Of a stretch of DNA of 64,000 nt, positions 1 through 64,000 are shown one piece after another (within the stretch, counting starts at the first letter, position 1; each line of letters starts with the position of its first letter). The notes beneath the pieces were generated by a model. That model had not been told where the DNA came from. It made no database searches and saw nothing but the letters and a program-made list of their open reading frames with translations. Made by a program: the position numbers and the translations under genes. The stretch covers positions 1,310 through 65,309 of IMG/VR virus record IMGVR_UViG_3300045996_000252; one strand, given 5' to 3'. The stretch is from a virus.

Positions 1-30
1 GAGCACGCTACCAGACTGCGCTATACCCTG
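1..30 (-). tRNA. partial tRNA (5' half only; 3' half lies before the window start)
   Basis: The reverse complement reads CAGGGTATAGCGCAGTCTGGTAGCGTGCTC, a typical tRNA 5' acceptor plus D-arm. It is followed directly by the next tRNA. Confidence 0.55.
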
Positions 31-31
31 A

Positions 32-108
32 TGGTCAGAACGGCAGGATTTGAACCTGCGACCACTACAACCCCAATGTAGTGCGCTACCGGACTGCGCT
101 ACGCTCTG
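32..108 (-). tRNA. tRNA, anticodon loop reads GGG (Pro?)
   Basis: T-arm rc motif GGATTTGAACC at 46-56. Acceptor stem pairs with G-U wobble. D-arm gcgc/gcgc. Anticodon stem ctaca/tgtag. CCA is encoded (tgg at 32-34). Confidence 0.65.
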
Positions 109-115
109 ATGAATT

Positions 116-190
116 TGGTCAAGGTGTACAGAATCGAACTGTATCCACATGCTCCCAAAGCACGTGTGCGGCCACTACACCACACCAAGA
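116..190 (-). tRNA. tRNA, anticodon loop reads TGG (Pro?); acceptor stem has 2 T-T mismatches
   Basis: T-arm tacag-aatcgaa-ctgta at 127-143. CCA is encoded. Anticodon loop rc is TTTGGGA. Confidence 0.5.
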
Positions 191-267
191 TGGTACCATG
201 TACGAGATTCGAACTCGTATTCTCCTGTTTGAAAGACAGGCTTCCTAAGCCGTTAGAAGAACATGGC
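191..267 (-). tRNA. tRNA-Glu(TTC)
   Basis: T-arm acgag-attcgaa-ctcgt. Anticodon arm cctgt-ttgaaag-acagg. CCA is encoded. Confidence 0.75.
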
Positions 268-272
268 ATGAT

Positions 273-348
273 TGGTAGCCCGCACCAGATTCGAACTGGT
301 GATCTTCACCTTGAGAGGGTGACGACTTTGCCGCTTGTCCAGCGGGCC
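273..348 (-). tRNA. tRNA-Glu(CTC)
   Basis: T-arm accag-attcgaa-ctggt. Anticodon arm tcacc-ttgagag-ggtga. CCA is encoded. Confidence 0.7.
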
Positions 349-351
349 ACG

Positions 352-642
352 CTAATTGTTGATGCGAGCGTGAACCTCACGCACTGCATCAGTTACTTCT
401 TGTACGTCAGCATCACCGAATCGGTTGATCGACTCTGCGATACACGATCCTCTGCATCGTGCAAGAGAAAGGTCTAACGTTTCTGTAAGGATGACTGTAG
501 GCACTCTACGCTTGTCGGTGTCATGATGCGTACGTCGCTCGTACATCTTCATGATCTTGAATCGCTCAACTTCATCAGCACGAGCGCCGGTTGCCGGTGT
601 GCCTACGAAGTTTACGAATGTCTCAGAGTACGCTGTTGCCAT
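352..642 (-). CDS. hypothetical small protein (97 aa) embedded in the tRNA array
   Basis: Internal Met (MATAYSETFVNF...) of the minus ORF 352..687 starts at 642 with a GGGGA RBS-like motif upstream. Codon usage is plausible. The upstream part of the ORF overlaps a tRNA and was excluded. Confidence 0.4.
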   Translation of the reverse strand: MATAYSETFVNFVGTPATGARADEVERFKIMKMYERRTHHDTDKRRVPTVILTETLDLSLARCRGSCIAESINRFGDADVQEVTDAVREVHARINN

Positions 643-658
643 GTAATCCCCTTTGTTT

Positions 659-736
659 TGGTGGAGGCGTGGAGAATCGAACTCCAATTTTGCGGGTGCA
701 AACCGCCCGTGTAGACACCACTAGCACTACACCCCC
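659..736 (-). tRNA. tRNA, anticodon probably TGC (Ala?)
   Basis: T-arm tggag-aatcgaa-ctcca at 670-686. Acceptor stem is 7 bp with G-U pairs. CCA is encoded. Confidence 0.6.
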
Positions 737-808
737 ACATATGGTGTTCGTTTCGTGAACCACTCGTCGGGCTGGTATACCGAAGGTCTGTTTGCGTCAG
801 ACCGCGTT

Positions 809-885
809 TGGCTGGAAGTGAAGGAGTCGAACCTTCAAACGCATGGTTCAAAGCCATACTGCTTTACCAGTTTGCATAACTTCCA
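809..885 (-). tRNA. tRNA-Gln(TTG)
   Basis: T-arm gaagg-agtcgaa-ccttc. Acceptor tggaagt/acttcca is perfect. Anticodon loop rc is CTTTGAA. Confidence 0.75.
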
Positions 886-894
886 ACGCGAATA

Positions 895-970
895 TGGTGT
901 CGCCACACCGGATCGAACGGTGACCTCAAGGGCTTCAACCTAGCGTACAGACCAACTATACGATAGCGAC
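895..970 (-). tRNA. tRNA-Phe(GAA)
   Basis: T-arm caccg-gatcgaa-cggtg. D-arm and acceptor mapped. Anticodon loop rc is TTGAAGC. Confidence 0.7.
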
Positions 971-975
971 ATGTT

Positions 976-1050
976 TGGCTGCGCAGACTTGGATTCGAAC
1001 CAAGATTGCCGGATTCAGAGTCCGTCTTCCTACCATTAGAAGATCACGCA
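976..1050 (-). tRNA. tRNA-Gln(CTG)
   Basis: T-arm cttgg-attcgaa-ccaag. Anticodon loop rc is CTCTGAA. The acceptor register is slightly uncertain. Confidence 0.6.
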
Positions 1051-1055
1051 ATGTG

Positions 1056-1131
1056 TGGCGGTCCCCAAGAGATTCGAACTCTCTGACTCTTGATTGACAA
1101 TCAAGCACCGATACCCTTTGGCTTCGGGACC
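1056..1131 (-). tRNA. tRNA-Asp(GTC)
   Basis: T-loop attcgaa at 1072-1078. Anticodon arm cttga-ttgacaa-tcaag. Confidence 0.7.
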
Positions 1132-1148
1132 ACGCTAATAAGGTTGTT

Positions 1149-1226
1149 TGGTACAGCAGACAGGATTCGAACCTGCACAGCATGCTTGGAAGGCACGAAT
1201 GCTTGACCGTTGAACATCACTGCTGC
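1149..1226 (-). tRNA. tRNA-Gly(TCC)
   Basis: T-loop attcgaa at 1165-1171. Acceptor acagcag/ctgctgc. Anticodon loop rc is CTTCCAA. Confidence 0.7.
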
Positions 1227-1233
1227 ACGTATA

Positions 1234-1310
1234 TGGTCAGGGGCAACGGATTCGAACCGATGCTGCTGGCGTCACAAGCCAGAGTGCTAGGCCACTAACA
1301 CTAGCCCCTA
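1234..1310 (-). tRNA. tRNA-His(GTG)
   Basis: T-loop attcgaa at 1250-1256. Anticodon arm ctggc-gtcacaa-gccag. Confidence 0.75.
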
Positions 1311-1315
1311 ATGAT

Positions 1316-1391
1316 TGGCGCGCCGCAAAGGAATCGAACCCTCACCTACGGGCTTCGAAGGCCCGTGTACTATCCGTTATACGAACGGCGC
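1316..1391 (-). tRNA. tRNA-Arg(TCG)
   Basis: T-loop aatcgaa at 1332-1338. Anticodon arm cgggc-ttcgaag-gcccg. Confidence 0.65.
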
Positions 1392-1397
1392 ATGATT

Positions 1398-1472
1398 TGG
1401 CAGGACGACTCGGATTCGAACCGAGAATAGCAGTTTTGGAGACTGCCGTGATAGCCGTTTCACTATCGACCT
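1398..1472 (-). tRNA. tRNA-Trp(CCA)
   Basis: T-arm ctcgg-attcgaa-ccgag. Anticodon arm gcagt-tttggag-actgc. Confidence 0.75.
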
Positions 1473-1478
1473 ATGATT

Positions 1479-1555
1479 TGGTCGGTACCGTGTGAATCGA
1501 ACACACCTTCACGTGCTTATCAGGCACGCCCTTTCCACCAGACAGGCAGATACCG
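1479..1555 (-). tRNA. tRNA-Ile(GAT)
   Basis: T-arm gtgtg-aatcgaa-cacac. Anticodon arm cgtgc-ttatcag-gcacg. Confidence 0.65.
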
Positions 1556-1625
1556 AAGGCTGCGGCTGACGCACTCCTTGTGCGCCACGTAATCCTCCCG
1601 TGCATAGGAGGGCCACAGAAATGTT

Positions 1626-1700
1626 TGGAGAGCCGAGTCGGGATCGAACCGACACCCTTGAGGGTAAGAACCTCCTGCACCACCGTTGTGCTACCGGCCC
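1626..1700 (-). tRNA. tRNA-Lys(CTT)
   Basis: T-arm gtcgg-gatcgaa-ccgac. Anticodon loop rc is TTCTTAC. Confidence 0.65.
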
Positions 1701-1705
1701 ATGTA

Positions 1706-1780
1706 TGGCGTCCCACACAGGAATCGAACCTGCATCGTATCCTTCGCAGGGATACATCCTATCCGTTGAACGAATGGGAC
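1706..1780 (-). tRNA. tRNA-Arg(GCG)?
   Basis: T-loop aatcgaa at 1722-1728. Anticodon arm tatcc-ttcgcag-ggata. Confidence 0.6.
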
Positions 1781-1786
1781 AATGTT

Positions 1787-1860
1787 TGGTGAGTCCGGTA
1801 GGGATCGAACCTACGACCATGTGCTTAAAAGGCACTTGCGACTACCGCTGCGCCACGGAC
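1787..1860 (-). tRNA. tRNA-Lys(TTT)
   Basis: T-arm gtagg-gatcgaa-cctac. Anticodon loop rc is CTTTTAA. Confidence 0.7.
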
Positions 1861-1867
1861 CCATGTT

Positions 1868-1953
1868 TGGCTGGCATGATAGGAGTCGAACCTATACGTA
1901 TCTTTCAACGCGTGGTTAACAGCCACGTGCGGCTACCATTTCGCCACATGCCA
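1868..1953 (-). tRNA. tRNA-like, 86 nt, anticodon arm reads GTT (Asn?) but carries a 15-nt variable region
   Basis: T-arm atagg-agtcgaa-cctat. Acceptor tggcatg/catgcca is perfect. Anticodon arm cgtgg-ttaacag-ccacg. The 15-nt insert between T-arm and anticodon arm is atypical for Asn. Confidence 0.5.
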
Positions 1954-2423
1954 ACGCTAATACGAGGGTTCTTACGTAGGAATATACCCACAACCTACAC
2001 ATGTAATGTGAGTAGTTTTACCCCATACTCAGGGGTCATATGACAGGATTGTTGGTTCCTGCAAGGCCGGTAACGATCCAATTAACAGTTAGATGACCGT
2101 CCAACTCACGCCGGGTTCCACCCTCACGCTTCGACTTTGGTAAGTCTTGCACAATCCTTACGGTCCCATACCTATGTATTACTTCCGGGGTGGCTGTTAC
2201 ACCACTTGCGCTTTTTACGCTACGTGCCCCGCCTACGCCTCGTTAGAAACGTTATTAGCGGTACATATGTCTGAGGGTTATAAGCCCTCATTATCAAATC
2301 GACGGTTCAGAACCAAGACTTCACCGACAACCCTGCTCAAGCGTCTTACTTACGTGTCGCAAGTGCAGTCGCGAGTTGCACGTGTCCACGACCTCCATCC
2401 GTCTATACCGGACGCTCCTGATT

Positions 2424-2510
2424 TGGTGCCTTGGGAGAGATTCGAACTCTCGTACCCCGAAGGGGACTGGTTTACAGCCAGCCTGCTTTATCCTCTTGCA
2501 TACCTTGGCA
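2424..2510 (-). tRNA. tRNA-Tyr(GTA), class II
   Basis: T-arm gagag-attcgaa-ctctc. Variable arm cccc-gaa-gggg. Anticodon arm ctgg-tttacag-ccag. Acceptor stem has 2 A-A mismatches. Confidence 0.65.
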
Positions 2511-2514
2511 TGAT

Positions 2515-2589
2515 TGGCGACCCTACAAGGATTCGAACCTTGTCCTAAGGCTTAGAACACCCATATGCTGTCCGTTACACTATAGGGCC
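2515..2589 (-). tRNA. tRNA, isotype undetermined
   Basis: T-arm caagg-attcgaa-ccttg. Acceptor gacccta/tagggcc. I could not fold the anticodon arm cleanly. Confidence 0.5.
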
Positions 2590-2594
2590 ATGTA

Positions 2595-2679
2595 TGGCGG
2601 AGACAGAGAGAGTCGAACTCCCACAACCTTTCGGTCATCAACGGGTTCAAACCGCATAAGCACGCCAATGCGTGTCTCC
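2595..2679 (-). tRNA. tRNA-Ser(TGA), class II
   Basis: T-loop agtcgaa at 2611-2617. Acceptor ggagaca/tgtctcc is perfect. Long variable arm. Anticodon loop gttcaaa. Confidence 0.65.
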
Positions 2680-2688
2680 GCGCTAGTA

Positions 2689-2752
2689 TGGACGCCATGT
2701 ATCTGCTTCGAAAAGACTCCGGTGGCATAGCCACGGGGATACTCCGCGTCCG
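2689..2752 (-). other. truncated tRNA-like element (about 62 nt; acceptor-like ends but no canonical T-arm)
   Basis: The ends ggacgcc/cgcgtcc pair. It occupies the slot between two tRNAs with the same atg...tgg punctuation. No TTCGAA T-loop is present. Confidence 0.3.
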
Positions 2753-2759
2753 TATATGT

Positions 2760-2835
2760 TGGTGCAAGTGGCGAGAGTCGAACTCGCGTTCCCCTACTTG
2801 GCAAGCAGGTATGTTGGCCGCTACACCACACATGC
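2760..2835 (-). tRNA. tRNA-Gly(GCC)
   Basis: T-arm gcgag-agtcgaa-ctcgc. D-arm and anticodon arm mapped. Anticodon loop rc is TTGCCAA. Confidence 0.7.
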
Positions 2836-2890
2836 ACAGAATTCAGTTGTTAACGCGGCGTTGCCAGTTGCCGCTCCGTTTGTTGTTACT

Positions 2891-2919
2891 ACTATAGCAG
2901 GGCTGTCAAGGCTTGTCAA
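2891..2919 (-). promoter_or_regulatory. sigma70/SigA-like promoter internal to the tRNA array, firing leftward
   Basis: On the minus strand: TTGACA (rc of 2914-2919), then 17 nt, then TATAGT (rc of 2891-2896). A second TTGACA (rc of 2904-2909) lies only 7 nt from the -10 box. Confidence 0.6.
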
Positions 2920-2937
2920 CCCCTAATTTTGAGAGTG

Positions 2938-3025
2938 TGGCGGATAGTGCAGGATTCGAACCTGCGGTACCTTGCGGTACACTTAGGTAGCAACCAAGCG
3001 CTTTCGTCCACTCAGCCAACTATCC
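2938..3025 (-). tRNA. tRNA-Ser(GCT), class II
   Basis: T-arm gcagg-attcgaa-cctgc. Acceptor ggatagt/actatcc is perfect. Long variable arm gtac...gtac. Anticodon arm cttag-gtagcaa-ccaag. Confidence 0.7.
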
Positions 3026-3092
3026 ACGCTAATAACCGACAACACTGCCGGTACTACTTATACCTGCCAGCAGCAGAAAATGTAACATCTAC

Positions 3093-3121
3093 ATTATGGC
3101 AGGTTATTCTGAGGCTGTCAA
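3093..3121 (-). promoter_or_regulatory. sigma70-like promoter driving the tRNA array
   Basis: Minus-strand TTGACAGCC (rc of 3113-3121), 17 nt spacer, then CATAAT (rc of 3093-3098). It overlaps the stop codon of ORF 3104..3568. Confidence 0.5.
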
Positions 3122-3568
3122 GTCCTTGTTATGCTTTACCTCTAGTTCACGGCGCTGCGCACCGAATTCTCGGTCCTCACGCTGGTTCTGAGTCTCTGCT
3201 ACTTCTTGGATATCTACTTCACGGCCCATTAACTTATTAATCGTGCGTAATTTCATGAAGGGCACATACCCAACGGCGATTAGCACGATGACAAAGAGAA
3301 CGCCGCCAAAGTCTGCATCTGGCGGAACACCATTAAATGTATCACGCCAAAATCCAATTGTCAACAGGGCAAAGAACGCACTGGCGAGCGCGTTGATGAT
3401 GGTCCCGCCTGTTAATGTTTGCAGGATGGCATTGCGAGGGCGATCCTCGTCAGCCTTCCAGATTCTAAATACCTTCCACGCGGAAGGCAGCGCCAAGATA
3501 GGCATGAGACTCAAGATAGCCACGCCCGCAAGGAACAATATGTCTGTTGCTGTAGTTGTTAATTCCAT
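3104..3568 (-). CDS. membrane protein with about 4 TM segments (holin-like?)
   Basis: 154-aa ORF. Hydrophobic stretches ILFLAGVAILSLMPILALP, IINALASAFFALLTIGFW and VLFVIVLIAVGYVPF, followed by a charged C-terminal tail. Confidence 0.45.
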   Translation of the reverse strand: MELTTTATDILFLAGVAILSLMPILALPSAWKVFRIWKADEDRPRNAILQTLTGGTIINALASAFFALLTIGFWRDTFNGVPPDADFGGVLFVIVLIAVGYVPFMKLRTINKLMGREVDIQEVAETQNQREDREFGAQRRELEVKHNKDLTASE

Positions 3569-3571
3569 TGC

Positions 3572-3754
3572 TTACCTCTGAGATTGCCGCACGACAACCT
3601 CTTGTGCCCTACGGGCTTCTTTTAGTATCTGTTCTATACGACCACGCTGCATAGATGAGCGTTGTACCTCGTCACGAGCAGGGGACAGTACCTCCTCGTT
3701 GGAACTCTTGTCTGTTGCCTTGGTCTTCACAAAAAACTCCCACGGCCAGCGCAT
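3572..3754 (-). CDS. hypothetical protein (60 aa)
   Basis: Small ORF packed tightly between its neighbours; basic and charged. Confidence 0.3.
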   Translation of the reverse strand: MRWPWEFFVKTKATDKSSNEEVLSPARDEVQRSSMQRGRIEQILKEARRAQEVVVRQSQR

Positions 3755-4056
3755 TACTTATTACCCTTCTCGGCCCGGATTCGCTCTAGGAGCCGATCTT
3801 CTCGATCCTTGTCGATTTCCATTTGGTTGCGGGCTTCCCATGCGTCGGCCATCCTTTCCATACCATCATTAGCAGACTTCAAAGCCGCAGTAAGTTCCCT
3901 TATCTGCACCCTAAGTTCGTCTACTATGGCTGACGCGTACACCCATCCACGGGCGAAGGCCATGACTGCCAACGTCAGCGCTCCTACAAGACCACCAGTT
4001 GACACACCATTTAGGATGAGATTGATGAAGTCAATATTTGGAGTTGTAGGGTCCAT
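3754..4056 (-). CDS. membrane / coiled-coil protein (holin- or spanin-like?)
   Basis: 100 aa. One TM segment (GGLVGALTLAVMAFA) and a charged helical C-terminus. Confidence 0.4.
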   Translation of the reverse strand: MDPTTPNIDFINLILNGVSTGGLVGALTLAVMAFARGWVYASAIVDELRVQIRELTAALKSANDGMERMADAWEARNQMEIDKDREDRLLERIRAEKGNK

Positions 4057-4352
4057 TATAAACTAGGCTCCGAGTCGAACTTACCATCACGAATGTCAAT
4101 GTCGCCAGAGGCGAACACAGCCGTGATCTTATAGGCATGAGTGCCTGACTGAGCAGCAGAAATTCTAATGAAATAGAATCCGGCTGCCTCCCGAACGAAA
4201 TCTACGCTCGGGTACGTTATGGTTGTCAGGGTGTCGTCTGGATTGGACACAACGCACACAAGAGTGCTAGGGTCCAATGCCGCCCCTGAGTCGATATCGG
4301 TGTACGCCAAGTATAACCTCAGCGTTTCACCAGTCTCGATGATCTTTCGCAT
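4056..4352 (-). CDS. hypothetical protein
   Basis: 98-aa ORF. ATGA start/stop overlap with its neighbours. Confidence 0.4.
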   Translation of the reverse strand: MRKIIETGETLRLYLAYTDIDSGAALDPSTLVCVVSNPDDTLTTITYPSVDFVREAAGFYFIRISAAQSGTHAYKITAVFASGDIDIRDGKFDSEPSL

Positions 4353-7300
4353 TACTTAACCTCAATCCTTTCAGATTGCCCCGGTACTCTGATTCTACGT
4401 CCACCAGCACCGGCTCTCGCCCACTCACTGTTGCCACCCTGATTCCAAGCATTGTCGTATCCACGGTCGTGAATCTCCTCGCCTGAATGGCCCGGATTGT
4501 AGAATCCAATCTGCGCATCAGCCGTAAACGAACCGATGTTTGTTTCGATTGACACGATTAATGCGTCGGCAGTAAACGAGCCACTGTTCGTGCGCTGTAT
4601 TACAGCGTGTGCGGTGAAGGCACCAAGCACGCTGTTCTGGATAACGGCGTCTGCGGTGAAGTCGTACACCGCTGCCGTCTGGATAAGCGCATCAGCCGTG
4701 AATGAACCAGACTCAGTACGCTTGATGATGCTGTTCGCACTGAATGAGCCAGTGTTAGGAGCGAGGATGATTGCGTCCGCAGTGAAGTCGTCTGACTCCG
4801 TTCTGCGAATGGTGCTATCAGCCGTAAACGTACCGTTAAACGTACGCTTGATGATTGCATCGGCCACGAATGATGATGCGAATGTTCTTCGGATCACGGC
4901 GTCCGCTACGAACGATCCACCAAGGATGCCGGTTATGTTAGCATTAGCAGTGAACGAGCCGGTAACTCTCTGGCTGATGATTGCATTAGCCGTGAAGTTT
5001 CCTGCGGTCGTCTGCTTGATAACCGCGTCCGCTGTGAACGTGCCTACGTTGATCGTTTCGATCATGGCGTCTGCGGTAAAGCCAGCCTCGTATGCACGCT
5101 TGATGTTAGCGTCTGCCGTAAACGCACCCGTGATGATGCGCTCTATCATTGCATCGGCGCTGAACGATCCGGCTACAGGTGCGCGAATAACAGCATCCGC
5201 ACTGAATGATCCCGCTTCTGTTCGACGCACAATTGCATTGGCGGTAAATGACGCTGACTCGGTACGCCGGATGATCGCGTTAGCGCTGAATGATCCGGCT
5301 ACAGGAGCCTTGATTACAGCGTCAGCCGTGAATGAGTTGAGCGCAGCACCAGAGATTGTAGCATTAGCAGTGAATGATCCTGCTACAGCGTTACGTATTA
5401 CTGCGTCTGCGGTAAATGATCCGAACGTGTTGGCCCGAATGATCGCATCGGCTATGAATCCAGACGATACTGCCGCACGGATTACTGCGTTAGCAGTAAA
5501 CGATCCGGTTGGAGTAGTTCGAATACGAGCATCAGCGGTAAATGACCCTGCTTCTGTTCGTCGCACGATAGCGTCTGCGGTGAAGGCCGCAGGAACAGCA
5601 GCGCGGATAACAGCGTCAGCCGTAAATGAATTCGTAGCGGCTCCACTGATGGTAGCATTGGCCGTAAACGACCCGCTCTCTGTGCGTCGAACGATAGCAT
5701 CGGCACTGAATCCGCTTGTGGTACGAGCGAATATATTTGCATCCGCAGTGAATGAGCCAGCAACAGTACGCCGGATTATGGCGTCAGCACTGAATGTACC
5801 GCCTACAGCATTGCGGATAACGGCGTCTGCCGTCAGGTTGCCGCTGTAAGTTTGTCGCACAACCGCATCAATAGTAAAATTGCCTGCGACTGCTGATTTA
5901 ATGACGGCATTTGCTGTTAGTGATGCACTCACCGGGGCGCGAATTACCGCGTCGGCGCTGAAAGATGCTCCTACAGGTGCCCGAATGATCGAGTCTGCTG
6001 TGAATGAGCCTGATATGGTACCGGCAGAGCCGATCAGGTTGTTCCACGTATCAGACCAGTCGCCCCACTTGATTATCTTAGCGTCGGCGGTCAGTGACGC
6101 AGTAATCGCAGCGCGAATGATCGCATCTGCGGCAAAGTTGCCGCTGTACGTCTGCCGCAATACAGCGTCGGCTACAAATGAGCCTGTTGCGCTGTTGCGA
6201 ATTACGCCGTCTGCCGTGAATGATGATGCTACAGCATTACGCACCACTGCGTTAGCGGTGAATGATGATGCAACCGTCTGCCGAATGATTGAATCAGCCG
6301 TAAACGAACCAGTAGCAACGGTGCTAATGATAGCATTGGCCGTAAATGTAGCACTCTCGGTGCGGCGAATGATGCTGTCTAGAGTTAATGATCCGAAGCC
6401 CGCACCAACGATGTTAGCGTTTGCCGTAAACGATCCTGCGACCGCATTCTTGACAACCGCATCTGCCGTAAACGATCCGGCTACAACACCACGGATGATC
6501 GCTACTGCGGTGAACGAGCCTGTTACTCGGCTAGACAGAGTAGCATCAGCCGTGAAGGTCGCGCTAACACGCTGGCTGATAACAGCGTTGGCCGTAAAGG
6601 ATGATGCGACTGCGTTCTTGATAACCGCGTCAGCGGTGAATGATCCAGTAGGCGAACCACCCGCAGGGTTAACGGCAAACATGATACCCGCCGCATCGGT
6701 CTGTGGGGAAACATTATAAAATGCAGCAGGGTTAGTAACATCTTCCGTCAAGATGTTAAAGCCATGAGGGCCAGTTATCTTTGTGGCGTCAGAACCTCCA
6801 CCGGCGCTAGACGGAGGCTTGCTTCCTGTGGAATCAAGAATCGTCCACCACCCGGCAGGATTGCTAAATTGATCTTCATAAACTGTTGTTCTAACACCCT
6901 CAACTGCCGAAGCAACAACTAGCGCTTGACCCGCAAGCGCAGTGCCGCTCATGGTGGTAGTGATTGACGTTGAATTCACAACAGGTTTAACTGGCGCAGG
7001 AGTCGTTGCTATGGGTGTAGATTGGTTCACGCCACGGAGAATGATAGCGCTCATCGTCGCCTTTTCTCCGTTGGCTAAGTTGCTTATATTAACATGGGGG
7101 ATGGTGCCAGCAGTTTGAACAAACGTATACGCAACACACAAGAAAACCTGATCGTTAAAAGCATCACGAACCTGTGTCCACGGCCCTAAAACGGCGGTTC
7201 CGGTAGCCTGCCAGTTAGGATTAAGGTCGTTCATACCAACCTGATTGATTGCAAGGGCGGCAATGACCATATCGCCAGCCTGTACGTTAATCAATAGGTT

Positions 7301-7444
7301 GTTATATGGCCCTAAACCACCGTTCATCTGCCAAGAAGCCTGAGCGGTTTGAACGTTAGTGCCGCCACCAGAACCGTTATCTCCTGCGGCCCCACCTACA
7401 TACTGAATAGCCATTATGACCCCGCTCTCACGCGGCGGAACCAC
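4352..7444 (-). CDS. giant tandem-repeat protein (tail fibre-like); about 50 copies of a 14-aa repeat 'SFTADAVIRxxVxG'
   Basis: 1030-aa uninterrupted ORF. The non-repeat N-terminal 250 aa is followed by 42-bp periodic repeats. Antisense ORFs on the plus strand are repeat artefacts. Confidence 0.7.
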   Translation of the reverse strand: MVPPRESGVIMAIQYVGGAAGDNGSGGGTNVQTAQASWQMNGGLGPYNNLLINVQAGDMVIAALAINQVGMNDLNPNWQATGTAVLGPWTQVRDAFNDQVFLCVAYTFVQTAGTIPHVNISNLANGEKATMSAIILRGVNQSTPIATTPAPVKPVVNSTSITTTMSGTALAGQALVVASAVEGVRTTVYEDQFSNPAGWWTILDSTGSKPPSSAGGGSDATKITGPHGFNILTEDVTNPAAFYNVSPQTDAAGIMFAVNPAGGSPTGSFTADAVIKNAVASSFTANAVISQRVSATFTADATLSSRVTGSFTAVAIIRGVVAGSFTADAVVKNAVAGSFTANANIVGAGFGSLTLDSIIRRTESATFTANAIISTVATGSFTADSIIRQTVASSFTANAVVRNAVASSFTADGVIRNSATGSFVADAVLRQTYSGNFAADAIIRAAITASLTADAKIIKWGDWSDTWNNLIGSAGTISGSFTADSIIRAPVGASFSADAVIRAPVSASLTANAVIKSAVAGNFTIDAVVRQTYSGNLTADAVIRNAVGGTFSADAIIRRTVAGSFTADANIFARTTSGFSADAIVRRTESGSFTANATISGAATNSFTADAVIRAAVPAAFTADAIVRRTEAGSFTADARIRTTPTGSFTANAVIRAAVSSGFIADAIIRANTFGSFTADAVIRNAVAGSFTANATISGAALNSFTADAVIKAPVAGSFSANAIIRRTESASFTANAIVRRTEAGSFSADAVIRAPVAGSFSADAMIERIITGAFTADANIKRAYEAGFTADAMIETINVGTFTADAVIKQTTAGNFTANAIISQRVTGSFTANANITGILGGSFVADAVIRRTFASSFVADAIIKRTFNGTFTADSTIRRTESDDFTADAIILAPNTGSFSANSIIKRTESGSFTADALIQTAAVYDFTADAVIQNSVLGAFTAHAVIQRTNSGSFTADALIVSIETNIGSFTADAQIGFYNPGHSGEEIHDRGYDNAWNQGGNSEWARAGAGGRRIRVPGQSERIEVK

Positions 7445-8676
7445 GTAGTGTTACTTAGCGGCGAGGGCACAGTGAAGCGTGCTTGTCGGCCAGCGTGAGC
7501 GACAGGTACGCCGTTTGAAGGCATAGGCGTCCACGCAGTGCCGTTGTAGTATTCCCAACCAGTTGCGTCGGGGTACGAGCGATAAACCAACAGGTTTCCT
7601 GAGTCAAACGTGTTGACTGTATCAAGGTGTATCTCAAAATACATATCGCCCGTAGCCGCAGGAGGCATATTGAAAGTGAATGTAGGAGTAGTATCTGTTA
7701 CGGCTTCTGCGTTCGCGGGCGGCGCTATCCATGAAGCACCTTCGGGTACGAACGCGCCAATCTCGGCATCAAGTGTGAACGAGCCTGAGACTACGCTGCT
7801 GATTACGGCGTCAGCGGTAAAGGCTGCCGTTTCCGTGCGTCGAATAATGGCGTCGGCAGTAAATGAGCCAGTGGCTACCGTGCTGATCGTCGCGTCAGCG
7901 CTGAACGATCCAGTAACAGTGTTGCGGATTACCGCATCAGCAGTAAAGGAACCAGCAGCCGTGTTACGAATGATAGCGTCAGCGGTGAATGATCCAGTAA
8001 TAGTGCTAGGCGGCGTAGCCCAATTGAACGACCGGATTGCCGCTCCCCAATCGCGGGAGGTCATACCAGTCTTGCTTAGGCCGTTAGTGCTGCCTGCGGT
8101 TGGAGCGATCAGATACGCGCTCGATACTGTTACGTTGCTGTTGGCAGGGTTACCAGTGGTACCGGCTCTTTGTCCGTTAGTTGAAGGGATAACCCATGTA
8201 CCAGCAGTATCACCAACCGGGCCTTCCGTGCCAACGACACCCACACGCACTGATTCTGTACCGCCCACGATTGGGCCGGTAGCAGCGGTGCTAGCGGCTG
8301 TGCCAGGGCCGGTGTTCTGTGCTGACTCAGCATCGGTCGTGAACCATGTCTGCCCGCCACCCGTAACGCTTGAGCGAAATGAGTCAATGACCATAGCCTT
8401 AGCAGTAAGCGCTGCGGCCCACGTAGCAGTAACCGTACGAGTAGCAGTAGCGTCAGCCACACACCAAGCAAGACGTGTTCTCACACCTGCGCCGACCACT
8501 GCCGTTCCAAGCGTTAGTTGTTGGGTGCCCCAAAATACGCTATCTAGAACCTGATCATCATATGCAAGAGAGACAACAAGCAGATCACCAGCATTCAGAG
8601 TGACTGATGCTGCTGCCAGCGTCGTACCGCTTGTTTTGCTTACCGCTTGCGGACGTGCGGTACGGGTTACAGCCAT
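7414..8676 (-). CDS. repeat-containing tail fibre-like protein, paralog with a 'GWEYYNGTAW' C-terminal domain
   Basis: 420 aa. Six GSFTADAxI repeats, then a C-terminal domain homologous to the C-terminus of 9651..10532. Confidence 0.6.
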   Translation of the reverse strand: MAVTRTARPQAVSKTSGTTLAAASVTLNAGDLLVVSLAYDDQVLDSVFWGTQQLTLGTAVVGAGVRTRLAWCVADATATRTVTATWAAALTAKAMVIDSFRSSVTGGGQTWFTTDAESAQNTGPGTAASTAATGPIVGGTESVRVGVVGTEGPVGDTAGTWVIPSTNGQRAGTTGNPANSNVTVSSAYLIAPTAGSTNGLSKTGMTSRDWGAAIRSFNWATPPSTITGSFTADAIIRNTAAGSFTADAVIRNTVTGSFSADATISTVATGSFTADAIIRRTETAAFTADAVISSVVSGSFTLDAEIGAFVPEGASWIAPPANAEAVTDTTPTFTFNMPPAATGDMYFEIHLDTVNTFDSGNLLVYRSYPDATGWEYYNGTAWTPMPSNGVPVAHAGRQARFTVPSPLSNTTWFRRVRAGS

Positions 8677-8709
8677 AAGGTTGAGTCCTTTAGTGTACGA
8701 ACTATTGAG

Positions 8710-9099
8710 TTAGTTCGACTCTACGAACCCCATTTGCAGTAGCAGCGGAGCGTAGAGTGGTTCGTCGCCCATTTCAATCGTACCATTCGGTAGAATCCAA
8801 ATGACATACGGGCGGCGACGTTTCTGCTTATAGCCAATGGCATATACGCGAAAGCCGGGGACATTCTCCCCGCCCGCTCCAATGGAACCGAACACTCGGC
8901 TCTTGATAATCGGCTTGGCCCCTTCGGGCACCTGACACGCTACCACTGGCAGTGTAGTATTTCCAGTCGGGATCAGTGAAATCTCTTTCGTTTGATTCAA
9001 CTGCTCTTTTGCAGCCCATCCTTTTTCATCTAGGCTGAATTTGTGGTTGCTGCCGTCATTGAGTTGAAGGGCAACCTCGTATTTAAAGGGTAGTGCCAT
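8710..9099 (-). CDS. hypothetical protein
   Basis: 129-aa ORF in the tail-fibre region. Confidence 0.4.
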   Translation of the reverse strand: MALPFKYEVALQLNDGSNHKFSLDEKGWAAKEQLNQTKEISLIPTGNTTLPVVACQVPEGAKPIIKSRVFGSIGAGGENVPGFRVYAIGYKQKRRRPYVIWILPNGTIEMGDEPLYAPLLLQMGFVESN

Positions 9100-9126
9100 T
9101 GAGTTGACTTTCCTTCCTGAACCTTC

Positions 9127-9636
9127 TTAGGTTTCGTCGTACTGGTAGTTAATTGTTTCCTGAGTCCACGGTCCAGCCGTCGCACCCGCTGCGGGCTGCA
9201 ACTGCAACTGTAGAGACTTCGTTACGTTGTTCAACGTGCTGTATGATGCAGTGTCCCAAGTTCCCTTGGCACCTGACGTACGAGTGTACGCGTCGATATC
9301 GGCTGCCAACGCCGTAGCCGAAGGTGTCACGCCACCTGTACCCGGCGTTGCGCCACCAGTACCAACCTGCTCCTTAGCACGAAGGGCAACGTTTGCCTGA
9401 CCCGTACCGTCAGTCCACCACAAGAAGTTCGTTACAGCGTTGGCCGGTGCTGCATCAATCTTCAAGCGAAGGTTCTTAACGAACGAGTTAGTGCCTGCGG
9501 CAACAGGGTTGTTCGCACGAGTGGTAGCGTCCGTAGCAGCGCTGTCGATGCTTAGGAAACTGATACCAGTCTGTGCAGTTGATTCTGTTGCTGCGTTTGC
9601 TCCGGTGTATACCCGGACTGAAATGGTTGCTGCCAT
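9127..9636 (-). CDS. hypothetical protein (minor tail?)
   Basis: 169-aa Ala/Thr/Gly-rich ORF. Confidence 0.4.
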   Translation of the reverse strand: MAATISVRVYTGANAATESTAQTGISFLSIDSAATDATTRANNPVAAGTNSFVKNLRLKIDAAPANAVTNFLWWTDGTGQANVALRAKEQVGTGGATPGTGGVTPSATALAADIDAYTRTSGAKGTWDTASYSTLNNVTKSLQLQLQPAAGATAGPWTQETINYQYDET

Positions 9637-9650
9637 TTACTTTCCTTTCC

Positions 9651-10532
9651 TTACTTCGCCCTAATGCGGCGATACCACGTACCACGCTCCAACGGAACGG
9701 GCAGTGTAAACCTAGCGAGGTTCCCAACAGCGGTGTTGGGTACGCCAGATGTGAGCATTGACACCCACGCGGTGCCGTTGTAGTATTCCCATCCTGTAGC
9801 ACTCACGCTTGAGTCATAGAATCGGTAATTACCTGTGTTGAATGCTGCCGTTCTGTCGAACTCTAGTTCGAATGAAACCGCTCCGCCACCAAGGGCAGGA
9901 ACGGTAAACTCCACGGCAGGCGTCATGTCGGTCAATAGTTCTCGGTTGCTAGGTGTAGCCCACACGGGACCGGGCACCGCGTTGATCTGAGCATCCATAG
10001 TGAACGAGCCACCATAAACGCGCTCGATCATGGCGTTGGCGGTAAACGATCCACTGTAGACAGTAGGAATGATGCCTGTAGGAATTTCCAACTCGGCCCA
10101 TGACACAAACACGTCGCGCCGTACGCCGGGGTTGCCACCTACGGTACCTGTTACTTCAAACTCGACCGACAAGGTAGCCCATTCAGCGCCAGAGATAGCG
10201 CCTGTGATAGTCTGCGCCTGTTGAGTCCATACCTCAGTGATTAGGTTATGCGTGAAGGTGTGCAACACGGTTGCGCCCTTCTTAAATCGCACGATAAGGT
10301 TTCTATCGTTGCCACCAGACAAATCCTTGGCATATGCGTATCGCAACGTCTTGGTTCCAGCCTGCGGAGGCAATCCGGTAGACAAGCCAATAGCGCATAT
10401 GCTATTGTTGCCAGAGCCAACCGAAATGTATGAGAGGTCGTCGCGCACTGCGTCGTTGATCTGTCCATACAGCGGCGTCGGGAACCAAGTGCCTACGGCT
10501 ATGTCACTGTTGGGTCGAATGAACTGAGCCAT
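9651..10532 (-). CDS. tail fibre-like protein with two GSFT repeats and the shared C-terminal domain
   Basis: 293 aa. Contains 'SGSFTANAMIERVYGGSFTMDAQI'. Its C-terminal 100 aa align by eye with the C-terminus of 7414..8676 (TGWEYYNGTAW...RFT.P.PL...W.RR.RA). Confidence 0.55.
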   Translation of the reverse strand: MAQFIRPNSDIAVGTWFPTPLYGQINDAVRDDLSYISVGSGNNSICAIGLSTGLPPQAGTKTLRYAYAKDLSGGNDRNLIVRFKKGATVLHTFTHNLITEVWTQQAQTITGAISGAEWATLSVEFEVTGTVGGNPGVRRDVFVSWAELEIPTGIIPTVYSGSFTANAMIERVYGGSFTMDAQINAVPGPVWATPSNRELLTDMTPAVEFTVPALGGGAVSFELEFDRTAAFNTGNYRFYDSSVSATGWEYYNGTAWVSMLTSGVPNTAVGNLARFTLPVPLERGTWYRRIRAK

Positions 10533-10535
10533 CAG

Positions 10536-12710
10536 TTAAAATCCTGCGTAGAAGGAGCACGCAACGCTGAACCAGCCGCTGCCGCCCGGTGCGGTGTTAG
10601 GAATAACATCGCCTGTGGTATTAACTCTTAGTTCGGCCCACTGACCTACTGCCGCGCTGGCAAAAATTAAGTTAATGCCCGGTCGGAATCCGGCTGGCAA
10701 CTGAAATGCCGTAGTGCCTATCGTTCCACCAGCAATCAAGCCCTCCATATGAACATAGCCCAATGCATCCTTGCGATATCTAACGGGAGTAAAATTTAAG
10801 TCAGCGTAAACGCCCCAACCGCTAGCGTAACCGGAGGTCACGTTTGTCCAGCCTATCTCGGCAGGATTATCTACATAGGCCGCGTAGCCCATGTCTTGAA
10901 ACATAACCGTATCAATGTAAAGCGCACCAGTGCTAGTGCCACCATACGAGTTGGTTGCTATTATGCCAGCATTTGCGTCAGAGGTAATGGTGTAGTATTT
11001 TTCGAAATACTCCCAAGAGTTGTTTGTCCAAGTTCCAGACCTCAACACGCCTAACTGTCCAGTGACTCCTTCTAGAGCAATTCCCGCACCAGATTGTGAA
11101 GTAAACGATCCAGACGTTCTCATTCTGAATGATAGTCTATACGTTCTGCCCGCATATACAGTAACATTTTGCCCAAGGAATCCATAGGCGATTCCTGAAC
11201 CAGTGTATCTTAATGAATAGACACCTTCGTAGGCGGTATCAGTAACAGCAGCAGCCGATGTAGTAGCCGAACCACCAATAGTAGGCCATCCTGCCAATCC
11301 CTGCTCAAACGATCCGTTCCTGATAAGGTTTCGTCCACCGGGAGTAGACGGCATTGATCCAGAATCCAGCCGAACCATTCTGAAAGTAGCACGCAGTCTC
11401 ATGCTTGATGATGCAGAGTAGCCATAGTCAATGTTCGATCCGGCGTCATGACCGAATGTGGTGTGAAGATAGTCGCCCGGTTGTAGATATACAATCGTGC
11501 TGGCTTGAATGATGCCACCGTGTGCAGTTGAACCCTGATTAACAGGGATTCTAGTAGCGGCCTCATCTACGCCATTCTTTAGAATAACCAGTTCTCTATA
11601 GCCAGTGAATGTAGGATTGGTATGATGGCCCGAGGCAATTACATAGTACAATCCACCTAGTCCTGCGGGAACGGTCAGCCTACCGTTGTTTGTAGTGGTG
11701 TCGTGGAACCCATCGGTGTCCATGACCTCAGAGTTGTAAGGGATGAGTGTGGCCGAACCGCTATTGCATACGATGGTTGTATCATGGTAAGCGATTACAC
11801 CGATGCCTTGCCCTACCTTGCCAGAGTCCAATTTGGCAAGCATGAACTTAGAGTTAGACGTTATGTTAATAGTTGCGCCCTGCGACTGGTAAACATATGC
11901 TTGCACATAGTCTCCTGCTGCTAGGTCTACAACCGCCGAAACAGTATTGTAAGTTCCTACGCCAGTGACGGTAGCGTTTTGCCAGTGTGAGACAACGTTA
12001 GAGTTCTGATCACCATTCTTTGTAATTATCAACCCACGAAAGCCAGCAGGAGTTACCTGACCTTCAAAGCCCACGTTAGCCGTAACCATATACTTGCCAC
12101 CGAGTCCAGCAGGAATAGTTAGTCGAGTCAATGCCCCCGAAGAATGGAATGAGTCGGTATCAAAAGTCTCTGCGTCCCAAGAGATAGGCGCATATGTGAT
12201 GTTGGTCAATGGCTGTGTTGCAGACAAGGTTAGACTAGCGCCAATGAACGCCTGCGGCACCGAACGTATGGTAGCATCGCCACCCACGACAGACACGGTA
12301 TCAGGCGGGAAGATCAACTTGCTTACGGTAGCGTTGGGTGTACCGTCAGTCTCGGCTGCGACAATCGTACCTCCTGTCAGGCCGGTCACCTGATTGTTTC
12401 GCACGTCTAGGAATCCACCGGCTACAGGGTTAAGCACGGCCTCGACCCAACGATTGCCTCGCTTGTCGATAGCCACACGAACCGGGTCTAGTAGGTTCGG
12501 CTTCATGCCGTTCTCTAGCCGGAACCCTGTAGATGGAACGGTCTCTCCGGGCAGGTATACACTACACGTGTTGGGCGGCGTACCAATGCTTGCCACCGTG
12601 CCCCATAGGATATCCACTCCCGCGCCAGAGCGCACCAAGGCGTTGATCCGCTCGTCTACTACGTTCTTGATGATTCTGTAAGCGTCGTTGAATGAAAATC
12701 CACTAAGCAA
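10536..12710 (-). CDS. minor tail protein with a duplicated receptor-binding-like domain and a CBM-like module
   Basis: 724 aa. Two copies of 'FDTDSFH..G.LT.PAGLGG.Y'. C-terminal 'NLIRNGSFEQGLAGWP' is typical of carbohydrate-binding jelly-roll modules. Confidence 0.5.
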   Translation of the reverse strand: MLSGFSFNDAYRIIKNVVDERINALVRSGAGVDILWGTVASIGTPPNTCSVYLPGETVPSTGFRLENGMKPNLLDPVRVAIDKRGNRWVEAVLNPVAGGFLDVRNNQVTGLTGGTIVAAETDGTPNATVSKLIFPPDTVSVVGGDATIRSVPQAFIGASLTLSATQPLTNITYAPISWDAETFDTDSFHSSGALTRLTIPAGLGGKYMVTANVGFEGQVTPAGFRGLIITKNGDQNSNVVSHWQNATVTGVGTYNTVSAVVDLAAGDYVQAYVYQSQGATINITSNSKFMLAKLDSGKVGQGIGVIAYHDTTIVCNSGSATLIPYNSEVMDTDGFHDTTTNNGRLTVPAGLGGLYYVIASGHHTNPTFTGYRELVILKNGVDEAATRIPVNQGSTAHGGIIQASTIVYLQPGDYLHTTFGHDAGSNIDYGYSASSSMRLRATFRMVRLDSGSMPSTPGGRNLIRNGSFEQGLAGWPTIGGSATTSAAAVTDTAYEGVYSLRYTGSGIAYGFLGQNVTVYAGRTYRLSFRMRTSGSFTSQSGAGIALEGVTGQLGVLRSGTWTNNSWEYFEKYYTITSDANAGIIATNSYGGTSTGALYIDTVMFQDMGYAAYVDNPAEIGWTNVTSGYASGWGVYADLNFTPVRYRKDALGYVHMEGLIAGGTIGTTAFQLPAGFRPGINLIFASAAVGQWAELRVNTTGDVIPNTAPGGSGWFSVACSFYAGF

Positions 12711-13869
12711 GATTGATAACTCGTTTCATACTGATCTTCTGGCGGCTTGTAAGCAACGGCACATTGAACGTGCTCACGATGAAGTTGCTAGCCAGTTCGG
12801 CGTAATTAGGTTCGATGACCTCTAGTACGTCATTGCCCTCAAGGGCGGGATGACAGATTGCTTCCATGTTGACCGTCTGGCCGATGATTCTCGTAGTGGT
12901 GAACAGGCTGCCTGCGGCCAAGTCCACGGACTCCTGAGAAGCCAGCACGCCAGATACCATGCGGTACACACGGTCACCAATGCGGTCGATATTGGTAGGG
13001 CTAAGAGGGTCAGTGTCCATTCGCTCTGCGGTGAACGGGGACTCCTCGATGCCAGTACCCGTAACGTGTACGTGATTGTAGAGGCGCTCGTCGTCGGTCA
13101 CGGATCGAATCAGGTAGGCTAGGTCGCCCGCCTCATCACCATATCCGTATGACCATACGGTAGCACGGCTGATATCAGATCGAGTATCCTCCGTACGCAA
13201 TACGCCCATTGGGTCGAAGAAAATGTCGATTGAATAGTTGTTGCAAACCTTTAAAAGTGCGTCACCTTTAACGTCACCCTTCTCAAACGCAATAGCCACT
13301 TGCAGGCGGTCTGAGTTTGCTGTACGACTATCTAGCGGGTCTAGAACCATATTTGTAACACCTGACTCATCTGCAAGCGTACGTACGAAGTCATTAATCA
13401 GCATGCCAGCAGGGAAAGTGCGAGGCTCGGGGAACTGCGCCTTGTGGAACTTTTTCCATAGGTCTGAGCCAGATAGCACAACCGTAGACATGCTGCGCTC
13501 GACCAATGTTTCGGTCTTGTCCACCATGAAAGTGCCCACAGGAACGTATTCGATTACGGGATTTTCCACGCTCTCGCTGATCACCAGTCCGCGCCACGGA
13601 CGAATGATACGGTTAACGTAGAACAATCCACCCCACTGTCCAGTAGGACTGAACTCACCGTCCTCGTTTAGCAAGGACATGGCAAGCGTGCGTCGAGTAC
13701 CTCGTGTGATATCTACGTCCACCACGCCGTCAATGAAGCCTTTATCCGGCCCGCTGCCACCTAGCACCACCACGGGGTTAAAGTCCGTGTCGAGAATCTC
13801 TAGTTTGCAGCGTACCTCTTGTATAGGACGCCGAAGCGCCTGCTTAAAAGACTCTGATGTAGGCCACAT
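12703..13869 (-). CDS. minor tail protein
   Basis: 388-aa ORF, by position in the tail module. Confidence 0.4.
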   Translation of the reverse strand: MWPTSESFKQALRRPIQEVRCKLEILDTDFNPVVVLGGSGPDKGFIDGVVDVDITRGTRRTLAMSLLNEDGEFSPTGQWGGLFYVNRIIRPWRGLVISESVENPVIEYVPVGTFMVDKTETLVERSMSTVVLSGSDLWKKFHKAQFPEPRTFPAGMLINDFVRTLADESGVTNMVLDPLDSRTANSDRLQVAIAFEKGDVKGDALLKVCNNYSIDIFFDPMGVLRTEDTRSDISRATVWSYGYGDEAGDLAYLIRSVTDDERLYNHVHVTGTGIEESPFTAERMDTDPLSPTNIDRIGDRVYRMVSGVLASQESVDLAAGSLFTTTRIIGQTVNMEAICHPALEGNDVLEVIEPNYAELASNFIVSTFNVPLLTSRQKISMKRVINLA

Positions 13870-14576
13870 TAAACGACTTCAACCCATCCTGTAGAAATCT
13901 CTAGGTGCCCGCCAGTTCGATACTTGAAACCGGGGGCGTCGAACTCAACAAACCATACGTCACCGAATGGTGACTTCATAAGGTGCGGTCCCTTGGTGTT
14001 CTTCAATCGCTCCATGAACGCCTTAGTATCAGCAACCGCACTAGTGTCTGCAAGGGCAGTGATGCTACCCTCGTCACCAAGCACATTGCCACGCACTACG
14101 CGCTTGCGGTTAGATGACAGCGGTTCGAAGACTTCTTGCTGCACCACGGATGAGTGCTCCTCAGAGATAACGTTCAGTTCCAGTGCGATAGAAACGAAGT
14201 TGCCCATCAGGATCATGAACCAAGCATCGGTTACGAGCGCGATAGTTACCATGTCGCCCTGATTGCTCTCTAGCGGAATGTCTCCCACAACGGCCTTGTA
14301 CTGTGTTACAATGTACTCATACTGCACCGTCTGGCCCGCACTATCATCGCGATATTCGGTGATGGTCGGGTCGGTGATATCCTTAAGGATCGTGAACAGT
14401 TGCTCTCCTACCACGCGCCGATAGATTCGATAGGTTACGAAATCGGCGGTGGTCAAGGTTGACTGGTCCCAATTTAACTGGATCGCTGATGATTCTTCAA
14501 GCGCGGTGCCGCTAAATCCTGTAATCGTAGGAGGCGGCGTCCACGCGGTTGTAACTACTTGTTCTGCGGTAGGCAT
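13869..14576 (-). CDS. minor tail protein (distal tail protein-like by position)
   Basis: 235-aa ORF between the large minor tail protein and its downstream neighbours. Confidence 0.35.
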   Translation of the reverse strand: MPTAEQVVTTAWTPPPTITGFSGTALEESSAIQLNWDQSTLTTADFVTYRIYRRVVGEQLFTILKDITDPTITEYRDDSAGQTVQYEYIVTQYKAVVGDIPLESNQGDMVTIALVTDAWFMILMGNFVSIALELNVISEEHSSVVQQEVFEPLSSNRKRVVRGNVLGDEGSITALADTSAVADTKAFMERLKNTKGPHLMKSPFGDVWFVEFDAPGFKYRTGGHLEISTGWVEVV

Positions 14577-17338
14577 TAAATTCCGTCCGTATCTACGGCT
14601 GTTACTTCGAACACGTATTCCGTATTGTTAATCAAGTATCCCGCTGGAATTACATGATTCTTGGTGCTAGAGATAACCGTGTTGGAGTCGTACCGGATCG
14701 TATCGTCCTCTCCACGGCGAACTCGCACGCGATAGTTAGCCTGAGCCTTACCTGCCGGTGATGAGTGTGTCCACGTTACTGTAACCTGAGGCGAGGTAAT
14801 CGTGCTACCCGGAGCGGTGATTGCCACTACGGACGGCTGGCTAGGCTTGAACGTGATGTACGGTGACCATGCACCGTCTACGTTCTTGCTGTCTCGATAT
14901 CGTACTCTCCACTTGTACACAGTCTCGTACGCGAGGGCGGGAGTTCCGTCCCACACGATTGAGTTAGTGCTGGCCGTTAGGCCGGTGGTCTTGACCTGAG
15001 TTGCAATCAGCGCGTCGGTCACGTTGTTGCGAACTTCAATTTCCATCTGCACCGGATAGTCGGCCCACTGTGTCTCGTCAGGGTCAACGAAGGTTGCGCT
15101 GAATGTCGGAGTCAGTGTACCCAATACCGCGCCAGTAATAGGCGTGATATCCTGCGGTGACTGAGGAGCAGCATTGATGTGGAAGTCCGCTAGCGCAGAG
15201 TAGTTGCCTGTCGGTCCAGTGCTCTTGACGTATCGCGCCTGCCATCGGTATGTGCGTCCTGCAACGAGCGCATTAGCGCCGTTGTAAACCTTGCTGAACG
15301 ATGTACCTGATCCGGCCAATTCGCCAGAGTCCCACGTCAACGTAACGCCGTCTTCCTCGTAGATTCGAATGCGGAAGGTCGTAATGACTTCGGCATTGAA
15401 TGTAGTACCAGTGAAGGTTGGCGTTAGGGTGGTCTGCCATGAGTTGTTGATCGGTGCTGTAAGCGTAGGCTGTCCAGCGGAGTCGGTCGTGAAGTCGGCC
15501 AAGCCGGTGTAGGGCTGGAACAAGTTGTCCGCCGTTCGTCGCACACGAATCTTCCACTTGTAGTTAGTGTTCCACGTCAGCGCAGCACCAGCGTAGGTGT
15601 GGCTATAGGTGGTGGCCGAAGTCTTGGCTACCGTGCCAGAGTCGTGCTTAACCGTCACACCGTCGCTCTCGTACACGATTAACTGGATACCGTTAAGTGC
15701 TTCGTTCCACGCTCCTGTGAAGTTAGGAGTCAAGGTGGTGATCGGAGAACCTAGCGGCGCAGTCTGCGTCGGAGTGGTCGATGAGGGCGTCGTGAACGTC
15801 TGCATCGCAGACCATCCTGACGAACCACCGATGTTGCCAAGGATGGCAGCGCGCCACTTGTACTCAGTGTTGTATGATAGGACAGCACCACCGTAGACCC
15901 TAGAGAACGTGGCTCCGTTAGTGATGCCGGAAGTCTGATCGCCAGAAGCCCACTTCAACGTAGTACCATTCGCCTCGTAGACTTCGATGGCGTAAGCCGC
16001 AATCGTATGAGAGGTTGATCCTCTAGCACCAGTGAACGTTGGTGTTAGACTACCTACAACTGTGTTGACAGGCGCAAGATTGACAGGCAGTTCTGTCTTG
16101 TATGTGGTGAATGACGCTACGTTGTAGTTCCAATCACTCCACGCACCATATGCGTCATATGTCTTCGGGTACCAGTAGTAGGTTGTACCCCACGTCAGCG
16201 CGGGACCGTTGTATCCACGCACAGCCGTTGAGGTTCCTGCGGCTACGCCAGTAGCGCCAGAGTCCCATACGAATGTACCAGAGCCAGCGGGGGCACCAGC
16301 ATACATGTGAATCTGGTAGCCGCCCATGTAGTCACCGTAAGGCGCGTCGGCGTCATTGCGCGTGATGTTAAACGTAGGAGTCAGGGTCTTGATAGAGTTG
16401 GTGGGCGTTTCAGAGATAGCACCACTAGGCTGTGACGGCGGCGTGTTAACTAGGTATCTCTGGAAGTCAGAGAATGGACCCCATACGCCGTTCTTGTCGG
16501 CGGTGCGAGCACGCCACTGATACCACATGTTTCCTTGAGGGTGACTGAATGTTCCAGCGAACGATGTGCCGCCCGGATTCCAGTAGTAGTCAAGGATATG
16601 CCATGTGAAGTTGTCGTTGTAAATGTGCACATTAACTCCGGTAATGTACTCACCAGCGTCAACATCATTGTGGTACCCTGAAAGGGTTACGTTGGTGCCC
16701 GTGTGAGTCACTACGCTGCCGGTCGGGTATAGCGAGTGGGGTGCGTACGGAGCGGTGTTGGTGCTGTAGTCCACCCAAATGTACGGCTGCGAGCCTGAGG
16801 CGTGACGTGACCAGAACTGCTTAGAATATGCTGCGCTGCTTTCGCTCGATGCATTGTACAACATGAGGCCGTAGTTGGGGTGTCCGGCGAACCAATCTTG
16901 TACGATTTCAGTAATGACCATGTAATACCACGTGCCATCACTCATGTTACCATATGTCTGCTGGCTGCCGCCCCATGAATCTAGATAGTCGTTTACGACA
17001 GAAGCCCCATTGGCTCCCCACAACTCGTCTACAGCAGATGAGCCACCGTGGCTACCCTCTGACCAGTCCGCCGTCTTGCGGAAGGCATAGATCGTTCCGT
17101 TGCTGGTGCCCTTGGTGTGATAGCCGGACGCAGGCGCGTTTGCACGCATGTACAGACGAGCCTCGTTAATGGCGGTCTTGCCACTAAAGTCGATAGGCGC
17201 GTACAATGTGGCACGCGTTGCATATCCTGTTCCAGCAGACCAGTATCCAATCGGGATGTGAAGGTCACCGGGGTTTGCGGCTCCACCGTTTGAAGCCGCC
17301 ATCATTTGCTTAGTAACCGTCCATGATGAAGTAGCCAT
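14576..17338 (-). CDS. minor tail protein with repeated FN3-like segments
   Basis: 920 aa immediately downstream of the tape measure. Repeated '..TLTPTF(T/S)..' beta-sandwich-like modules. Confidence 0.55.
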   Translation of the reverse strand: MATSSWTVTKQMMAASNGGAANPGDLHIPIGYWSAGTGYATRATLYAPIDFSGKTAINEARLYMRANAPASGYHTKGTSNGTIYAFRKTADWSEGSHGGSSAVDELWGANGASVVNDYLDSWGGSQQTYGNMSDGTWYYMVITEIVQDWFAGHPNYGLMLYNASSESSAAYSKQFWSRHASGSQPYIWVDYSTNTAPYAPHSLYPTGSVVTHTGTNVTLSGYHNDVDAGEYITGVNVHIYNDNFTWHILDYYWNPGGTSFAGTFSHPQGNMWYQWRARTADKNGVWGPFSDFQRYLVNTPPSQPSGAISETPTNSIKTLTPTFNITRNDADAPYGDYMGGYQIHMYAGAPAGSGTFVWDSGATGVAAGTSTAVRGYNGPALTWGTTYYWYPKTYDAYGAWSDWNYNVASFTTYKTELPVNLAPVNTVVGSLTPTFTGARGSTSHTIAAYAIEVYEANGTTLKWASGDQTSGITNGATFSRVYGGAVLSYNTEYKWRAAILGNIGGSSGWSAMQTFTTPSSTTPTQTAPLGSPITTLTPNFTGAWNEALNGIQLIVYESDGVTVKHDSGTVAKTSATTYSHTYAGAALTWNTNYKWKIRVRRTADNLFQPYTGLADFTTDSAGQPTLTAPINNSWQTTLTPTFTGTTFNAEVITTFRIRIYEEDGVTLTWDSGELAGSGTSFSKVYNGANALVAGRTYRWQARYVKSTGPTGNYSALADFHINAAPQSPQDITPITGAVLGTLTPTFSATFVDPDETQWADYPVQMEIEVRNNVTDALIATQVKTTGLTASTNSIVWDGTPALAYETVYKWRVRYRDSKNVDGAWSPYITFKPSQPSVVAITAPGSTITSPQVTVTWTHSSPAGKAQANYRVRVRRGEDDTIRYDSNTVISSTKNHVIPAGYLINNTEYVFEVTAVDTDGI

Positions 17339-20300
17339 TAACCCACCGTAGCCATATGTTCAAGGGCTGAAACAAACTCCTCAGCCGTGAAGATTTCACG
17401 CAGCGTATCTTGTGCTGCGCCGTTAACCGTACCATCCGGCGATGATACTTCGTGCCGGATAGTCAATACCTTGTTAGAGTCGAATTCGAAACCGAAGTCA
17501 GATGATAGCCCCTCAGCGCCCGGTCCATTGATGCGTGAAGCAATAGCGCCTGCTACTGCATCAGCCGCTCGCTCGTTAGCGGGAACGGTTGACAGCAATC
17601 CTTGAGCCAAAGACATACCGATGTTGGGACCGAACTCCATCAAGTGACGAAGGACACCCTTCTTGGTCGGTGACATAGCACCGATGTATGATCCAACAGA
17701 ACTAGACAGTCTGCGGGATGCCGCGTCCACTAGGTAGACGCTAGAGTAGAGTCCATCTGCAAGGCTGGAACCAGTGTTGTAACCATACGTACGAGCAACA
17801 GTCTGTAGGGCAGTTAGGCGTCCTTCTGCGGTAGCCTTGTACTGCTCTGCCGCTGCGCGAACCTGTGGGTCTTTGCTTCTAAGTGCAGCGGCCAATTCGT
17901 CACCAGACAGACGACCCTTGATTGCCATAATCTCGGACATGATATCCATACGGGTAGTCGTGCCGTTAATGTATCCATCCAAGATGCTAGTGAACTCGGG
18001 GCTGGTCTGCTTGATTGAAGTGTTAAGGTTGTTACCAATGCGAAGTCCGTAGTCCAGAGAAATGTTAGCCATTTGCTCCGCAGTCAATGTGAAGTCGTTC
18101 TTCGTCGTCTGTACTGCGCTCGTGAATCCGGGGATCGTCTGCATGTATCCAGAGTGAATCTGGTTAGCAGCGCTCACACCAGTGCGACGACCAGAGACAG
18201 TCAGGTATGACTCCTTCTCATCAGCGGCACGCTCTAGTGTCTTGTCATCACCGAACGAGCCACCCATGCTGCGAGAAGCACTCTTACCGATATCACCCAT
18301 GACCTTAGAGCCAGAAGTCGGAGACTCCATTCCCAAGAAGCCAAGGATGCCACCTACGATATCACCCACGAATCCAACTACTGCCTCAGTAGCCGCTCCG
18401 ATTGCTGCTCCCACGCCGTCTACCATGCCCTTGATAATGTTGCCACCAATCTCAAGCACTTCGTCCCAAATGGCAGGTAGGATTGCGGCAAGTAGCAACA
18501 GTAGACCAGCAATGATTACAGCCGGTCCAAGTGCGATTCCAAGCGCGATGGCGGCGTCGAAGGCCGTACCAATCGCAGCACCGATAATCGCTACAACGGG
18601 CATAACTGCCGCGCTGATAATAGCCCATAGTCCGGTAGCCGCAGCCACCACAGCGGCAGACGCTCGCTGTCCTAAGATTATGGCTGCATTATACGCAGCG
18701 CCGATAGCACTACCAATAGCGGCCACAACCGGCATAACGGCGGCTTGTACCTGTACCCACACGAACGTAACAGCGGCGATTAGGGCGGCTGCCACTCGGA
18801 TAGCCAGTGCCTTAGCGGCCATGAATGCAGCGGCGATTCTAGCGCCAATGCCCTTAACGATATTGATTGCCGTAGTCTCTACGAACGCCCATGCGGTCTG
18901 GAAGGCGGTGATAAGCGGTTGCGCCTTAGCCATAGCGAACGCCTTAGCCTTCATGAACGCGTCACCGATTGCGGCACCTAGCAACTGTACCTGTAGCATA
19001 GCAGCAAGGGCTACGCTGCGGATGGTGTTCATCAGCGCGGTCATCAGTAAGTTGTAACCACTGCTGATTCCGCTAGCGACTGCCTTTACGATGTTGACAC
19101 CAAGAGCGGCACCGATTATGATTACCAGACCAGAGGCTAGGGAGAAGATGTTATCGAACATAGCCTTGATTGCGCCCCATAGGATTTCCACGAAGCCCGA
19201 CAGGAATGCAACTAGCCCGTTCCAGAATGTCTCCCAATTCAGGGTCAACAATCCAGTGAACATATCGAAGATACCTTCGATGATCTTGAATGCACCCTTG
19301 ACTACACCGATGACCAACTCGACAAATGAACTCAAGGCTGCCATAGCCACGCCAAGCGCAACGGTCAAGCCAAGCACCAAGATATCTACAAGCGGCTGAA
19401 TCGCAGTCACAAGGGCTACGATAGCCGTGATCAGGATACCTACCGCGATACCAACTGCATTAATCGCACCAATGATGATGGTTCTCAAGACTGGCGCTAA
19501 TACGTCCGTGATGAAGCGCGTAAGCGCACCTAATGTGGGGAGAACGTACTCGGCAATCTCGCCTAGCGCAGTAGATATCTTCTCTGCCATACGGTCGAAG
19601 AAGTATACAATCTGGTCAATCGTGCGACTAATGAACTTAACGATATCGTCGGCCATATTGCGCAGCGGTTCCATGAACTGCTCAAACTTACGCTTTCCAG
19701 CCTCTAGCGCACGAGGTAGAACACTTGCCACATAGTCTACAATGGGGCCGAAGAACTTGCTACCAATATCAACAATGAACTCGCCAAGGTCACTTAGCAG
19801 TGATTGTGCATCGCGAACGAACTTGCCAACGCGCTGCTTCACAACATCGAACATCTTGGTCGCATCGTTTGCGAACGATCTGATGCCGTCCACCACATCA
19901 TCCCAATGTTCGTTGATGAACTTAACCGCGTTCTCGGTCATATCTCTGATGCCAAGCACGTTTCTATCCCACGCAGCATACAGGATGCCAACGGCTAGAA
20001 CAATCTTGCCAACGGGACCGGGAATACCAAGCATAGCGGCTGCGATGCCTGCAAACTTGCTGGCAGAGTTAAGTGCGTATAGTGCGGCAAGGGCAGTGAT
20101 CAACTTCTCGATCATGTCCACGGCCTGCGGGTTGTCTGCTACCGTACGGATGCCCTGTGCCAACAGGTCTAGTGCGCCTGCTACTCGTCGGGCCACGCGC
20201 TCTAGTAGGGGCAGGATCAACTCACCTAGCGACTTGAACATGTCCACGAATACAGAGCCAGTGCCGCCAAGGTCTAACTTGCTGAACAGGTAACCGAAGG

Positions 20301-22026
20301 CGTCGGCTACTCGCAACAGAGAATCACGGATGCCACCGAAGTTGTTAATCCAGATAGCGGTGATACCGGCTACGGCAAGGCCGATCATGGTGACAATCGG
20401 AACGAACCGACTCAACACACCTGCTACCGCTTCGGTGCGGCGACCTACAACGTTGCCAAAGTCGTCAACAACGTTGATTACCTGAGTGAAGCCAAGGAAC
20501 GCCATGCTCAAGCCCTGTACCACGAAAGCGATACCGGCTCCGAACGCCAACAGCACGCCAAGGGTAGTGAAGATCGCTCCACCGACCACAAGGGCTATAG
20601 AGGCGATGGCCGTGAACTGAACAATCCAGCGGGTTACGTCAGGGTGAGTGTCCAAGAACTCCTTGATCGAAATGAACATCTTGCCCAAGCCCTCTACGAA
20701 CGGCGCTGCCATAGCGGCTGCTGCTTGTCCAATAGCGCGGACTACGGGGCCAATGCTCTCTCGCAGGTAGCCCATCGTACCCTTCCACGAGATTTCAAGC
20801 AAGTGCATGGTCTGTTCGAACTGCGCAGAAGCGTTGTCTAGGTTATACTTCTCCTCATTGTAGACGTTGATTCCTTCTCTACGAGCACGAATCTGGTCTT
20901 CAATCAACGGGACAAGGGCACGCATTTCGTTCTGCGTTGTGATGATACCGATCAACTCACCACGCTGTTTGTCGGTCATGTTCTCCGTAGCAGCGGCCAA
21001 CTGGTCAACCAGTTCGGTGATACCTACGAACTCGCCGTTCGGGAACACCATTTCATCGAATGTCTTGCCAAGCGATGCAGTGCTCAACCACGCCGTGTCT
21101 AATGCCTTAGATGCACGAACGGTCGGGTCAAGCAACTGAGTGAACATCTGCTGTAGCGCACGACCAGCCTGAGAACCACGGATACCCATGTCTCCCAAGC
21201 GGCCTAGAACAAGTAGTAGGTCTTCATACTTAACGCCCAACGCAGGTGCGATGGTACCTGTGTAGCGGAACGCCTCGATCAAGTCGGTGTACTCGACAGC
21301 GGTGTTCTGCGTGATCATCATCAACTTTTCAGTAACGTCGCGGACGTTGGAGATTTCCTCACCAACGCGCTTTGCGCGACCAGCGGCTACGTCCTGTGTG
21401 GTAGCCAGTCTGGTAAGCCCAAGGTTGTACTGCTGGATAATCTGGTAAGTACCCTTGATTGCCTTTTCTACGTCAGTCTCAGTAATCGCGGCGGTCTGCA
21501 AGATAGGCAGCAAACCTTCCATCACGATACCAAGTTCCTTGTTGCTCTTTACGGTCTGACCTGTAGCAGAACCCCAATAGTAAACGGCCTTAGCAACTTC
21601 TTCTGCGGGGAACAATCGGGCGCTCTGAGCCGTCTTGTCAATCTCGTTTTGCAGTCTGGTGAAAATAGGTGAAGTCGTATCGAAGATACCCAACGCACCA
21701 GCGGCACGGTGAACGCTGAACTCGTACTCGCCCCACGCGTCAACCGACGCCTTAAGGTTTTCTAGCCCGAATTGGCCCATGCCTGTCAGGTCGCGACCTA
21801 GCGCCTGTAGGTGGGAGGCAGCACGGAACACTGCGTCGAACTGTCGCTCTAGCGCGTTCAGTCCCTCTCGGAACGCTCCCCAACTGCTCTGTGCCTTAAC
21901 GGCCTCAGACGCAGACGCTCGTACAGCGCCCGCCGCCTTATTCAGTCCATCATTGAGCCTATTTATGTTATCAAGGCCGGAGCCTTGAACAATTATTCGT
22001 AACTGAATATCAGATAATTCGGCCAT
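17338..22026 (-). CDS. tail tape measure protein
   Basis: 1562 aa. Largely alpha-helical Ala-rich sequence with hydrophobic blocks. Canonical position after the chaperone pair. Confidence 0.85.
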   Translation of the reverse strand: MAELSDIQLRIIVQGSGLDNINRLNDGLNKAAGAVRASASEAVKAQSSWGAFREGLNALERQFDAVFRAASHLQALGRDLTGMGQFGLENLKASVDAWGEYEFSVHRAAGALGIFDTTSPIFTRLQNEIDKTAQSARLFPAEEVAKAVYYWGSATGQTVKSNKELGIVMEGLLPILQTAAITETDVEKAIKGTYQIIQQYNLGLTRLATTQDVAAGRAKRVGEEISNVRDVTEKLMMITQNTAVEYTDLIEAFRYTGTIAPALGVKYEDLLLVLGRLGDMGIRGSQAGRALQQMFTQLLDPTVRASKALDTAWLSTASLGKTFDEMVFPNGEFVGITELVDQLAAATENMTDKQRGELIGIITTQNEMRALVPLIEDQIRARREGINVYNEEKYNLDNASAQFEQTMHLLEISWKGTMGYLRESIGPVVRAIGQAAAAMAAPFVEGLGKMFISIKEFLDTHPDVTRWIVQFTAIASIALVVGGAIFTTLGVLLAFGAGIAFVVQGLSMAFLGFTQVINVVDDFGNVVGRRTEAVAGVLSRFVPIVTMIGLAVAGITAIWINNFGGIRDSLLRVADAFGYLFSKLDLGGTGSVFVDMFKSLGELILPLLERVARRVAGALDLLAQGIRTVADNPQAVDMIEKLITALAALYALNSASKFAGIAAAMLGIPGPVGKIVLAVGILYAAWDRNVLGIRDMTENAVKFINEHWDDVVDGIRSFANDATKMFDVVKQRVGKFVRDAQSLLSDLGEFIVDIGSKFFGPIVDYVASVLPRALEAGKRKFEQFMEPLRNMADDIVKFISRTIDQIVYFFDRMAEKISTALGEIAEYVLPTLGALTRFITDVLAPVLRTIIIGAINAVGIAVGILITAIVALVTAIQPLVDILVLGLTVALGVAMAALSSFVELVIGVVKGAFKIIEGIFDMFTGLLTLNWETFWNGLVAFLSGFVEILWGAIKAMFDNIFSLASGLVIIIGAALGVNIVKAVASGISSGYNLLMTALMNTIRSVALAAMLQVQLLGAAIGDAFMKAKAFAMAKAQPLITAFQTAWAFVETTAINIVKGIGARIAAAFMAAKALAIRVAAALIAAVTFVWVQVQAAVMPVVAAIGSAIGAAYNAAIILGQRASAAVVAAATGLWAIISAAVMPVVAIIGAAIGTAFDAAIALGIALGPAVIIAGLLLLLAAILPAIWDEVLEIGGNIIKGMVDGVGAAIGAATEAVVGFVGDIVGGILGFLGMESPTSGSKVMGDIGKSASRSMGGSFGDDKTLERAADEKESYLTVSGRRTGVSAANQIHSGYMQTIPGFTSAVQTTKNDFTLTAEQMANISLDYGLRIGNNLNTSIKQTSPEFTSILDGYINGTTTRMDIMSEIMAIKGRLSGDELAAALRSKDPQVRAAAEQYKATAEGRLTALQTVARTYGYNTGSSLADGLYSSVYLVDAASRRLSSSVGSYIGAMSPTKKGVLRHLMEFGPNIGMSLAQGLLSTVPANERAADAVAGAIASRINGPGAEGLSSDFGFEFDSNKVLTIRHEVSSPDGTVNGAAQDTLREIFTAEEFVSALEHMATVG

Positions 22027-22107
22027 TTACACACAAAAAGACACCGTGACTTCGTTCCTCAAACCTAGCGATTGCGCTATATATGTGGAACGAAACCACG
22101 GTGCCTC

Positions 22108-22390
22108 CTAAGAATTACTATTGAGCCGGTTGTTAGTGGCTCGTCTGTCGCCCGCCATGAAGTGCCCAAAAAACTCCATCAAGCGGTAGGGTTGATCTAG
22201 CATGCCACCTGCCTCGGGCAGAATGAAGCCAGTAGTCCACGGCACGACAATGCGTAGGACTTTGTTTCGACCCTTGTTACGTTCAATCGTGAAAAGTTGC
22301 TGTTCTCGACAAAGAAGATACAACTGAAAAGCAGCGGCTATTTCAGGATATTGTCTTCTTAGGCTCGCGGTAGAGTTTCCCTCTGCCGTT
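22108..22390 (-). CDS. tail assembly chaperone, -1 frame extension (gpT-like)
   Basis: This frame is open across the stop of 22359..22781 and shifted by -1. The arrangement is the classic G/GT one before a tape measure. Confidence 0.4.
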
Positions 22391-22781
22391 TGCCGCGCGA
22401 GGTCGAAACTTTTGACGCTTCGTTACTCGACGGACTAATCGAACCGAAGTGCTCGATCAACTTAGAGTCAATCAAGTCAGCGGCTTCGCGATCCAATTCA
22501 AGATAACTATCGACCGTAGCAGGTTCGGGGACGGACCATCCAACAACTAGCGACTCAAAGAGCGCCTGCTGGAATTCTAGCCCTTCTTGTAGGGTCAGTC
22601 CGCCATCCTCAGAAATTTCTCTATTAGGCATCTTGCTCATCAAAGCATTGAACTGTCGCTTAGACATGTCCTTGCGTACCTCGATGAAGTCTCCTTCGCC
22701 AAGGTCAATTCTAGTGCTTTCGTCTGATGCAAACTTTAGGATTCCCATTTGTTCTCCTCTAGGAAGTAGAGGGCGGGGCAA
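22359..22781 (-). CDS. tail assembly chaperone (gpG-like)
   Basis: 140-aa acidic ORF between the major tail protein and the tape measure. Confidence 0.5.
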   Translation of the reverse strand: MPRPLLPRGEQMGILKFASDESTRIDLGEGDFIEVRKDMSKRQFNALMSKMPNREISEDGGLTLQEGLEFQQALFESLVVGWSVPEPATVDSYLELDREAADLIDSKLIEHFGSISPSSNEASKVSTSRGKRQRETLPRA

Positions 22782-22817
22782 CCAGTCAATTGACCAGACC
22801 CCGCCCGCCAGTTTAAC

Positions 22818-23768
22818 TTAGGCTACCGTTGGCTCGTTGTTCACAAGCGTCATGGTAAAGATCGGTGCTCCTGATGGCTTTAGGATCAGTGCGTCTGCAC
22901 TTTGCTCCAAGAAGTCACCAGCCGACAATGCAACGCCGGATGTATTCCATCGAACCTTCGGAATCTGGATTCGGAGCGCAGGCTTGTTAGTTCCCATGCC
23001 AGTCATGCCAGACTCACCTTCGAATAGAAGGTCTACGTCGAAGAATGTTTCCGCTAGGAAGCGGTCGTATTCAGACGCGTCCGTGAAGTCCAATGTGCTG
23101 CTTAGTCCAACGTCACGCAATCCTAGCGCCGTTCGACGCCATGATCGTGTTCTTCGAAGTGTACCAACACGTTCTAGGTTGTTACCGATGCTGAACGAGA
23201 AGTCCTTAACATGGGCCATAACCGCGCCTGCGATTGATACCTGTGCACCTGAGAAGTGGAACGGCATTACGTCTGCGTACACTTCATTGCTCTCTGCACC
23301 CTGCTTTACGCGAGTGGTTCCTTCAAGTCCCCACGAACTCGTTACAATCTCACCGAACGCGGCGTTGATTTCAAGCGTGTTAACTCGGATACCACCGTAT
23401 CGCATCACGAGGATACCAGCGGCAGATGATTCGAAGGTGAATGTTGGGCTTGTGCTGCCCGGTGTGATTACGTGCTGGTAGCCACCGCCTGCATATGCAG
23501 ACGTTACTACAGAACCAGCCGCAGCCGACTTCAATAGGCTTGAAATGTCGTTGGGGATTAACTCCAACTCCATTGAGCCAGAAGTCATATAGGGAGCCGC
23601 CATCGCTACGTAGCGGTCGCGGTCACCCCTGATTTGTTCAGGCACAATGTAGTCATTCGTGTCTTCGAAACTGAATGACGTAACCGGCAAGAACTTCGTA
23701 GGTGCAACGGCTGTGCCTTCAACAGACTCAACACCGTATCCTACATAACCAATAGCGCCAAGACTCAT
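22818..23768 (-). CDS. major tail protein
   Basis: 316 aa. Position and size fit a siphovirus tail tube protein. Confidence 0.55.
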   Translation of the reverse strand: MSLGAIGYVGYGVESVEGTAVAPTKFLPVTSFSFEDTNDYIVPEQIRGDRDRYVAMAAPYMTSGSMELELIPNDISSLLKSAAAGSVVTSAYAGGGYQHVITPGSTSPTFTFESSAAGILVMRYGGIRVNTLEINAAFGEIVTSSWGLEGTTRVKQGAESNEVYADVMPFHFSGAQVSIAGAVMAHVKDFSFSIGNNLERVGTLRRTRSWRRTALGLRDVGLSSTLDFTDASEYDRFLAETFFDVDLLFEGESGMTGMGTNKPALRIQIPKVRWNTSGVALSAGDFLEQSADALILKPSGAPIFTMTLVNNEPTVA

Positions 23769-23783
23769 TTATCTCTCCGTTGA

Positions 23784-24269
23784 TTAATTCTCACGCTGGT
23801 ACTGCTTATTCACAGCCAGCGTTAACTGAGCGGACTTGGCGATTACCGAGCCACGCACTTCGACCATATAGTTAGTAGCATCTACTGCCACTTCACGCAC
23901 GTTTCCTGCCTCACCGTCCAGCCTGCGATTGGCTGTTCGACGCAACCACTTGCGCATAGCGAGTGCTGCCTGAGTAAGTTTCCGGTCGCCCTTAGCCTCC
24001 TCAACATCCTTCTCAAAGAATTCCTTTGAGTCGATTATAAGGGTGATCAGCACTTCTAGAGTTCGTATCTCGTATCCGGTCGTTTCAGATACGGGAGCAT
24101 CACGAATTGGTTGCACCAAAATCGCAGGATACAGCCAAACGGGGATAATCCCCGGATCGCCAAAGTAAATCGACTCAATTCCAAGAATGTCAGCAATGCC
24201 ACCATCTTGCGACGAGGTTTCAGAAAAAGTTTGAAGTTCCGACTTCAACTTATCAATGACTAGTTCCAT
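23784..24269 (-). CDS. tail terminator / neck protein
   Basis: 161 aa, positioned between the head-tail proteins and the major tail protein. Confidence 0.35.
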   Translation of the reverse strand: MELVIDKLKSELQTFSETSSQDGGIADILGIESIYFGDPGIIPVWLYPAILVQPIRDAPVSETTGYEIRTLEVLITLIIDSKEFFEKDVEEAKGDRKLTQAALAMRKWLRRTANRRLDGEAGNVREVAVDATNYMVEVRGSVIAKSAQLTLAVNKQYQREN

Positions 24270-24796
24270 TACTTAGGAATTACCTCGTCCCTAATCCACT
24301 CAATCGTACCCAATCTTGCTGCCAAAATTACGTTTCGATCAGTGAACCAGTATTGTCGTCTAGGAGGCGTCCAGTTACCCTTTTGATGAACGGTCTTCGG
24401 GCCGCTCATGCCAAGAGTAGCAGTGTCTCCTGAAATTTCCAGTGTAGCGCTGGTGCGAATTGCGCGGCCATCATTCATGCCATAGGAAACGGCTGTGCCC
24501 TCTTTCCCTTGCATGAAGTACAATGTACTCATCGCATATAGGGAACCGTGTCGAATCAAGATTGGGTGTTGTCCACCGAACCCCTCTGCCTCACGATCCT
24601 CTACTGTGCGTTGAGCCAAGGCTACCCAACCGCCAATTTGCGATCCCTCGCTCCGATAGTTGTGCGCCCACATTTCTGCTACGCGCTTAACCGCATTGCG
24701 AGGATCAGGAACTTGCAACTTCTTTAAGATCAAGTTGAAAGCCTGCATCGCAGCATCTATACCAGCGTTTTGTTCAATCGTTATAGTGATAGGCAT
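24269..24796 (-). CDS. head-tail joining / head closure protein
   Basis: 175 aa, by position. Confidence 0.35.
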   Translation of the reverse strand: MPITITIEQNAGIDAAMQAFNLILKKLQVPDPRNAVKRVAEMWAHNYRSEGSQIGGWVALAQRTVEDREAEGFGGQHPILIRHGSLYAMSTLYFMQGKEGTAVSYGMNDGRAIRTSATLEISGDTATLGMSGPKTVHQKGNWTPPRRQYWFTDRNVILAARLGTIEWIRDEVIPK

Positions 24797-24798
24797 GA

Positions 24799-25344
24799 TT
24801 AGCCAATCCGTCTACGGCGATAGTTCTCCAACATTTCGCCAATCTGCTCTGTGGTGAACGGGACCAGTTCGGCGGGACGCTCCGGTGTCGGTCCAGCGAA
24901 GTTGGGTCTAAGCAACTCTGTAGTCCACAACGCCGTCGCGTGCTTGATCGGACCCGGTACAGGATCGAATCCTGCGGTGTAGGTGATCGTGTAAATTCTA
25001 TCTCTACGCCACGGACCTTGCGTGACCGGGAACTTCCACTCTAGTACGCCAGAAGGGTGAACGCGAATGTAGTTGGTATCGACGGTCCACGAACCACCGA
25101 AGTCATCTTCGTAGGTAATCGTATCAACAGACTGGACAGGGTATTGATCAACCAGTATCCTATTGTTGCCGGTGCCGTACAGAACCTCTACGTGCTCTTG
25201 CAGTTCAAACTTACGTTCGCAGTAGGCTTCCACCTGCTCGCTAGCGGTCTGGATGAACTCGTCAATGCTCTCCATGAAGGGCTGCATCTGCTTGGTCAGG
25301 CCCAATGGCAACTTGTCAAAGTATTCTCTAGTGATCAATGCCAT
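24799..25344 (-). CDS. head-tail connector (adaptor) protein
   Basis: 181 aa, downstream of the capsid module. Confidence 0.4.
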   Translation of the reverse strand: MALITREYFDKLPLGLTKQMQPFMESIDEFIQTASEQVEAYCERKFELQEHVEVLYGTGNNRILVDQYPVQSVDTITYEDDFGGSWTVDTNYIRVHPSGVLEWKFPVTQGPWRRDRIYTITYTAGFDPVPGPIKHATALWTTELLRPNFAGPTPERPAELVPFTTEQIGEMLENYRRRRIG

Positions 25345-25561
25345 TACGAAGAATTCCTATTTCTGCCGTCATCCGGCGCTCTGCGCTGAGAGGCGTTGCG
25401 GCGGCGTCTTGCTGACCGTAGCGCTCCCTGCACAATTCTGGTTCTCGCTCTAAGTGAGAATCGTCGCTTGTTAAGACCACGGCGAAGTCTCGCACGCTGG
25501 AACGACCCTCTCTCTGTACGGAACTTAGGTCGTCGCTTTGCCTGCGGTCCACGCTTGTCAC
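25328..25561 (-). CDS. hypothetical protein (alternative: Arg-rich ORF 25344..25646)
   Basis: This ORF fills the gap exactly. A competing frame encodes a 100-aa poly-Arg/Lys protein. Confidence 0.25.
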   Translation of the reverse strand: MTSVDRRQSDDLSSVQREGRSSVRDFAVVLTSDDSHLEREPELCRERYGQQDAAATPLSAERRMTAEIGILRNGIDH

Positions 25562-26790
25562 GGACTACTCTCCCCGTCCGGGTGACCGCCTGCTTCATGC
25601 TTCTTCGTCGCTTCCGCTTGCGCTTCCGCCGCTCGTACAACGCCATCTAGCAGTAACTCCTTGAAACGATCCCACGTGAACGCCTTAACGCGTTCAAGGC
25701 CCAATTCGGCGCGACGAGCACGCTCCTTCGGATTCCGCTTCAATGCGAGGATTTCCTTCGCTAGCGCTTTCGGATCAATGTTGGCATACTTAGTGCCTGA
25801 CTTGTGTATTTCCCAATCGTACGGACGGACTCCCACGCCCGCAGGACTCGCAACTTCCCAACCTGCCCCATAACGGGTGACTACGACCGGAACTCCACAA
25901 GCCATCGCTTCCGCGATTGGGAGTCCAAATCCTTCCACTTGTGATGGAAGAACGAAAAGGTCGGCAGCGTTGTACATGTCAACGAGCGTCGGGTCTGATT
26001 CACTGGCTACAGGAATTGCAGCGTTGTGAGCGTCCATCTTCGGATGGAAGACGACCTCGTTATACACGCCATACGCATTCGTGATTATGGGGAGGTTCCA
26101 GCCTTCCAGCCAGTAATTGTTATGTGGTACAGTGTGTGCATATAGGATGATATCCTTTTGCTTGTACTGGTGCTTCAAGATGGACAGCGCCTCGATGAGT
26201 CGCGGCCATTGCTTGCGTCGGACATTCTGCGCTACGCAGATAATGACGAACTTGTCTTCCCAACCGAACATGCGCCGCGTTTCTTCTCGCTTCGCCTTGT
26301 CGGGCTTGAAGTCTGAGTCGATGCCGTGATAAGCATAGTCAATGTCGCGATTAAGCGACTGCTTCGCCACGTCAACTCCGTACTGTGAGCATGTGAACCA
26401 GTGGACACTTGACAAAACTTCTCTCCACTGGTATTCTACTATCGGCTCTCCCTCTATTGGCACATAGCCATAGAAGGGAATGCGGGCCGGGATGGTCTTA
26501 GTGTATGCGGTGAACGTACCCGGATCGCCGGTATTGTATACCACGTCCGCCTGAAAGTCTTCAATGGCATCCTGAACGCTCAAGAGGCCCATGTAGTCTT
26601 TCTCGTGCGGAAGGTATCTAGCCTTCGTCCCCGGTAGTTGCGGCAGGTTCGTCTTGCTGTTCTCCTGCCCCGCCAGATACGCTACGTGGTACCCCGATTG
26701 CATCAGCGTTTCCGCCGCTGCCCGATTGACCTTGCCGAACCCCGTTTGTAAGGCGGGGCTGTCTCCGACGATTAGAATTCTTTTGCTCAC
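25558..26790 (-). CDS. GT-B fold glycosyltransferase (GT4-like)
   Basis: 410 aa. N-terminal 'KRILIVGDSPALQTGFGKV'. C-terminal 'VLPSQVEGFGLPIAEAMACGVPVVVT' (E-x7-E). Confidence 0.8.
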   Translation of the reverse strand: MSKRILIVGDSPALQTGFGKVNRAAAETLMQSGYHVAYLAGQENSKTNLPQLPGTKARYLPHEKDYMGLLSVQDAIEDFQADVVYNTGDPGTFTAYTKTIPARIPFYGYVPIEGEPIVEYQWREVLSSVHWFTCSQYGVDVAKQSLNRDIDYAYHGIDSDFKPDKAKREETRRMFGWEDKFVIICVAQNVRRKQWPRLIEALSILKHQYKQKDIILYAHTVPHNNYWLEGWNLPIITNAYGVYNEVVFHPKMDAHNAAIPVASESDPTLVDMYNAADLFVLPSQVEGFGLPIAEAMACGVPVVVTRYGAGWEVASPAGVGVRPYDWEIHKSGTKYANIDPKALAKEILALKRNPKERARRAELGLERVKAFTWDRFKELLLDGVVRAAEAQAEATKKHEAGGHPDGESSP

Positions 26791-27034
26791 TGGTTGGCTC
26801 CTCTTGGGAATCTGTTACTGTCGCTGCTGCGACTATATCTGTGTAACGGTTAGCGTGAATAGGCTGGCCGTCCTCAGTATGACGAAAGCCCATCAGCCAA
26901 GCGCGACGAATCCACGTCTTGTTGTCAGCGGGCAACTCGATCACGCCGCCCTTTACGGCTACGTGACCAGAGTAGAAGTAAAACTTCCAATCGTTCTGTC
27001 GAGTAATATGCTTCAATCGTACGACTTCGGCCAT
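26618..27034 (-). CDS. hypothetical protein; its 3' end overlaps the glycosyltransferase start out of frame
   Basis: Internal Met 'MAEVVRLKHITRQNDWKFYFYSGHV...' with an aggtaa RBS-like motif. The 170-nt overlap is unusual. Confidence 0.3.
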   Translation of the reverse strand: MAEVVRLKHITRQNDWKFYFYSGHVAVKGGVIELPADNKTWIRRAWLMGFRHTEDGQPIHANRYTDIVAAATVTDSQEEPTSEQKNSNRRRQPRLTNGVRQGQSGSGGNADAIGVPRSVSGGAGEQQDEPAATTGDEG

Positions 27035-27038
27035 CTTA

Positions 27039-27401
27039 TTACCTATTCGGGTCTGACGAAGGCGCGTTGGTCGGGAATGCTCGCTCATCAGGATAAGCGA
27101 CTGCACCACCAGCACCAGAAGCCTTACGTGCTTCCACGGCTGCGAATACATCAGTAGCCGCGTACGCTTCGTACGCTTCCTGAGTACCCTGATTGAAGGA
27201 CTGGTTCTCCTCGTCACGAAGTTCGTGAGAGCCTGCCAATCCCTGTGAATCCATTGATCCGGCGTCAGTGTTGTTCACACGTGCCTTGTTGCTAGAAGCG
27301 GTTGTAAGCGGCAGTCCCTCAGCGGTGATCCGCGCCACAATGTCATCCTTCTCCAACTTAGCGATCTGAGCAAGTGTACGCTGGTTGCTATTTACTGGCA
27401 T
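27039..27401 (-). CDS. hypothetical head protein (decoration?)
   Basis: 120 aa, immediately downstream of the major capsid protein. Confidence 0.35.
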   Translation of the reverse strand: MPVNSNQRTLAQIAKLEKDDIVARITAEGLPLTTASSNKARVNNTDAGSMDSQGLAGSHELRDEENQSFNQGTQEAYEAYAATDVFAAVEARKASGAGGAVAYPDERAFPTNAPSSDPNR

Positions 27402-27443
27402 GGTTTCTCCTTAGTGAAGGGGGGCTTACGCCCCCCGTATCAC

Positions 27444-28325
27444 TTACGCTAGGGTAAAGTTCGTTAGGCGAACCGGACGACCCTCAAGAGCGAAACCGAA
27501 GTAGCCCTTGATCATGAAGTCCGTGCTGTCACGAGTCTTTGCCAACTCCTCAAACGTCAAGTCCTTGTGAACAAGGAGTCGAGCGTCTGCGCGACGAATG
27601 AATAGGATATCGCTGTCCGAAGACCAGTGCGGCGATGTTACCATCGGTAGTCCGTCATAGGTTCGAACGCGGAATCCGGCATTCACTTCAATCGAGTCAG
27701 TGAACGTCTGCTGCGCCTGTAGCAAGCCGTTAATGTGGCGTCGGACGCGCGGGCTGATAACCATAAGGTCAGCAGTTCCAGCGGTCATATCGACAGCCTC
27801 ATCCAGCATGTCAAGCGTCAACGCTCCGGCAGAGCCATCCATCGTACCACCGCCAGCGTTTAGGCTGGTGTCGGTGCTAATCTGGTATAGCATTCCCTGA
27901 ATGTCGTTGCTTGCACCTGTAGCGGTTACTAGGTCAGTAGACAACTTCTCGATCATTGCTGCGGAGTGAGTCTCAACTTCTGACGCCAAAGCGTTGAAGA
28001 CTGAGCCTGCGGCCTCCTGCATCGGGCCAGTAACCTCACCACGGGTGTATAGGTACTTAACCGTCTTGCTTACCTTACCGTAAGCGGTGTCGCTTACAGC
28101 AGGTAGCGGTCCACCGTCCGGTCGCCATTCGGCGGTCGGTAGGGCGGTTCGCTTGCGAATCCAGTACGTATTCGTAGCCCAAGGAATCTTGTTAACTACA
28201 TTGTAGATAACAGGTTCCTTACTAACGAAGTCACGGATGCTCTGATCAACTACTTCGGGAAGCAGGTAAGCAGCAGCAGTGCTCGCTAGGTCGAGAGCCT
28301 TACGAATCGTATACGTATCAGCCAT
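27444..28325 (-). CDS. major capsid protein (HK97 fold)
   Basis: 293 aa after the scaffold. Sequence features and size are typical of HK97-like capsid proteins. Confidence 0.75.
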   Translation of the reverse strand: MADTYTIRKALDLASTAAAYLLPEVVDQSIRDFVSKEPVIYNVVNKIPWATNTYWIRKRTALPTAEWRPDGGPLPAVSDTAYGKVSKTVKYLYTRGEVTGPMQEAAGSVFNALASEVETHSAAMIEKLSTDLVTATGASNDIQGMLYQISTDTSLNAGGGTMDGSAGALTLDMLDEAVDMTAGTADLMVISPRVRRHINGLLQAQQTFTDSIEVNAGFRVRTYDGLPMVTSPHWSSDSDILFIRRADARLLVHKDLTFEELAKTRDSTDFMIKGYFGFALEGRPVRLTNFTLA

Positions 28326-29356
28326 TAAATTTCCTCTCCGTGGCGCGCTGCAAGCGCCATACGTAGTCGCTCCTGCGGAGACATGCTCTTTAGAAGCCCC
28401 TCAAACTCGTCGTTCTGCGCCTTTGTGATCATCGGCGGTGTCGGAGTTGAAGACTTTTGCTTTAGGTTAGCGAGTTCTGCTTCCAGATCAGCAATACGGT
28501 CAACTTCTGACTTGCTAATCTCTGGTTCAGTTGTCTCAGGCTCGCTGCGCTCGACAGTAACCGGCGCAGGAGTTTGTGGCTTCAATGCCTCAGCCAATGA
28601 TGAGAATGCGGTGATCAGCGCGTCCATCTTCGACTCTAGGCTGTTGTTAGCCGGTGATTCCTCTGCGGGAGTCTCGGCGGGAGTCTCGACCTTCGTTTCC
28701 TCAGTCTTAGTCTCTACCGTAGTAGTCTCCTCAACGGGTGTTTCTTCTGTGGTAGTCTCCACCTTGGTTGACTCCACAACAATTTCTTCTGCCATTTCCT
28801 CTCCATTGCCCTCGTCTGCGAGAGCCTTTTCAACGGCACGGTTTAGAACCGTCCCAAGGGAAGGCGTCCAAACAGGCCGGGTAGTATTCGCGATATGTGT
28901 CAGTATCACCGACTTGAATGTTCGAACCTTACGTCCAATGCTCTTAACGAGTTCATCAGACCATTCCAACACGTCGCCGTTGATACTCATACCAAATTTC
29001 TTACCCGCCTGAATTTGACGGTACAAGAAGGTTGCAGCCGGGTTATCTTCGTTCAAACGAACTCTCACCCGAAGGTGGTCATTCTCCGTGATTTCCCCAT
29101 CCACAAGGTCGCCCAAGTGTCGGAGAACACCCCTACCACTGGTTGACTTGTCATGCTCGTCCAGATACGGAATCGGATCGCCAGCGGCGAGTCGATCCTT
29201 AATCTGAGCCGCGAATGCCTTAATCGCCTCAGGGTGGATACGCTCCTCCTGAGAATCAATCTCGGGGCCAGTTGCCTCACCAACGATATACAGACCGTCA
29301 TCGTCAACTTCGGCCTTCGAAATCGGCACCGTATACTTGAAGTGAATGTTACTCAT
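28325..29356 (-). CDS. scaffolding protein (possibly fused to a prohead protease domain)
   Basis: 343 aa. The C-terminal half is acidic, T/E-rich and coiled-coil-like. It sits between the portal and the capsid. Confidence 0.45.
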   Translation of the reverse strand: MSNIHFKYTVPISKAEVDDDGLYIVGEATGPEIDSQEERIHPEAIKAFAAQIKDRLAAGDPIPYLDEHDKSTSGRGVLRHLGDLVDGEITENDHLRVRVRLNEDNPAATFLYRQIQAGKKFGMSINGDVLEWSDELVKSIGRKVRTFKSVILTHIANTTRPVWTPSLGTVLNRAVEKALADEGNGEEMAEEIVVESTKVETTTEETPVEETTTVETKTEETKVETPAETPAEESPANNSLESKMDALITAFSSLAEALKPQTPAPVTVERSEPETTEPEISKSEVDRIADLEAELANLKQKSSTPTPPMITKAQNDEFEGLLKSMSPQERLRMALAARHGEEI

Positions 29357-30674
29357 CTGGCTCCTCGTTCGGGTTTACACCCGGTGATCCGTCCGCTTCT
29401 TGGCCTGCCGGTCGCGCCTGCGGCGCTGCGCCGGGTTGAACCACCGGCTCCGCTAGCAGTCGCTCCAACGGCACTACGCCTGCGGAGGTTGAAATAGTCG
29501 GCACGTCGCCGCCCTTGATTGGCTTGCGGCCAAGTTCAGCGCGAACTTCGTTGCGGACGAACAATCCGCTTCCGACTGCTCTATCATAAATCTCCATCGA
29601 CGCCATCTTGCTGCGCGAGTCAGATTCTTCATGCTGGAACAAAATGTCGTCCCAATTGAATAGATCAAGAATCAAACGGTCGTTGACTTCTTCCTCAACA
29701 ATCGCTTGTAGAGGGCCGACCGTTTCCTCGCGGAACGTGTGATCGGCTTCCTTAGAGGTCGAGCGGTTAGAGTCTTCGTTGATTCCCAACTTCTCAGGCG
29801 CGATATCTAGCACGCCGAAGATTTCCTGTCGATTGATACGGCGCAGTTCGGTGAACTCCATTTCCTGATGCTTCGAAACGGTAGAACCAATTTCGATATC
29901 ACCCTCAAGGATAATGGGCCGGTGAGCGTTTGCTGCGCCCACGTAGTTCTCCTCTAGCCAAGCGCGGTTGCGGTCAACCTCGTCCTTGGTAGCGTTCTGC
30001 ATGTTGAACACGGTACCTGTCTGCGCGGCGTTCTCAAAGAAGGAACGGTTGTATCGCATAGCGAACAAGTCCTGCGCAACGGTGTCCTGTAGCGAGTTCA
30101 AGGGCGATAGGCCGATGAGGTCGCTGTCAGGGTCTTCAATCGCGAAGTGTAGAATAATGCTAGCGTCGTAGTAGATAGCATCTGCGTCCTGATGGAAGGG
30201 GCCGTATCGCCACTGCACCAGTTCATCGTTCTCGATGACCGCATCCATATAGCGAGGATGCAGGCGCTTTGCCATTCTCGGTCGGCCACCTAGCGTCATG
30301 TCGATCCACCAGTATGCCTCACCGTAGATCAGCAAATCCTTGTAGGTCATGCGCAGCAGTTTCTTGCCGTGCGACTTACGGAAGAACTTGACAAGTTCCG
30401 ACTTGTGTAGTTTAATAACGTCCTCTGTTGGGTCAGAGGGCACAAAGTTGTAGCCCGGTGCCGCCGACACCTTAGCAATCTTATCAATCGCTGCTCGTAC
30501 CCAAGGGTGCTTGCGGTAAATCTCGCTGTAGATACCGGCCATTTCGCGCTTTTCAGCGCTAGGCATATCCACGCCGCGAGAGGGATTCTTTCGAATAGCC
30601 CACATACGCGCACCCGGTGCCGGGATCGTAACCTCAGCCTTTTCGATTTGTGCTACCTGCTGCGCGTCTGTCAC
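29349..30674 (-). CDS. portal protein
   Basis: 441 aa directly downstream of the terminase. Confidence 0.6.
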   Translation of the reverse strand: MTDAQQVAQIEKAEVTIPAPGARMWAIRKNPSRGVDMPSAEKREMAGIYSEIYRKHPWVRAAIDKIAKVSAAPGYNFVPSDPTEDVIKLHKSELVKFFRKSHGKKLLRMTYKDLLIYGEAYWWIDMTLGGRPRMAKRLHPRYMDAVIENDELVQWRYGPFHQDADAIYYDASIILHFAIEDPDSDLIGLSPLNSLQDTVAQDLFAMRYNRSFFENAAQTGTVFNMQNATKDEVDRNRAWLEENYVGAANAHRPIILEGDIEIGSTVSKHQEMEFTELRRINRQEIFGVLDIAPEKLGINEDSNRSTSKEADHTFREETVGPLQAIVEEEVNDRLILDLFNWDDILFQHEESDSRSKMASMEIYDRAVGSGLFVRNEVRAELGRKPIKGGDVPTISTSAGVVPLERLLAEPVVQPGAAPQARPAGQEADGSPGVNPNEEPDE

Positions 30675-30874
30675 TTGTTCCGCCTCATGGAGAACGTCAG
30701 CCGTGTAGGCACGCCCTCGATGTTATCTACTTCAATCTTCCACGTGTAGTTGCCTATCACGGGATGCGCCTCTTGTCCGGCTAGGATAGCCTTACGCACT
30801 TTGCGTAGCACCTGCTTAGACGTTGGCGTGAGTTCTGTCTTGGAGATAAGTCTATCGAGTTCTTGAATCGTCAT
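30671..30874 (-). CDS. hypothetical protein
   Basis: 67-aa ORF. Confidence 0.35.
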   Translation of the reverse strand: MTIQELDRLISKTELTPTSKQVLRKVRKAILAGQEAHPVIGNYTWKIEVDNIEGVPTRLTFSMRRNK

Positions 30875-31049
30875 CCGGCACCATATTTTCGCTGCGTGGG
30901 GACCAAGTTACCTCAGCACCACAACGTCTACACGGTCCCTTGACAGGGCCGCTGATTTGACGAAATAGGTCACGATGCTTAATATTCAATACTCCATCAT
31001 TTTCATAACCGAATAGCGTACCGCATGACGGACACTTCACAGCAATCAT
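30852..31049 (-). CDS. zinc-ribbon protein
   Basis: Two Cys pairs: CPSC...CRRC. Confidence 0.4.
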   Translation of the reverse strand: MIAVKCPSCGTLFGYENDGVLNIKHRDLFRQISGPVKGPCRRCGAEVTWSPRSENMVPDDDSRTR

Positions 31050-31061
31050 AGTTACTCACTT

Positions 31062-31433
31062 TTAAAGATACTTCATTGCCTTAGCAATGTCAGGGTTTGC
31101 CGCGTAATACTCGCAGAACTCCAACCATAGGTGTCGTCCAAAATACTCGCGTACTTGATACGGGTAATCGCGCCGGGTGATAAAGTTGATGTACGTCTGA
31201 ACCTCGTACGCCTGCGACTTTAACAAACGCTCCTTAGGTCTGATCCAGTTGGGCCAATCCCAACGGAATTCCTGAGGGACAAATTGTTCTTGATCAATAG
31301 GACCGTCCAGTGCGTCGTCCCAATTAGAGGGCCGTGATGCGACCGGGCGTTCTTCCTTCTCCGTAGAGTGCAAGGCAGAGTGACCAGAAGTAGTCATCTT
31401 TTTTCCCCGAAAACTTGTAGAACCCGGCCTCAC
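31062..31433 (-). CDS. hypothetical protein
   Basis: 123-aa ORF; its 5' end overlaps the 3' end of the terminase. Confidence 0.35.
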   Translation of the reverse strand: MRPGSTSFRGKKMTTSGHSALHSTEKEERPVASRPSNWDDALDGPIDQEQFVPQEFRWDWPNWIRPKERLLKSQAYEVQTYINFITRRDYPYQVREYFGRHLWLEFCEYYAANPDIAKAMKYL

Positions 31434-32814
31434 TCTTGACTCGGGTGATGCCGTGAATCTGACGCAGTAGGTCGGGGATTCTCGGGTAATGAACCGAGTT
31501 ACGTTGGAGGTCGGACTTTAATTGCGTTGCCCACTGCTCCTTCTTAGGATTAGTGAACACCGAACCCTCAACGCTGATGCCAGCGACTTCGGGATCATTC
31601 TTGGCTTTCTCAACAAAGACTTGGCCGAGGCCAGTTTGGTCAATGGTGATACGTGAAGCGTGTGATCGCGTGATCAACGCCTTGATGTAGCGCCACTGAT
31701 CTTCATAGTCGTCCTGAGTGGCGTGAATAAAGCGAACGTGGCGCTGGACTTCCTGATCCTCGTTCTCTATATGCTCGACCACCGTGAACACCGATTCGTC
31801 CTTGGCTTTTGCAAGGTCGATCCCGATTGAGACAAATCCTTCTGGTTCCCACCCCGGAGGGATGGATTTCCATATTCCCTGATTGTCGTCAACATTATCC
31901 GTGATGAGCGACCAAGGGTAGAAACTGGACAATTCATCAACGAAGGTTGCCTCATACTCGGTTTGGAATTGCTGTAGGTCGTTACCGAATCCCTCAAAGA
32001 TCGCGATGATCGGCCCACGAGCATATGTCTTGATGCGAGTTAATGTGTCCATTTCCGGGGCCATAGCAAGGGCTTCTTCGTAGTAGCCTTCCTTGACGTA
32101 GCCGGTGAACTCCCACCACGGAACGGAATGTCGGCTGTAGCCGGGGTACGCGTCCACGTCCACGCAAATGTCGTAGAATAGACCGGACTGACCCAACGGC
32201 GTGCTGATGACCGTCATGCGCCCCTCGCCGCGAGAAATAGCCGGGAGGGCCGCTTGATAGAGTTTCGCAGCATCACGGATGTGCGCGAACTCATCGAAGT
32301 AAATGTCTTTTCTACCTCCGCGAATAGCGGAAGAAGCGGGCTGAGAGTGGAGGATGCTGACGTGCGGAGGGGCGTGAAACGCCAACTCGTACGCGCTGTC
32401 AGTGTAAAGTTGTGGCTTTAAGCCAACGTCCTTTAACTCGTCGGGGATGGAATGGTACAAGTTTCGCGCAATGGCGATCTTGTCGGATGCCTCGTCCTGA
32501 TTGATAGAAACGTAGTTAGCCTTGTAACTCGTCCTCGTCGTGGCCGAGTGTGCTCCCTCCATCGCTATGACTGTTGAGAATCCAATCTGCCGCGCCTTGT
32601 TCACTACCCTCATCATCGAGCGGTCGTTCAGAAAGCGAATCTGGTAAGGCTCTAACTTCGTCGGCGCGCCCTCCAACTCCGTCAGGGCTTCGTTCCACAC
32701 TGACGGACTGTTGACCAATAAGTATTCCCAATCGCTCGGGGTTAAAGCCTCGCTTGGTGGTAATGGTGAGGATTGTGTCAGACTTGGTGTTATCAGGCTC
32801 GTCATTCTTATCAA
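31324..32814 (-). CDS. terminase large subunit
   Basis: 496 aa upstream of the portal; size and context support the call. The start is uncertain because the 5' 300 nt overlaps the ORF at 32516..33187. Confidence 0.65.
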   Translation of the reverse strand: MIRMTSLITPSLTQSSPLPPSEALTPSDWEYLLVNSPSVWNEALTELEGAPTKLEPYQIRFLNDRSMMRVVNKARQIGFSTVIAMEGAHSATTRTSYKANYVSINQDEASDKIAIARNLYHSIPDELKDVGLKPQLYTDSAYELAFHAPPHVSILHSQPASSAIRGGRKDIYFDEFAHIRDAAKLYQAALPAISRGEGRMTVISTPLGQSGLFYDICVDVDAYPGYSRHSVPWWEFTGYVKEGYYEEALAMAPEMDTLTRIKTYARGPIIAIFEGFGNDLQQFQTEYEATFVDELSSFYPWSLITDNVDDNQGIWKSIPPGWEPEGFVSIGIDLAKAKDESVFTVVEHIENEDQEVQRHVRFIHATQDDYEDQWRYIKALITRSHASRITIDQTGLGQVFVEKAKNDPEVAGISVEGSVFTNPKKEQWATQLKSDLQRNSVHYPRIPDLLRQIHGITRVKSEAGFYKFSGKKDDYFWSLCLALYGEGRTPGRITAL

Positions 32815-33187
32815 TCTGGTGGCGAAGGTTCAGAAGCCCCTGTACGATCTTTAATCGGTCAGTTACGTCCTTACGATATACGCCACCTAAACCGCCTTCT
32901 TCGGGGGGAAGCATTTCTGCAATCAGGGCGGGATATAGGTTTCGCGAGAGCAGCGCTATAAGCGTGTCAATCTCGTCCTTGGTCTGAATCGGCTTGCCAT
33001 CCCGAATCACACCCTTGAGGTAATCGAACTGTTCAGGCGACAATTGCTCCTGCATGTGCTCAAGCAACTTAGCGCCTACGGCCTTAGGTACAAGCGAGCG
33101 GCTCTTGTTTACAGAACCAGCCGGTCGTCCTCTTTTGCCGGGACGCGATCCTTCGGTTGTGCGAACTGCCGCTGTTCCGTTTGGCAT
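32516..33187 (-). CDS. DNA-binding protein, putative terminase small subunit
   Basis: 223 aa. N-terminal AT-hook-like 'GKRGRPAGS', located upstream of the large terminase. Confidence 0.35.
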   Translation of the reverse strand: MPNGTAAVRTTEGSRPGKRGRPAGSVNKSRSLVPKAVGAKLLEHMQEQLSPEQFDYLKGVIRDGKPIQTKDEIDTLIALLSRNLYPALIAEMLPPEEGGLGGVYRKDVTDRLKIVQGLLNLRHQIDKNDEPDNTKSDTILTITTKRGFNPERLGILIGQQSVSVERSPDGVGGRADEVRALPDSLSERPLDDEGSEQGAADWILNSHSDGGSTLGHDEDELQG

Positions 33188-33270
33188 TGAAAACCCTCTT
33201 TAACAGGGCATAAAAATAAACCCCTGTCAGATACTATACCTAACAGGGGCAACAAATGTAACACTTTATG

Positions 33271-33576
33271 CTATTCTATACCGCTTCTGAGCCTACCTGT
33301 AGAGCCTAATCGCGCATCGCGCTGGTACTGTTGGCGATATGGGTACCATCCTCTTGCACCGCAGTCCATACACGTAAAGTACGTGCTGTCCACCATGTCT
33401 ACGTTATCGTTGGTGCACCGTGGGCATGGCCGTCTAGAAAACCGCCACGCACGCGCTTGTGCGGGACTCATCTTCTTGGGCCGGAACTTCATATACGCCG
33501 CCCACGCTGACAACAGCCATAGCGGCGGTGCTGCGAACCCTAGAATAAAGGTCGTCCAGAACAGCCATGTCCACAT
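33271..33576 (-). CDS. membrane protein with a C-terminal zinc ribbon
   Basis: TM segment 'LFWTTFILGFAAPPLWLL'. Cys pairs CPRC...CMDC. Confidence 0.4.
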   Translation of the reverse strand: MWTWLFWTTFILGFAAPPLWLLSAWAAYMKFRPKKMSPAQARAWRFSRRPCPRCTNDNVDMVDSTYFTCMDCGARGWYPYRQQYQRDARLGSTGRLRSGIE

Positions 33577-33643
33577 GATTTACTCCTTGCGCTTTGGGTT
33601 GGGTTTTGGGCCGAGAGGCATCGGCCTCAAGCGCCCATTGTGC

Positions 33644-33838
33644 TTAACTCGCTTCATCAATCTTCACAATCTTGTACCCGTTGGTACGCAGACCATGAAC
33701 GAACGAGTCTACGAACAGGTCTTCCTCGCGAGCGAACTGCTCAGGTGAGCCATGTGAGGCTGCGGTAAGCCCAACAGTCACAAGTCCAAGCATGTACTTT
33801 AGTCCTTCTCTCAGGAAATCGTCTTCTAGTCTAGGCAT
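33644..33838 (-). CDS. hypothetical protein
   Basis: 64-aa ORF. Confidence 0.3.
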   Translation of the reverse strand: MPRLEDDFLREGLKYMLGLVTVGLTAASHGSPEQFAREEDLFVDSFVHGLRTNGYKIVKIDEAS

Positions 33839-33977
33839 CTTGTACCTCCTTATCTTTCGTGTATATCAAACGTACAATCGTTACAGATGTAGATATCCTG
33901 AGGATCGTCCTCGTAGATGCCTACGTATTGTCGGCATTCACAGTCTGGACATTCGCAGATTGTGAAATCCTCTGTTC

Positions 33978-34673
33978 TCATGTTACTCCCTTTGTCAAGG
34001 CCGCAAATGATAGCGGCATCTTTTGCTCGATCATTCCTCCAATAGCGTGTGCATACTGGCGAATCTCATATTGCGCGTGTTTGCTGGCACGCAACTCGTA
34101 GAAGTGCATCCAGTTGCGGAAGTTACCTGTCACGTACATTTCGCTGTAGATACCCACTGGCAGGACGCTACGTGCCAGTTCCCTTGCCACACCATCGGCC
34201 AACATATTCTGGTACGCATCCCACGCTACGTTATATGCGTCTTCATAGTTTTCCGCAAGTGAGTCGTTTAACCTATCATCTTCCGTGTCGATACTACTTT
34301 GCCTGTTATCGGGGTCAGGAACCCTAGCCTTATCAGGCCAGAAGAAATCTCGCTCCAATGCCTTGTATCGAGCCGAAAGTTCGTTGTACGAGAACGTCCG
34401 GTGACGCTGCCACTCCCGTATCACGAAGATCGGTGCCTTGACGTAGAACTTAAAGGTCGCATGCTCAAACGGAGTCATGTGCCCGTTGTCGGCAAGAAAG
34501 TTGATCAGTCGCTCATCTGGTGCGCCACGCCAGTCAGGCATGACCGCACCATTGCTGATGCGTGCCGCCTGAACAACGCTAGCGTCGGTACCCATCGAGT
34601 CAACCAACTCCAACTTGCCTGCGTTAAGAACGTCCACTATTCGGCTTCCAACTTGTCTGCCTTCTTGGCGCAA
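33978..34673 (-). CDS. thyX: flavin-dependent thymidylate synthase ThyX
   Basis: The ThyX signature 'REWQRHRTFSYNELSARY' (RHR...S...R) is present. Size is 231 aa. Confidence 0.8.
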   Translation of the reverse strand: MRQEGRQVGSRIVDVLNAGKLELVDSMGTDASVVQAARISNGAVMPDWRGAPDERLINFLADNGHMTPFEHATFKFYVKAPIFVIREWQRHRTFSYNELSARYKALERDFFWPDKARVPDPDNRQSSIDTEDDRLNDSLAENYEDAYNVAWDAYQNMLADGVARELARSVLPVGIYSEMYVTGNFRNWMHFYELRASKHAQYEIRQYAHAIGGMIEQKMPLSFAALTKGVT

Positions 34674-35062
34674 CGGCTACATAGCGGCTGCGGACGAATC
34701 TCGTCTGACGGCCAATACTGCGGCGGTTCAATCTCGGCAGTACGCTCTACGACCTTGTGCTCGGTGAACGGCTTCTTCTGGTAGCCGAAGTTGGTCTTCA
34801 ACCCGCCCGTAAGAATGGACGGAGGCTGACCACACATGGTCTTCACCCGGTGAACGATATGCTCGGGATAGTGCGTCTTGATAGTCGCATTGCCCCATGA
34901 ACTCTCGTATTCGCGGTCACTGGACTCAACGATCTTCTCGTCCACGTCCTTGACCATGTGCCATACGCCCCGGTGCTTGTATGAGCCGCCGTTATAAACG
35001 AACTTTGCGGTTGCCATCGTAATCATGTCCCTCATCAGGGGCAAAATGTGCGATTGCCCCAT
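34637..35062 (-). CDS. hypothetical protein
   Basis: 141-aa ORF. Confidence 0.35.
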   Translation of the reverse strand: MGQSHILPLMRDMITMATAKFVYNGGSYKHRGVWHMVKDVDEKIVESSDREYESSWGNATIKTHYPEHIVHRVKTMCGQPPSILTGGLKTNFGYQKKPFTEHKVVERTAEIEPPQYWPSDEIRPQPLCSRCAKKADKLEAE

Positions 35063-35237
35063 TCTCGTCTACGCTTAATCCACCAGTGCACAGATGCCAG
35101 TAGCGATGCTCCTTGAGCACTGCGTCCCACAGCAAGGTGCGCTGGCGCTTCACATGTATGTGCTGCTGGCTCAACTGAATGAACACCACCAGCCCCACAA
35201 GGGTGAGGAGCATGACTAGGATCATTAGTCCGATCAT
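34992..35237 (-). CDS. small membrane protein
   Basis: N-terminal 'LMILVMLLTLVGLVVFI'. Confidence 0.35.
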   Translation of the reverse strand: MIGLMILVMLLTLVGLVVFIQLSQQHIHVKRQRTLLWDAVLKEHRYWHLCTGGLSVDENGAIAHFAPDEGHDYDGNRKVRL

Positions 35238-35431
35238 ATCCCCTCCTCCATTGGTACCTTAATCTCCCACAAGCGCGTCATTCGCGTCTTGCAGTTCACG
35301 CACTTCGGCTTTCGCTTCCAGCGTGGCAAATCATACGTCTTGCCGTAATATGTGCCGGTCCTAGCACCTAGCCCGTGTGGATCACAGGCTAGGCACTTGG
35401 CCCCTACTAGGATCATGAATTTAGGCTTCAT
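35234..35431 (-). CDS. zinc-finger protein
   Basis: Cys pairs CLAC...CVNC. Confidence 0.35.
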   Translation of the reverse strand: MKPKFMILVGAKCLACDPHGLGARTGTYYGKTYDLPRWKRKPKCVNCKTRMTRLWEIKVPMEEGI

Positions 35432-35452
35432 GCGGGCCTCCTATGCTACGAA

Positions 35453-35647
35453 CTAAACCATATCCTGATCTACGATATCGTATACAGTGAACGTTCCGTC
35501 CTCATTCACGTCAAGGTCAAGATCGAGAATGATCTTGGTAGGCAGACCCTTGATCCCCTCTGCTTCTTCGTTCCACGAGATAATGCCGGTAACGCTTCTC
35601 TGAACTCCTTCTTCCATCATAAACCTCTTAGCACTTACTATTTCCAC
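35453..35647 (-). CDS. hypothetical protein
   Basis: 64-aa ORF. Confidence 0.3.
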   Translation of the reverse strand: MEIVSAKRFMMEEGVQRSVTGIISWNEEAEGIKGLPTKIILDLDLDVNEDGTFTVYDIVDQDMV

Positions 35648-37961
35648 ATACCTGACACTTCATGCACCCTTCCTCGCGGACGAACGCGGCGCTGCCGCAC
35701 TGTGTACATATCTCAGGTGTAAACCCGGTTGAGGGTGCTAGCACCTGCGCTGTCGCGGGCACTTCTGTTCGAACTGGCTCCACAGGTACATCGCCCATGC
35801 TAGCGTCCCTCAATGCTTCTCCTACTGCTGTGCTTAGTGATGGTTGCATTTTACTGTATCCACCAACACCTGTCAACTGCTCCGCTATCACTTCCTTGGA
35901 AATGCCGTATCGAAGTCCAAGGCTGATCAAACGTCCTAAGCCCTCAGCCCATTCACTTATGTCGCTTGACGCTCGCCCCACTTGGACAAACGCTTCAATT
36001 GGTCCGTTATCCTCTGCGTAGTTGACCGTGACGAACGCATGCCCATGCTTCGTTCTCTTGCGCTGTGTAACGCCAAAGACTTTCTCCGGTCGCATATAAG
36101 GACTTGCTGTGTGTGTATCGTGAGATTCAATCTTTTCCTTTTCTTCTTCCTTGGGCCGCGATAATACAACTCCTCGGTTGCATCCATCACGGAAGTAACT
36201 AATTCCCTTTAGGCCACTATCATAGCACAGTCGGTACAGTTTGTCAACATCTTCGACGGTGTGGCTATTTGGAGCGTTAACCGTCTTGGAAATTGACGAG
36301 TCGATGTACTTCTGCGCCGCAGCCTGAATTGCCACGTGTTCCTCGACCGATAGTTGGTCGGCGGTCACGAAATAACTAGGTGGCGTATCAGTGCCTAGCG
36401 GGTCGTTTTCTTTTAGCCATTCCTCGTAGGGCTTTACACGCATGGTGCTCTTGCCCATGCGGTCGTTACGCTCGTACTCCAATGCGAAGAAAGGCTCTAG
36501 GCCGGAGTTGACGCCCGCAAGCATGGACGTGGTACCCGTAGGTGCTTGGGTCAGCAAGAACAGGTTTCGTAGTCCAAACTCGTCTATATGAGCGTGCAAA
36601 TCCTCTGGAATGTCCCTCAGGTAAGGTGCGTCCAGCATGGACGAGTCCCAACCCGGTGCTGCCCCCTTCTCCTTCGCCAGTAGCGTGCTCGCCCATAGCG
36701 CTTCTTCCTTCATCATGCTGTACACCAACTCGGTCCACGATATAGACGCCTCTGACCCGTAACGCACGCCAAGGTACGCGAACATATCCGCTAGGCCCAT
36801 AGCGCCCAAGCCAATACGGCGTAGTTTCATCTGGCTCTCGCGAATCTCAGGAATGTCGTCCATGTAGTGAGACTTGTCGATCACGTTGTCTAGGAACCGA
36901 ATTGACGTTCGAACGTCTGCCCGGAATGCAGCATCATCGAAATACTTCTCGGTTCTGCCGTCGCCCCATGTGAAGGTACGCTCCTTGACGTATGCGGCCA
37001 GATTGATGCTGGCAAGGTTGCACACGCTGTGAGCGCCAAGTCCCTGCTCGCCGCACGGGTTCACGCAGATGATCTTCTCGATAGCACCAGCGGTGCTCAT
37101 CTTTTGGTAGCGCTCTAGGAATACGACTCCCGGCTCACCGTTATCCCAAGCACCTTCACAGATTTTATTCCACAATTCTCTGGCACGGAGAGTTCGATAT
37201 ACACGGGTAGGTAGCCCACGCTCTTTCCATTCTTGTAAATCTCCCGCCCAAACGGTGTTATAATCGCTGTGTGTCGTGTCGGGGAATTCCAACTCCCACT
37301 GCTCGTCATTCTCAACTGCCCTCATAAATGAATCTGAAACGGCGACACTGATGTTCGCGTTTGTAATCTTGGACGAATCCCTCTTTGCATCAGTAAATTC
37401 AATAATGTCTGGATGCCAGTCCCACAGCATGAACATCGCTGCCCCACGTCGCGAGCCGCCTTGGATAACTTCTCCGACAGCAGTTGAAGCAACGTCCATC
37501 CACCCCACAGCCCCCGATGAAGTTCCGTTGACTCTAGACAGATGACTACCTCGTGGCCGCAGGGTTGACCAGTTAATACCCACTCCACCCCCTCGGGACA
37601 TGATCTGTACCATTGTGTTAATCGTGTCCATGATAGCGTCACGGCTGTCTGCTCCACTACTTCGGTGAGGGTCTGCTCTAACGGGGATGACAAAGCAGTT
37701 GTATGCCATAGTCTCGTTTCCCGCGCCAGCACTGGCAAGGATACGCCCGCCCGGAACGAACTTGAAGCCGTCAAGGATTCGGTAGAAGTCTCTGGTTTCT
37801 TCGGGCGTTTCCGCCATAGCATCTGCCACCCGCGCAAAGGTGTCAGCAGGAGTTCTTTCAATTTGCTCTCCATTCTTATCTCGCAGGGCGTATCTGTCCC
37901 ACCAGATATCGAACTGCTTTTGGGTCATGCCCATAGGTATGATTTTATCCGTTAGTGTCAA
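35628..37961 (-). CDS. nrdJ: ribonucleotide reductase class II (adenosylcobalamin-dependent) NrdJ, with a C-terminal zinc ribbon
   Basis: Motifs 'SRGGGVGINWSTLRPRGS' and 'VNPCGEQGLGAHSVCNLASINL'. C-terminal 'CTQCGS...CMKCQVCG'. Confidence 0.85.
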   Translation of the reverse strand: MTLTDKIIPMGMTQKQFDIWWDRYALRDKNGEQIERTPADTFARVADAMAETPEETRDFYRILDGFKFVPGGRILASAGAGNETMAYNCFVIPVRADPHRSSGADSRDAIMDTINTMVQIMSRGGGVGINWSTLRPRGSHLSRVNGTSSGAVGWMDVASTAVGEVIQGGSRRGAAMFMLWDWHPDIIEFTDAKRDSSKITNANISVAVSDSFMRAVENDEQWELEFPDTTHSDYNTVWAGDLQEWKERGLPTRVYRTLRARELWNKICEGAWDNGEPGVVFLERYQKMSTAGAIEKIICVNPCGEQGLGAHSVCNLASINLAAYVKERTFTWGDGRTEKYFDDAAFRADVRTSIRFLDNVIDKSHYMDDIPEIRESQMKLRRIGLGAMGLADMFAYLGVRYGSEASISWTELVYSMMKEEALWASTLLAKEKGAAPGWDSSMLDAPYLRDIPEDLHAHIDEFGLRNLFLLTQAPTGTTSMLAGVNSGLEPFFALEYERNDRMGKSTMRVKPYEEWLKENDPLGTDTPPSYFVTADQLSVEEHVAIQAAAQKYIDSSISKTVNAPNSHTVEDVDKLYRLCYDSGLKGISYFRDGCNRGVVLSRPKEEEKEKIESHDTHTASPYMRPEKVFGVTQRKRTKHGHAFVTVNYAEDNGPIEAFVQVGRASSDISEWAEGLGRLISLGLRYGISKEVIAEQLTGVGGYSKMQPSLSTAVGEALRDASMGDVPVEPVRTEVPATAQVLAPSTGFTPEICTQCGSAAFVREEGCMKCQVCGNSKC

Positions 37962-38226
37962 AGGTCGCTTCCTTCCATCCTGTCGCGGCTACCAGTTCGG
38001 GCGTGGAACTAGTAACCTTCAATTCGTCATTCTTATACTCGCCCATTTTGAGTGTAGTTCTCATCCGGCGCAAGGTATCCATAGCGCTGTCGCCATACCA
38101 AGTGTGCCCGGACCATTGCTTGCCAGTTGAGTCGTCTTCGATTGTGAGTGCGAATGCGGGTCTTATATGTACACGCACCCTTACTTGTCTAGGTATATAC
38201 TCGATACTATCTTTCTTCTTACCCAT
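37945..38226 (-). CDS. hypothetical protein
   Basis: 93-aa ORF. Confidence 0.35.
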   Translation of the reverse strand: MGKKKDSIEYIPRQVRVRVHIRPAFALTIEDDSTGKQWSGHTWYGDSAMDTLRRMRTTLKMGEYKNDELKVTSSTPELVAATGWKEATFDTNG

Positions 38227-38300
38227 ATACTCCCCTTGCTCTCTTTATATCTTACTTCGGCTATCTGTAGACCTTATACGTATCTTAGGTATCTTATATA

Positions 38301-38316
38301 TATATACTAGTATATA
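38301..38316. repeat. AT-only 16-bp palindrome TATATACTAGTATATA inside a 40-bp AT tract
   Basis: The sequence equals its own reverse complement. It sits between two leftward genes in an otherwise GC-rich genome. Confidence 0.6.
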
Positions 38317-38330
38317 GGTTGCTCGCTTAG

Positions 38331-38636
38331 TTAGCAAACCTTGCAGTTGCAGATGAACCTGTTGCAAGGCTTGATATGAGGTACCTCGATGGTAAAAATT
38401 CCGAGGGCCAATGATACCGCATCATCTTCTAGGGTGTCAAGTGCCACCAGAGTCTCATTGTCTTTCTCGTATACGTCAAAATTGCCTCGACTGGCTATGC
38501 CGTAGGCGAGCATAGTCCACCCTGTTTCGTCAAGTGCGGCCTGTGCGATATACGGCATGTCGGAAAGGTCTTGCGACTTCCACATCCTGTTGTTGAACGC
38601 AATACGAGGTTCTCTCAATGTCTTTGCTCCCTTCAA
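38331..38636 (-). CDS. hypothetical protein, first gene of the leftward operon
   Basis: 101-aa ORF with a C-terminal Cys cluster (CNRFICNCKVC). Confidence 0.35.
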   Translation of the reverse strand: MKGAKTLREPRIAFNNRMWKSQDLSDMPYIAQAALDETGWTMLAYGIASRGNFDVYEKDNETLVALDTLEDDAVSLALGIFTIEVPHIKPCNRFICNCKVC

Positions 38637-39020
38637 CGAGTATACACTAAGCCTGCTAGAAAGTCAAATTGTAACCTCCCACCTGATATAGCAAATTAGC
38701 CTCCTAAAACGCCCCTAATTCGGTCTTTTGGGCGATTTAGGGATATATCACGTTTTTGGCGTTTGTGAGGCTCCTGTAGGCGTTTTTGGGGGTTCATTTG
38801 CGGGTTTACGGGCTTTTTCGACATGGGCGCAGGTGTGCATGATCAATATGAGGAAAATAGGCGTTTATTCGGTTAACGCGAAGTTTGAAAATAGGTCATA
38901 TTTAGTCGTGTACCCTGCGCGAACGTCTTTTTGGCGTCTTTGGAGCGCATTTGAGGGGGCTATCGTGCGTGTGAAGTCTGATAGTGCGCCATATCGGGCT
39001 GTAAGAGTCGCGAGCACAAA

Positions 39021-39036
39021 TAGAACGTACGTTCTA
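39021..39036. promoter_or_regulatory. operator-like 16-bp perfect palindrome TAGAACGTACGTTCTA, copy 1
   Basis: Exact palindrome. Identical copies also at 39116-39131, 39220-39235, 39944-39959, 40053-40068, 41148-41163 and 41209-41224. A near-copy lies at 40004-40019. Confidence 0.6.
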
Positions 39037-39115
39037 CGCATGCACGCGTGCTAGTAGTAGAGTCCTGTGCGCGCCTCTCGCACGCGCATGGTAGAACGGT
39101 GTGCATGCATGCATA

Positions 39116-39131
39116 TAGAACGTACGTTCTA
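39116..39131. promoter_or_regulatory. operator palindrome, copy 2
   Basis: Exact TAGAACGTACGTTCTA. Confidence 0.6.
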
Positions 39132-39140
39132 GTAAGCATG

Positions 39141-39213
39141 TGCATGGTGCATGGTGGGCGCATGGTGCATGGTGCATGGTGCGCACACTGCATGCATGGT
39201 GCATGGTGCACGG
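39141..39213. repeat. CATGGTG heptamer tandem array (about 8 copies)
   Basis: Sequence tgcatggtgcatggtgggcgcatggtgcatggtgcatggtgcgcacactgcatgcatggtgcatggtgca. Confidence 0.7.
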
Positions 39214-39219
39214 CGCATA

Positions 39220-39235
39220 TAGAACGTACGTTCTA
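39220..39235. promoter_or_regulatory. operator palindrome, copy 3
   Basis: Exact TAGAACGTACGTTCTA. Confidence 0.6.
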
Positions 39236-39238
39236 CAC

Positions 39239-39284
39239 TGTGGATAACTACCCTACTAGGCGCAATATTGGTGGATAACTACCG
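39239..39284. promoter_or_regulatory. two direct repeats TGGATAACTACC, each holding a DnaA-box-like TGTGGATAA / GGTGGATAA
   Basis: 39239-39247 TGTGGATAA is the rc of TTATCCACA. 39270-39278 GGTGGATAA is the rc of TTATCCACC. The 12-bp repeat is at 39241-39252 and 39273-39284. Confidence 0.45.
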
Positions 39285-39355
39285 CTTGACAAGCATGATC
39301 CGCCCGTGAGACACTCCGCTAGTCAAGGTAACTACTCCACTAGAGGCTATGCACG

Positions 39356-39841
39356 GTGAACGGTTACAACGTTGAAGTACGCAAGTGGACATATGGCGCT
39401 ATGCAGTACGGTTGCAAGCGTGACGCTATCGCCGCCTACGAGGGGACGCTCCCCATGCTAGGGAACGGATTCATGCGCACGGTGTACAAGGGCGCGCGCG
39501 GCATCGTATACAAGGTCGCGGGCGGTCGCGGTCGCCACGCCGCCAATGACAATGCCGCCAACGTTAGCGAGTACGAGCGCATGGTGCGCATCGGACGATT
39601 TGACGCTACGCTCGCCACGCCGTGCACCCTGTACATGGTCAACGGTGTGGCGATTCTCGCTATGGTGCTTCGACCGGGCGATTCTGCTAGTGCGAGCGGG
39701 CGAGCATGGGACGTGCTGCATGCGAAAGTTCAGCGCTACAATCGCGAGAGTGGCGACCATATCGGTGATATGCATGGGCAGAATTGGCGACTCACACCTA
39801 TGGGCCGTCCCACGGTGACCGACGTAGGGGACGTGTTCTAA
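39356..39841 (+). CDS. hypothetical protein, first gene of the rightward early operon
   Basis: 161-aa ORF. Three operators lie upstream and a terminator lies downstream. Confidence 0.5.
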   Translation: MNGYNVEVRKWTYGAMQYGCKRDAIAAYEGTLPMLGNGFMRTVYKGARGIVYKVAGGRGRHAANDNAANVSEYERMVRIGRFDATLATPCTLYMVNGVAILAMVLRPGDSASASGRAWDVLHAKVQRYNRESGDHIGDMHGQNWRLTPMGRPTVTDVGDVF

Positions 39842-39863
39842 AACACGATCCTACTAGCGAAAG

Positions 39864-39895
39864 AGAGGGCCGCGAAAGCGGTCCTCTTTTTTGTC
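39864..39895 (+). terminator. rho-independent terminator
   Basis: Stem agagggccgc / gcggtcctct (10 bp, one G-U) with a gaaa loop, followed by TTTTTTGT. Confidence 0.8.
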
Positions 39896-39943
39896 TCGCG
39901 CGCGTTCTTTTTTAGCGGGCGATCAGTACCAAACAATCCCAAT

Positions 39944-39959
39944 TAGAACGTACGTTCTA
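39944..39959. promoter_or_regulatory. operator palindrome, copy 4
   Basis: Exact TAGAACGTACGTTCTA. Confidence 0.6.
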
Positions 39960-40003
39960 GCACGCCTACGCCTACGCGTTCGGGTTCGCATTAGGGTTCG
40001 CAT

Positions 40004-40019
40004 TAGAACGTACGTTCGC
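40004..40019. promoter_or_regulatory. operator palindrome, imperfect copy (TAGAACGTACGTTCGC)
   Basis: 14 of 16 bases match. Confidence 0.45.
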
Positions 40020-40052
40020 ATTAGCCTACGCGTTAGGGTTCGCGTTCGCAAT

Positions 40053-40068
40053 TAGAACGTACGTTCTA
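40053..40068. promoter_or_regulatory. operator palindrome, copy 5
   Basis: Exact TAGAACGTACGTTCTA. Confidence 0.6.
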
Positions 40069-40139
40069 CCCGTACGCGTGCGCTATGCGAATGCAAGAAA
40101 CGTGCCAAAAATCGTACGCAAATAGTACGCAAAAAGGGC

Positions 40140-40168
40140 TTGACACGGTGGAGCGGAGCGCATAAGGT
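40140..40168 (+). promoter_or_regulatory. sigma70-like promoter
   Basis: TTGACA at 40140-40145, 17 nt spacer, TAAGGT at 40163-40168. It lies 40 nt upstream of the ORF at 40208. Confidence 0.5.
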
Positions 40169-40207
40169 ACGTACATCAGATCGACAAACGATCCCCTAGC
40201 ACGAAAG

Positions 40208-40456
40208 GTGCATACAATGACTATCGACACTCTCGCAATCGCATGGGCCGACCAGCCGGACTTCACGGATGACCAGTCTAACGACTACACCATGCGGGGC
40301 GGATACGCGGTCGAGCCTATCGCCCGTCGCAATCGCTCGCGGGGCATGCAGGCCGAATGCGGACACTGCGGCACCATTCTTGACACCGCGCATGACCTCG
40401 TTCACGTCGAATCCTGCGAGCGCGAGCATCGCCCATACCGATACGGTGCAGCGTGA
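40208..40456 (+). CDS. hypothetical Cys/His protein
   Basis: 82 aa with CGHC...H..H..C. Confidence 0.45.
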   Translation: MHTMTIDTLAIAWADQPDFTDDQSNDYTMRGGYAVEPIARRNRSRGMQAECGHCGTILDTAHDLVHVESCEREHRPYRYGAA

Positions 40457-40692
40457 GGGCGCTACTCGTAATCGCGTTCGCAATCGCGCTAGTGCTAGTG
40501 CTCGCGGACGTGCTAGCATCCAGCATCGTTCTAGGGCCGATATGTCCACCATACAGTCAAGAGCCATACGCGATTCTCTGCGTAGCAGGGTAAGGTATCG
40601 CTTGACGGCAGGCTAGCGGCGTGTTAGCCTCCCGGCAAGTGGGACGTTACGAATCACGATAACGACCGCTAACAGTCTAGGAGACACGAATC

Positions 40693-41073
40693 ATGGATAC
40701 TACGCTCATTCGTTCAGGTCGAGGCGTCAAGCATGCGAACGCGGCGCTCGCGGCGGAGTTCTTCGACACGCTCGCCAATACGCACGGCAACAGCGCACAG
40801 GCGAAAAGCCTCCGGTCCATTCTGAAGCGTGCAGAGGAGCGGTTCGCGCCAAAGCGTGAGAGCATCCTCGCCCGCATCGCGGCGGACGAGCAGGACGAGC
40901 CAGTGCAGGCGGACGAGCCGGTGCAGGCGGAGCCGGTCAAGGTGCGCAAGCCGCGCAAGGTCGAGCCGTCACAGGTCGAGGCTGTCGAGGCGGACGACGC
41001 ACGAGAGGCGGACTTCGTGACCCGCATGCGAGCACTCGCGGCTCAGGCCGAAAGTGAGGGCGTGAGGGTCTAA
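40693..41073 (+). CDS. hypothetical protein
   Basis: 126 aa with an RBS (aggagacacgaatc ATG). Contains an 'EPVQADEPVQAEPV' repeat. Confidence 0.5.
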   Translation: MDTTLIRSGRGVKHANAALAAEFFDTLANTHGNSAQAKSLRSILKRAEERFAPKRESILARIAADEQDEPVQADEPVQAEPVKVRKPRKVEPSQVEAVEADDAREADFVTRMRALAAQAESEGVRV

Positions 41074-41090
41074 TCCTCCCGATCCTCACC

Positions 41091-41130
41091 AGAGAGAGTG
41101 TACGAGCAATCGTACACTCTCTTTTTTTTG
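41091..41130 (+). terminator. rho-independent terminator
   Basis: Stem gagagtgtacg / cgtacactctc, followed by a T8 run. Confidence 0.8.
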
Positions 41131-41147
41131 TGCTCAGAACGAGCAAT

Positions 41148-41163
41148 TAGAACGTACGTTCTA
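41148..41163. promoter_or_regulatory. operator palindrome, copy 6
   Basis: Exact TAGAACGTACGTTCTA. Confidence 0.6.
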
Positions 41164-41208
41164 ATCCTCCCGAGGGTTCCGGCGAGCCGAGAGCGAAATA
41201 GAACGTAC

Positions 41209-41224
41209 GTTCTAATCGAGCCTC
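41209..41224. promoter_or_regulatory. operator palindrome, copy 7
   Basis: Exact TAGAACGTACGTTCTA. Confidence 0.6.
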
Positions 41225-41379
41225 GTGCCACGTACGCACACTCGCGCACGCTCGCAGGCGTGCTCGCGCACACACGCACAGGCGGAGGTATTGTAGCAGG
41301 CTATGACGTACGGCGGAGCATGATGACGAGTATCACTTTCTTTAGCGCCTAAAAAGTCAAAAATTATCCCAATTCGTGC

Positions 41380-41480
41380 GCGCGCGCGTATATAGCCTTC
41401 GCGTTCGCCTTCGCCTTCGCGTAAGCCTTCCCACTAAGCCTTCGCACCTAATAGATAAAAAATATTGAATTTCGCCTTCG
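41380..41480. repeat. GCCTTCGC direct-repeat array
   Basis: Sequence cgcgttcgccttcgccttcgcgtaagccttcc...gccttcgc...cgccttcgc. The same motif occurs at 42841-42860, 47127-47150 and 48030-48056. Confidence 0.5.
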
Positions 41481-41520
41481 CATAGTTACGCGCAGGCAAT
41501 TTCTGTAAGAAATTGAGGAC

Positions 41521-41550
41521 TTGACAGCCATGAGACAGTGATGGCCTACC
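41521..41550 (+). promoter_or_regulatory. promoter-like motif TTGACAGCCATGAGACAGTGATGG (family member)
   Basis: Near-identical to 45270-45299. TTGACA at 41521-41526. The -10 box is non-canonical. Confidence 0.4.
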
Positions 41551-41559
41551 AATTTTGCA

Positions 41560-41778
41560 GTGAGGTTTTCGACATGGTTTGTTTTTGTGACTGCGGCTGC
41601 TTCGACATTGGGGCACCAGACTTTTGTGACCGCTGCTACGACGAGTGCGTGGGGGTTGACACACCAGAATGATGCTGCTAGTATTCTTCCTAGTTATCAT
41701 CGTGGCGCTATGGATCGACTTGCGCTACAACGACACATCCTGCGAGTAGAGGTACACACACATGGCACATACACTTGA
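41560..41778 (+). CDS. hypothetical ORF (GTG start); the alternative frame encodes a 32-aa Cys-rich peptide at 41574..41672
   Basis: The ORF-track frame has low-GC third positions. The alternative frame reads MVCFCDCGCFDIGAPDFCDRCYDECVGVDTPE with C-ending codons. Confidence 0.3.
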   Translation: MRFSTWFVFVTAAASTLGHQTFVTAATTSAWGLTHQNDAASILPSYHRGAMDRLALQRHILRVEVHTHGTYT

Positions 41779-41983
41779 GAGCCTACAGCGCGCCGGATAC
41801 ACCGTGCTTTCTTCCCGTGAACCGGCTGAGTGGCGCGAGCGTGTCATCCAGCGTGCGTTCACGCATCAAGAGTCCATCTACCATGCGGTAACATCTATCG
41901 CAATCGAGGATGGGCGCGTGAACGACTACTCGCAGTGCGCATGCACACCGTGCTCACGTAGCGCAGGTAGGCTTTCAGCCTGA
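41762..41983 (+). CDS. hypothetical protein
   Basis: 73-aa ORF. Confidence 0.4.
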   Translation: MAHTLESLQRAGYTVLSSREPAEWRERVIQRAFTHQESIYHAVTSIAIEDGRVNDYSQCACTPCSRSAGRLSA

Positions 41984-42006
41984 GGGTTTGACAGACTTTC
42001 GGCGCT

Positions 42007-42609
42007 GTGTCATGCTGTAGCAGTCAATCACACCGAACGAGGCTCACACCGATGGATATGCTAGCCAACCTGCTCGACGCTTACGACAACGCATCAGCCG
42101 CCGACGCCAATGAGGGCGCGGAGTGGTACGCGACGGCTCAGGCTTTTGCCGGAGCGCTGGTTGCTGGTACCAGTCTCTCGCTCGCTCAGGGCGCAGGCGT
42201 GGTGGCGGCACTCTCGCCGCGAGTGCAGTGGTCCGTGAACATGGCTGCCGCGACGGCGATTGTTGACGCTGCGATTCGTGGCGTGGATGAGCCGATTGTC
42301 GCAGGGCTTTCGAAGAATCGCGCTAAGGCGTGGGCTATCGCCAACGGCGGTGACTCTCTCACGATCCTCGGCGGACAAAAGGTGCGGTCGTTCTACGCTA
42401 ACATCATGGGCGATGTTGACGCGGTGACCGTGGACGTGTGGGCCGCTCGCGCAGCACTCGGTGAGTTTGCGACCGATAGAATTCCCACTCGACAGTACGA
42501 AGCAATCGCAGATGCCTACAGGCTCGCCGCAGATGCACGCGGCGTCACACCGATGGTTATGCAGGCGACCGTTTGGGTTTACACTCGGCGGACTGCAAAA
42601 GGAGCATGA
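42007..42609 (+). CDS. hypothetical protein (the start may be Met at about 42052)
   Basis: 200-aa Ala-rich ORF. Its stop overlaps the next start in an ATGA junction. Confidence 0.5.
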   Translation: MSCCSSQSHRTRLTPMDMLANLLDAYDNASAADANEGAEWYATAQAFAGALVAGTSLSLAQGAGVVAALSPRVQWSVNMAAATAIVDAAIRGVDEPIVAGLSKNRAKAWAIANGGDSLTILGGQKVRSFYANIMGDVDAVTVDVWAARAALGEFATDRIPTRQYEAIADAYRLAADARGVTPMVMQATVWVYTRRTAKGA

Positions 42610-42743
42610 TGAATCAGTGGATACGATTCCCCGATTGCCCACTATGTCACGGATACGGATGGATGATAGGCGGGGACGAGCAGGTGCAGTGTCCGTGGTG
42701 CCGCGACCGCAAGCGTAAGCAGGACGAGAAGGAGCGCAAGTGA
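42606..42743 (+). CDS. small zinc-finger protein (45 aa)
   Basis: MMNQWIRFPDCPLCHGYGW...CPWCRDRKRK. ATGA start/stop coupling. Confidence 0.45.
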   Translation: MMNQWIRFPDCPLCHGYGWMIGGDEQVQCPWCRDRKRKQDEKERK

Positions 42744-42864
42744 GAAGTACATTCGGAGCATTGTTCATCATCGTGGCGATTGTCATTGCCGGTGGTGCAG
42801 ATCACAAAAGAGAATTAGCAGAATCGCAGGCGTTCGCGTCAGAGCCTTCGCCTTCGCTTATCGA

Positions 42865-43236
42865 GTGCCGTTGACAGGGCTTGACAAGCCTGCTACAGTG
42901 GTGACAACAAACACACCGAACGAGGACAGCACAATGGAACGATACAGAGCATACCAGCACATCATTCGCATCAGCCATGCGGACGAAAGCATGCTTGAGT
43001 CTGCGGCGGCAGAGATTGCTACCGTGACCGCAGCACGTTGGGGCATGGATGGCGCGAACATCACGTTCGGTCGTGGGCTGTGGAAGGGTGATATCGAGTT
43101 CGGTGCTACCATCGAAATCGTTACTCGCGATTCACTTACCAATGAGCACATGCAGAACCTTCGCAATCACGTGACTGCAATGGGACTCACGGCCTTCGTA
43201 ACTGTGAACGAGACTACTGCATTCGAATTGTACTAG
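42865..43236 (+). CDS. hypothetical protein (the real start is probably Met at about 42933)
   Basis: 123-aa ORF; the promoter overlaps its annotated 5' end. Confidence 0.4.
   Translation: MPLTGLDKPATVVTTNTPNEDSTMERYRAYQHIIRISHADESMLESAAAEIATVTAARWGMDGANITFGRGLWKGDIEFGATIEIVTRDSLTNEHMQNLRNHVTAMGLTAFVTVNETTAFELY
42871..42899 (+). promoter_or_regulatory. sigma70-like promoter, family member with a double TTGACA
   Basis: TTGACA at 42871-42876, 17 nt spacer, TACAGT at 42894-42899, then GGTGACAAC. A second TTGACA at 42881-42886 lies 7 nt from the -10 box. Confidence 0.5.
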
Positions 43237-43247
43237 AGGATACGATT

Positions 43248-43523
43248 ATGGGATACGTTCCCAAGTGTCGCACTTGCGGCCACGTTCAATTTGGCGGAGG
43301 CGCTCGTGGCGTGACCGGAAGCCCTTGCGATGAGTGTGGGGGCGTCATCGCCTACGCCAAGGTTGAGCGCTATGTTCCCACTCCTCCTGAGGGACTGGAA
43401 CGAATCAAGCGCTATGTTGACAAGTGTGACCACATCGGTTACGATCATGTCGAAATTCAGCGAGTTGTCTGTGACGCTCGCACCATCACCATTTGCGTCC
43501 GTTGTGGGCGGGAGGCTGTATAA
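43248..43523 (+). CDS. zinc-ribbon protein
   Basis: Three Cys pairs: CRTC...CDEC...CVRC. Confidence 0.5.
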   Translation: MGYVPKCRTCGHVQFGGGARGVTGSPCDECGGVIAYAKVERYVPTPPEGLERIKRYVDKCDHIGYDHVEIQRVVCDARTITICVRCGREAV

Positions 43524-43681
43524 TGTTCAAGAGCGAACGGCGTGAGATTGCAAAGCGCAACTCACGCAAAATGAAGGTCGATGGCAAGAGTGTCTTCGTC
43601 ATGAAGGATGCGCAGAAGAAGCGCGACCTTGCATGGAAGAAGGCTCGCAACGCCAAGCGCATATCCCCGAACACAATTTAG
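43523..43681 (+). CDS. small basic protein
   Basis: MFKSERREIAKRNSRKMKVDGK..., starting inside the ORF 43493..43681. Confidence 0.4.
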   Translation: MFKSERREIAKRNSRKMKVDGKSVFVMKDAQKKRDLAWKKARNAKRISPNTI

Positions 43682-43999
43682 GAGCACACATGCCACAATG
43701 TGAAAAGTGCATGCGTATCGCTACAGTGGGTAGACGATGCGACCGACATGCTCGCGATAAGTCCTAAAGGACTCAGGCTAGCAGCGGAACCCCGCATAAC
43801 TGGATGCCGTTGAAAGGTAGAGTACGGATCGGCTAGCAATTATATACAGGCTGTGAGCGTAACAGAAACGCTACACGACCGGGGCGGAGCGTAGGGAGCG
43901 CAAGCGTTTGAACCTGCACCGCACAATAGGTGAATCGCTGGATGCGGGTGCAATTCCCGCCAGCCTGTATACATCACATACGTTATATGAGGATTTGAC

Positions 44000-44185
44000 A
44001 TGTTTGTTATCATTTGTGAGCCACATGAGGACAATGCGAATTTCGGCTACGGGCCGTTCGCATCACGACAGGCTGCGGCTGAGTGGCTGGAAGCCAGCGC
44101 GCTTTACAGCATTCGCACGGGTACCGAGCCATGCCCGAGCGAGCATCCGATCATGGAAATCTTCGCACCACACGAGGTAGAATAA
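44000..44185 (+). CDS. hypothetical protein
   Basis: 61-aa ORF. Confidence 0.4.
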   Translation: MFVIICEPHEDNANFGYGPFASRQAAAEWLEASALYSIRTGTEPCPSEHPIMEIFAPHEVE

Positions 44186-44457
44186 TGTACGGCTGGATCA
44201 TCACGAAGGATCACCTTGGCGACGGCGAAGAAGGCATAATGGGTCCATCATGGATCACGCCCGACATGAGCGCACGCCTAAAGGCTGGCGAGGGCGAGCC
44301 GTTCAGGCTATTTGACGATGACGGCGAACTGTACTATACTGGCCGAGCCATTGACTGCTATGAAGGTGAGCCGCTTTGGGACTTCGGTGCTCCAAATGCG
44401 GGCTGCACGTACATGGAGGAAAAGGTAGACGGCAAGTGGGAGATTACAGTTGGATAA
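44185..44457 (+). CDS. hypothetical protein
   Basis: Starts with MYGWIITKDHLGDGEEG... inside the ORF 44083..44457. Confidence 0.4.
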   Translation: MYGWIITKDHLGDGEEGIMGPSWITPDMSARLKAGEGEPFRLFDDDGELYYTGRAIDCYEGEPLWDFGAPNAGCTYMEEKVDGKWEITVG

Positions 44458-44641
44458 GCACATCTGGCATGTCCCCTTCACGATTGAGGGTACGATTGAG
44501 GTCAGCCACATGGAGCCAATCGACCAGAACACAGCCGAGAGCAATGCGATGGACAGGCTCACGCGGCTAGCACACAGCGAGTTTGCGCGTAGTCGTGAAC
44601 TCACAATCACGGTAGGCACGGATCAGGAGGATTTGACATGA
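44450..44641 (+). CDS. hypothetical protein
   Basis: 63-aa ORF with overlapping coupling to its neighbour. Confidence 0.35.
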   Translation: MDKHIWHVPFTIEGTIEVSHMEPIDQNTAESNAMDRLTRLAHSEFARSRELTITVGTDQEDLT

Positions 44642-44901
44642 CGATGGGATACACTGCGCCTTCGAAGAAGGCGATCAAGGACGCGATCAAGGAGAGCAAC
44701 GCCACTCGTTTTCCGGGGCAAATTTTCGAAGTTGAAGGTCCGCTTGACTTTTGGGCGAACGTGCAGGAGACTTCGTTCTTCGGTCCCGAGGCCAAGGTTC
44801 CGGGCGAGAACACGGTTGTTGGCCCGGATGCGTACACGAATCGCAAGTGGTACGCTACGCTCACGGTCAACGAGCATGGCGTAGTTACGGGAATCCGATG
44901 A
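44638..44901 (+). CDS. hypothetical protein
   Basis: 87-aa ORF. ATGA coupling. Confidence 0.4.
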   Translation: MTMGYTAPSKKAIKDAIKESNATRFPGQIFEVEGPLDFWANVQETSFFGPEAKVPGENTVVGPDAYTNRKWYATLTVNEHGVVTGIR

Positions 44902-45053
44902 TCCTGAGCGCCGCTATGGCGGTATTTCATTGGATGCTGGTACTGCTATACCTGATCGTGGGTGATGCATTCATTGCCCTGCTATGGGTAGTGCCCGCGT
45001 CGATCTGGTCTACGCTTGCATACCTTCAAATACGTGATACATTGGGAGAATGA
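44898..45053 (+). CDS. small membrane protein
   Basis: MILSAAMAVFHWMLVLLYLIVGDAFIALLWVVPASIW. Confidence 0.35.
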   Translation: MILSAAMAVFHWMLVLLYLIVGDAFIALLWVVPASIWSTLAYLQIRDTLGE

Positions 45054-45259
45054 TAATGGACGAGAATCGCATCTGGAATGGCACGGTCGTGAGCACGACC
45101 GATGGGATCAAGGGAGTGGTTATCAGCCAAACCCAAAATCCCGCGTATGTGGTGGTGCGCTACGAGTACCCACATGGCGAGTGGACTGAGCGAGTGCGCG
45201 ATCTGGTCGTGCTTGATGAGCGTCCGATCATCGACGGTACACGCGTACAGCCTTCGTAG
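45050..45259 (+). CDS. hypothetical protein
   Basis: 69-aa ORF. Confidence 0.4.
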   Translation: MIMDENRIWNGTVVSTTDGIKGVVISQTQNPAYVVVRYEYPHGEWTERVRDLVVLDERPIIDGTRVQPS

Positions 45260-45269
45260 AAGGCAGGGC

Positions 45270-45299
45270 TTGACAGCCATGAGATAGTGTTGGCAGCGA
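45270..45299 (+). promoter_or_regulatory. promoter-like motif TTGACAGCCATGAGATAGTGTTGG (family member)
   Basis: Twin of the motif at 41521-41550. Confidence 0.4.
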
Positions 45300-45383
45300 T
45301 GGGGCCGGATGGAAGGTCGGGCCGGGTGAGTTACCCGGTGGCCCTGCATCGCATTTACACATTTTACACATGAGGTACACGAC

Positions 45384-45662
45384 ATGGCTTGTATGAACTG
45401 CACATGGACTAAGGCGAATCACACGAACGCTGTTGCAGCGTCCCTGACTTGCGGGAATTATAGCGAGCGCTTGGTTGCCGAGCGCAACGCTGGACTGACC
45501 GTGGTTCCTGACCGCTGCGCACGGTGTGATGAGGCGCTTACGCCACGTGTCACCAAGGGATCGTACCTGTGCAAGTGCGACCAGCCGCGTGCTCCTCGCA
45601 GCGTGCTACAGGCCGCAGAGCGCAAGCCGCTCACGGGACAAGTACGATATGGAGGCCGATGA
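45384..45662 (+). CDS. Cys-rich protein
   Basis: 92 aa with CMNC...C..C...CARC...CKC. Confidence 0.45.
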   Translation: MACMNCTWTKANHTNAVAASLTCGNYSERLVAERNAGLTVVPDRCARCDEALTPRVTKGSYLCKCDQPRAPRSVLQAAERKPLTGQVRYGGR

Positions 45663-45874
45663 GCATGGACAAGATAACCGCCGTAGACCGTATAATTGAA
45701 GCCGCCCGCGCTGCCGGTGCGGCACAAGCACGGGGAGACAATCGCATGCTTGTCATTGCCGAGCAGGATATCGCAGATAACCGTGAACGCATCATAGATA
45801 GCATTCATGCGTGGTGCGATTGCGGCAAGGGTTCGCTTTGCCCGCAGTTCGGCGCAGACTTCCAGCACGCATAA
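45659..45874 (+). CDS. hypothetical protein
   Basis: MSMDKITAVDRIIEAARAAG..., inside the ORF 45569..45874. Confidence 0.4.
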   Translation: MSMDKITAVDRIIEAARAAGAAQARGDNRMLVIAEQDIADNRERIIDSIHAWCDCGKGSLCPQFGADFQHA

Positions 45875-45991
45875 GAAAGGGAATTGACATGCTACTTCGG
45901 GACATGGTAAACTATCTCGTAGACGTTCTGGAATGCACTCGCACTCAGGCCGTCGCAATCATCACAGCAGCACAGGCGGAGGGTTACACAT

Positions 45992-46225
45992 ATGAACGCT
46001 AAGGAAGGGTGCGCAGTCGCTATTGGTGGCGTTGCACTCATCATCATCCTGTACATTTTCGGTGGTTGGCTTACCAGCGTGGCGTGGAACATCGTGATCC
46101 CACACGCCTTCGGCCTGCCGCATCTGAATTGGGTGCAGGGAATCGGTTTGGCGTACTTGCTGGCCTGCCTTTCAGGCTGGACCGCCCGAACACATGACGC
46201 AGTTATGAAGGGAGTCGCACGATGA
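45992..46225 (+). CDS. small membrane protein
   Basis: GGVALIIILYIFGGWLTSVAW. Confidence 0.4.
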   Translation: MNAKEGCAVAIGGVALIIILYIFGGWLTSVAWNIVIPHAFGLPHLNWVQGIGLAYLLACLSGWTARTHDAVMKGVAR

Positions 46226-46458
46226 GAAGCCTTGAGCAGATCATTCACGACAATGGCAACGACAACACACCAGCACTCGACACGCACAACCTGACTGGAC
46301 GCGCAGCGCCTCGTGGCGTGGAGCCTGAGTGGGTTCCGTTGCAGTCTGACGATCCGATGGACGACTTTGAGGATCGTAACTACGCTTCCACGTTCCTTCT
46401 CGATGACGACGACTACGAGCCGGGGACCGAGTTCTTCGGATGGATTGACTGCGAGTAA
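46222..46458 (+). CDS. acidic hypothetical protein
   Basis: 78 aa, rich in D/E. Confidence 0.4.
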   Translation: MRSLEQIIHDNGNDNTPALDTHNLTGRAAPRGVEPEWVPLQSDDPMDDFEDRNYASTFLLDDDDYEPGTEFFGWIDCE

Positions 46459-46486
46459 CACGCAGGAAGCCCTAAAGGGCTGAGGA

Positions 46487-46505
46487 CTTGACAGCCAAGG
46501 TATAG
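46487..46505 (+). promoter_or_regulatory. promoter-like family motif TTGACAGCC-N7-TATAGTGGTGACAAC
   Basis: TTGACA at 46487-46492 and TATAGT at 46500-46505. The spacer is only 7 nt. There is no upstream -35 box at 17 nt. Confidence 0.35.
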
Positions 46506-46561
46506 TGGTGACAACGAACGGCGACATTGCCGACAAACACGACACATAGGAGGTACACATT

Positions 46562-46777
46562 ATGTCCAAGAGCACCGCCAAGCGTAACCGCAAGCCGAAG
46601 ACCGCCGCTGAGGTCGTTCCGACGCCCGAGGCCATCGCAGAGTTCGGATACATTCGGGCACTGATCCGTGCTCGCAATGCGGCAGGGTTCGTTTCCCCGA
46701 ACAAGGGCAAGGTTCGCCTGACCAAGAAGGAGCAGCGCCTCGCTGACGCTCACCTTCCCGACTTCGTTACTGCCTAA
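46562..46777 (+). CDS. small basic protein
   Basis: 71 aa, K/R-rich, with an RBS (aggaggtacacattATG). Confidence 0.5.
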   Translation: MSKSTAKRNRKPKTAAEVVPTPEAIAEFGYIRALIRARNAAGFVSPNKGKVRLTKKEQRLADAHLPDFVTA

Positions 46778-46803
46778 TTGACAGGCAGCGGGCCACCTGC
46801 TAT
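46775..46803 (+). promoter_or_regulatory. consensus sigma70-like promoter
   Basis: TTGACA at 46775-46780, 17 nt spacer, TATAGT at 46798-46803, then GGTGG. Confidence 0.65.
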
Positions 46804-47383
46804 AGTGGTGGCACCTACATCTGAATACTCAACCGAGGGTGGTATGCTACGGCTCTGCATGATGATGCTGGCTGAGGTACACGGTGGCCCATGCTTGCAT
46901 GGTGTCAACCAATCCGTCAGAGGCTATAGGCTTGTAACCCCGTGCGGTTGGTATGCTTGAGAGAGGTTGCAAACTCGCTCAGGCAGGTAGGTTGAGTGTT
47001 CAGATGTGGGTCATACTCAGGCTCACAGCGGCAGGAGTGCCGACGATATGATGGCGGGTATCGAGAATGCGGGGCAGCCCCTAGATGCCCGCCATCACAA
47101 ATTTTACCTTGCATAAAAAGCGGAGTCTTCGGAGCCTTCGGAGCCTTCGAAGAATCCGCCAAGAATCCGAAGAATCCGGTTATTTTATACAGGGCAAGTC
47201 ATACGCGGTGGGATAGGATTCCAACTTCTTCTCTGTTGGAGCCTCAGTCCGTTGTTCGCTTGCCCTCAGGGGAGTAGGTGCCCGAGGGAACGAGAAGCCG
47301 CGCTGCCTACTCCCCGGCTTACACACAGGTGGTCACGTGGGCCGAAAGAGTCTCGCGGGTTCTTCCCCGCTTGAGCCTAAACG
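46804..47383 (+). ncRNA. candidate structured non-coding RNA / leader (no ORF of 60 aa or more in any frame)
   Basis: 580 nt downstream of a consensus promoter. Tandem 9-mers at 47121-47180. A 10-bp-stem hairpin pairs ggggagtagg (47269-47278) with cctactcccc (47306-47315). Confidence 0.3.
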
Positions 47384-47767
47384 ATGATGTACCATAATGA
47401 TGCAGTGAAGTCCAGTCTGCACGCCTGTACTAATACTAAAGTTTTGAAGGAGGCAATGATGACGGAAACGATTTACGATTCGTACGATGGGGACAAACTT
47501 CCGGGTACGCTTTTGGCGCACGTGGATGAATCTGAGGCGTACGAAGTTGATCAGACGATGATTCGCCTAGACGGCGATGAGTGGATTCTGGCTACGGCCT
47601 CAGGATGCTCATGTTGGGACGGCGAGTGGTCAGTCGAGCGCTACGGCGATCTTGAGTCTCTTTTCCGTGCCCTTGGCGTGGAATCAGACGTTGAGCGCAT
47701 GTACAATCCTACGTTCGCGGGCGTTGAGGCGCTGCGAGCACAGGTGGAAGCGAAGTTGAACGCATGA
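47384..47767 (+). CDS. hypothetical protein (the start is probably MMTETIY at about 47457)
   Basis: 127-aa ORF; an aggaggcaatgatg RBS sits at the internal start. Confidence 0.45.
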   Translation: MMYHNDAVKSSLHACTNTKVLKEAMMTETIYDSYDGDKLPGTLLAHVDESEAYEVDQTMIRLDGDEWILATASGCSCWDGEWSVERYGDLESLFRALGVESDVERMYNPTFAGVEALRAQVEAKLNA

Positions 47768-47994
47768 GCGAGGTCACAGCGGCCTCGCTTATTGCGCGTT
47801 ATGCTTCGCACACTCTCACGTGCATGTACAACGCCACTAAGGCGCGCTCTATGCGCGAGGGCAACGGATACGGCGGGCGTGACTGGATGCTCAGGGAGGC
47901 GTGCACGTGTGGGCTGCGAGCGCTTCTAGCCGCCAACAGCGTGTCCGAACGGCTTTTAGGAGAGGCTAGCGACAATCATCGTCTGGAAAATTAG
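47764..47994 (+). CDS. hypothetical protein
   Basis: 76-aa ORF. ATGA coupling. Confidence 0.4.
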   Translation: MSEVTAASLIARYASHTLTCMYNATKARSMREGNGYGGRDWMLREACTCGLRALLAANSVSERLLGEASDNHRLEN

Positions 47995-48165
47995 GTCCGC
48001 GTTTGATCCCAATTTCCCAATTCAGGCGCACCTAAGAGCCTTCGCCTTCGCGTGAAGGTTGACAAATAAGGAGAGCCATGATAGTCTTACAAAAGTGTCC
48101 GGGTTGCAATCAGAAGATACCGATTGCAGACTTCAAGGAACACATGAAGCAGCACAAGGAGAAAG

Positions 48166-48645
48166 ATGCGTAGATTCTTATTGGCGCTACTCGTACTAAC
48201 GCTGATGATGTTCTCCGCTCCAATGGTGGCAGCGTGCGCACCAGAACCTATCACCGCCAACACGCCTACGGGCATTTCAGGCTGTGAGGTTTGGGGCGAG
48301 GGGATCGGAAGCCATTATGGCCCCGGTGGTGGTGTAGCCATGAATTTCTGTACGTGGGAACGTAGGCATTCGCTAGGTTGCGGATTTGCCACGATCACCA
48401 GTCTGGATACTGGATTGTCGGGCACTTTTCCCATCGTGGATTTTTGCGACTGCTATACTGGCACTGCCAATCAGAGGGTGGTGGATATGCAATTTGGAGT
48501 GTTGGCCGCGCTAGGACTTAGCACTTCGAAAGGATTGTACGCCGTAAACGTACAGCCATCATCAGGACAAGTTGCGCTTGCACAGGTTGCACCAGCGCCG
48601 GTCGAGATAGTGTTGCCTGATACGGCAATGGAAAAGGAGGACTAA
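48166..48645 (+). CDS. secreted lipoprotein with an RlpA-like motif (lytic transglycosylase-like?)
   Basis: Signal peptide plus lipobox (MMFSAPMVAAC). 'GEGIGSHYGPGGGVAMNFC' resembles the G-x-ASWYG motif of RlpA-type enzymes. Ends in the tail VLPDTAMEKED. Confidence 0.35.
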   Translation: MRRFLLALLVLTLMMFSAPMVAACAPEPITANTPTGISGCEVWGEGIGSHYGPGGGVAMNFCTWERRHSLGCGFATITSLDTGLSGTFPIVDFCDCYTGTANQRVVDMQFGVLAALGLSTSKGLYAVNVQPSSGQVALAQVAPAPVEIVLPDTAMEKED

Positions 48646-48915
48646 ATGGATACAGTTATGGTGGAAGTCACCGAGGATGACATTGGCATTCCGGGCAAGT
48701 GGGAAAGCGTAGATGGTACTAAGTTCTGCATGCTCGACAAGGCTATTCGCAGAGCAACGGGAACAACGTTCTACACCATGTTCGGGTCCGCGACCGAAAA
48801 GGATGGACGGCGTGAGATTATGCTTCCGCCCGAGGCTCAAGAGGCACGCAGAGCATGGGATCGCGGGCTTCCTGTGAAGCCGTTCAAGTTTACCGCACCA
48901 ATTGTGGAAAGATAA
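48646..48915 (+). CDS. hypothetical protein
   Basis: 89-aa ORF, start coupled to its neighbour. Confidence 0.4.
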   Translation: MDTVMVEVTEDDIGIPGKWESVDGTKFCMLDKAIRRATGTTFYTMFGSATEKDGRREIMLPPEAQEARRAWDRGLPVKPFKFTAPIVER

Positions 48916-48924
48916 GGAGATTCA

Positions 48925-49869
48925 ATGATTATTGGTATTGTCGCGTTCATCCTGTTAGGGCTGATCGCTGCTGGACTGTTCTTTTACGCGTTCAGCGAGC
49001 CGTCTTACAATGGTGAGGGCGGCTTCAAGTTTGGTGCTTTCGGCGCTGGACTTGTTGTTGCGCTGTTCGCCCTTCTTTCATTCGGCTTCACGCAGATTGA
49101 GCCGGGTCACGTTGGCGTGGTTACGTCATTCGGTCAGGTGCAGAAGGAAACGCTTGCTCCGGGCCTACATTACGTGGTTCCTGTTCTGAATCAGGTCACA
49201 GATATGGACGCTCGCGTGCGAAGTCTGCGCGTTGAGGGTTACACTGCCGCATCCAAGGAGCAGCAGGACTTGTTCATGAATATGACCCTAAACTACCACA
49301 TCATCCCTGAGCGTGCAAGTGAGATTGTCGAGCGCATCGGTACTGACTTCGAAGCGAAGATCATCATGCCGAGATTCCTTGACATTCCCAAGAGCATCAC
49401 GGATGATTACGCTACTACCGTTGTTCTCAATTCACGTGACGAAATCCGTGAGCGCTCAATCGAGGCACTTTCAGCGGCGATTGAGAAGTACGGTTTCGTC
49501 GTTGACACCATCAACATTGAGAACTTCGCTTACAGCGCGGAGTACAACGCAGAAATTGAGGCAAAGCAGCGTGCGGAACAGCAGGTTCAAACGGAACGCC
49601 AGATTCTCGCTCAGAAGGAGATTCAAGCACAGCAAGCAGTTGTGCAGGCTCGTGGTGCGGCGGACGCACGCATCGAGAGTGCTCGTGGAGAGGCCGAGGC
49701 GAACAGACTCCTTACTGAGTCTTTGAACCCTGAGTTGATCCAGTGGACCGCGATCCAGAATCTACAGGATAACATCAACATTGCACTCGTTCCGAGTGAT
49801 GGTGGTTTGATCCTTGACATGGGTTCGGCGCTCACGCCGATTGACGAGCCTGCTGGCGAAGGAGAGTAA
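48925..49869 (+). CDS. SPFH / band-7 (HflK/C, stomatin-like) membrane protein
   Basis: N-terminal TM segment, SPFH core (GHVGVVTSFGQV...), then a long Q/A/E-rich coiled coil. Confidence 0.7.
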   Translation: MIIGIVAFILLGLIAAGLFFYAFSEPSYNGEGGFKFGAFGAGLVVALFALLSFGFTQIEPGHVGVVTSFGQVQKETLAPGLHYVVPVLNQVTDMDARVRSLRVEGYTAASKEQQDLFMNMTLNYHIIPERASEIVERIGTDFEAKIIMPRFLDIPKSITDDYATTVVLNSRDEIRERSIEALSAAIEKYGFVVDTINIENFAYSAEYNAEIEAKQRAEQQVQTERQILAQKEIQAQQAVVQARGAADARIESARGEAEANRLLTESLNPELIQWTAIQNLQDNINIALVPSDGGLILDMGSALTPIDEPAGEGE

Positions 49870-50447
49870 TGGCTGACCGAGATCACAAGTACATATTCTG
49901 GATCGACCTTGAAACAACAGGCTCCGATCTGGACACGGTGAACGAGCACAGCGGCGTACGCACTCGACACGAGATTATCGAGATTGGCGCGGTAATCACG
50001 GACATGAAGTTAAACGTACATGATGGGCGGAGCCATGTGATCGGCCACCAGATCGACATGGAGAATGTCGCTCCCGTGGTCGTGGACATGCACACCAAGA
50101 ATGGGCTGTGGAAGGACGTTGCCAAGTCTACGCTGACGATTGGCGAGGCTGACAACGAACTGGCCGAGTGGATCAAGCGTTTCAACGGAAACGACCACAT
50201 GGCGTTTGCAGGCTCAGGCATCATGCACTTCGACCGCAAGTTCATCCGGCGCGATTTGCCTTTGCTGGACAAGCGGATCACGCATTGGGGTCTGGACGTG
50301 GGAGTGATACGCCGGACGTTCAAATTCCTGCTTGGGTCCGAGGAATGGCCCGAGGACAACAAGAGCCATCGAGCCATTGACGACGCGTTGTTCCACATCG
50401 AGGAAATGCGCTTTGCACTTGACAAGATGCGCACGGGTGTGGTATAG
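49869..50447 (+). CDS. orn: DEDDh 3'-5' exonuclease, oligoribonuclease (Orn)/DnaQ-like
   Basis: Exo I 'FWIDLETTG', Exo II 'FAGSGIMHFDRKF' and Exo III 'HRAIDDA'. Size is 192 aa. Confidence 0.7.
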   Translation: MADRDHKYIFWIDLETTGSDLDTVNEHSGVRTRHEIIEIGAVITDMKLNVHDGRSHVIGHQIDMENVAPVVVDMHTKNGLWKDVAKSTLTIGEADNELAEWIKRFNGNDHMAFAGSGIMHFDRKFIRRDLPLLDKRITHWGLDVGVIRRTFKFLLGSEEWPEDNKSHRAIDDALFHIEEMRFALDKMRTGVV

Positions 50448-50468
50448 TACACACTAAGGAGAAAAATC

Positions 50469-50669
50469 ATGTATCGAGTCGTTCCATCCCCGCTTGGGGG
50501 AGTATGGCTACAAACTGAGAACGGTGTCGTAGTCGCATCTGGTGAAAACGTGCATTCGCTAAAGGCGTATATGCGTATGGCTATGGAGCGGCGCGAATTC
50601 TCACCTTTCGTGTACCTGTATGACGAATTCGGGTCACGAGTCCAATTCAAGGAGTACGTGAAGAACTAA
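50469..50669 (+). CDS. hypothetical protein
   Basis: 66-aa ORF with an RBS (aggagaaaaatcATG). Confidence 0.45.
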   Translation: MYRVVPSPLGGVWLQTENGVVVASGENVHSLKAYMRMAMERREFSPFVYLYDEFGSRVQFKEYVKN

Positions 50670-50986
50670 TGACGATCCTAAACAACAACATGCGTGCCAT
50701 GTTCAACGATAACAAGTCGCCCTTGGTGGCGAATGTGCTCATTGAGCGTGCGCTACGTGGAGATTACAGTCGCACACGCGAAATTGGTCCGGGGGCTGAC
50801 GAGCGCGGAGTTGACATGTTGATCATCGGCACCCTATACTTGATGGTGGCCGACGAGAACACCTATCCCTTGGTGCCCGACACAGAGGCATTCGTGCTTC
50901 GTATCGAGCATGAGCCAAGGATGGTGGACTATTGGATGTTCCCTGACGTTGCTCAGGCAGAGGCATTTATGACGGCAGGAAGTTAA
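50669..50986 (+). CDS. hypothetical protein
   Basis: 105-aa ORF. ATGA coupling. Confidence 0.45.
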   Translation: MTILNNNMRAMFNDNKSPLVANVLIERALRGDYSRTREIGPGADERGVDMLIIGTLYLMVADENTYPLVPDTEAFVLRIEHEPRMVDYWMFPDVAQAEAFMTAGS

Positions 50987-51005
50987 TCCGGGCGCGTTCT
51001 TCGCC

Positions 51006-51042
51006 GGGAGGTCGGGGGCTTAGGCTCCCGACCTTTTACGTA
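51006..51042 (+). terminator. putative terminator hairpin
   Basis: Stem ggtcggg...cccgacc followed by TTTTA; the U-tract is short. Confidence 0.4.
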
Positions 51043-51056
51043 CATGGAGGTAGAAA

Positions 51057-51446
51057 ATGACAAATCAGCGTGACGCCGAACCCAAGACGCCAACCGGCAT
51101 TGAGTTCGCTCATTCCTTGATGACCGACAGTCAGCCGGGGAAGGTGCGCCGCCGTCCGATCAAGGAATGGATCGCAGCCATCGAAGCCGAGGCCGCCACC
51201 GAGCACACCATCGCTGACTGTCGGCGGGCGGTCGAAGATCACATCGGCCAGTCCATCCCCACCGAGTACCGCGCAACGCTAGACGTGGAACGGCTGGCTG
51301 AGGCGTTGCAGAAGGTCGCGGAGTCCAGCGATCCCGACGACGAGTACCCGAGTCCTCTGGATGGGCTGGCATACGATGATATCGCCAGCAAGCGGGCCGC
51401 CCGACTCGTCAGCGTGGAGTACGCCCGCCTCCATGAAGGTGAATAA
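51057..51446 (+). CDS. hypothetical protein
   Basis: 129-aa ORF with an RBS (ggaggtagaaaATG). Confidence 0.5.
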   Translation: MTNQRDAEPKTPTGIEFAHSLMTDSQPGKVRRRPIKEWIAAIEAEAATEHTIADCRRAVEDHIGQSIPTEYRATLDVERLAEALQKVAESSDPDDEYPSPLDGLAYDDIASKRAARLVSVEYARLHEGE

Positions 51447-51464
51447 ACGAGATTTCCAAAATTG

Positions 51465-51489
51465 GTTTATTTTCAAAAACGCGAAAAGG
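51465..51489. promoter_or_regulatory. conserved AT-rich motif GTTTATTTTCAAAAnnGCGAAA, copy 1
   Basis: A near-identical roughly 45-bp block occurs at 55950-55990. Confidence 0.4.
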
Positions 51490-51533
51490 CGACTTTCGGT
51501 TTCGAATTTTCGGGAGCGCGATTCAAGAGAGGC

Positions 51534-51562
51534 TTGACAGCCAGCCAAGGACCGGCTAAAGT
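51534..51562 (+). promoter_or_regulatory. sigma70-like promoter for the amidoligase operon
   Basis: TTGACAGCC at 51534, 17 nt spacer, TAAAGT at 51557-51562, then GGTGGG. An RBS (aaaggaggagac) precedes the ATG at 51587. Confidence 0.6.
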
Positions 51563-51586
51563 GGTGGGACACAGAAAGGAGGAGAC

Positions 51587-53359
51587 ATGCCACAATTAGA
51601 ACCCATAGAAGAAGGACGAGCGCAGTTCGGCCCCGAGGCTATCGACACTTGCCTAAGACAACGCGAACCGGGTACTCCATGCGTGCCGTGTGGTCCGTCT
51701 ATCCAGCGCCGCGATGCAGGCTGGAATTGGGACGCAAGCCTCGGCCAGTGGATCGAGCCTATGTACGAGCGTTGGGCGCGACGATGGGAAGAAATCTCCG
51801 GGTCATTTGATACCATATACAATGCCACGACTACTACCAATAACACTTTCACAGGCTGGAATTCATATCCACCACCATCTACACAGGAGGCATCACCTAT
51901 GCCGGACTTCAATGGACACAACACGTTCACTCGTGTGAGCACAAACGATAGGATGATCTACTGCTTCCAGTGCGATTCGCGAACCCAAGAAAGCAACATG
52001 TTCACGTGCAGCGAGGAAGGCGACTGGTTCTGTCGCCCCTGTGCTGAGGCGCACATTCACAATGGTGATCGCTGCGATTCGTGCGGGTTCCGCCTGCTCA
52101 ACGGAGGGGCTGCTACCGAGTGCGAAACCTGCGCCGTTGACGTGTGCCATGATCACATGCGACAAGACCACACTGGCTGCGCAATGGGCGGATACGATGG
52201 CCGTGATGACGGACGCTACTCTGGTCGTCCTCCGATTGAGGGCTACGGTCGAGAGGCCACGCTTGAGTATCTGGACGAGGATTACACCTTCCACCCGCTC
52301 GCTCTTGGCAAGCGCGCCGCTGCGGTCGAACTTGAGGTCGAGTGGGACGAGGAAACGAACAACGGTCGGGTGAACCTGCCCTACGCAGTTGGCATCGGTC
52401 ATGATGGCAGCCTTACGAACGGGATCGAAGTTACGACTCCGCCCGCCAAGGGTGCGCGTCTTGCCGAGGTCATGCTGGACACCACTCGCATCCTTGCGGC
52501 CAATGGCTACAGGGGTGAGACAACGTGCGGAATGCACACTCACATCGACCTTCGTGACAAGGTGGAAGACAAGCGGTTCCTATCGCATCTGTTCAACGCC
52601 TTCTTCGCAATCGAGGATATCCTGTACGCCATGCAGGGCGCTTCACGCTACAGCAACTCGTACAGCGTGCCACTGCGAGCCAACTACAAGTTCTTCGACA
52701 TGTACGGTCAGCGGTCGGGTGATTTCGACTACACGTTCTACCGCATGCCTAAGAACCTTGAGTCGCAGCGTGTCATTGCGCGTGAGAAGACGCAGAAGTA
52801 CGGCAGTCCACGCTACGCGGCGTTCAATTTCCACAGCGTCTACTACCGTGGCTCGCTTGAGTGCAGACTGCACGAGGGCACGGTCGATGGTGAGAGTGCG
52901 CTGATGTGGATTGACCTGTTGCAGAGCATCATCGCTCGTGTCGAGGATGGGCATTCGTACTCGGTCATGAAGAATCTTGCGAGCCAGATTGTGACGAAGA
53001 AGAAGGTACGTGCCTTCGCTCGTTACTTCCGGCTCACGGACAAGCAGACTCAGTACGTGATGGACAGAATCGAGAGCGGTCAGGGCTTTGGCTTTGAACT
53101 GCCGGACGGCATCATGTGGGGTGTCCCGATCAAGGGTCGTCCGACTCGCGAGCCTCGCGCTCCGCGTCGGCGCATGCTATACGCTGGCAGCATGGTGACG
53201 TGCCATGCGTGCTCGCACACGTGGTTGCTGGCTGGCAATCAGACAGAGTGCCCGCGCTGTTGGGGTGCCTTGATTGACAGATACGGCGCTAGGACTTACA
53301 ATAGGGTGAGTAGCAATACTTACTACAATCTCAACATTTCATCGTCATCGTTTAGGTAA
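51587..53359 (+). CDS. multi-zinc-ribbon domain fused to a glutamine-synthetase-like amidoligase (Amidoligase_2-like)
   Basis: 590 aa. The N-terminal region (aa 120-200) has at least 5 CxxC pairs. The C-terminal region carries 'TTCGMHTHIDL' and the overall character of a carboxylate-amine ligase. It is co-operonic with the GATase-II gene. Confidence 0.5.
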   Translation: MPQLEPIEEGRAQFGPEAIDTCLRQREPGTPCVPCGPSIQRRDAGWNWDASLGQWIEPMYERWARRWEEISGSFDTIYNATTTTNNTFTGWNSYPPPSTQEASPMPDFNGHNTFTRVSTNDRMIYCFQCDSRTQESNMFTCSEEGDWFCRPCAEAHIHNGDRCDSCGFRLLNGGAATECETCAVDVCHDHMRQDHTGCAMGGYDGRDDGRYSGRPPIEGYGREATLEYLDEDYTFHPLALGKRAAAVELEVEWDEETNNGRVNLPYAVGIGHDGSLTNGIEVTTPPAKGARLAEVMLDTTRILAANGYRGETTCGMHTHIDLRDKVEDKRFLSHLFNAFFAIEDILYAMQGASRYSNSYSVPLRANYKFFDMYGQRSGDFDYTFYRMPKNLESQRVIAREKTQKYGSPRYAAFNFHSVYYRGSLECRLHEGTVDGESALMWIDLLQSIIARVEDGHSYSVMKNLASQIVTKKKVRAFARYFRLTDKQTQYVMDRIESGQGFGFELPDGIMWGVPIKGRPTREPRAPRRRMLYAGSMVTCHACSHTWLLAGNQTECPRCWGALIDRYGARTYNRVSSNTYYNLNISSSSFR

Positions 53360-53372
53360 AGGAGAAACATAT

Positions 53373-54638
53373 ATGTGTGGACTTTGTGGGTCATTCACTC
53401 AGCAGGGCGTAGTCCTGTCGAAGCGTGACCGGACGCAACGTGCACGAGTGCTGGAAGGATTGCTGCTTGCCAATCAGGTGAGAGGTACCGACAGTGCTGG
53501 TGTCGCTGCCATCAAGTACGATGGGACGTACGATCTGTTGAAGGTCGCAACCCATCCCTATAGATTCGTGTCACGCGACGATGTGCAGGCGCTACTGCGC
53601 ACGGATGCTCCGCTCATGATTGCTCATACTCGTATGACCAGCATGGGCAATGATGTGACCGATGAGAACGCCCACCCTTTCGTAGAGGGTAGCGTCATCG
53701 GTGCGCACAACGGCATCATCAACAACTACATGCAGATCGACAGGACTGTGAACGTGGACTCGCAGGCGGTGTTCCGCTTGCTTGACTCGTACCCTGACGC
53801 ATACGATAGGGTGTTCCCGAAGGTGTCGGGATCGTGCGCCCTGTCGTGGTGGGATGCACGTGAGCCAGACGCTATGTTCCTAGTGGCTCACAACAATCCC
53901 ATGTCTGCGGCGTTCGTGCCGAGGATCAAGACGATCTTCTGGACGAGCGTGCTTGAGCACCTTGAGGCAGTGCTGCGCACAGCGTACGGCAACGCGGTGC
54001 AGTACATGGAAGTGAAGAAGGATACGATCTATCGCATTCCGGGCGACAACGTGTACGAGTGGCAGGAAGCCAAGGTTGAGTTCGGAACCGACTCATGGGG
54101 TTCATCCTACAGTTCGCAGATTCGTGTCTACGATCACGGCGGATACGGGTGGGATGATGCCGAGGAAGAAGAACTCTGGCGCACGGGGTTTACCTCTAAG
54201 GGACTGAGTTCTGTCCCAAAAGCGACTGCGGGATCGCCAACTGCCGAGGGCGGCACTACACTCCCGCAGCCAATGACACCAGAGGAGGAGGCCAGATACG
54301 AGTCCTATTGGGACAAGATGATGGCCGAGGACTCAGCAAGAGAGAGCGAAAGCGACTCAAGCGAGAGCGAAAGCGAGCAGCCCGTGAGGCTGCACGCACT
54401 CTCTGATGAGGAGTATGCGCAGATTGCGAACGAGCGGTTTGAGGTAGACGACCTTGACGGAACGCTCGATTGCATGTATTGTGATAAGCCCTTGGGTGAC
54501 AAGGGTGTGTGGGATAACGGGCTACAGATGATGCTGTGTAAGTATTGTCAGAAGTGGTGGGATGATTACGGTCATTACACCACCAAGCCCGTTCCAAGTG
54601 AAGCAGCGGTGAAAAAGTACCCGTTGCTTCTACAGTAG
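53373..54638 (+). CDS. class II (Ntn) glutamine amidotransferase with an acidic linker and a C-terminal zinc ribbon
   Basis: Begins 'MCGLCG' (Cys2 nucleophile). 'AHTRMTSMGN...NAHPF' and 'GAHNGIINNY' are GATase-II motifs. C-terminal 'CMYCDKP...CKYC'. Confidence 0.7.
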   Translation: MCGLCGSFTQQGVVLSKRDRTQRARVLEGLLLANQVRGTDSAGVAAIKYDGTYDLLKVATHPYRFVSRDDVQALLRTDAPLMIAHTRMTSMGNDVTDENAHPFVEGSVIGAHNGIINNYMQIDRTVNVDSQAVFRLLDSYPDAYDRVFPKVSGSCALSWWDAREPDAMFLVAHNNPMSAAFVPRIKTIFWTSVLEHLEAVLRTAYGNAVQYMEVKKDTIYRIPGDNVYEWQEAKVEFGTDSWGSSYSSQIRVYDHGGYGWDDAEEEELWRTGFTSKGLSSVPKATAGSPTAEGGTTLPQPMTPEEEARYESYWDKMMAEDSARESESDSSESESEQPVRLHALSDEEYAQIANERFEVDDLDGTLDCMYCDKPLGDKGVWDNGLQMMLCKYCQKWWDDYGHYTTKPVPSEAAVKKYPLLLQ

Positions 54639-54686
54639 ATCGCTGCGTGAAGGCACCGCGCAGCCACAAGTGAAAGGAGCAAGGAA

Positions 54687-55097
54687 TTGCTTAAGTTTCT
54701 AGTAGCGGTTATGCTACTGTTGGTTGTTGCGGTGCCAGTTATTGCCGCAGAAAAGATCGGGCTTTGCCATGCTACAGGTAGCGTGACGAACCCGTACGTA
54801 TTCATTGTGATCGCGGAACCAGCCGTTGAGGCCGCTCACATGAACAAGGATGGTAGCCTACATGGCGACCACCTTGGGAACCTTGATTTCTATGCAGAAA
54901 GTGAGGCAAAATGCACGATTACAATTACGACGCCGCCGAGTCCGACGCCAAGCGTATTGCCGAGTCCATCGGTGGACCCGACGCCTTCACCAAGTCCGTC
55001 CGTAGAGCCTTCCGAGACTCCTACGAGCGAGCCTTCTACGCCGGTTACTTCCGACGAGACAACGATCAGCGTGCCAGACACCGCGATGGAGAACTAG
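54687..55097 (+). CDS. secreted Pro/Thr/Ser-rich protein (TTG start)
   Basis: Signal peptide 'LLLVVAVPVIAAEK', then a PT-rich linker. Ends in 'SVPDTAMEN', the same tail as the ORF at 48166..48645. Confidence 0.5.
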   Translation: MLKFLVAVMLLLVVAVPVIAAEKIGLCHATGSVTNPYVFIVIAEPAVEAAHMNKDGSLHGDHLGNLDFYAESEAKCTITITTPPSPTPSVLPSPSVDPTPSPSPSVEPSETPTSEPSTPVTSDETTISVPDTAMEN

Positions 55098-55100
55098 CCT

Positions 55101-55454
55101 ATGACTGATCTAGTAGCATTGAATGGTCGAGCACTGTTCGACCCGGACGATGTTGCGTATGATACGGAAGCCACGCCTGACGAGCGTGGCCCGTATTATG
55201 CGTGGATGTTGTTCATCTACAAGGTGAATCAGATGGTGCCTGACACGTTCGCAACAAAGGGTAAGGACATTGAGTTGCAGCGTGACACTCCTGCGAAGGG
55301 GTGGTTGACCGAGAAGTACAGCACAGCACGAGTTCTCCGTCCGCCTGAGGGTTCGGACTCGTTGATCTTAGTTCAGGCGGATGACATGAGACTGTACCCT
55401 GTATGGGATCATGCGATGCAGCAAGTAGTGAGCGGTAATATTCACAGGCACTAA
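55101..55454 (+). CDS. hypothetical protein
   Basis: 117-aa ORF. Start coupled to its neighbour (tagcctATG). Confidence 0.45.
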   Translation: MTDLVALNGRALFDPDDVAYDTEATPDERGPYYAWMLFIYKVNQMVPDTFATKGKDIELQRDTPAKGWLTEKYSTARVLRPPEGSDSLILVQADDMRLYPVWDHAMQQVVSGNIHRH

Positions 55455-55464
55455 GGAGGTACAC

Positions 55465-55746
55465 ATGGGAGTGAAGCAGGCAATGTCGTTCGGTTGGCGC
55501 ACCAACGCGGGTGCCGATGGATTCGAACAGGATCATGGGCGCTTTACGATGGAGGTCTTCTGGAATGAAGTCAAGCGCGTGTGGGCGTGGAACGTTTGGG
55601 CAGGCGTGAGCCGTGCTGGCAAGCGGGACCAGTCCATCGTGGCTAACGGAACGGAGTTCCTGCTTCACGACGCCAAGAAGGCCGTGCTTCGCGTAGCCTC
55701 AGGCTTGGAGCGTCAGGCGCTTGTAGAGGATCAGAAGTTCCGATGA
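55465..55746 (+). CDS. hypothetical protein
   Basis: 93-aa ORF with an RBS (aggaggtacacATG). Confidence 0.45.
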   Translation: MGVKQAMSFGWRTNAGADGFEQDHGRFTMEVFWNEVKRVWAWNVWAGVSRAGKRDQSIVANGTEFLLHDAKKAVLRVASGLERQALVEDQKFR

Positions 55747-55943
55747 GGGTCAAAGACGAACACGGCAATGATGTATGGGAGTGTCCCGAATGTGGGATGC
55801 GCTCGTACATCGTTGCCGATGTGGGAGCGATATGGCGATGGCATGAGGCTGAGTGCTCGTGGCTTTGGGGGCTTGACGCGCACGAGGATGGGAGTTATAA
55901 TGAGGATGCTGTCGTAGACACTGATGGTCAGGACTACGTGTGA
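55743..55943 (+). CDS. zinc-ribbon protein
   Basis: CPECGM...; 66 aa. Confidence 0.4.
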   Translation: MRVKDEHGNDVWECPECGMRSYIVADVGAIWRWHEAECSWLWGLDAHEDGSYNEDAVVDTDGQDYV

Positions 55944-55965
55944 TTAAACGAAAGTTTGAAATTTT

Positions 55966-55990
55966 GTTTATTTTCAAAATTGCGAAACGG
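55966..55990. promoter_or_regulatory. conserved AT-rich motif GTTTATTTTCAAAAttGCGAAA, copy 2
   Basis: Matches the block at 51465-51489 together with its flanks. Confidence 0.4.
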
Positions 55991-56001
55991 GAGAAACGAA
56001 A

Positions 56002-56196
56002 ATGAAAAATCCGTACGTTGGAATTCAGAGGACCGTGTTCGCAGCAGGGTATCGAGCAGCCATGAAAGACATGCATAAGTTTGCAAAAGGCATCAAGGAT
56101 ACTACGCCTGACGTGCCCAAGGAAGGACACGTGGTATTACGCGGGACAATGGACACAATCATGTCTGCGTGTGAGGAGTTGACAAAGGAGGAGTGA
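56002..56196 (+). CDS. hypothetical protein
   Basis: 64-aa ORF. Confidence 0.4.
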   Translation: MKNPYVGIQRTVFAAGYRAAMKDMHKFAKGIKDTTPDVPKEGHVVLRGTMDTIMSACEELTKEE

Positions 56197-56370
56197 CATG
56201 CCAAACTTGGAGAAGGCAGAGCGCCGAGACAAGAAGCATGACAAGAAGAAGAATGGCATGCGAGTGAACGGAAAGAACATCGCCCTGTTGCTACGAGCAC
56301 AGGAGAAGCGAGACAAGGAACGACTGGAAAGGAGAGAACGTGAGCGGACAGATGGTGATGACACCGGCTG
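56197..56370 (+). CDS. small basic protein (Xis/DNA-binding candidate)
   Basis: MPNLEKAERRDKKHDKKKNGMRVNGKNIALLLRAQEKRDKERLERRERE..., immediately upstream of the integrase, which it overlaps. Confidence 0.3.
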
Positions 56371-57281
56371 AAATCTTCTGCGAAATGCAGACGAGCGACA
56401 ACACAAAGCGGGCATACCGTAACGATATCAACAAGTGGCAGCAGTTCCTCGCGTCACGAGGCGGGGAAGAAACGACCGAGACTGCGCTTGCGTTCAAGGC
56501 TGCGCTAGAGAACACGTACTCACCTTCCACGGCACAGCGTACGTGGGGCACAGTGGCCGCATTCTACGGCTGGATGAAGGGTACGGGTCGCGTTGACGCG
56601 ACTCCGTTTCATGGGATTAAGTCGCCTACACGACCTATTAATGAAGCCCCACCTGTCCCTAGCGATGAAGCAATTGCCAAGTTACTCAACGCTTGCAAAG
56701 ATGGAACGCCGTATGGCAAGCGTGCTTGGGTCATCATCAGCCTCTTGCTCAACGGACTCCGAGCACAGGAAGTTTGCGACGTTAAGATCAAGGATATTGT
56801 CCGAGACACCAACAACAAGCAGTGGATTCTCAACGTACTCGGGAAGGGTGACAAGTGGAGGGCCGTCCCGCTCACAAGTGAGGCGCAGCAGGCGATCTAC
56901 GAGTTCTTCGAAAACTCTATCACGTGGAACGACAGGTACCTAGTGACGAGCGTGATGGCGGGCGAGAAGTTGAACGTCAAGTCAGTGTGGACTGCGGTTC
57001 GCGTGTACGCTCTCAAGGCAGGGCTTAAGGACGAGAACATTCATCCTCACGCACTGCGCCACCACTACGCCACGCGCCTTGTACGTTCTGGCGTGAACAT
57101 CTTCACGTTGCAGAAGTTGATGGGACATGCTCGCGCAGATACCACACAACGCTACGTCCAGATGGACTACAGCGACCTATCTATCGCAGTGGAACTCGAC
57201 CCGCTACACAAGTCGGACGAGTCACACGGCATCCTATTCGTAGACAAGGCATTGGAGCACGCAGATGACGTTCCCTTTTAA
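56340..57281 (+). CDS. int: tyrosine integrase / site-specific recombinase
   Basis: C-terminal 'HALRHHYATRLVRSGVNIFTLQKLMGHARADTTQRYVQMD' carries the H-x-x-R ... Y catalytic box. Confidence 0.8.
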   Translation: MSGQMVMTPAEIFCEMQTSDNTKRAYRNDINKWQQFLASRGGEETTETALAFKAALENTYSPSTAQRTWGTVAAFYGWMKGTGRVDATPFHGIKSPTRPINEAPPVPSDEAIAKLLNACKDGTPYGKRAWVIISLLLNGLRAQEVCDVKIKDIVRDTNNKQWILNVLGKGDKWRAVPLTSEAQQAIYEFFENSITWNDRYLVTSVMAGEKLNVKSVWTAVRVYALKAGLKDENIHPHALRHHYATRLVRSGVNIFTLQKLMGHARADTTQRYVQMDYSDLSIAVELDPLHKSDESHGILFVDKALEHADDVPF

Positions 57282-57522
57282 GGAACTAGAGGAAATCACA
57301 TGGATCGACTCGGCTAAGTCGTGGTCCGCAGGGTGGTATGATCCTGAGACTATCATTGACTCGGCTAAGGCATGGCAAGGGCAGAGCACGACTGTGGGAT
57401 TCGTCATCCACGAGGATGAGCGTGTGGTGGTGCTAGCACAGACCTTGGATGATGAGAGCGACAAGGTTGCCAACTTGTTCCTGATCTACATACCATGCAT
57501 CTTACACAGGAGGACATTATGA
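57265..57522 (+). CDS. hypothetical protein
   Basis: 85-aa ORF. Confidence 0.4.
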   Translation: MTFPFKELEEITWIDSAKSWSAGWYDPETIIDSAKAWQGQSTTVGFVIHEDERVVVLAQTLDDESDKVANLFLIYIPCILHRRTL

Positions 57523-57728
57523 GAAAGCCTATTGTTGTATACGTTCACGGCAGTGAAGACAGCATGTACGGGATGGGAGTTGACTTAGGGCTTGAGGGTG
57601 AGGCGCTAGAAGTATTCTCTTACACCGGATACGAAGTGAAGTTTGATTGTGAAGTTGACACCAAAACTGGTGTGGTGTATGCTTTAGCAGTGGATGGCAC
57701 CAAGTTAGAAAAGCCAACACGTATTTAA
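57520..57728 (+). CDS. hypothetical protein
   Basis: MRKPIVVYVHGSEDSMYG... with an RBS (aggaggacattATG). Confidence 0.45.
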
Positions 57729-57738
57729 GGAGGACAAC

Positions 57739-57924
57739 ATGGAAACAATCAACTACTGTGACGTATGCGGGGAGCCGGATGCTGACTACGCTAGCGTCTT
57801 CAAGCCCGGTGCTTGGCTATGCCAAGACCCTGAGGCATGCCTTTTGAGACTTGCTTCGCATCCAGTAGAGGAGCGGGTTCGCGTGATGCTTGGCGAACCG
57901 GCAACCCCTCGTGAACTGGCGTAA
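57739..57924 (+). CDS. zinc-finger protein
   Basis: CDVCGEP...C..PEAC. Confidence 0.4.
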   Translation: METINYCDVCGEPDADYASVFKPGAWLCQDPEACLLRLASHPVEERVRVMLGEPATPRELA

Positions 57925-58041
57925 CATCGTTGAGGTTATCCTAGTCAGCATGATCGGGCTAGGATCACTATTCATCATCCTTACTCTGATCGGCGTGTTC
58001 ATTTGGGTTGGCTGGATGCTACACGGAGCAGCGTTTTAAGT

Positions 58042-58794
58042 ATGCTAGGGTGCGTGGTGTGCGGTTCTGCCTTCGAACGGAAGGGGAGTCGTGGCCCTAT
58101 CCCAAAGTATTGCAGCCAGCCCTGCATTACTAAGGCGGGCCGCACACCACAGCGGAAAGCATACGAGCGTACGTACAGACGCATGGAGCGCGCGCTAGGC
58201 AAGCGCAGAGAGTACGAATTCAATTACAATCGACGGCCAGAGGTACGCAAGCGCAACGCCGAGAGAATGCTGTTCAAGTGGCACAACGACCCTGAATACA
58301 GGGAGCGTGAACTGCTACGTATGCGCAGCACGATCCATCCAGAGATTGTACTGGCCGCTCCATACACAGGACACAAGTGGCTACAGATGGCGCACGATGT
58401 GGTGCGCAAGGACGGCTTCGATACGTCCGCTCCTTGGGCCGACGATTATTGGGACGACATGGGCGAGGCAGTGCTGGCGCTCCTAGAAGGACGCGACATG
58501 AAGGAAGCAGTAGTAGCCTATCGCAAGAAGGAATATGTAGCGCGTCGATTGACTCAGCACTTAGGGGATTGGGGCGATGACGAGGACGAACAGAACCGTT
58601 GGTTCGAAAGCGTCATGCCCAAGGCTGAGAGCGCTGAGGACGAGGCACTTGCTAACGAGGCAGTGGTGGTGTATGCTAAGACTAGATTCCGAAACGTCCA
58701 CACCAAGAACAGGGGCATGAAGCACAAACTATCACAGCCAAGCAATCGTCGCATGAACAACGGCAAGGGCTGGCGTAGAAAAGGAGGACTGTAA
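58042..58794 (+). CDS. hypothetical protein with an N-terminal zinc ribbon
   Basis: MLGCVVCGSAFE...CSQPC; about 250 aa, basic and acidic. Confidence 0.45.
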   Translation: MLGCVVCGSAFERKGSRGPIPKYCSQPCITKAGRTPQRKAYERTYRRMERALGKRREYEFNYNRRPEVRKRNAERMLFKWHNDPEYRERELLRMRSTIHPEIVLAAPYTGHKWLQMAHDVVRKDGFDTSAPWADDYWDDMGEAVLALLEGRDMKEAVVAYRKKEYVARRLTQHLGDWGDDEDEQNRWFESVMPKAESAEDEALANEAVVVYAKTRFRNVHTKNRGMKHKLSQPSNRRMNNGKGWRRKGGL

Positions 58795-59029
58795 TGGACA
58801 CGATTGAAATAGACTTCTTCACTCTACAATGCGGAGAGTGTGGACGCTTCTTTGACATGCTAGACTATGCAGAGGCAGCAGAGTGGGAATTTGGGCACGA
58901 CTGCGGGGCAAACGATGACGAAGATAACCTACTACCCTGATTGGCTAGCCCTGCCAGACGCGAGACATGTCTGCAAGTGTGGTCAACACTCACAGACTAT
59001 CTCTACGATCTGGCTACAGGTAGAGTTTG

Positions 59030-59482
59030 CTATACCGCGCCGCGTTCCTCTACGGCCTCTTGCAACGCTAGCAACTCACGTTCACAGTCAAGCAAGTAAG
59101 CGTGACGCTCCTCGGTGATCATATGCATCCTTGGGATGCGATACTTAAAGCCGTTGTGTGAGAACACGTTCGGCTTGTTGGAAGGATCGAGCACAAGCAG
59201 AGGTTCCTTGCGCTGATCCATAGCGCGACTGATAATCTGAATCCACCACTTTAACCACTGTACGGTGAGGCGGTAGTTTTTATTCTCAGCCGCGTAGGAC
59301 CGACTATGGGCGTCATATTGGAGGGCATTGACGTGGCCCACACGCCCCGTAGTTGTGACGATCCCGTTACCGGGCATAAACGCAGGGTCGGGACCATCAT
59401 GTTCGATGAGCCACTTTCCCAAGTGTCGTTCGCTATCTCTAGACCTCCGCAACAATCGTTGTGCTGCACTTTTCTCTCCCAT
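59030..59482 (-). CDS. hypothetical protein
   Basis: 150-aa ORF, the last gene of the leftward replication block. Confidence 0.4.
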   Translation of the reverse strand: MGEKSAAQRLLRRSRDSERHLGKWLIEHDGPDPAFMPGNGIVTTTGRVGHVNALQYDAHSRSYAAENKNYRLTVQWLKWWIQIISRAMDQRKEPLLVLDPSNKPNVFSHNGFKYRIPRMHMITEERHAYLLDCERELLALQEAVEERGAV

Positions 59483-59922
59483 TACTTCACCCGCTCGTTC
59501 TCTGCGAACAGGAACAATGACACCGCTCGTGCCAATCCGTTCGGTCCCTCTGCGCGGTACGCCTTGTCATCGAAGTACGCCATCGCAGGAATCTTTTCAG
59601 CAGTCAGGCGATCCCACGGAATACCGTGAGCATTAAGTGCATTGACTACGTAATGAGTCTGCTCCTCCATAGCATCCGCATGGCTCCACCCCTCATGATC
59701 ATGCCATGCCTTGCTGAACCTTGACGAGAAGATCACGATGGTGTACCCTTCTGCCTTCAAGGCCCGGACGGCGTTCGCTGCACCCTCGATAGGATCACCC
59801 GCGCCGAACATGTCCCCGAAGGGGAAGATGGTGCCGTCGAAGTCCACGCATACAATCCCCTTGGCTACAGGCGGGTGGCCTGCGTCGATCACTTCCTGCT
59901 GGTCGAACTTACTCGTCAGCAT
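59482..59922 (-). CDS. HAD-superfamily phosphatase (nucleotidase / polynucleotide 3'-phosphatase-like)
   Basis: Motif I 'VCVDFDGTIFPF' (DxDGT) and motif 'IVIFSSR'. Size is 146 aa. Confidence 0.6.
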   Translation of the reverse strand: MLTSKFDQQEVIDAGHPPVAKGIVCVDFDGTIFPFGDMFGAGDPIEGAANAVRALKAEGYTIVIFSSRFSKAWHDHEGWSHADAMEEQTHYVVNALNAHGIPWDRLTAEKIPAMAYFDDKAYRAEGPNGLARAVSLFLFAENERVK

Positions 59923-60110
59923 TATTCATGTACCTCCCAATCAACGTCTTCTGGAAGGGCTATGATCGAACCGTTGGGACCACGAGGCTCTTTTGCTTGT
60001 TCTATTAAAGCATTAATCTCATCACTGCTCACGTATTCATGATAATCCATCACGAACAAGCCTTCTTTTCGATACCAATGTAGTGTGGCTCTTGGCATTA
60101 TGATCGCCAC
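59922..60110 (-). CDS. hypothetical protein
   Basis: 62-aa ORF. Confidence 0.35.
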   Translation of the reverse strand: MAIIMPRATLHWYRKEGLFVMDYHEYVSSDEINALIEQAKEPRGPNGSIIALPEDVDWEVHE

Positions 60111-60661
60111 ACTTTCGGTTCATGCAGCACGCCTGCTTTAAGCATCGCCAGACGGAGTTCCATGTGCTGCTTCACGTCACCAACGCAACGAACCTTGGTA
60201 CGAGCCACGCCGTCACTCGTCAGGCGGTTAGCCTTCCGCCAATCATGCTGGCTCATGGATTCCTTGGGTGACTCGACCCCAAACATTTCAGCCAGATACT
60301 CCTGCGTAGCAGGCTGGTCGCCCTTCTTCACGAAGTCCAACTTGGTATCGCACGTCAACTTCTCGCCCAACGGAGCCATGCCTCGCTCCATTAGTTCGCT
60401 ATTAATGTGCGGTAAATCATGGCGGCGGATGTAATGACCAGTCACCATGTCTGCCTCGTTGTACGCTTCCACGAAGCGAGCGAGGGCATAGTCCATGTCG
60501 TCCCTACCTAGCAGGTAGACTTCCATAGACTCTGGATCATCGGCCCAACACATTGCGAAGCCGGTTAGTTCTGCTGTTGTTTGCCCATCATACCAGTATG
60601 ACAAGGGCCGGTTTTCGATATCGAAATCGAGAACACGCATTGGCTTACTTAGAATCTGCAC
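60098..60661 (-). CDS. hypothetical protein (possible nuclease, 'VLDFDIENRP' DxE motif)
   Basis: 187-aa ORF; motif-level resemblance only. Confidence 0.25.
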   Translation of the reverse strand: MQILSKPMRVLDFDIENRPLSYWYDGQTTAELTGFAMCWADDPESMEVYLLGRDDMDYALARFVEAYNEADMVTGHYIRRHDLPHINSELMERGMAPLGEKLTCDTKLDFVKKGDQPATQEYLAEMFGVESPKESMSQHDWRKANRLTSDGVARTKVRCVGDVKQHMELRLAMLKAGVLHEPKVWRS

Positions 60662-60866
60662 CTAGAATCTCCTCAAGTGACGTGTTCAACTGCGGGATCA
60701 GGCCCGCTGTAAGAACAGCCTTTTGCTGCTCTAGCAAATCTTCAATCTCATCGTCTGCCTGTAAGGCATACTTTAATCGCACCAGTGTACGAGTAATCTT
60801 TGCATTACGTCGCATCGTGCGACTGGTAGTATCAGCCATTTGTTTCTCCTTCTTGCAACTGTGCAA
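60645..60866 (-). CDS. hypothetical protein
   Basis: 73-aa ORF. Confidence 0.35.
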   Translation of the reverse strand: MHSCKKEKQMADTTSRTMRRNAKITRTLVRLKYALQADDEIEDLLEQQKAVLTAGLIPQLNTSLEEILGADSK

Positions 60867-61092
60867 GTAAATCTTGCATTTGTGCTAGTCCGCGCTTTCG
60901 GCGCTTTTTAATCCTGCGCAACGCTGCGCCGGTCGCCCTTAAAGGGTTGTTCCATGAGTTGTTGTACTTGTCTAGCACACACTGTTGACACATGTGCGTT
61001 GCACCAGACGTAAAGACTCCCACTACATACTTATCATGACCCTGCGGGCAAAAACGCTTTATAATCCTCGCAGGGTCATAATGTATGGGCAT
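60832..61092 (-). CDS. zinc-binding protein
   Basis: CPQGH...CQQC. Confidence 0.35.
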   Translation of the reverse strand: MPIHYDPARIIKRFCPQGHDKYVVGVFTSGATHMCQQCVLDKYNNSWNNPLRATGAALRRIKKRRKRGLAQMQDLLAQLQEGETNG

Positions 61093-61289
61093 TACTTCTC
61101 GACTACCTTGTAGCCAAATCCATCCATCGCCCGCGTAAACGTTGTCGATAGCACCTTGCGATACTCGTCGGTATCCTTGATCCCGTTGGATGCAAGCATA
61201 CTAAATAGGATGGCTAGTTCTACTGCGTCGGTGCTTGTCATCTTCTTCTTGCCCTCGGTCGCCGCTGCAACCTGATCAATGTCTGCCAT
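61092..61289 (-). CDS. hypothetical protein
   Basis: 65-aa ORF. Confidence 0.35.
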   Translation of the reverse strand: MADIDQVAAATEGKKKMTSTDAVELAILFSMLASNGIKDTDEYRKVLSTTFTRAMDGFGYKVVEK

Positions 61290-61398
61290 TTAACTGTCTC
61301 CTTTATGGTTTCTCCAAAGGTCGTCCTTGAGGACTGTCATTGGTACTTCTCGCTTACGGACAACCTGCAATCTGCGGGTGTCCAGTACGCCCATTTTC

Positions 61399-61872
61399 CT
61401 AAGCGTTGTTCCTTTCTTCGCCGCGTACTGGCGAAGCAGTTCCTCCGCTTGTTCTTCCAGATTGTCCATCGGTATCCATCTTCTCGGTTAGTTTGCCGAT
61501 GGCACGCTTGCGCCGCATGTGTACGGTGCGTCCCTTCGACTGTGCTAACTCGTTAGCGGTACGCTCATCAACACCCTCGGCCCACTGCAATAGAGTCTGT
61601 CTCTGCTCAGGTGACATTTCGGTTGCCATGATGTTCTCCGCTTCAACTAGGTCAAGGTGAAAGTCATTCCCTATCTGAGAAGTGTACACATCTTGACCCT
61701 CTAGGTCTAGTGAAGACCCATGAGTAATGATGGAGCCGCCGTGATTGTATAGCGCTGCACGAATGTACGCTCGTTCAGCAATCAGACGCCGAAGGTACTG
61801 TGTAGTATAGTTGACCGGATGCTTTTCCGTTTGCTCGATAACTATAGTACGGGTGCTACTTCGATTGTCCAC
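61399..61872 (-). CDS. sigma-70 region-4-like HTH protein (putative phage sigma factor / transcription regulator)
   Basis: 'SPEQRQTLLQWAEGVDERTANELAQSKGRTVHMRRKRAIGKL' resembles sigma region 4. The start is uncertain. Confidence 0.4.
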   Translation of the reverse strand: MDNRSSTRTIVIEQTEKHPVNYTTQYLRRLIAERAYIRAALYNHGGSIITHGSSLDLEGQDVYTSQIGNDFHLDLVEAENIMATEMSPEQRQTLLQWAEGVDERTANELAQSKGRTVHMRRKRAIGKLTEKMDTDGQSGRTSGGTASPVRGEERNNA

Positions 61873-62882
61873 TCAGGTATCCTCACATTGATCGGTTGCT
61901 TATCGGCTATACGTAGCCCTATACCAACCTGCTTATCCGAGAGCGCAGTGAGAACCTTTAGCATGTTCTCTCCTCTGGCATGCCAGCCTGCTTTGCCCTC
62001 GTATGGCACAACTTTTAGTGTGTCATCTTCATATTGTAGCGTAACTCTACCCATGTTGTCAAATTTTTGTTGCTCTCGTAGAGTTTTAACGAACTTTACA
62101 CGGTCTACAACGGTCTTATACTTGATGGGATGGAGGGCATCCTGCTTAAAATCAAGCGGTCCACCCACGCGTAGCATCTTGTACAAGCCTACCACACGGT
62201 ACGCATCATTGTGTAGCGTAACCTTCTCGTCACTCCACAGGTTCATTTCCGCATCACCTATGCCACGCGCTGCCTCTAGGAAGCCTGCGTATACATAGCC
62301 GAACAACTCATAGTTGCCCTTGAATTCCTTTGCCGCGAACCGAATGTTATTGGTGGCCGCAAAGCGTACAGTGTCACGCTTAGTCCATATCTTACCCGCC
62401 ACGCTGATAGGAGATTGATCGTACTCCACTACACCCGGCAGGACACGGCCAAGGGTTTCAAGTTCATCCCCTGTAAAGGCTATGCTGCCCTGAGACTGTG
62501 CTGAAATATCCGGTGGCATGAGCAGCGTCGGAATCTTCTTCGTCAGTCTCGGGAAGTCCTCGTTCTTCGGACCCACCAGTGTGCATCCTATCTCCCACCC
62601 CTTGTTCAAGTCCTCGATCCAATACTCCTTCTTCGTTTCCGCCTCCTTGCACGCTGTAAGGAATTCGCGTGCAGATATCACCGCTCTGAACTGTTTTGTA
62701 GTAGCATGGACAGTCGCAATTATAGTGCCGGAAGACGCACCCGCAACGACCTTGAGAGTCTCGCCGTTTGCCTGCACAACGACGCGATCCATCGGTTCCT
62801 TCGCGCTCTCGCGCACGTCCGCGAAGCGCCCTAAGTTCGCGCCAATCTTCCGCAGGGTGCTCCCGCTCACTCTCTCGTCCAT
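61842..62882 (-). CDS. DNA polymerase III beta sliding clamp (DnaN)-like protein
   Basis: 346 aa, clamp-sized, with alternating beta-rich segments. It sits next to the helicase. The call rests on resemblance only. Confidence 0.35.
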   Translation of the reverse strand: MDERVSGSTLRKIGANLGRFADVRESAKEPMDRVVVQANGETLKVVAGASSGTIIATVHATTKQFRAVISAREFLTACKEAETKKEYWIEDLNKGWEIGCTLVGPKNEDFPRLTKKIPTLLMPPDISAQSQGSIAFTGDELETLGRVLPGVVEYDQSPISVAGKIWTKRDTVRFAATNNIRFAAKEFKGNYELFGYVYAGFLEAARGIGDAEMNLWSDEKVTLHNDAYRVVGLYKMLRVGGPLDFKQDALHPIKYKTVVDRVKFVKTLREQQKFDNMGRVTLQYEDDTLKVVPYEGKAGWHARGENMLKVLTALSDKQVGIGLRIADKQPINVRIPEWTIEVAPVL

Positions 62883-62887
62883 GCCAC

Positions 62888-63265
62888 TTAGCCTCCAAGT
62901 CGCCCAATGAATTTGATCCCATTGATAGCCTCTGTTACACTCTGTAGCAGGTTCTTGATCTTGGTGGCCGAGGTCTTTGTTTCAATCTCAGCCATCTTCA
63001 AGTCCCACACTTCAATCTCAGCCATGCGCTCTGCCGCAGCAGCGCTCATCTTCTCGCCCGAAGTCATCATCTTCTTAAAGGCGTTGGCTTCCTCGTTCTT
63101 ACGCACCGCGTACGCCATGTCTGCCTCACCCTCAGCCACCCCTGCTAGGTAGCCGAGTTTAGTGTGAGCCTCAATGAGTAAGTTCAGGTCGGCGCTGGTT
63201 GGATTGCTCGTCAACGTCTTCATGACCCGCTTCATAAATGTAGCGTCCGCCTCTTGAATTGGCAT
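62888..63265 (-). CDS. hypothetical protein
   Basis: 125-aa helical ORF. Confidence 0.4.
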   Translation of the reverse strand: MPIQEADATFMKRVMKTLTSNPTSADLNLLIEAHTKLGYLAGVAEGEADMAYAVRKNEEANAFKKMMTSGEKMSAAAAERMAEIEVWDLKMAEIETKTSATKIKNLLQSVTEAINGIKFIGRLGG

Positions 63266-63443
63266 CTAGGTACCTCTCTATCTTTTCTAGAACTTCTTCG
63301 GCGTCTGTATACAGCGCCATTGCTTCAACGTATAAACTCTTTAGAGTTTCATCTTCGATGAGGTCGGGATCAATGTCGTCACCATCGTCCCATAGCCGCT
63401 TGAACTCTTTAATGTCTATCTTAGACTTCTGCATTGTGTTCAC
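63171..63443 (-). CDS. hypothetical acidic protein
   Basis: 90-aa ORF. Confidence 0.3.
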   Translation of the reverse strand: MNTMQKSKIDIKEFKRLWDDGDDIDPDLIEDETLKSLYVEAMALYTDAEEVLEKIERYLDANSRGGRYIYEAGHEDVDEQSNQRRPELTH

Positions 63444-64000
63444 TTATCCGTCCTGTCGGCAAGTCCATGCGCCATGTAATCTTGCCCAACTGCTCGTGCC
63501 GGTTCTTTACGACCCGACATTCTAGGAATGGTGACTGTGATTGCTGGTCACGCTTTAGCATGATCGCTACGTCAGCCGCATCCCTGATTGCTCCGTGTCC
63601 CTTGAACGAGTAGTAATCTCCACTCGTGCCCTCGCTCTGGCTCTGCGCCATTGCGTTTGAAATCTGGCTGAACGCGATGACGGTGCATCGTAGTTCCTTC
63701 GCCAACTCCTGTAGCCCGATGATGGTGGTACGCGCATCCGCTACCTCATCACCCGTGTTGCCTACGTTCTGGATGAAGTCAACAACCAGCACGTCAAGCC
63801 CATCTGTCTTGCTCAGTCTAGTTGCTGCGGCCCGAATCCCTTTAAGGTCATATACTGTATCGAAGATTCGCAGGTTTGCTCCCGCCAATCGTGACTCGGC
63901 ATCATGGAGTCGAGTAATTGAGTCGCCTCCAAGTGCCACGCGTTCACGAATGTTTCTTTGAGGGACGCCAGACAGGTTAGACAATAGCCTGATAGCATAC
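63421..64000 (-). CDS. dnaB: DnaB-family replicative helicase, C-terminal RecA-like domain (partial; continues beyond the window)
   Basis: 'LDVLVVDFIQNV' and 'TVIAFSQISNAMAQSQ' (the SQLxR-type H4 motif region). Confidence 0.7.
   Translation of the reverse strand, partial: YAIRLLSNLSGVPQRNIRERVALGGDSITRLHDAESRLAGANLRIFDTVYDLKGIRAAATRLSKTDGLDVLVVDFIQNVGNTGDEVADARTTIIGLQELAKELRCTVIAFSQISNAMAQSQSEGTSGDYYSFKGHGAIRDAADVAIMLKRDQQSQSPFLECRVVKNRHEQLGKITWRMDLPTGRISEHNAEV

Follow-up and report, generated by a model that had tools for sequence, protein, structure and literature searches.

Our analysis of the sequence indicates that a 14-residue protein repeat carried by three genes of this virus is real, widespread in metagenomes and previously undescribed. 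We lean towards the view that the three gene products, which we call P1, P2 and P3, are modular, rod-shaped proteins (fibres or adhesins) on the virion surface of an uncultured siphovirus-type phage, built on a solenoid shaft whose length changes slowly. In each, a globular N-terminal domain that differs in kind from one protein to the next would precede a shaft of 14-residue units, capped by an Ig/FN3-like beta-sandwich of ~110 aa in P2 and P3 and running out into a short tail in P1; the shaft would serve as a spacer that keeps a binding module at a distance from the particle. In support of a binding role, homologs combine the shaft with Laminin_G_3, CBM_4_9 and GH16 domains. Features are on the minus strand of the window, by which we mean the whole 64,000-nucleotide stretch of DNA that was analysed, unless the plus strand is named.

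Three proteins on a common repeat

P1 spans 4352..7414 and has 1020 aa counted from the ATG at 7414. A mechanical call of the open reading frame (4352-7444) starts at a GTG at 7444 and gives the 1030 aa of the preliminary description; the real start is likely the ATG, which overlaps the stop codon of P2 as TAATG. The roughly 50 copies of a 14-aa unit that had been described for this frame are present in strict register, since we find 50 motif matches whose spacing is exactly 14 residues except at two insertions. The protein begins with a globular domain of ~256 aa (6647..7414), an ORFan for which no relatives were found, followed by 14 units of 14 aa, or 42 nt (6059..6646), an insertion of 16 aa (…KWGDWSDTWNNLIGSAGTIS…; 6011..6058) that interrupts the array, a further 36 units (4493..6010) with a 2-aa insertion ahead of the last one, and a C-terminal tail (…YNPGHSGEE…RIEVK; 4355..4492). 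The array extends over ~4493-6646, in agreement with the 4.5 to 6.7 kb given earlier, and the consensus that we derive, G-S-F-T-A-[D35/N13]-A-[V/I]-I-[R/K]-x-x-x-x, with core positions 84-87% self-identical, matches the motif SFTADAVIRxxVxG first proposed. The C-terminal tail is common to P0001 and to a 1704-aa protein of the related phage locus L006. A W.DWSD.W element in the 16-aa insertion also occurs near the N-terminus of a 748-aa repeat-only protein of L003, another related locus, which suggests a fusion origin for P1.

P2 (7414..8676, 420 aa) and P3 (9651..10532, 293 aa) carry six and two units respectively, as had been noted. In P2 an N-terminal domain (aa 1-222, 8011-8676) precedes the six units (aa 228-311, 7744-7995) and a C-terminal beta-sandwich (aa 312-420, 7417-7743); in P3 a distinct N-terminal domain (aa 1-150, 10083-10532) precedes the two units (aa 161-188, 9969-10052) and a C-terminal domain of the P2 type (aa 189-292, 9654-9968). 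This C-terminal domain of ~110 aa, already singled out in the preliminary description as common to the two proteins, aligns with 49% identity across 142 aa (E=5e-38). In the AF2 model of P2 it is a confident seven-strand beta-sandwich, in that respect comparable to the Ig-like/FN3-like accessory domains on phage particles (the T4 Hoc type); the N- and C-terminal domains have pLDDT 80-95, and the six repeat units come out as coil with pLDDT <50. A Foldseek search of the PDB with the whole P2 model returned nothing significant. The domain recurs on many different cassette proteins, 56 of those collected.

The description of P1, P2 and P3 as three paralogs is correct for the shaft and, in P2 and P3, for the C-terminal domain. 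It does not extend to the N-terminal domains, among which neither jackhmmer nor hhalign detects homology (motifs that by eye seemed to be shared by all three were dropped on this ground), and a search of 5.8 billion proteins at E≤0.001 finds nothing related to the P1 N-terminal domain. By all appearances P1, P2 and P3 are mosaics in which N-terminal domains of three unrelated kinds sit on a common shaft. In the window the P3 N-terminal domain is combined with two units and the P2-type C-terminal domain, and the P1 N-terminal domain with 50 units and the P1 tail; the 1704-aa protein of L006 joins the P3 N-terminal domain to ~47 units and a P1-type tail. Since solenoid units would be interchangeable, such an array would tolerate recombination that swaps the N- and C-terminal modules.

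A homolog search with P1 gave 173 matches, and among metagenomic proteins the repeat family comprises 2,411 representative clusters at E≤1e-3 (545 at E≤1e-30), defined at 50% identity and containing proteins of up to ~3,700 aa. Megablast and tblastn searches of the region, P1, P2, P3 and a neighbouring 169-aa protein against 50,697 cultured-phage genomes produced no match, and the closest isolate match to the TerL of the window phage is 28% identical. Pfam, PHROGs and NCBIfam have no family for P1-P3 or for the neighbouring 169-, 129- and 98-aa proteins, and their curated tail-fibre, tail-spike, receptor-binding or decoration families gave no significant profile match for P1-P3; in Pfam, P1 drew three sub-threshold, spurious matches alone, and P2 and P3 none. 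Sequence searches of the PDB found no relative, P1 as a query for related viral-contig loci found none either, and an exact-sequence look-up of P1 returned no record. A literature search yielded nothing relevant on the repeat, and "FTADA" turned up in unrelated text only.

Divergence of the repeat DNA

At a lag of 42 the DNA shows an autocorrelation of 0.50, compared with 0.20-0.29 for the lags on either side. The preliminary description went further, to a near-perfect 42-bp periodic array that would be an obvious substrate for slipped-strand variation, and here the data contradict it. Tandem Repeats Finder, one of the checks that had been named, reports 0 arrays on 3500-11500, a null result that exposed how far the array has diverged at the DNA level. 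The units of P1 have a mean pairwise identity of 51%, with a maximum of 64% for adjacent units and 81% for any pair; the copies found by a repeat search of the DNA match their reference at just 60-73% of positions; and no exact repeat in the 2.2-kb array is longer than 18 nt, a length shared by sites 1.8 kb apart. Among units, identity at codon positions 1, 2 and 3 of the minus-strand frame is 0.59, 0.66 and 0.30. The third-position value, set against the other two, indicates that the protein sequence of the repeat is kept by purifying selection, and the near-random third positions show that the units have not been homogenised recently. The same values identify the minus strand as the coding one, so that the plus-strand open reading frames (437 aa at 4536..5849, and others at 5880-6719 and 7610-8554) are artefacts of the repeat, as had been supposed.

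Thus the repeat is old and degenerate in DNA and does not work as a length switch that slips rapidly; with units too diverged and synonymous sites saturated, slipped-strand variation at the P1 array is very unlikely. One could still imagine a contingency locus, in which slippage or frequent unequal recombination switches the number of units and with it fibre length and host range, since a tandem 42-nt periodicity does exist and unit number does vary between relatives. However, the P1 array does not contain near-identical head-to-tail DNA units, and given the low identity of adjacent units, the short and distant exact repeats and the near-random third positions, we find such a locus hardly credible. 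The objection that the array reflects assembly collapse or expansion is moot, because units ~51% identical assemble unambiguously, and we rejected an assembly artefact.

On an evolutionary timescale the proposal of a tunable length does survive: the L003 ortholog of P2 has 4 units against 6 in the window, and the count in members of the family ranges from about 4 to over 78. In the surface rods that we favour, shaft length would be set by the number of units and would change slowly, as units are duplicated, deleted or recombined in frame, and not by slippage during replication. More generally, a periodic protein sequence is no sign of phase variation until the identity of the underlying DNA has been checked.

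Predicted fold of the shaft

The earlier suggestion of a beta-solenoid is supported by structure prediction, at moderate confidence only (five models of pLDDT 48 to 69, with a partly self-derived MSA): the 14-residue units are predicted to stack into a flattened beta-solenoid. Its core would be made of F3, A5, A7 and I9, with G at position 1 and D/N at position 6 suited to turns. The most likely reading is that one unit makes one strand, so that two units would make one coil. At a rise of 4.8 Å per coil, 50 units would then form a rigid rod of ~12 nm, or of ~24 nm if one unit were one coil. The self-identity of P1 at lags of 14, 28 and 42 residues is 0.447, 0.454 and 0.476, and a weak 28-residue signal appears in 8 of 21 homologs, with no consistent 28-aa super-period in the sequence.

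The outward-facing T4, D/N6 and V/I8 are also conserved, and this would fit an oligomer interface. Hence, in place of a self-contained monomeric solenoid, the shaft could adopt a homotrimeric fibre fold such as a triple beta-spiral or a triple beta-helix, and a monomer prediction cannot show a trimer. Indirect signs speak both for and against a trimer; we consider it rather unlikely, and the proteins would in that case still function as fibres.

How would a solenoid of this kind compare with known folds? The SufD/SufB core (PDB 1vh4, 5awf) is a flattened right-handed parallel beta-helix, and the similarity to it is one of fold only: the sequences are not alike, and Pfam gives no SufBD match for P1-P3. 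SufBD serves in the cytoplasm as a scaffold for Fe-S assembly; it is much shorter than the 50 units of P1, and it has flanking helical domains and a helix without a regular 14-residue repeat, whereas the flanking domains here are beta-sandwiches. CsgA, the RTX nonapeptide roll and the solenoid antifreeze proteins are two-sheet beta-solenoids or beta-rolls. Curli CsgA, however, has units of 19-23 aa with Q/N ladders, against 14 aa with SFTADAVI here, and the RMSD to it is high (7.9 Å); the RTX beta-roll has 9-aa GGxGxD calcium sites, and GSFTA[DN]A[VI]I[RK]xxxx holds no such motif. Neither Curlin_rpt nor HemolysinCabind in Pfam matches P1-P3. The P22/HK620-type tailspikes, phi29 gp12, K5 lyase and the bacterial TPS/autotransporter adhesins are beta-helical, with three strands per coil, irregular coils of ~20-25 residues, no strict sequence repeat, and no sequence family in common with P1-P3. 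Adenovirus fibre and reovirus sigma1 have triple beta-spiral shafts, with a ~15-residue repeat whose copy number sets the length, and a globular knob. Compared by description, P1-P3 resemble these shafts in having a short repeat whose copy number would set the length.

The cassette and its place on the virion

P1-P3 belong to a gene cassette that, judged by its content in related phage loci, is conserved: a 169-aa protein, a ~130-aa protein, at least one protein ending in the P2/P3-type C-terminal domain, one giant repeat protein and a ~100-aa protein. The most conserved member is the 169-aa protein (9127..9636), with which its counterparts in L006 and L003 share 88% and 70% identity; the 129-aa gene (8710..9099) is kept beside it in L003, L006, L007 and L002. 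The 98-aa protein (4056..4352) follows P1 with a TAATG overlap of stop and start codons, as seen in the cassette operon, and is the positional equivalent of the ~100-aa BppU_N-like proteins that come after repeat genes in relatives. Those of L004 and L005 pass the PF10651 cut-off (E=7e-8 and 1e-7) and that of L001 falls below it (E=8e-4); the window protein has no Pfam match even at E≤1. A scan for promoters and terminators stayed at chance level. A profile of the 169-aa protein matches contigs of phage size that had been assigned to Patescibacteria, Lysinibacter, Thermotogae and Hodarchaeota MAGs, which we rejected as a guide to the host, these being too disparate and probably mis-binned.

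In the window the operon runs from TerL through portal, protease, MCP, adaptor, tail tube, TMP and distal tail proteins to a 724-aa tail-tip or baseplate-like protein with a CBM_4_9 domain (10536..12710), immediately upstream of P3; the cassette follows, and after it come small membrane proteins, holin-like. The label "tail-fibre-like" of the preliminary description suits this position, after tape-measure, distal-tail and baseplate-like genes and before holin-like genes, which is repeated in three relatives (L006, L007 and the P0104 contig). It does not suit the other relatives, where the cassette lies at head, portal or capsid genes, nor the lack of matches to tail-fibre families. PBSX XepA/YomS-type proteins are encoded beside holins, and P1-P3 might, like them, be released or exported at lysis, or might degrade or bind glycans on the host envelope or biofilm, without being virion components; we regard this as quite improbable.

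In L001, L004 and L005 the cassette is found between portal and prohead protease: the repeat genes of L004 and L005 precede an S78 prohead protease, with the 169-aa homolog directly following portal, and the N-domain genes of L001 lie between TerL and portal. In L003 the cassette comes directly after an HDPD decoration protein and a Phage_cap_E capsid gene. These arrangements speak for fibres of the head or neck, or for Hoc-like adhesins decorating the capsid, with the C-terminal Ig/FN3-like domain or the 169-aa protein as anchor. So does polarity, since in these proteins the conserved end is the C-terminus and the variable end the N-terminus; Hoc has a C-terminal capsid anchor, and most tail fibres have the opposite polarity. 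However, the window and its three relatives have the cassette after tail-tip genes and before lysis genes, the classical place of side fibres and receptor-binding proteins, and we judge a head or neck location unlikely. For a cassette whose place varies from genome to genome, gene order says little in either direction; "virion fibre" is a likely description and "tail" a tentative one. With the cassette near portal or MCP in L001, L003, L004 and L005, a tail location is not generalisable and may be wrong even here. For the rods that we propose, the tail tip would be the most likely attachment site in this phage, since its cassette stands at the end of the tail module.

A wider reading is possible, although taken as a whole we hold it to be doubtful. 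The "FTADA" unit would define a large undescribed beta-solenoid family of at least ~2,400 clusters, forming the shaft of a relocatable multi-gene fibre cassette, which would be specific to one lineage of uncultured phages, would also include a small Ig-like protein and could dock at different virion sites. The solenoid would then be a universal, recombination-tolerant adaptor through which unrelated N-terminal binding domains, the ORFan domain of P1 among them, could be exchanged, and it may be a substrate of glycosyltransferases that these phages encode beside it.

Nothing in phage genomes is harder to predict than receptor-binding and other surface proteins, and it is mainly these that stand in the way of assigning hosts to uncultured phages. 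For a family that is wholly absent from present annotation resources, our analysis provides a recognisable motif of strict period, a neighbourhood signature and a predicted fold. The regular 14-residue unit would also be an attractive scaffold for the design of rods of defined length. For the family itself, ~2,400 protein clusters could move from "hypothetical" to "solenoid-shaft fibre/adhesin".

A repeat conserved as protein

Our analysis of the three neighbouring repeat proteins, P1 (4352-7414, minus), P2 (7414-8676, minus) and P3 (9651-10532, minus), bears out at the protein level what the preliminary description had reported: P1 has 50 units in a strict 14-residue register, P2 has six and P3 two, and P2 and P3 have in common a C-terminal domain (C-domain) of ~110 aa (49% identity, E=5e-38). 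The register of P1 has only two breaks, insertions of 16 aa after unit 14 and of 2 aa before the last unit. The unit has the consensus G-S-F-T-A-[D/N]-A-[V/I]-I-[R/K]-x-x-x-x, in which F3, A5, A7 and I9 hardly ever change, T4, D/N6 and V/I8 are likewise conserved, and positions 10-14 vary.

The DNA had likewise been described as a near-perfect 42-bp array, but Tandem Repeats Finder, the check proposed along with that description, finds no array, and the units have diverged: their DNA identity averages 51% over all pairs and is at most 64% between adjacent units and 81% in the best pair, and the longest exact repeat within the 2.2-kb array is 18 nt, its two sites lying 1.8 kb apart. By codon position, identity among units is 0.59 (first), 0.66 (second) and 0.30 (third). 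This pattern marks the minus strand as coding, so that the long plus-strand ORFs are by-products, as had been supposed. The units are thus old, and what is conserved is the protein sequence, not the DNA; slipped-strand mispairing, which had been put forward as a source of length variation, is for this reason not credible here. Collapse or expansion of the array during assembly is ruled out, since an assembler could not do this with units so diverged.

The repeat has no match in Pfam, PHROGs, NCBIfam or PDB and was not found in 50,697 GenBank phage genomes; no isolate is close to the phage itself (best TerL identity 28%). In metagenomes the repeat is common: a word-indexed search gave 173 matches, and in an exhaustive profile search 2,411 representative clusters matched at E<=1e-3, 545 of them also at E<=1e-30, with proteins of up to ~3,670 aa. 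The collected proteins have a median of ~18 units and a maximum of more than 78, and the 14-residue period is kept throughout the family. Among the homologs, Laminin_G_3, CBM_4_9 and GH16 occur as partner domains, which points to carbohydrate recognition.

Predicted fold of the shaft

How might the shaft, the run of units between N-domain and C-terminal end, be folded? A full-length AF2 model of P2 has confident beta-sandwiches at residues 1-220 and 330-420 and leaves the six units unstructured. Modelling from an in-register alignment of blocks of 16 units, taken from P1 and from 24 homolog arrays, predicts a solenoid, in which we have moderate confidence. The model superposes closely on SufD, and further structural matches are to two-partner-secretion and autotransporter helices, the RsaA S-layer, an antifreeze protein, RTX blocks and phage tailspikes. 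The sequence of the unit fits such a solenoid, with F, A, A and I alternating on one face of a strand, and D/N and G stand at fixed unit positions, residues that would suit turns. The outward face of the units is also conserved, which would be compatible with a trimeric fibre fold, beyond what a monomer model can show.

If the shaft is the predicted solenoid, its coil geometry is what we infer from the comparison with SufD, whose flattened helix has two strands in each turn. The close superposition, together with the pattern of one strand per unit, suggests two units per coil, while sequence autocorrelation gives no choice between one and two. The P1 rod would then be ~12 nm long, or ~24 nm at one unit per coil.

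Mosaic proteins in a late operon

The three proteins have the shaft in common, and P2 and P3 the C-domain, which is present in 56 collected proteins, but iterative search and profile comparison detected no relationship among their three N-terminal domains. The P2 N-domain is common, and in relatives it is often a stand-alone protein of ~232 aa without repeats. The P3 N-domain stands at the head of a repeat protein of 1704 aa in L006, the closest relative. For the P1 N-domain (256 aa, 6647-7414, minus) no relative was found at E<=0.001 among 5.8 billion proteins, and it is a true ORFan, though the rest of P1 is a member of a large family. The make-up of P1 suggests a fusion: the W.DWSD.W insertion within it, with all that lies downstream, corresponds to a 748-aa repeat-only protein of another relative, L003, in which the insertion sits near the N-terminus. 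In L006, a close relative with a 169-aa protein 88% identical to that of the window, the fibre genes have entirely different lengths and domain combinations, as would be expected of host-interaction genes.

P1-P3 lie within an extended late operon on the minus strand of a phage-like genome. Its genes stand in this order: large terminase (31324-32814), portal (29349-30674), a protease-like gene (28325-29356), the gene for an HK97/SU10-type major capsid protein (27444-28325), the GT4 glycosyltransferase gene described below, head-tail adaptor (24799-25344), tail tube (22818-23768), tape measure (1562 aa, 17338-22026) and three distal-tail genes (12703-17338). Just upstream of the packaging genes lie ThyX thymidylate synthase and a class I/II-type ribonucleotide reductase large subunit with a TSCPD domain (33978-37961, minus). 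Adjoining P3 upstream is a 724-aa protein (10536-12710, minus) that has both a CBM_4_9 domain (E=1e-12) and a stretch similar to a phi812 baseplate protein; it weakly matches tail-fibre regions of Pelagibacter and Staphylococcus phages and may be the primary receptor-binding protein of the phage.

Past this gene the order is P3, a 169-aa gene, a 129-aa gene, P2, P1 (4352-7414/7444) and a 98-aa gene, then two small membrane proteins resembling holins and a tRNA cluster. A TAATG stop/start overlap occurs at three successive junctions, 7414-7416 (P2/P1), 4352-4354 (P1/98-aa) and 4056-4058 (98-aa/100-aa), implying translational coupling along the cassette. Since the first of these joins P2 to P1, P1 most likely starts at the ATG at 7414 (MAIQYVGG…) rather than at an upstream GTG. 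The cluster, directly downstream of the structural and lysis genes, packs 21 tRNA genes into 32-3025 (minus), covering 16 amino acids with at least two isoacceptors each for Pro, Glu, Gln, Arg, Lys and Gly.

A cassette at differing positions

We compared eight genomic contexts. L006, L007 and the P0104 contig match the order in the window: tape measure, distal tail genes, genes for ~170-aa and ~133-aa proteins, N-domain and repeat proteins, and a ~100-aa gene. The repeat genes of L004 and L005 stand between portal and S78 protease, amid glycosyltransferase, methyltransferase and epimerase genes, with the 169-aa homolog directly after the portal; in L003 the cassette comes after the genes for the decoration and major capsid proteins; and in L001 N-domain genes lie between TerL and portal. 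There, a 795-aa protein (L001:4775-7162), whose N-terminal region by eye resembles the P2-type N-domain, carries a different tandem repeat of ~20 aa (VPLAASATGTSSGSAxLSG) and adjoins a stand-alone P2-type N-domain gene, suggesting that the cassette slot can take alternative shaft types.

In most of these phages a small protein comes after one giant repeat protein and at least one protein ending in the C-domain. This small protein is BppU_N-like in L001, L004 and L005; the 98-aa protein of the window has no demonstrable BppU_N likeness. In L007 an ORF similar to this 98-aa protein (12717-13031, E=1e-7) overlaps, in another frame, the annotated 3' end of a 1007-aa repeat gene (10001-13024), which may reflect over-extension of the gene call through stop-poor repeat, a frameshift or a sequencing error. 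Within the cassette the 169-aa protein (9127-9636, minus; also in L002-L011) is conserved best, and it has an invariant C-terminal motif, NWTQET.NYSYDE. The contigs that carry its homologs span 13-81 kb (three are 71-81 kb) and were assigned to MAGs of Patescibacteria, Lysinibacter, Thermotogae and Hodarchaeota, most likely by mis-binning of phage contigs.

A GT4 glycosyltransferase gene (25558-26790, minus) lies inside the head-tail structural operon of the window, and larger sets of GT2/GT4, methyltransferase and epimerase genes adjoin the repeat genes at L004:2814-7505 and 19827-21176 and at L005:3054-7556 and 18484-19764. Given glycosyltransferase genes in the operon and beside the repeat genes, the Ser/Thr-rich shafts or other virion proteins could possibly be glycosylated.

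What is shown is the repeat with its selection pattern and distribution, the mosaicism of the proteins, and the cassette; the best-supported reading of these is that P1-P3 serve as modular fibres or adhesins on the virion surface, with a beta-solenoid spacer whose length can evolve. The accessory cassette that encodes them varies in location among genomes, and in the window genome it lies at the tail end. Virion location and binding function are what we infer here, and attachment could be at the tail tip, or at the head or neck. On an evolutionary timescale the solenoid and the 'tunable length' of the preliminary description hold. Phage fibres and adhesins with beta-helical shafts are a known kind; what is new is a strictly periodic 14-residue sequence family without a curated model, the polarity of variable N-terminal modules against a conserved C-terminal cap, and a multi-gene cassette whose position differs between genomes. 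The family is of use in annotation and potentially in protein design.

Follow-up and report, generated by a model that had tools for sequence, protein, structure and literature searches.

We read the ~720-bp non-coding gap between the leftward and rightward genes of this phage, with a probability of roughly 0.55, as an early-gene control region wired to the host regulators LexA and DnaA, serving gene control rather than replication initiation. A sequence-only reading of the window (the whole 64,000-nucleotide stretch of DNA analysed) had described a divergent control region with palindromic operators, DnaA-box-like direct repeats and a heptamer array, and had proposed an origin of replication and/or a host DnaA-titrating site. 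All the elements that it listed were recovered in place and are non-random, and the gap does lie between leftward and rightward genes; the control region and the DnaA-box-like repeats stand, whereas the origin does not. What that reading missed is the identity of the palindromes, which by their sequence are consensus host SOS boxes.

38637-39355 (~720 bp): non-coding divergent control region, with a leftward gene (38331-38636) on one side and a rightward gene (39356-39841) on the other
39356-39841, plus strand: first rightward early gene, encoding a 161-aa protein with a predicted minimal protein-kinase-like fold

The leftward operon carries RNR and ThyX genes followed by structural genes, and the genes adjoining the region encode the kinase-like protein (AF2 pLDDT 70; the Foldseek PDB matches listed are all protein kinases, including OspG) and small proteins lacking assigned function. 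No conserved ORF was found within 38637-39355 upon comparison among relatives; a small conserved ORF was rejected because similarity in several frames reflects DNA conservation only, and a known or structured RNA was rejected because Rfam gave no credible match and the RNAalifold covariation term was unfavourable.

Syntenic relatives are marked by homologues of the first early gene (53-63% identity), and five soil-metagenome phages were compared: the window, L007, L009, L011 and L014 (four, without L007, in alignments of the DnaA-box pair). DNA searches (megablast, blastn) against GenBank phages and a tblastn search with the first early protein returned no match, and RNR and terminase searches gave distant matches only. 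Protein-based locus searches recovered distant loci (L004, L006, L012 and L013) that lack the control-region architecture, as well as L005, whose coverage is confined to the far side of RNR. The paired-box pattern had no match in 185,579 species genomes and the JGI metagenomes, so neither a prophage relative nor a host was found in that way. The phage itself is tailed, with a genome above 64 kb, at least 21 tRNA genes and one tyrosine recombinase. With that recombinase and no prophage relative matching the paired-box pattern, a temperate lifestyle is at most possible, which counts against the LexA/DnaA reading.

SOS boxes across the early region

The 16-bp palindrome TAGAACGTACGTTCTA has eight matches, against 0.01 expected, in three clusters between 39.0 and 41.2 kb; the three palindromic operators described earlier are perfect 16-mers at 39021, 39116 and 39220.

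39021-39036, strandless: SOS (LexA) box O1, perfect TAGAACGTACGTTCTA by motif scan
39116-39131, strandless: SOS (LexA) box O2, perfect TAGAACGTACGTTCTA, 95 bp from O1 (~9.0 helical turns)
39220-39235, strandless: SOS (LexA) box O3, perfect TAGAACGTACGTTCTA, 104 bp from O2 (~9.9 helical turns)
39944-39959, 40004-40019 (2 mismatches) and 40053-40068, strandless: second SOS-box cluster, with equivalents in L007, L009 and L011
41148-41163 and 41199-41214, strandless: third SOS-box cluster, with equivalents in L007 and L009

The 16-mer is retained in all five phages, whose boxes form three clusters, none of them beyond the opening 2-3.5 kb of the early region, and vary at outer positions (e.g. TCGAAC) and by one central substitution. 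TAGAACGTACGTTCTA contains the GAAC-N4-GTTC half-site palindrome of a LexA box and fits the published LexA/DinR consensus AGAACGTACGTTCG (PMC2174512). Exact copies of the 16-mer in species genomes fall mainly in lineages having the GAAC-N4-GTTC SOS box: a hand tally of the 80 loci listed gave 24 from Chloroflexota, ~23 from Syntrophaceae/Smithellaceae/'Deltaproteobacteria', 12 from Firmicutes and 8 from Actinobacteria (in IMG/VR the 16-mer has three isolated single matches, taken as chance). The 24 Chloroflexota loci carry it 5-60 nt upstream of ORFs, and seven representative ORFs that were scanned have LexA_DNA_bind and Peptidase_S24, IMS (Y-family polymerase), PHP (DnaE2-like), RecA or DUF6504 domains. 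The same 16-mer thus stands directly 5' of lexA, imuA/imuB-like and dnaE2-like genes in Chloroflexota genomes, which identifies the phage palindrome as a consensus SOS (LexA) box. From this match upstream of core SOS genes we infer that host LexA would bind the phage boxes; a Chloroflexota-like host is likewise suggested.

Bacterial SOS sites lie between TTGAC and TAnnnT, that is, inside the promoter spacer, whereas the phage boxes stand 70-300 bp upstream of TTGACA promoters and downstream of a promoter-like block at 38883. This position outside the promoter spacer, unlike that in the bacterial loci, counts against a simple LexA-repression model.

Two other identities for the palindromes were rejected. 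As sigma-70 promoter cores they have no TTGAC 2-3 nt upstream and form no TAnnnT, unlike the host sites; as NrdR boxes, considered since the RNR operon starts here, they do not fit what we take to be the NrdR motif.

The DnaA-box pair, promoters and tandem repeats

The 12-bp direct repeats with DnaA-box matches that had been described are both present, although the repeat is 13 bp long (GTGGATAACTACC, at 39240-39252 and 39271-39283) and the second box carries one mismatch. These boxes lie among the following promoter-like, terminator-like and conserved elements:

38639-38667, minus strand: leftward promoter TTGACT-N17-(TG)TATACT (promoter scan 10/12), heading the RNR/ThyX operon
38883-38903, plus strand: promoter-like block GTTTGAAA-N8-TATTT, conserved in 5/5 phages
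38980-38995, strandless: quasi-palindrome GATAGTGCGCCATATC, present in 5/5 phages and inverted in L007
39059-39073, plus strand: conserved block AGAGTCCTGTGCGCG, 3' of an SOS box, in 4/5 phages
39136-39218, plus strand: two-block array of CATGGTG / GGTGCAT heptamers (seven exact, others degenerate), forming the O2-O3 spacer
39239-39247, minus strand: DnaA box 1, perfect TTATCCACA; TGTGGATAA invariant in the window, L009, L011 and L014
39270-39278, minus strand: DnaA box 2, TTATCCACC, one mismatch (plus-strand GGTGGATAA); GTGGATAA invariant in four phages
39272-39299, plus strand: putative first early promoter (-35 TGGATA, N16, -10 CATGAT), its -35 inside DnaA box 2
39284-39291, plus strand: family-typical GCTTGACA element, recurring in early regions
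39864-39887, plus strand: terminator-like hairpin and T-run after gene 1 (sequence reading)
40140-40168, plus strand: promoter TTGACA-N17-TAAGGT, upstream of the gene at 40217-40456
41091-41122, plus strand: terminator-like hairpin (15 pairs) and T-run after the gene at 40693-41073

The whole window holds one perfect and nine one-mismatch TTATCCACA boxes against ~14 expected (hand arithmetic with equiprobable bases), so DnaA boxes are not generally enriched; the pair at 39239-39278 is the sole DnaA-box cluster in 64 kb. The GTGGATAA pair is kept in four of the five phages at box-to-box spacings of 31, 32, 32 and 31 bp, with GTGGATAA invariant in 8/8 copies (5/8 are perfect TTATCCACA), and the four-phage alignment, run from the last SOS box to the start codon, has no long invariant blocks other than the SOS box, TGTGGATAA and GTGGATAA. 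With an 8-9 bp core invariant in four divergent phages, fixed spacing and diverging flanks, the repeats behave like real DnaA boxes, as the earlier reading had supposed, and are probably those of the host replication initiator. The pair is absent from L007 and is thus dispensable in at least one relative. Box 2 overlaps or abuts the first early promoter; as read off alignments, L009, L011 and L014 reproduce its TGGATA-N17-TGcTAnnnT geometry exactly.

Conservation extends to the other promoter-like elements. None of the five phages departs from the leftward promoter block GAGTATACA...AGTCAA, and a second copy of GTTTGAAA-N8-TATTT is found at 55954 (plus strand, intergenic; two matches vs 0 expected); a transcript running rightward through the SOS boxes may start at the copy at 38883. 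The quasi-palindrome GATAGTGCGCCATATC is a possible operator for some dimeric protein.

The heptamer array, previously given as about eight copies at 39141-39213, comprises seven exact CATGGTG copies (at 39143, 39150, 39161, 39168, 39175, 39195 and 39202) plus degenerate ones, and TRF finds a 7-bp period across 39136-39218 (7.3 and 3.7 copies). The array was found in none of the relatives, and its final unit (GGCGCAT) forms the 5' flank of O3; judged from this sequence, it looks like a lineage-specific expansion of that flank. Each phage has its own tandem direct repeats between SOS boxes (20 bp x2 in L009, 21 bp x2 in L011, 18 bp x3 plus one more in L007, and 7 bp ~x10 in the window).

Competing explanations

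The proposal that the region is a lytic or plasmid-type origin, with DnaA acting at the two boxes and perhaps a phage initiator on the tandem repeats, draws on a long, conserved, repeat-dense non-coding stretch with consensus DnaA boxes at a site of divergent transcription, but we consider it unlikely. No AT-rich unwinding element lies beside the boxes (GC content is 45-55% in the 40-bp windows on their flanks); one has to go ~350 bp to reach the most AT-rich part of the region, and ~900 bp, to 38275, for the window's least stable DNA. Basal unwinding at oriC involves tandem DnaA boxes separated by at most 3 bp, with three or more DnaA-trios (NAN, 3'-GAT-5' being preferred) no farther than 16 bp from a box (PMC8287927). 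The phage pair resembles that system (PMC8287927, PMC6669920) in having two same-orientation boxes of which the upstream one is closer to consensus, and differs from it in that the boxes are 22-23 bp apart, without an AT-rich unwinding region or a conserved DnaA-trio run (only TAG TAG beside box 1, with nothing comparable in L009, L011 and L014). The cumulative GC-skew minimum at ~38-39 kb, a check that the sequence-only reading had suggested, is present but coincides with the switch in coding strand; the skew sign tracks gene orientation in each of the three gene blocks, reverting at 59 kb, and since the skew follows the coding strand it says nothing on an origin. That each relative has its own tandem repeats between SOS boxes resembles iterons co-evolving with an initiator, yet the heptamers are ~57% GC (4/7 bases) and conserved in no relative, the adjoining gene is kinase-like with no initiator gene adjacent (as searched in the window), a DnaB-like helicase module lies >20 kb away at 59-64 kb and beyond, and L007 lacks the DnaA boxes. 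A further candidate origin, an apparent 1.1-kb gap at 55.1-56.2 kb, was rejected since that stretch is coding. P1 plasmid oriR combines DnaA boxes, GATC-containing heptamers and RepA iterons; the phage region likewise has DnaA boxes beside a 7-bp repeat array with a 4-bp palindrome (CATG here, GATC in P1), but its heptamers are GC-rich and absent from relatives, the tandem repeats differ in every relative, and there is neither an adjacent rep gene nor a set of shared iterons. No methyltransferase was seen in the window. For the original claim of an oriLyt the outcome is negative, and an origin is not well supported.

The remaining explanations keep the sites functional while changing what would act on them. 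Phage-encoded proteins (a LexA-like repressor or activator, or an unrelated binder) could bind the palindromes and/or GTGGATAA with host LexA and DnaA uninvolved, and several observations suit such a protein: the central GTAC and outer TA are nearly invariant in ~30 phage copies whereas host boxes vary centrally, as would befit a more specific binder, and the phage boxes carry a 5' flank bias, GCAWW, on one side only. Moreover, just 64 kb of an incomplete genome is visible and many early ORFs are orphans without a recognisable family, and the GIL01 LexA homologue gp6 acts at its own promoter (PMC6182141). Against this, no HTH or S24 repressor was detected among the window ORFs scanned, and phages whose neighbouring proteins share only 53-63% identity have one and the same operator. 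Phage-specific repressors and their operators normally diverge together, as in phage immunity regions, and a coincidence of both sequences with the host SOS-box and DnaA-box consensus is otherwise hard to explain; we regard phage-encoded binders as improbable. Still less probable is that the sites are decoys, by which a multiplying genome with eight top-affinity SOS boxes and two DnaA boxes per copy would soak up LexA and DnaA, turning on the host SOS response and/or blocking further rounds of host replication. LexA and DnaA are both titratable regulators, E. coli datA is a precedent for DnaA titration, and perfect-consensus boxes clustered mostly outside promoters would serve a sink, which needs affinity rather than position. 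Two DnaA boxes make a small sink, however, compared with the ~4-5 or more expected of a datA-like locus, and the remainder of the 64 kb adds no second cluster; a sink would need neither the constant 31-32 bp spacing nor the promoter overlap; the confinement of the boxes to early intergenic regions beside terminators and promoters points to local control; and we know of no phage decoy precedent for LexA or DnaA. Finally, it is very improbable that the GTGGATAA repeats are promoter elements only, a duplicated -35-like TGGATA whose DnaA-box match is coincidental. In L009, L011 and L014, box 2 does provide a -35 placed precisely 17 bp from a TG-extended -10, and window box 1 also has AATATT 17 bp on, but conservation reaches past TGGATA to the full (T)GTGGATAA in 8/8 copies, box 1 has no -10 partner in L009, L011 and L014, and TGGATA matches TTGACA at only 4/6 positions while other promoters of the phage family use perfect TTGACA.

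Proposed early-gene control and known systems

Under the preferred reading of a control region wired to host LexA and DnaA, the 38637-39355 gap would be the regulatory head of the rightward early operon, made up mostly of host-protein binding sites. Host LexA dimers would occupy the three SOS boxes here and the five in the two downstream clusters; every cluster has a terminator on one side and the next early promoter on the other, and LexA occupancy there would keep early transcription low, either as a roadblock to transcripts from the 38883 block or through cooperative or looped complexes. DNA damage would lead to RecA-stimulated LexA cleavage and so release the early genes. Host DnaA would bind the box pair, of which box 2 overlaps the -35 TGGATA or sits 8 bp upstream of a TTGACA element, and could thereby tune the first early promoter to host replication status. 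The CATGGTG array would be a lineage-specific, slipped-strand expansion of the O3 flank and at most a spacer. The direction of regulation and the transcription starts in this scheme are, like the binding events, predicted from the arrangement of motifs.

The switch of GIL01, a tectivirus of Bacillus thuringiensis, uses host LexA at P1 SOS boxes together with gp7 and gp6 (PMC4551915, PMC6182141, PMC11511902). Like GIL01, the phage has Gram-positive-type SOS boxes in its early region. It may also depend on host LexA in place of a CI-type repressor; the window ORFs scanned, many of them orphans in an incomplete genome, included nothing CI-like, and no gp7 or gp6 homologue was identified. Unlike GIL01, it has eight boxes in three clusters over 2.2 kb, mostly upstream of promoters rather than over them, a larger tailed genome with tRNA genes, unrelated to tectiviruses, and an added DnaA-box pair. 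In E. coli, LexA and DnaA co-regulate the uvrB promoter (PMC6015884), and the phage similarly combines LexA sites and DnaA boxes in one promoter region, through which damage and initiator signals could be co-read; uvrB, in contrast, is a bacterial repair gene with an E. coli-type LexA motif, and the phage has a fixed box pair on its first early promoter. The stoperators of mycobacteriophage L5 and the conserved inverted repeats of phiC31 are phage-specific operators bound by a phage repressor. As in those phages, many identical short operators run through early-operon intergenic regions near terminators and promoters, but the operator in this case has the sequence of the host SOS box and recurs in divergent phages.

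To our knowledge, host LexA serves as a phage switch in only a few systems, e.g. GIL01 and CTXphi, and we know of no described phage early promoter with a conserved DnaA-box pair and SOS-box arrays. A broader proposal, which we put forward tentatively, is that these form a repressor-less soil lineage of large phages, probably on Chloroflexota, whose early takeover operon is wired to LexA through SOS arrays and to DnaA through the box pair, with amplified sites that may drain both. The exact SOS-box match offers a usable pointer to the host of a phage family without cultured relatives. If binding is confirmed, the phage would be sensing both arms of the bacterial replication-stress response, and would afford a first view of how phages of a poorly studied soil phylum control their genes.

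Setting of the divergent gap and its relatives

The window comes from a large tailed phage, and none of the GenBank phages searched is closely related to it. Its 720-bp gap (38637–39355) marks the point from which the first leftward block and the rightward block diverge.

Layout of the window
32–3025, minus strand: array of 21 tRNA genes at the left end
from 38636 downward, minus strand: leftward block with two small genes, class II ribonucleotide reductase (35628–37961), ThyX (33978–34673), terminase and structural genes
39356 to ~58.8 kb, plus strand: rightward block of mostly orphan genes, with DUF7178, an SPFH protein, an RNase T-like exonuclease, an amidoligase/GATase pair and a tyrosine recombinase
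39356–39841: first early gene; its 161-aa product contains the kinase-like motifs VYKV, SEYERM, IGDMHxxN and TDxGD
window end down to 59 kb, minus strand: second leftward block, whose first gene is a DnaB-type helicase fragment

Every listed PDB match to the AF2 model of the 161-aa protein (pLDDT 70) is a protein kinase, the minimal kinase OspG among them; the kinase fold is predicted with moderate confidence, and the protein may be an early host-takeover kinase. Elsewhere, the amidoligase and glutamine-amidotransferase genes occupy 51587–54638, the recombinase (XerC/D-like) is encoded at 56340–57281, and a 157-aa protein (61399–61872) has a C-terminus resembling sigma-70 region 4 by eye, with no Pfam match. 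The least stable 40-mer in the window is a TA-run separating the first and second leftward genes (38290–38320); it is kept as a TA-run in related contig L007 (~8733–8760) and might serve as a promoter or as a readily melting element.

Homologues of the first rightward protein (53–63% identity) identified four soil-metagenome phage contigs as syntenic relatives (L007, L009, L011 and L014); L008 and L010 are duplicate assemblies, and L015 encodes part of the first early protein, with 100% identity to the window's copy. All four relatives share the divergent gap, making phylogenetic footprinting possible across phages with substantially diverged flanking proteins.

Early-region palindromes and bacterial SOS boxes

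The most informative fact about the gap, lying beyond what the sequence-only reading could know, is the match of its palindromic operators to host SOS boxes. The perfect 16-bp palindrome TAGAACGTACGTTCTA occurs at 39021, 39116 and 39220 (O1, O2 and O3), with five further copies within 39944–41214 (8 matches in the window versus 0.01 expected). It is kept base for base in all five phages (the window and four relatives), always as three clusters confined to the early region's first 2–3.5 kb out of the 12–64 kb available per phage; variants differ mainly at outer positions (TCGAAC, CCGAAC, TTCTG), with one central substitution.

The palindrome core matches the LexA/DinR consensus, quoted as AGAACGTACGTTCG (PMC2174512). 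The exact 16-mer is found at 112 places in bacterial genomes (one genome per species), a total not above chance (~139); the taxa are non-random, the 80 listed loci including 24 from Chloroflexota, ~23 from Syntrophaceae/Smithellaceae/'Deltaproteobacteria', 12 from Firmicutes and 8 from Actinobacteria. At the 24 Chloroflexota loci the 16-mer is intergenic, 5–60 nt from an ORF start and typically nested between TTGAC and a TAnnnT -10, and the ORFs behind it in seven representatives scanned encode LexA, Y-family polymerases (IMS), a DnaE2-type PHP polymerase, RecA-like ImuA and DUF6504. Because the same 16-mer precedes SOS-type genes there, the phage palindrome corresponds to the consensus LexA operator of a Chloroflexota lineage. 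We therefore consider it likely (probability roughly 0.8) that LexA binds the phage palindromes, and infer that the host is a bacterium with this SOS-box type; a Chloroflexota host would fit the soil origin and 52–56% GC. In three Anaerolineae genomes (L040, L064 and L073), the gene downstream of the SOS box is a conserved one whose product (starting MTTNRQF...) weakly matches FtsK/P-loop; it may be an uncharacterised SOS-regulon member of Chloroflexota.

The DnaA-box pair and the question of an origin

The elements listed by the sequence-only reading (direct repeats, DnaA-box matches, CATGGTG units and three palindromes) are all present. The direct repeat, 13 bp long (GTGGATAACTACC), lies at 39240 and 39271, box 1 (TGTGGATAA at 39239) being a perfect reverse-complement DnaA box and box 2 (GGTGGATAA at 39270) having one mismatch. 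The whole window contains only one perfect and nine one-mismatch DnaA boxes, near the ~14 that arithmetic predicts for chance, a total that leaves this pair as its only cluster. An alignment of the four phages with the pair (window, L009, L011 and L014), spanning the last SOS box through to the start codon, has the SOS box, TGTGGATAA and GTGGATAA as its only long invariant blocks. Five of the eight DnaA-box copies are perfect TTATCCACA, the other three deviating solely at the last consensus position; both boxes share one orientation in every phage, and start-to-start spacing is 31, 32, 32 and 31 bp (~three helical turns) around a spacer whose sequence differs per phage. L007 lacks the pair. 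These conserved cores and fixed spacing are the apparent signature of a protein-binding site with DnaA's specificity. The DnaA-box interpretation is probably right, and we lean towards DnaA itself as the protein binding the pair.

The pair is promoter-proximal, ~60–70 bp upstream of the start codon of the 161-aa-protein gene. In L009, L011 and L014, the TGGATA contained in box 2 precedes a TG-extended -10 by exactly 17 bp (TGcTAGGAT, TGcTACGGT and TGcTACAGT, respectively); the window equivalent is TGGATA-N16-CATGAT (39272–39299). An GCTTGACA element, typical of the family's early promoters, follows box 2 by 7–8 bp. This geometry would fit DnaA as a transcription factor occluding or substituting for the -35, and a precedent from bacteria is E. 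coli uvrB, controlled by LexA and DnaA together (PMC6015884).

That the gap is instead a replication origin, as the sequence-only reading had proposed, appears improbable. The basal unwinding system of oriC needs tandem boxes no more than 3 bp apart, three or more DnaA-trios no farther than 16 bp away, and also an unwinding region (PMC8287927), whereas the two boxes here are 22–23 bp apart, TAG TAG stands beside box 1 in the window only (no DnaA-trios are conserved in the four-phage alignment), flanking 40-mers are 45–55% GC, and the window's lowest duplex stability is found at the TA-run of ~38275–38320, ~900 bp off. The adjacent genes include no initiator, and the helicase module is >20 kb distant. 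All three gene blocks show positive coding-strand GC skew (+0.044, +0.085 and +0.127), and the sign of the skew reverses at 59 kb, where gene orientation flips; since skew follows gene orientation, its minimum, a check the earlier reading had suggested, is uninformative. Pointing towards an origin, or a phage-specific binder, is that every phage has its own tandem repeats between SOS boxes.

Tandem repeats between SOS boxes, one kind per phage
window, 39136–39218: period 7 bp
L009, 1651–1688: period 20 bp
L011, 599–640: period 21 bp
L007, 9670–9731 and 9845–9870: period 18 bp

The repeats of these four phages have no shared core; they may represent slippage products or else iterons serving a lineage-specific protein. 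The window array (seven exact CATGGTG units plus degenerate ones) is absent from all four relatives. The array ends in a degenerate unit, GGCGCAT, that coincides with the conserved GCAT-type flank on the 5′ side of O3, which suggests that it arose by slipped-strand expansion of this flank. The array fixes the O2–O3 distance (104 bp, ~9.9 helical turns; O1–O2 is 95 bp, ~9.0 turns), and is, on balance, best regarded as a spacer devoid of sequence-specific function.

Early-unit architecture and regulation

Early units run in the order terminator-like hairpin with T-run, SOS-box cluster, 70–300 bp, TTGACA-type promoter and gene, which places the phage SOS boxes outside promoters, unlike host sites. 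A simple repression model is weakest on this point. LexA might instead roadblock transcripts from a conserved promoter-like block at 38883, act via cooperative or looped complexes, or be titrated by the SOS boxes. The block, GTTTGAAA-N7-8-TATTT, has two matches (0 expected), both intergenic:

38883–38903, plus strand: copy kept in all five phages
55954–55973, plus strand: second copy

A different sigma factor may recognise this block as a promoter. The window ORFs scanned, many of them orphans in an incomplete genome, yielded no CI-, Cro- or LexA-like protein.

Several further motifs were observed. The promoter-like (GGGC)TTGACA-N7-TGnTAYAGT, often followed by GGTGACAAC, has six matches in the window (41521, 42881, 45270 and 46488, plus strand; 2891 and 62044, minus strand; 1.1 expected), always co-oriented with local genes, and many more copies in L007 and L009; its 7-bp spacing is non-canonical, and some copies have a second TTGACA 10 bp upstream, giving 17-bp spacing. 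A sigma-54-like -24/-12 element, TGGCAYGATTCTTGC, is kept in L009 (~1494–1508), L011 (~444–458) and L014 (~991–1005), and is missing from the window phage and L007. The quasi-palindrome GATAGTGCGCCATATC (38980–38995), present in all five phages and inverted in L007, is a candidate operator for a dimeric protein. Short GCCTAC/GCCTTC/GTTCGC repeats lie beside SOS-box clusters (window 39960–40050 and 41395–41447; L009 2479–2512) and recur in early intergenic regions of several relatives.

Among known systems, the LexA-dependent GIL01 switch and the LexA/DnaA co-regulated uvrB promoter come closest. The present arrangement, which belongs to an uncultivated phage lineage, departs from them in its putative SOS-box arrays outside promoters and in the fixed pair of DnaA boxes on its first early promoter.

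Follow-up and report, generated by a model that had tools for sequence, protein, structure and literature searches.

Clustered consensus SOS boxes at the start of the early region of a soil siphovirus suggest coupling of early genes to host LexA

The bacterial DNA-damage repressor LexA is a dimer of the winged-helix type. A few small temperate phages are known to be controlled by the LexA of their host, through a single box embedded in a promoter. In GIL01, a temperate tectivirus of Bacillus thuringiensis that is run by host LexA, there is no CI-type repressor; instead, Cheo-type SOS boxes (CGAAC-N4-GTTCG) lie in the early region, and LexA binding links the lytic cycle to the SOS response (PMC4551915, PMC6182141). 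The 15-kb GIL01 genome has one strong box (dinBox1) and a half-site immediately after the start of P1, with further sites at P3, and its control requires the cofactor gp7 and the LexA homologue gp6. Cluster A mycobacteriophages carry stoperators, many copies of a short operator in short intergenic regions, which are thought to stop transcription running between units. Stoperators are asymmetric 13- to 14-mers, oriented and distributed genome-wide, and they are bound by a phage-encoded repressor (gp71 in L5). The KorB O_B operators of RK2 and the dispersed parS/sopC sites of N15 are short perfect palindromes, some located tens to hundreds of base pairs from the promoters that are silenced, and both depend on a ParB-family protein that the element itself encodes.

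The stretch of DNA analyzed here, hereafter the window, is 64 kb long and probably covers about 64 of the 65–73 kb of its genome. The phage is an uncultivated soil siphovirus of roughly 70 kb with 21 tRNAs. The palindrome TAGAACGTACGTTCTA is present as seven exact copies and one 14/16 copy, in three clusters that span 39021–41214 (Table 1). These eight sites had been pointed out in a sequence-only reading of this DNA, and our scan of the window and shuffled controls confirm them: 0.13 matches are expected by chance, and none of 100 shuffles reached eight. All eight copies contain GAACGTACGTTC and have the inverted repeat GAAC-N4-GTTC. The same reading had proposed the density of the 16-mer as a check; no further match was found in the rest of the 64 kb with up to three mismatches allowed, and the array is confined to three slots at the start of the early region. 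Folded as RNA, the palindrome gives a weak hairpin (z −1.55), and an Rfam search of 38300–42100 returned no structured RNA. An N4-type hairpin promoter was considered and dropped.

Table 1. Positions of the SOS boxes and neighboring features in the window
Feature	Position	Strand	Remarks
SOS box 1, cluster 1	39021..39036	.	exact TAGAACGTACGTTCTA
SOS box 2, cluster 1	39116..39131	.	exact
SOS box 3, cluster 1	39220..39235	.	exact; TTGACA at 39286 begins 51 bp downstream
SOS box 4, cluster 2	39944..39959	.	exact; 49 bp past terminator 1
SOS box 5, cluster 2	40004..40019	.	14/16, TAGAACGTACGTTCGC; GAAC-N4-GTTC core intact
SOS box 6, cluster 2	40053..40068	.	exact; TTGACA at 40140 begins 72 bp downstream
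SOS box 7, cluster 3	41148..41163	.	exact; 18 bp past terminator 2
SOS box 8, cluster 3	41199..41214	.	exact; TTGACA at 41521 begins 307 bp downstream
Leftward promoter	38639..38667	-	TTGACT-N17-TATACT; left bound of divergent control region
Two DnaA-box-like sites	39239..39283	+	TGTGGATAA and GGTGGATAA, within GTGGATAACTACC x2; 31 bp apart; abut unit 1 -35
Putative unit 1 promoter	39286..39314	+	TTGACA-N17-AGACAC, poor -10
Unit 1 gene, 161-aa minimal protein kinase	39356..39841	+	
Intrinsic terminator closing unit 1 (terminator 1)	39858..39893	+	16-bp stem, GAAA loop, U-run; dG -26.7 kcal/mol, z -5.3
Putative unit 2 promoter	40140..40168	+	TTGACA-N17-TAAGGT
Unit 2 gene, 79-aa Cys/His (zinc-ribbon-like) protein	40217..40456	+	
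Unit 2 gene, 126-aa helical protein (gp40693)	40693..41073	+	
Intrinsic terminator closing unit 2 (terminator 2)	41091..41132 (hairpin 41091-41124)	+	15-bp stem, then T8; dG -23.5 kcal/mol, z -6.2
Putative unit 3 promoter	41521..41549	+	within conserved motif GGGCTTGACAGCCATGAGAYAGTGGTGGCC

The exact 16-mer also occurs at 112 loci in bacterial genomes (185,579 species, 596 Gb), including about 33 in Chloroflexota, 30 in Syntrophia/'Deltaproteobacteria', 20 in Firmicutes, and 11 in Actinobacteria. This number is not above the ~140 matches that chance would give any 16-mer in a search space of this size; the evidence that the site is an SOS box comes from its context and not from its number. The usual bacterial context is cttgacaa-16-mer-tataag, in which the site fills the spacer of a TTGACA/TATAAT promoter. 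Among the 127 ORFs that start within 130 bp of bacterial sites, 19 match Peptidase_S24 and 10 match IMS (Y-family polymerases), with smaller numbers for DUF6504 (2), SRAP (1), and RecA (1). Moreover, the site-adjacent ORFs of three bacterial loci (L010, L092, and L061) are LexA by TIGR00498, scoring above the curated cutoff, and the phage motif is identical to these lexA-proximal operators. The LexA motif of Firmicutes and Actinobacteria is GAAC-N4-GTTC, with variants in Chloroflexi (PMC4951493), and that of Bacillus is CGAAC-N4-GTTCG (PMC4551915). By sequence and genomic context, all eight palindromes belong to the GAAC-N4-GTTC class of consensus SOS boxes, to which LexA binds as its operator. 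The sequence-only reading had proposed an operator for a dimeric HTH repressor. An operator-type site at the start of the early region stands, but the likeliest repressor would be host LexA and not a phage-specific protein: an operator peculiar to the phage is contradicted by the presence of this 16-mer upstream of lexA in several bacterial phyla, and no repressor gene was found in the window. The taxa that carry the exact site suggest a host among the Chloroflexota, Actinomycetota, Bacillota, or Syntrophia.

Arrays of the 16-mer are present in five related phages, with 8 copies in the window, 12 in L004, 6 in L006, 5 in L122, and 3 in L123, and they occupy syntenic intergenic slots in all five. 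The proteins of the four array-bearing metagenomic relatives are 55–66% identical to those of the window phage, and the DNA flanking the boxes is 49% identical or unalignable among relatives. Eight variant copies with up to two mismatches were found in the five phages; all 10 of their substitutions fall at positions 1, 2, 7, 10, 15, or 16, leaving the GAAC/GTTC arms free of changes (probability of about 0.001 under an even spread). Across the five phages, the dyad arms are more constrained than the spacer and flanks. As judged from these comparisons, the boxes are under strong purifying selection across diverged relatives. Two further syntenic relatives, L125 and L126, have no boxes; therefore, the boxes are not essential to the architecture of the early region. 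One of these two also lacks the mini-kinase gene. Beyond this group, megablast and blastn searches of INPHARED with the region returned no close relative, and the closest portal and terminase proteins in phage collections are about 25–28% identical. In IMG/VR, the 16-mer itself was matched just three times, in single copy and in unrelated records. When IMG/VR and JGI metagenomes were scanned with proteins as anchors, all homologues recovered were distant and box-less, and a two-box pattern scan of JGI metagenomes found no match. In two low-GC IMG/VR prophages, the 16-mer precedes a gene for an ImmA-like HExxH peptidase.

We then compared the placement of the boxes with that of the predicted transcription signals. 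Both terminators noted in the sequence-only reading are real, each being a stable hairpin followed by a U-run (Table 1), and L004 has a homologous stem for terminator 2 (GAGTGTACG...CGTACACTC). The claim that every cluster follows a terminator applies to clusters 2 and 3, but no convincing terminator precedes cluster 1, which lies in the divergent region between the leftward promoter and the rightward TTGACA of unit 1. Similarly, a TTGACA is found downstream of every cluster, but clusters precede promoters only loosely: the hexamers lie 51, 72, and 307 bp beyond the last box, and only the unit 2 element has a reasonable −10 (TAAGGT). Parts of these signals are shared among relatives: the leftward promoter is found in L004, L006, and L125, the GAGACAC element of the putative unit 1 promoter is kept in L006, an A-rich element upstream of the putative unit 2 promoter is conserved (D10 in L004), and the DnaA-box-like pair is also present in L006, L122, and L123. 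Unit 3 is a long early operon that begins at about 41.5 kb.

All boxes lie clear of the predicted −35 and −10 elements and transcription starts, and a search of the predicted promoters for degenerate GAAC-N4-GTTC cores found none. Classical occlusion is therefore unavailable, and simple promoter occlusion is unsupported. This sets the phage arrays apart from bacterial SOS genes, in which the identical 16-mer sits between the −35 and −10 of promoters for lexA and Y-family polymerase genes, and from prophage modules with LexA-controlled antirepressor or ImmA-type genes, in which the upstream SOS box is likewise promoter embedded. Bacterial and prophage sites consist of one or two promoter-overlapping boxes, whereas the phage arrays are multicopy, promoter distal, and terminator proximal. 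The arrays resemble stoperators in having many copies of one operator in short intergenic regions; they differ in being a perfect palindrome, confined to 2.2 kb, that matches a host operator, in place of an asymmetric site spread genome-wide.

To identify a possible binder, we searched the phage proteins. Pfam searches of about 85 window ORFs returned no HTH, ParB, or S24 match, and tblastn of the window, L004, and L006 found no LexA homologue; the earlier statement that the window has no recognizable repressor or ParB gene holds in these searches. With no LexA, HTH, or ParB gene found in the window, host LexA is most probably the protein that binds the boxes. The unit 2 protein gp40693 was suspected as a binder from an RHH/HTH-like motif (THGNSAQAKSL) and rejected: it matched nothing in Pfam or among PDB sequences, its AlphaFold model consists of three long helices (pLDDT 69) rather than an HTH or RHH fold, and its retention in the box-less L125 and L126 makes binding to the boxes unlikely. 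An integrase-family gene (XerC/D-like tyrosine recombinase) is present in the window. No bacterial genome among the 185,579 species has two boxes together; therefore, no integrated relative was seen. The lifestyle may be temperate given the integrase-family gene, yet no such relative was seen among these bacterial genomes.

We propose, with a probability of roughly 0.6, that the boxes couple the immediate-early units to the SOS response through host LexA. This suggests a phage that wires its early genes to the alarm system of its host instead of using a self-encoded repressor. Host LexA would occupy two or three boxes in each of the first three rightward early intergenic regions, which would tie units 1 to 3 to the DNA-damage state of the host. 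As long as LexA stays intact, these units would be damped or insulated by the arrays, through protein roadblocks close behind the terminators or through cooperative repression from upstream, and RecA-stimulated self-cleavage of LexA would lift this control. With boxes that are multiple and match the consensus perfectly, release would require LexA to be deeply depleted. We infer LexA binding at the phage boxes, its negative effect, and the action of promoter-distal boxes. What stands against this proposal is the placement of the boxes off the predicted promoters, the two relatives that do without boxes, the part of the genome beyond the window, and a host LexA motif that is itself inferred. For a comparison with GIL01, no HTH or S24 protein was found among the window ORFs, and an integrase-family gene is present. 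The arrangement differs from that of GIL01 in that the window phage and L004 have 8–12 perfect boxes in three clusters, off the predicted promoter cores and behind terminators or far upstream. No counterpart of gp6 or gp7 was identified; a LexA homologue was sought by tblastn in the window, L004, and L006, and a gp7-like protein would not be recognizable from its sequence.

The same features may be read in other ways. The arrays could serve as a decoy that soaks up host LexA without regulating the adjacent phage genes: 8–12 perfect sites per genome copy would titrate LexA during entry and replication and switch on the SOS regulon of the host (RecA, polymerases, division arrest) in undamaged cells, which would benefit the phage. 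Perfect consensus boxes should have maximal affinity, and they are multiple and located away from the predicted promoter cores; conservation of the spacer and flanks exceeds the usual needs of a LexA regulon, the control region also holds conserved consensus boxes for DnaA, another abundant host DNA-binding protein, and there is no evidence of lysogeny in bacterial genomes. However, the same three slots are kept in all array-bearing relatives, a positional constraint that a pure decoy would lack, and other long early noncoding stretches, such as 45260–45570 and 46960–47384, have no boxes. In the literature searched, we found no precedent for phage arrays that titrate LexA or act as decoys for it, and we consider a decoy unlikely. 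We think it quite improbable that the binder is instead a phage-encoded dimeric protein of LexA-like specificity, encoded outside the window or with an unrecognized fold, acting as an early-gene repressor or activator and possibly competing with LexA, as gp6 of GIL01 does. LexA-type sites are where the GIL01 LexA homologue acts (PMC6182141), no family could be assigned to about 60 of the small early ORFs, conservation of the exact 16 positions is stricter than in typical host regulons, and the genome is incomplete in the window, so that the gene for such a binder could lie outside its 64 kb. Yet searches of the window, L004, and L006 found nothing similar to LexA or S24. Moreover, the right-end region beyond the window, as read in an 85%-identical relative, encodes a PDDEXK nuclease along with replication-type genes but lacks a regulator, and the best local candidate, gp40693, has a three-helix prediction and persists in box-less relatives.

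Readings in which the palindromes serve DNA maintenance fare worse. It is very unlikely that they are iterons of a replication origin or targets of a recombination or restriction-modification system. Cluster 1 does lie at a strand switch, with the GC-skew minimum near 38–39 kb, beside the DnaA-box-like sites and next to AT-rich conserved blocks and tandem repeats, but clusters 2 and 3 lie behind terminators between codirectional units. A methylase or restriction motif is rejected because the 16-mer is not spread through the genome; its absence from the rest of the window rules out an avoidance- or enrichment-type pattern, and the SOS-box identity fully explains the sequence. Least credible, to the point of being extremely improbable, is the suggestion of the sequence-only reading that this is a parS-type centromere array, here taken as one bound by a ParB/SopB/KorB-like protein from a plasmid prophage. 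Dispersed clusters of 16-bp perfect palindromes do recall N15 or RK2, and the XerC/D-like recombinase would fit, but the sequence is unrelated to O_B, parS, or sopC, no ParB (ParBc), ParA, or CbiA match was found in any scanned ORF, and unrelated bacteria use the identical sequence as the operator in front of lexA.

In contrast to the few small temperate phages run through a single promoter-embedded box, a clade of large, tRNA-rich siphoviruses of uncultivated soil bacteria keeps 3–12 SOS boxes under strong selection. The architecture also differs, with boxes behind terminators, far from promoter cores, and beside DnaA boxes and a mini-kinase gene. If LexA binds them, SOS coupling of the early units would represent a new way of linking early transcription to the SOS response by roadblock, insulation, or action at a distance; under the other reading, the arrays would be the first natural LexA decoy. 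The search for the host is narrowed to phyla whose LexA reads GAAC-N4-GTTC, and the region offers a ready-made array of predicted very high affinity for LexA experiments. More speculatively, and in our view improbably, the control region may be a landing pad for global DNA-binding proteins of the host (the LexA-box arrays and the DnaA-box pair), gained or lost as a module with the OspG-sized mini-kinase, in which the arrays act as a LexA sponge or sensor and not as classical operators. If so, infection would itself bring about SOS derepression, or the phage would sense the damage and replication state of the cell before committing its take-over genes.

A search of the whole 64-kb window at up to three mismatches returned exactly eight sites matching the palindrome TAGAACGTACGTTCTA (0.13 expected from shuffles), seven exact and one 14/16, in agreement with the sequence-only reading. 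Both terminators named in that reading form strong hairpins with a U-run behind each; cluster 2 starts 49 bp past the first and cluster 3 starts 18 bp past the second. Its claim that every cluster follows a terminator holds for these two but not for cluster 1, which lies without a preceding terminator in the divergent region between a leftward promoter and the first rightward TTGACA (39286), where the GC skew switches sign. From the end of the last box to the following TTGACA there are 51 bp in cluster 1, 72 bp in cluster 2, and 307 bp in cluster 3, and the distances in relatives are similar (51-133 bp). No box overlaps a predicted promoter core, and no weaker GAAC-N4-GTTC cores were found at the promoters.

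Features of the window, in order of position
Feature	Position	Strand	Remarks
21 tRNA genes	32-3025	minus	Pro x2, Glu x2, Ala, Gln x2, Phe, Gly x2, His, Arg x3, Trp, Ile, Lys x2, Asn, Tyr, Ser; unusual in a siphovirus of ~70 kb
Tape measure, tail tube, capsid, portal, large terminase, ThyX, class I/II RNR genes	4.3 to 38 kb	minus	
Leftward promoter	38667-38639		conserved; TTGACT-N17-TATACT
Conserved non-coding blocks	38884-39005		TTTGAAAAnnGGTTATATTTACTCGTGT, GGAGCGCGGGCGAGGGGGG, TGATAATGCGCCATATCGG; left of cluster 1
Exact 16-mer copies	39021, 39116, 39220, 39944, 40053, 41148, 41199		
Short simple repeats	39139-39218; 39965-40045; 41395-41447, 42845-42857, 48039-48051		between boxes and promoters
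Consensus DnaA box TGTGGATAA and 8/9 copy	39239-39247, 39270-39278		31 bp apart; in GTGGATAACTACC x2 at 39240, 39271
~60 mostly small genes	39.3 to 58.9 kb	plus	
Mini-kinase gene	39356-39841	plus	161 aa; first rightward early gene; G-rich loop, VYKV, SEYERM, IGDMHGxN, TDxGD motifs
Terminator 1	39858-39893		strong hairpin, then U-run; -26.7 kcal/mol, z -5.3
14/16 copy of the 16-mer	40004		
Terminator 2	41091-41124		strong hairpin, then T8; -23.5 kcal/mol, z -6.2
Promoter-like motif GGGCTTGACAGCCATGAGAYAGTGGTGGCC	41515-41546, 45264-45295, 46482-46513		~30 nt, conserved; without a proper -10 at 17 bp
Second promoter-like class	42871, 46778, 51534		TTGACA-N17-TAnAGTGGTG
Predicted secreted proteins (two)	48166-48645, 54687-55097	plus	N-terminal signal-like segments
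Amidoligase-like protein, then class-II glutamine amidotransferase	51587-54638	plus	590 aa, many Cys motifs; 421 aa
XerC/D-type tyrosine recombinase	56340-57281	plus	Phage_integrase + Phage_int_SAM_1; inside early operon

The window is a siphovirus genome. Genes for DUF7178, an SPFH protein, a DEDD exonuclease, and the tyrosine recombinase lie among its plus-strand early genes, together with an amidoligase/GATase pair that forms a cassette of the peptide- or nucleotide-modification type; the right end extends into a DnaB-type helicase. Both predicted secreted proteins have (L/V)PDTAME as their terminal motif, with N or KED behind it. No close relatives of the window were found in INPHARED or IMG/VR, and no integrated relative was seen among 185,579 species genomes.

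To identify the palindrome, we searched bacterial genomes for exact copies, with each species represented by one genome. The 112 single-copy loci recovered do not exceed random expectation for 596 Gb; this count alone proves nothing, and we take the genomic contexts to be decisive. The loci come mostly from Chloroflexota (~33), Syntrophia/"Deltaproteobacteria" (~30), Firmicutes (~20), and Actinobacteria (~11), typically as cttgacaa-[16-mer]-tataag with a gene of ~195 aa next to it. Of the 127 ORFs whose start lies no more than 130 bp from a site, 19 carry Peptidase_S24, 10 encode Y-family polymerases (IMS), 2 carry DUF6504, 1 encodes SRAP, and 1 encodes RecA; site-adjoining ORFs from two genomes of Syntrophia and one of Anaerolineae exceed the curated cut-off of TIGR00498, the LexA equivalog. 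In Firmicutes and Actinobacteria the published LexA motif is GAAC-N4-GTTC, of which Chloroflexi have variants (PMC4951493), and the Bacillus consensus is CGAAC-N4-GTTCG (PMC4551915). Taken together, these contexts and motifs identify the 16-mer, at the level of sequence, as a perfect SOS box. At two bacterial loci (L105, L034) the exact 16-mer adjoins TetR-family regulator genes rather than SOS genes, so genomic copies are not all necessarily LexA sites. Three unrelated low-GC viral contigs of IMG/VR carry it once each. In L001 (at 6214) and L002 (at 7931), both of 32-33% GC, it precedes a gene for a 153-aa ImmA-like HExxH metallopeptidase, and another Cheo-like box lies close by; in L003 (at 165) TATAAT comes directly after it.

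The first rightward gene has homologues at 55-66% identity on forest and grassland soil metagenome contigs. Arrays of the identical 16-mer occupy the same three intergenic slots in 5/5 lineages: the window (8 copies), the 73-kb contig L004 (12), L006 (6), L122 (5 in 2.3 kb), and L123 (3 in 1.9 kb). The boxes are invariant even though the intergenic DNA around them shows only 49% identity and numerous indels in the alignment, and the terminator-then-box order of clusters 2 and 3 is kept. Eight variant copies deviate from the 16-mer by one or two mismatches, and 10/10 of their substitutions fall at positions 1, 2, 7, 10, 15, and 16 and none in GAAC/GTTC (chance of ~1 in 1000, assuming even spread over 16 positions), a pattern that would be expected from constraint on a GAAC-N4-GTTC dyad.

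Other non-coding elements surround the arrays. The DnaA-box pair, whose second member abuts the -35 of the kinase promoter, recurs with equal spacing and orientation in L006, L122, and L123, as the only perfect DnaA boxes of those loci, and is absent from L004 and from L125, a syntenic relative without boxes. The three blocks left of cluster 1 are kept in all relatives, L125 included, and AGAGTCCTGTGCGCGCCTC comes after a box; the conserved blocks near cluster 1 have no Rfam match. The GGGCTTGACAGCCATGAGAYAGTGGTGGCC motif also occurs in L125 (around 10905) and in the second box-less relative, L126 (around 1440). TTGACA appears on the plus strand about once per 600 bp from 39 to 48 kb. Among the short repeats of the window, GCATGGT occurs in tandem, other units resemble CGCATTAGGGTTCGC, and CCTTCGCCTTCGC directly precedes several promoters; the repeats of relatives differ, namely (CA)n and TTAGACCCGAGTC x4 in L004, TATGGGTAC x4 in L126, and ATGGTATACCAT and TATAGGAAGGTGCC in L125.

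Which protein would bind the boxes? As the sequence-only reading had remarked, the window offers no obvious repressor or ParB: no HTH, RHH, ParB, ParA, or S24 domain was detected in ~85 ORFs. A role as parS is highly improbable. Searches by tblastn with three LexA proteins from 16-mer-bearing bacteria found no homologue in the window, L004, or L006. The gene gp40693, for a 126-aa protein (40693-41073, plus strand) with three long predicted helices and no family or PDB match, was suspected of encoding a DNA-binding protein but is kept in the box-less L125 and L126. Since no phage LexA was found and gp40693 persists without boxes, host LexA would be the most economical binder, which would also explain why no repressor gene was visible. 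A phage-encoded LexA-like binder with its gene outside the window seems unlikely; a contig that matches the right end at 85% identity carries, just beyond the window, genes for a PDDEXK nuclease and for proteins of replication type, and no boxes.

That the three immediate-early units are coupled to SOS, LexA binding included, has in our view a probability of about 0.6. Classical promoter occlusion, as in bacterial SOS genes or at P1 of GIL01, a Bacillus thuringiensis tectivirus, is unlikely because the boxes miss the promoter cores and no weaker cores lie there. What is conserved is the placement of the boxes in the first three intergenic regions, their immediate closeness to strong terminators, and their multiplicity. 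The main competing explanation, that the arrays are a LexA decoy, would suit perfect-consensus, promoter-distal, multi-copy sites adjoined by DnaA boxes, but the three slots are fixed and no box occurs in the remaining long non-coding parts of the early region; we consider it doubtful, though slightly less so than a phage-encoded binder. The DnaA-box pair may mark a promoter under DnaA control or belong to an origin; that the 16-mers themselves form an origin or recombination site is improbable. For SOS coupling, the direction and mechanism that we infer are that the three units would be held back by LexA arrays, serving either as roadblocks at unit boundaries or as cooperative upstream repressors, and released only upon deep LexA depletion.

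Host LexA control of phages is a known concept, established for GIL01 (PMC4551915, PMC6182141) and also seen in LexA-controlled antirepressor modules, and prediction of prophage inducibility from SOS boxes is described as already automated (PMC12527982). The present case differs in architecture: three clusters with 6-12 perfect boxes in all lie close to terminators and far from promoters, adjoining conserved DnaA boxes and a minimal kinase. The clade that has them consists of tRNA-rich siphoviruses of ~70 kb whose hosts are uncultivated soil bacteria. No published description of such arrays was found in the literature searched.

The mini-kinase model (AlphaFold pLDDT 70, pTM 0.69) matches only kinases among its top Foldseek PDB hits, including the 168-aa Shigella OspG. 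In a small sample, the kinase is present in 5/5 box-bearing lineages and absent from the one checkable box-less lineage, L125. This 17.9-kb syntenic contig (portal, terminase, ThyX, RNR, a zinc-ribbon gene, a gp40693 homologue, DUF7178) lacks boxes and has other short repeats in the same places; L126 lacks boxes at slots 2 and 3. Because these syntenic relatives do without boxes, the SOS-box system is an accessory, lineage-specific layer over a common terminator-promoter scaffold.
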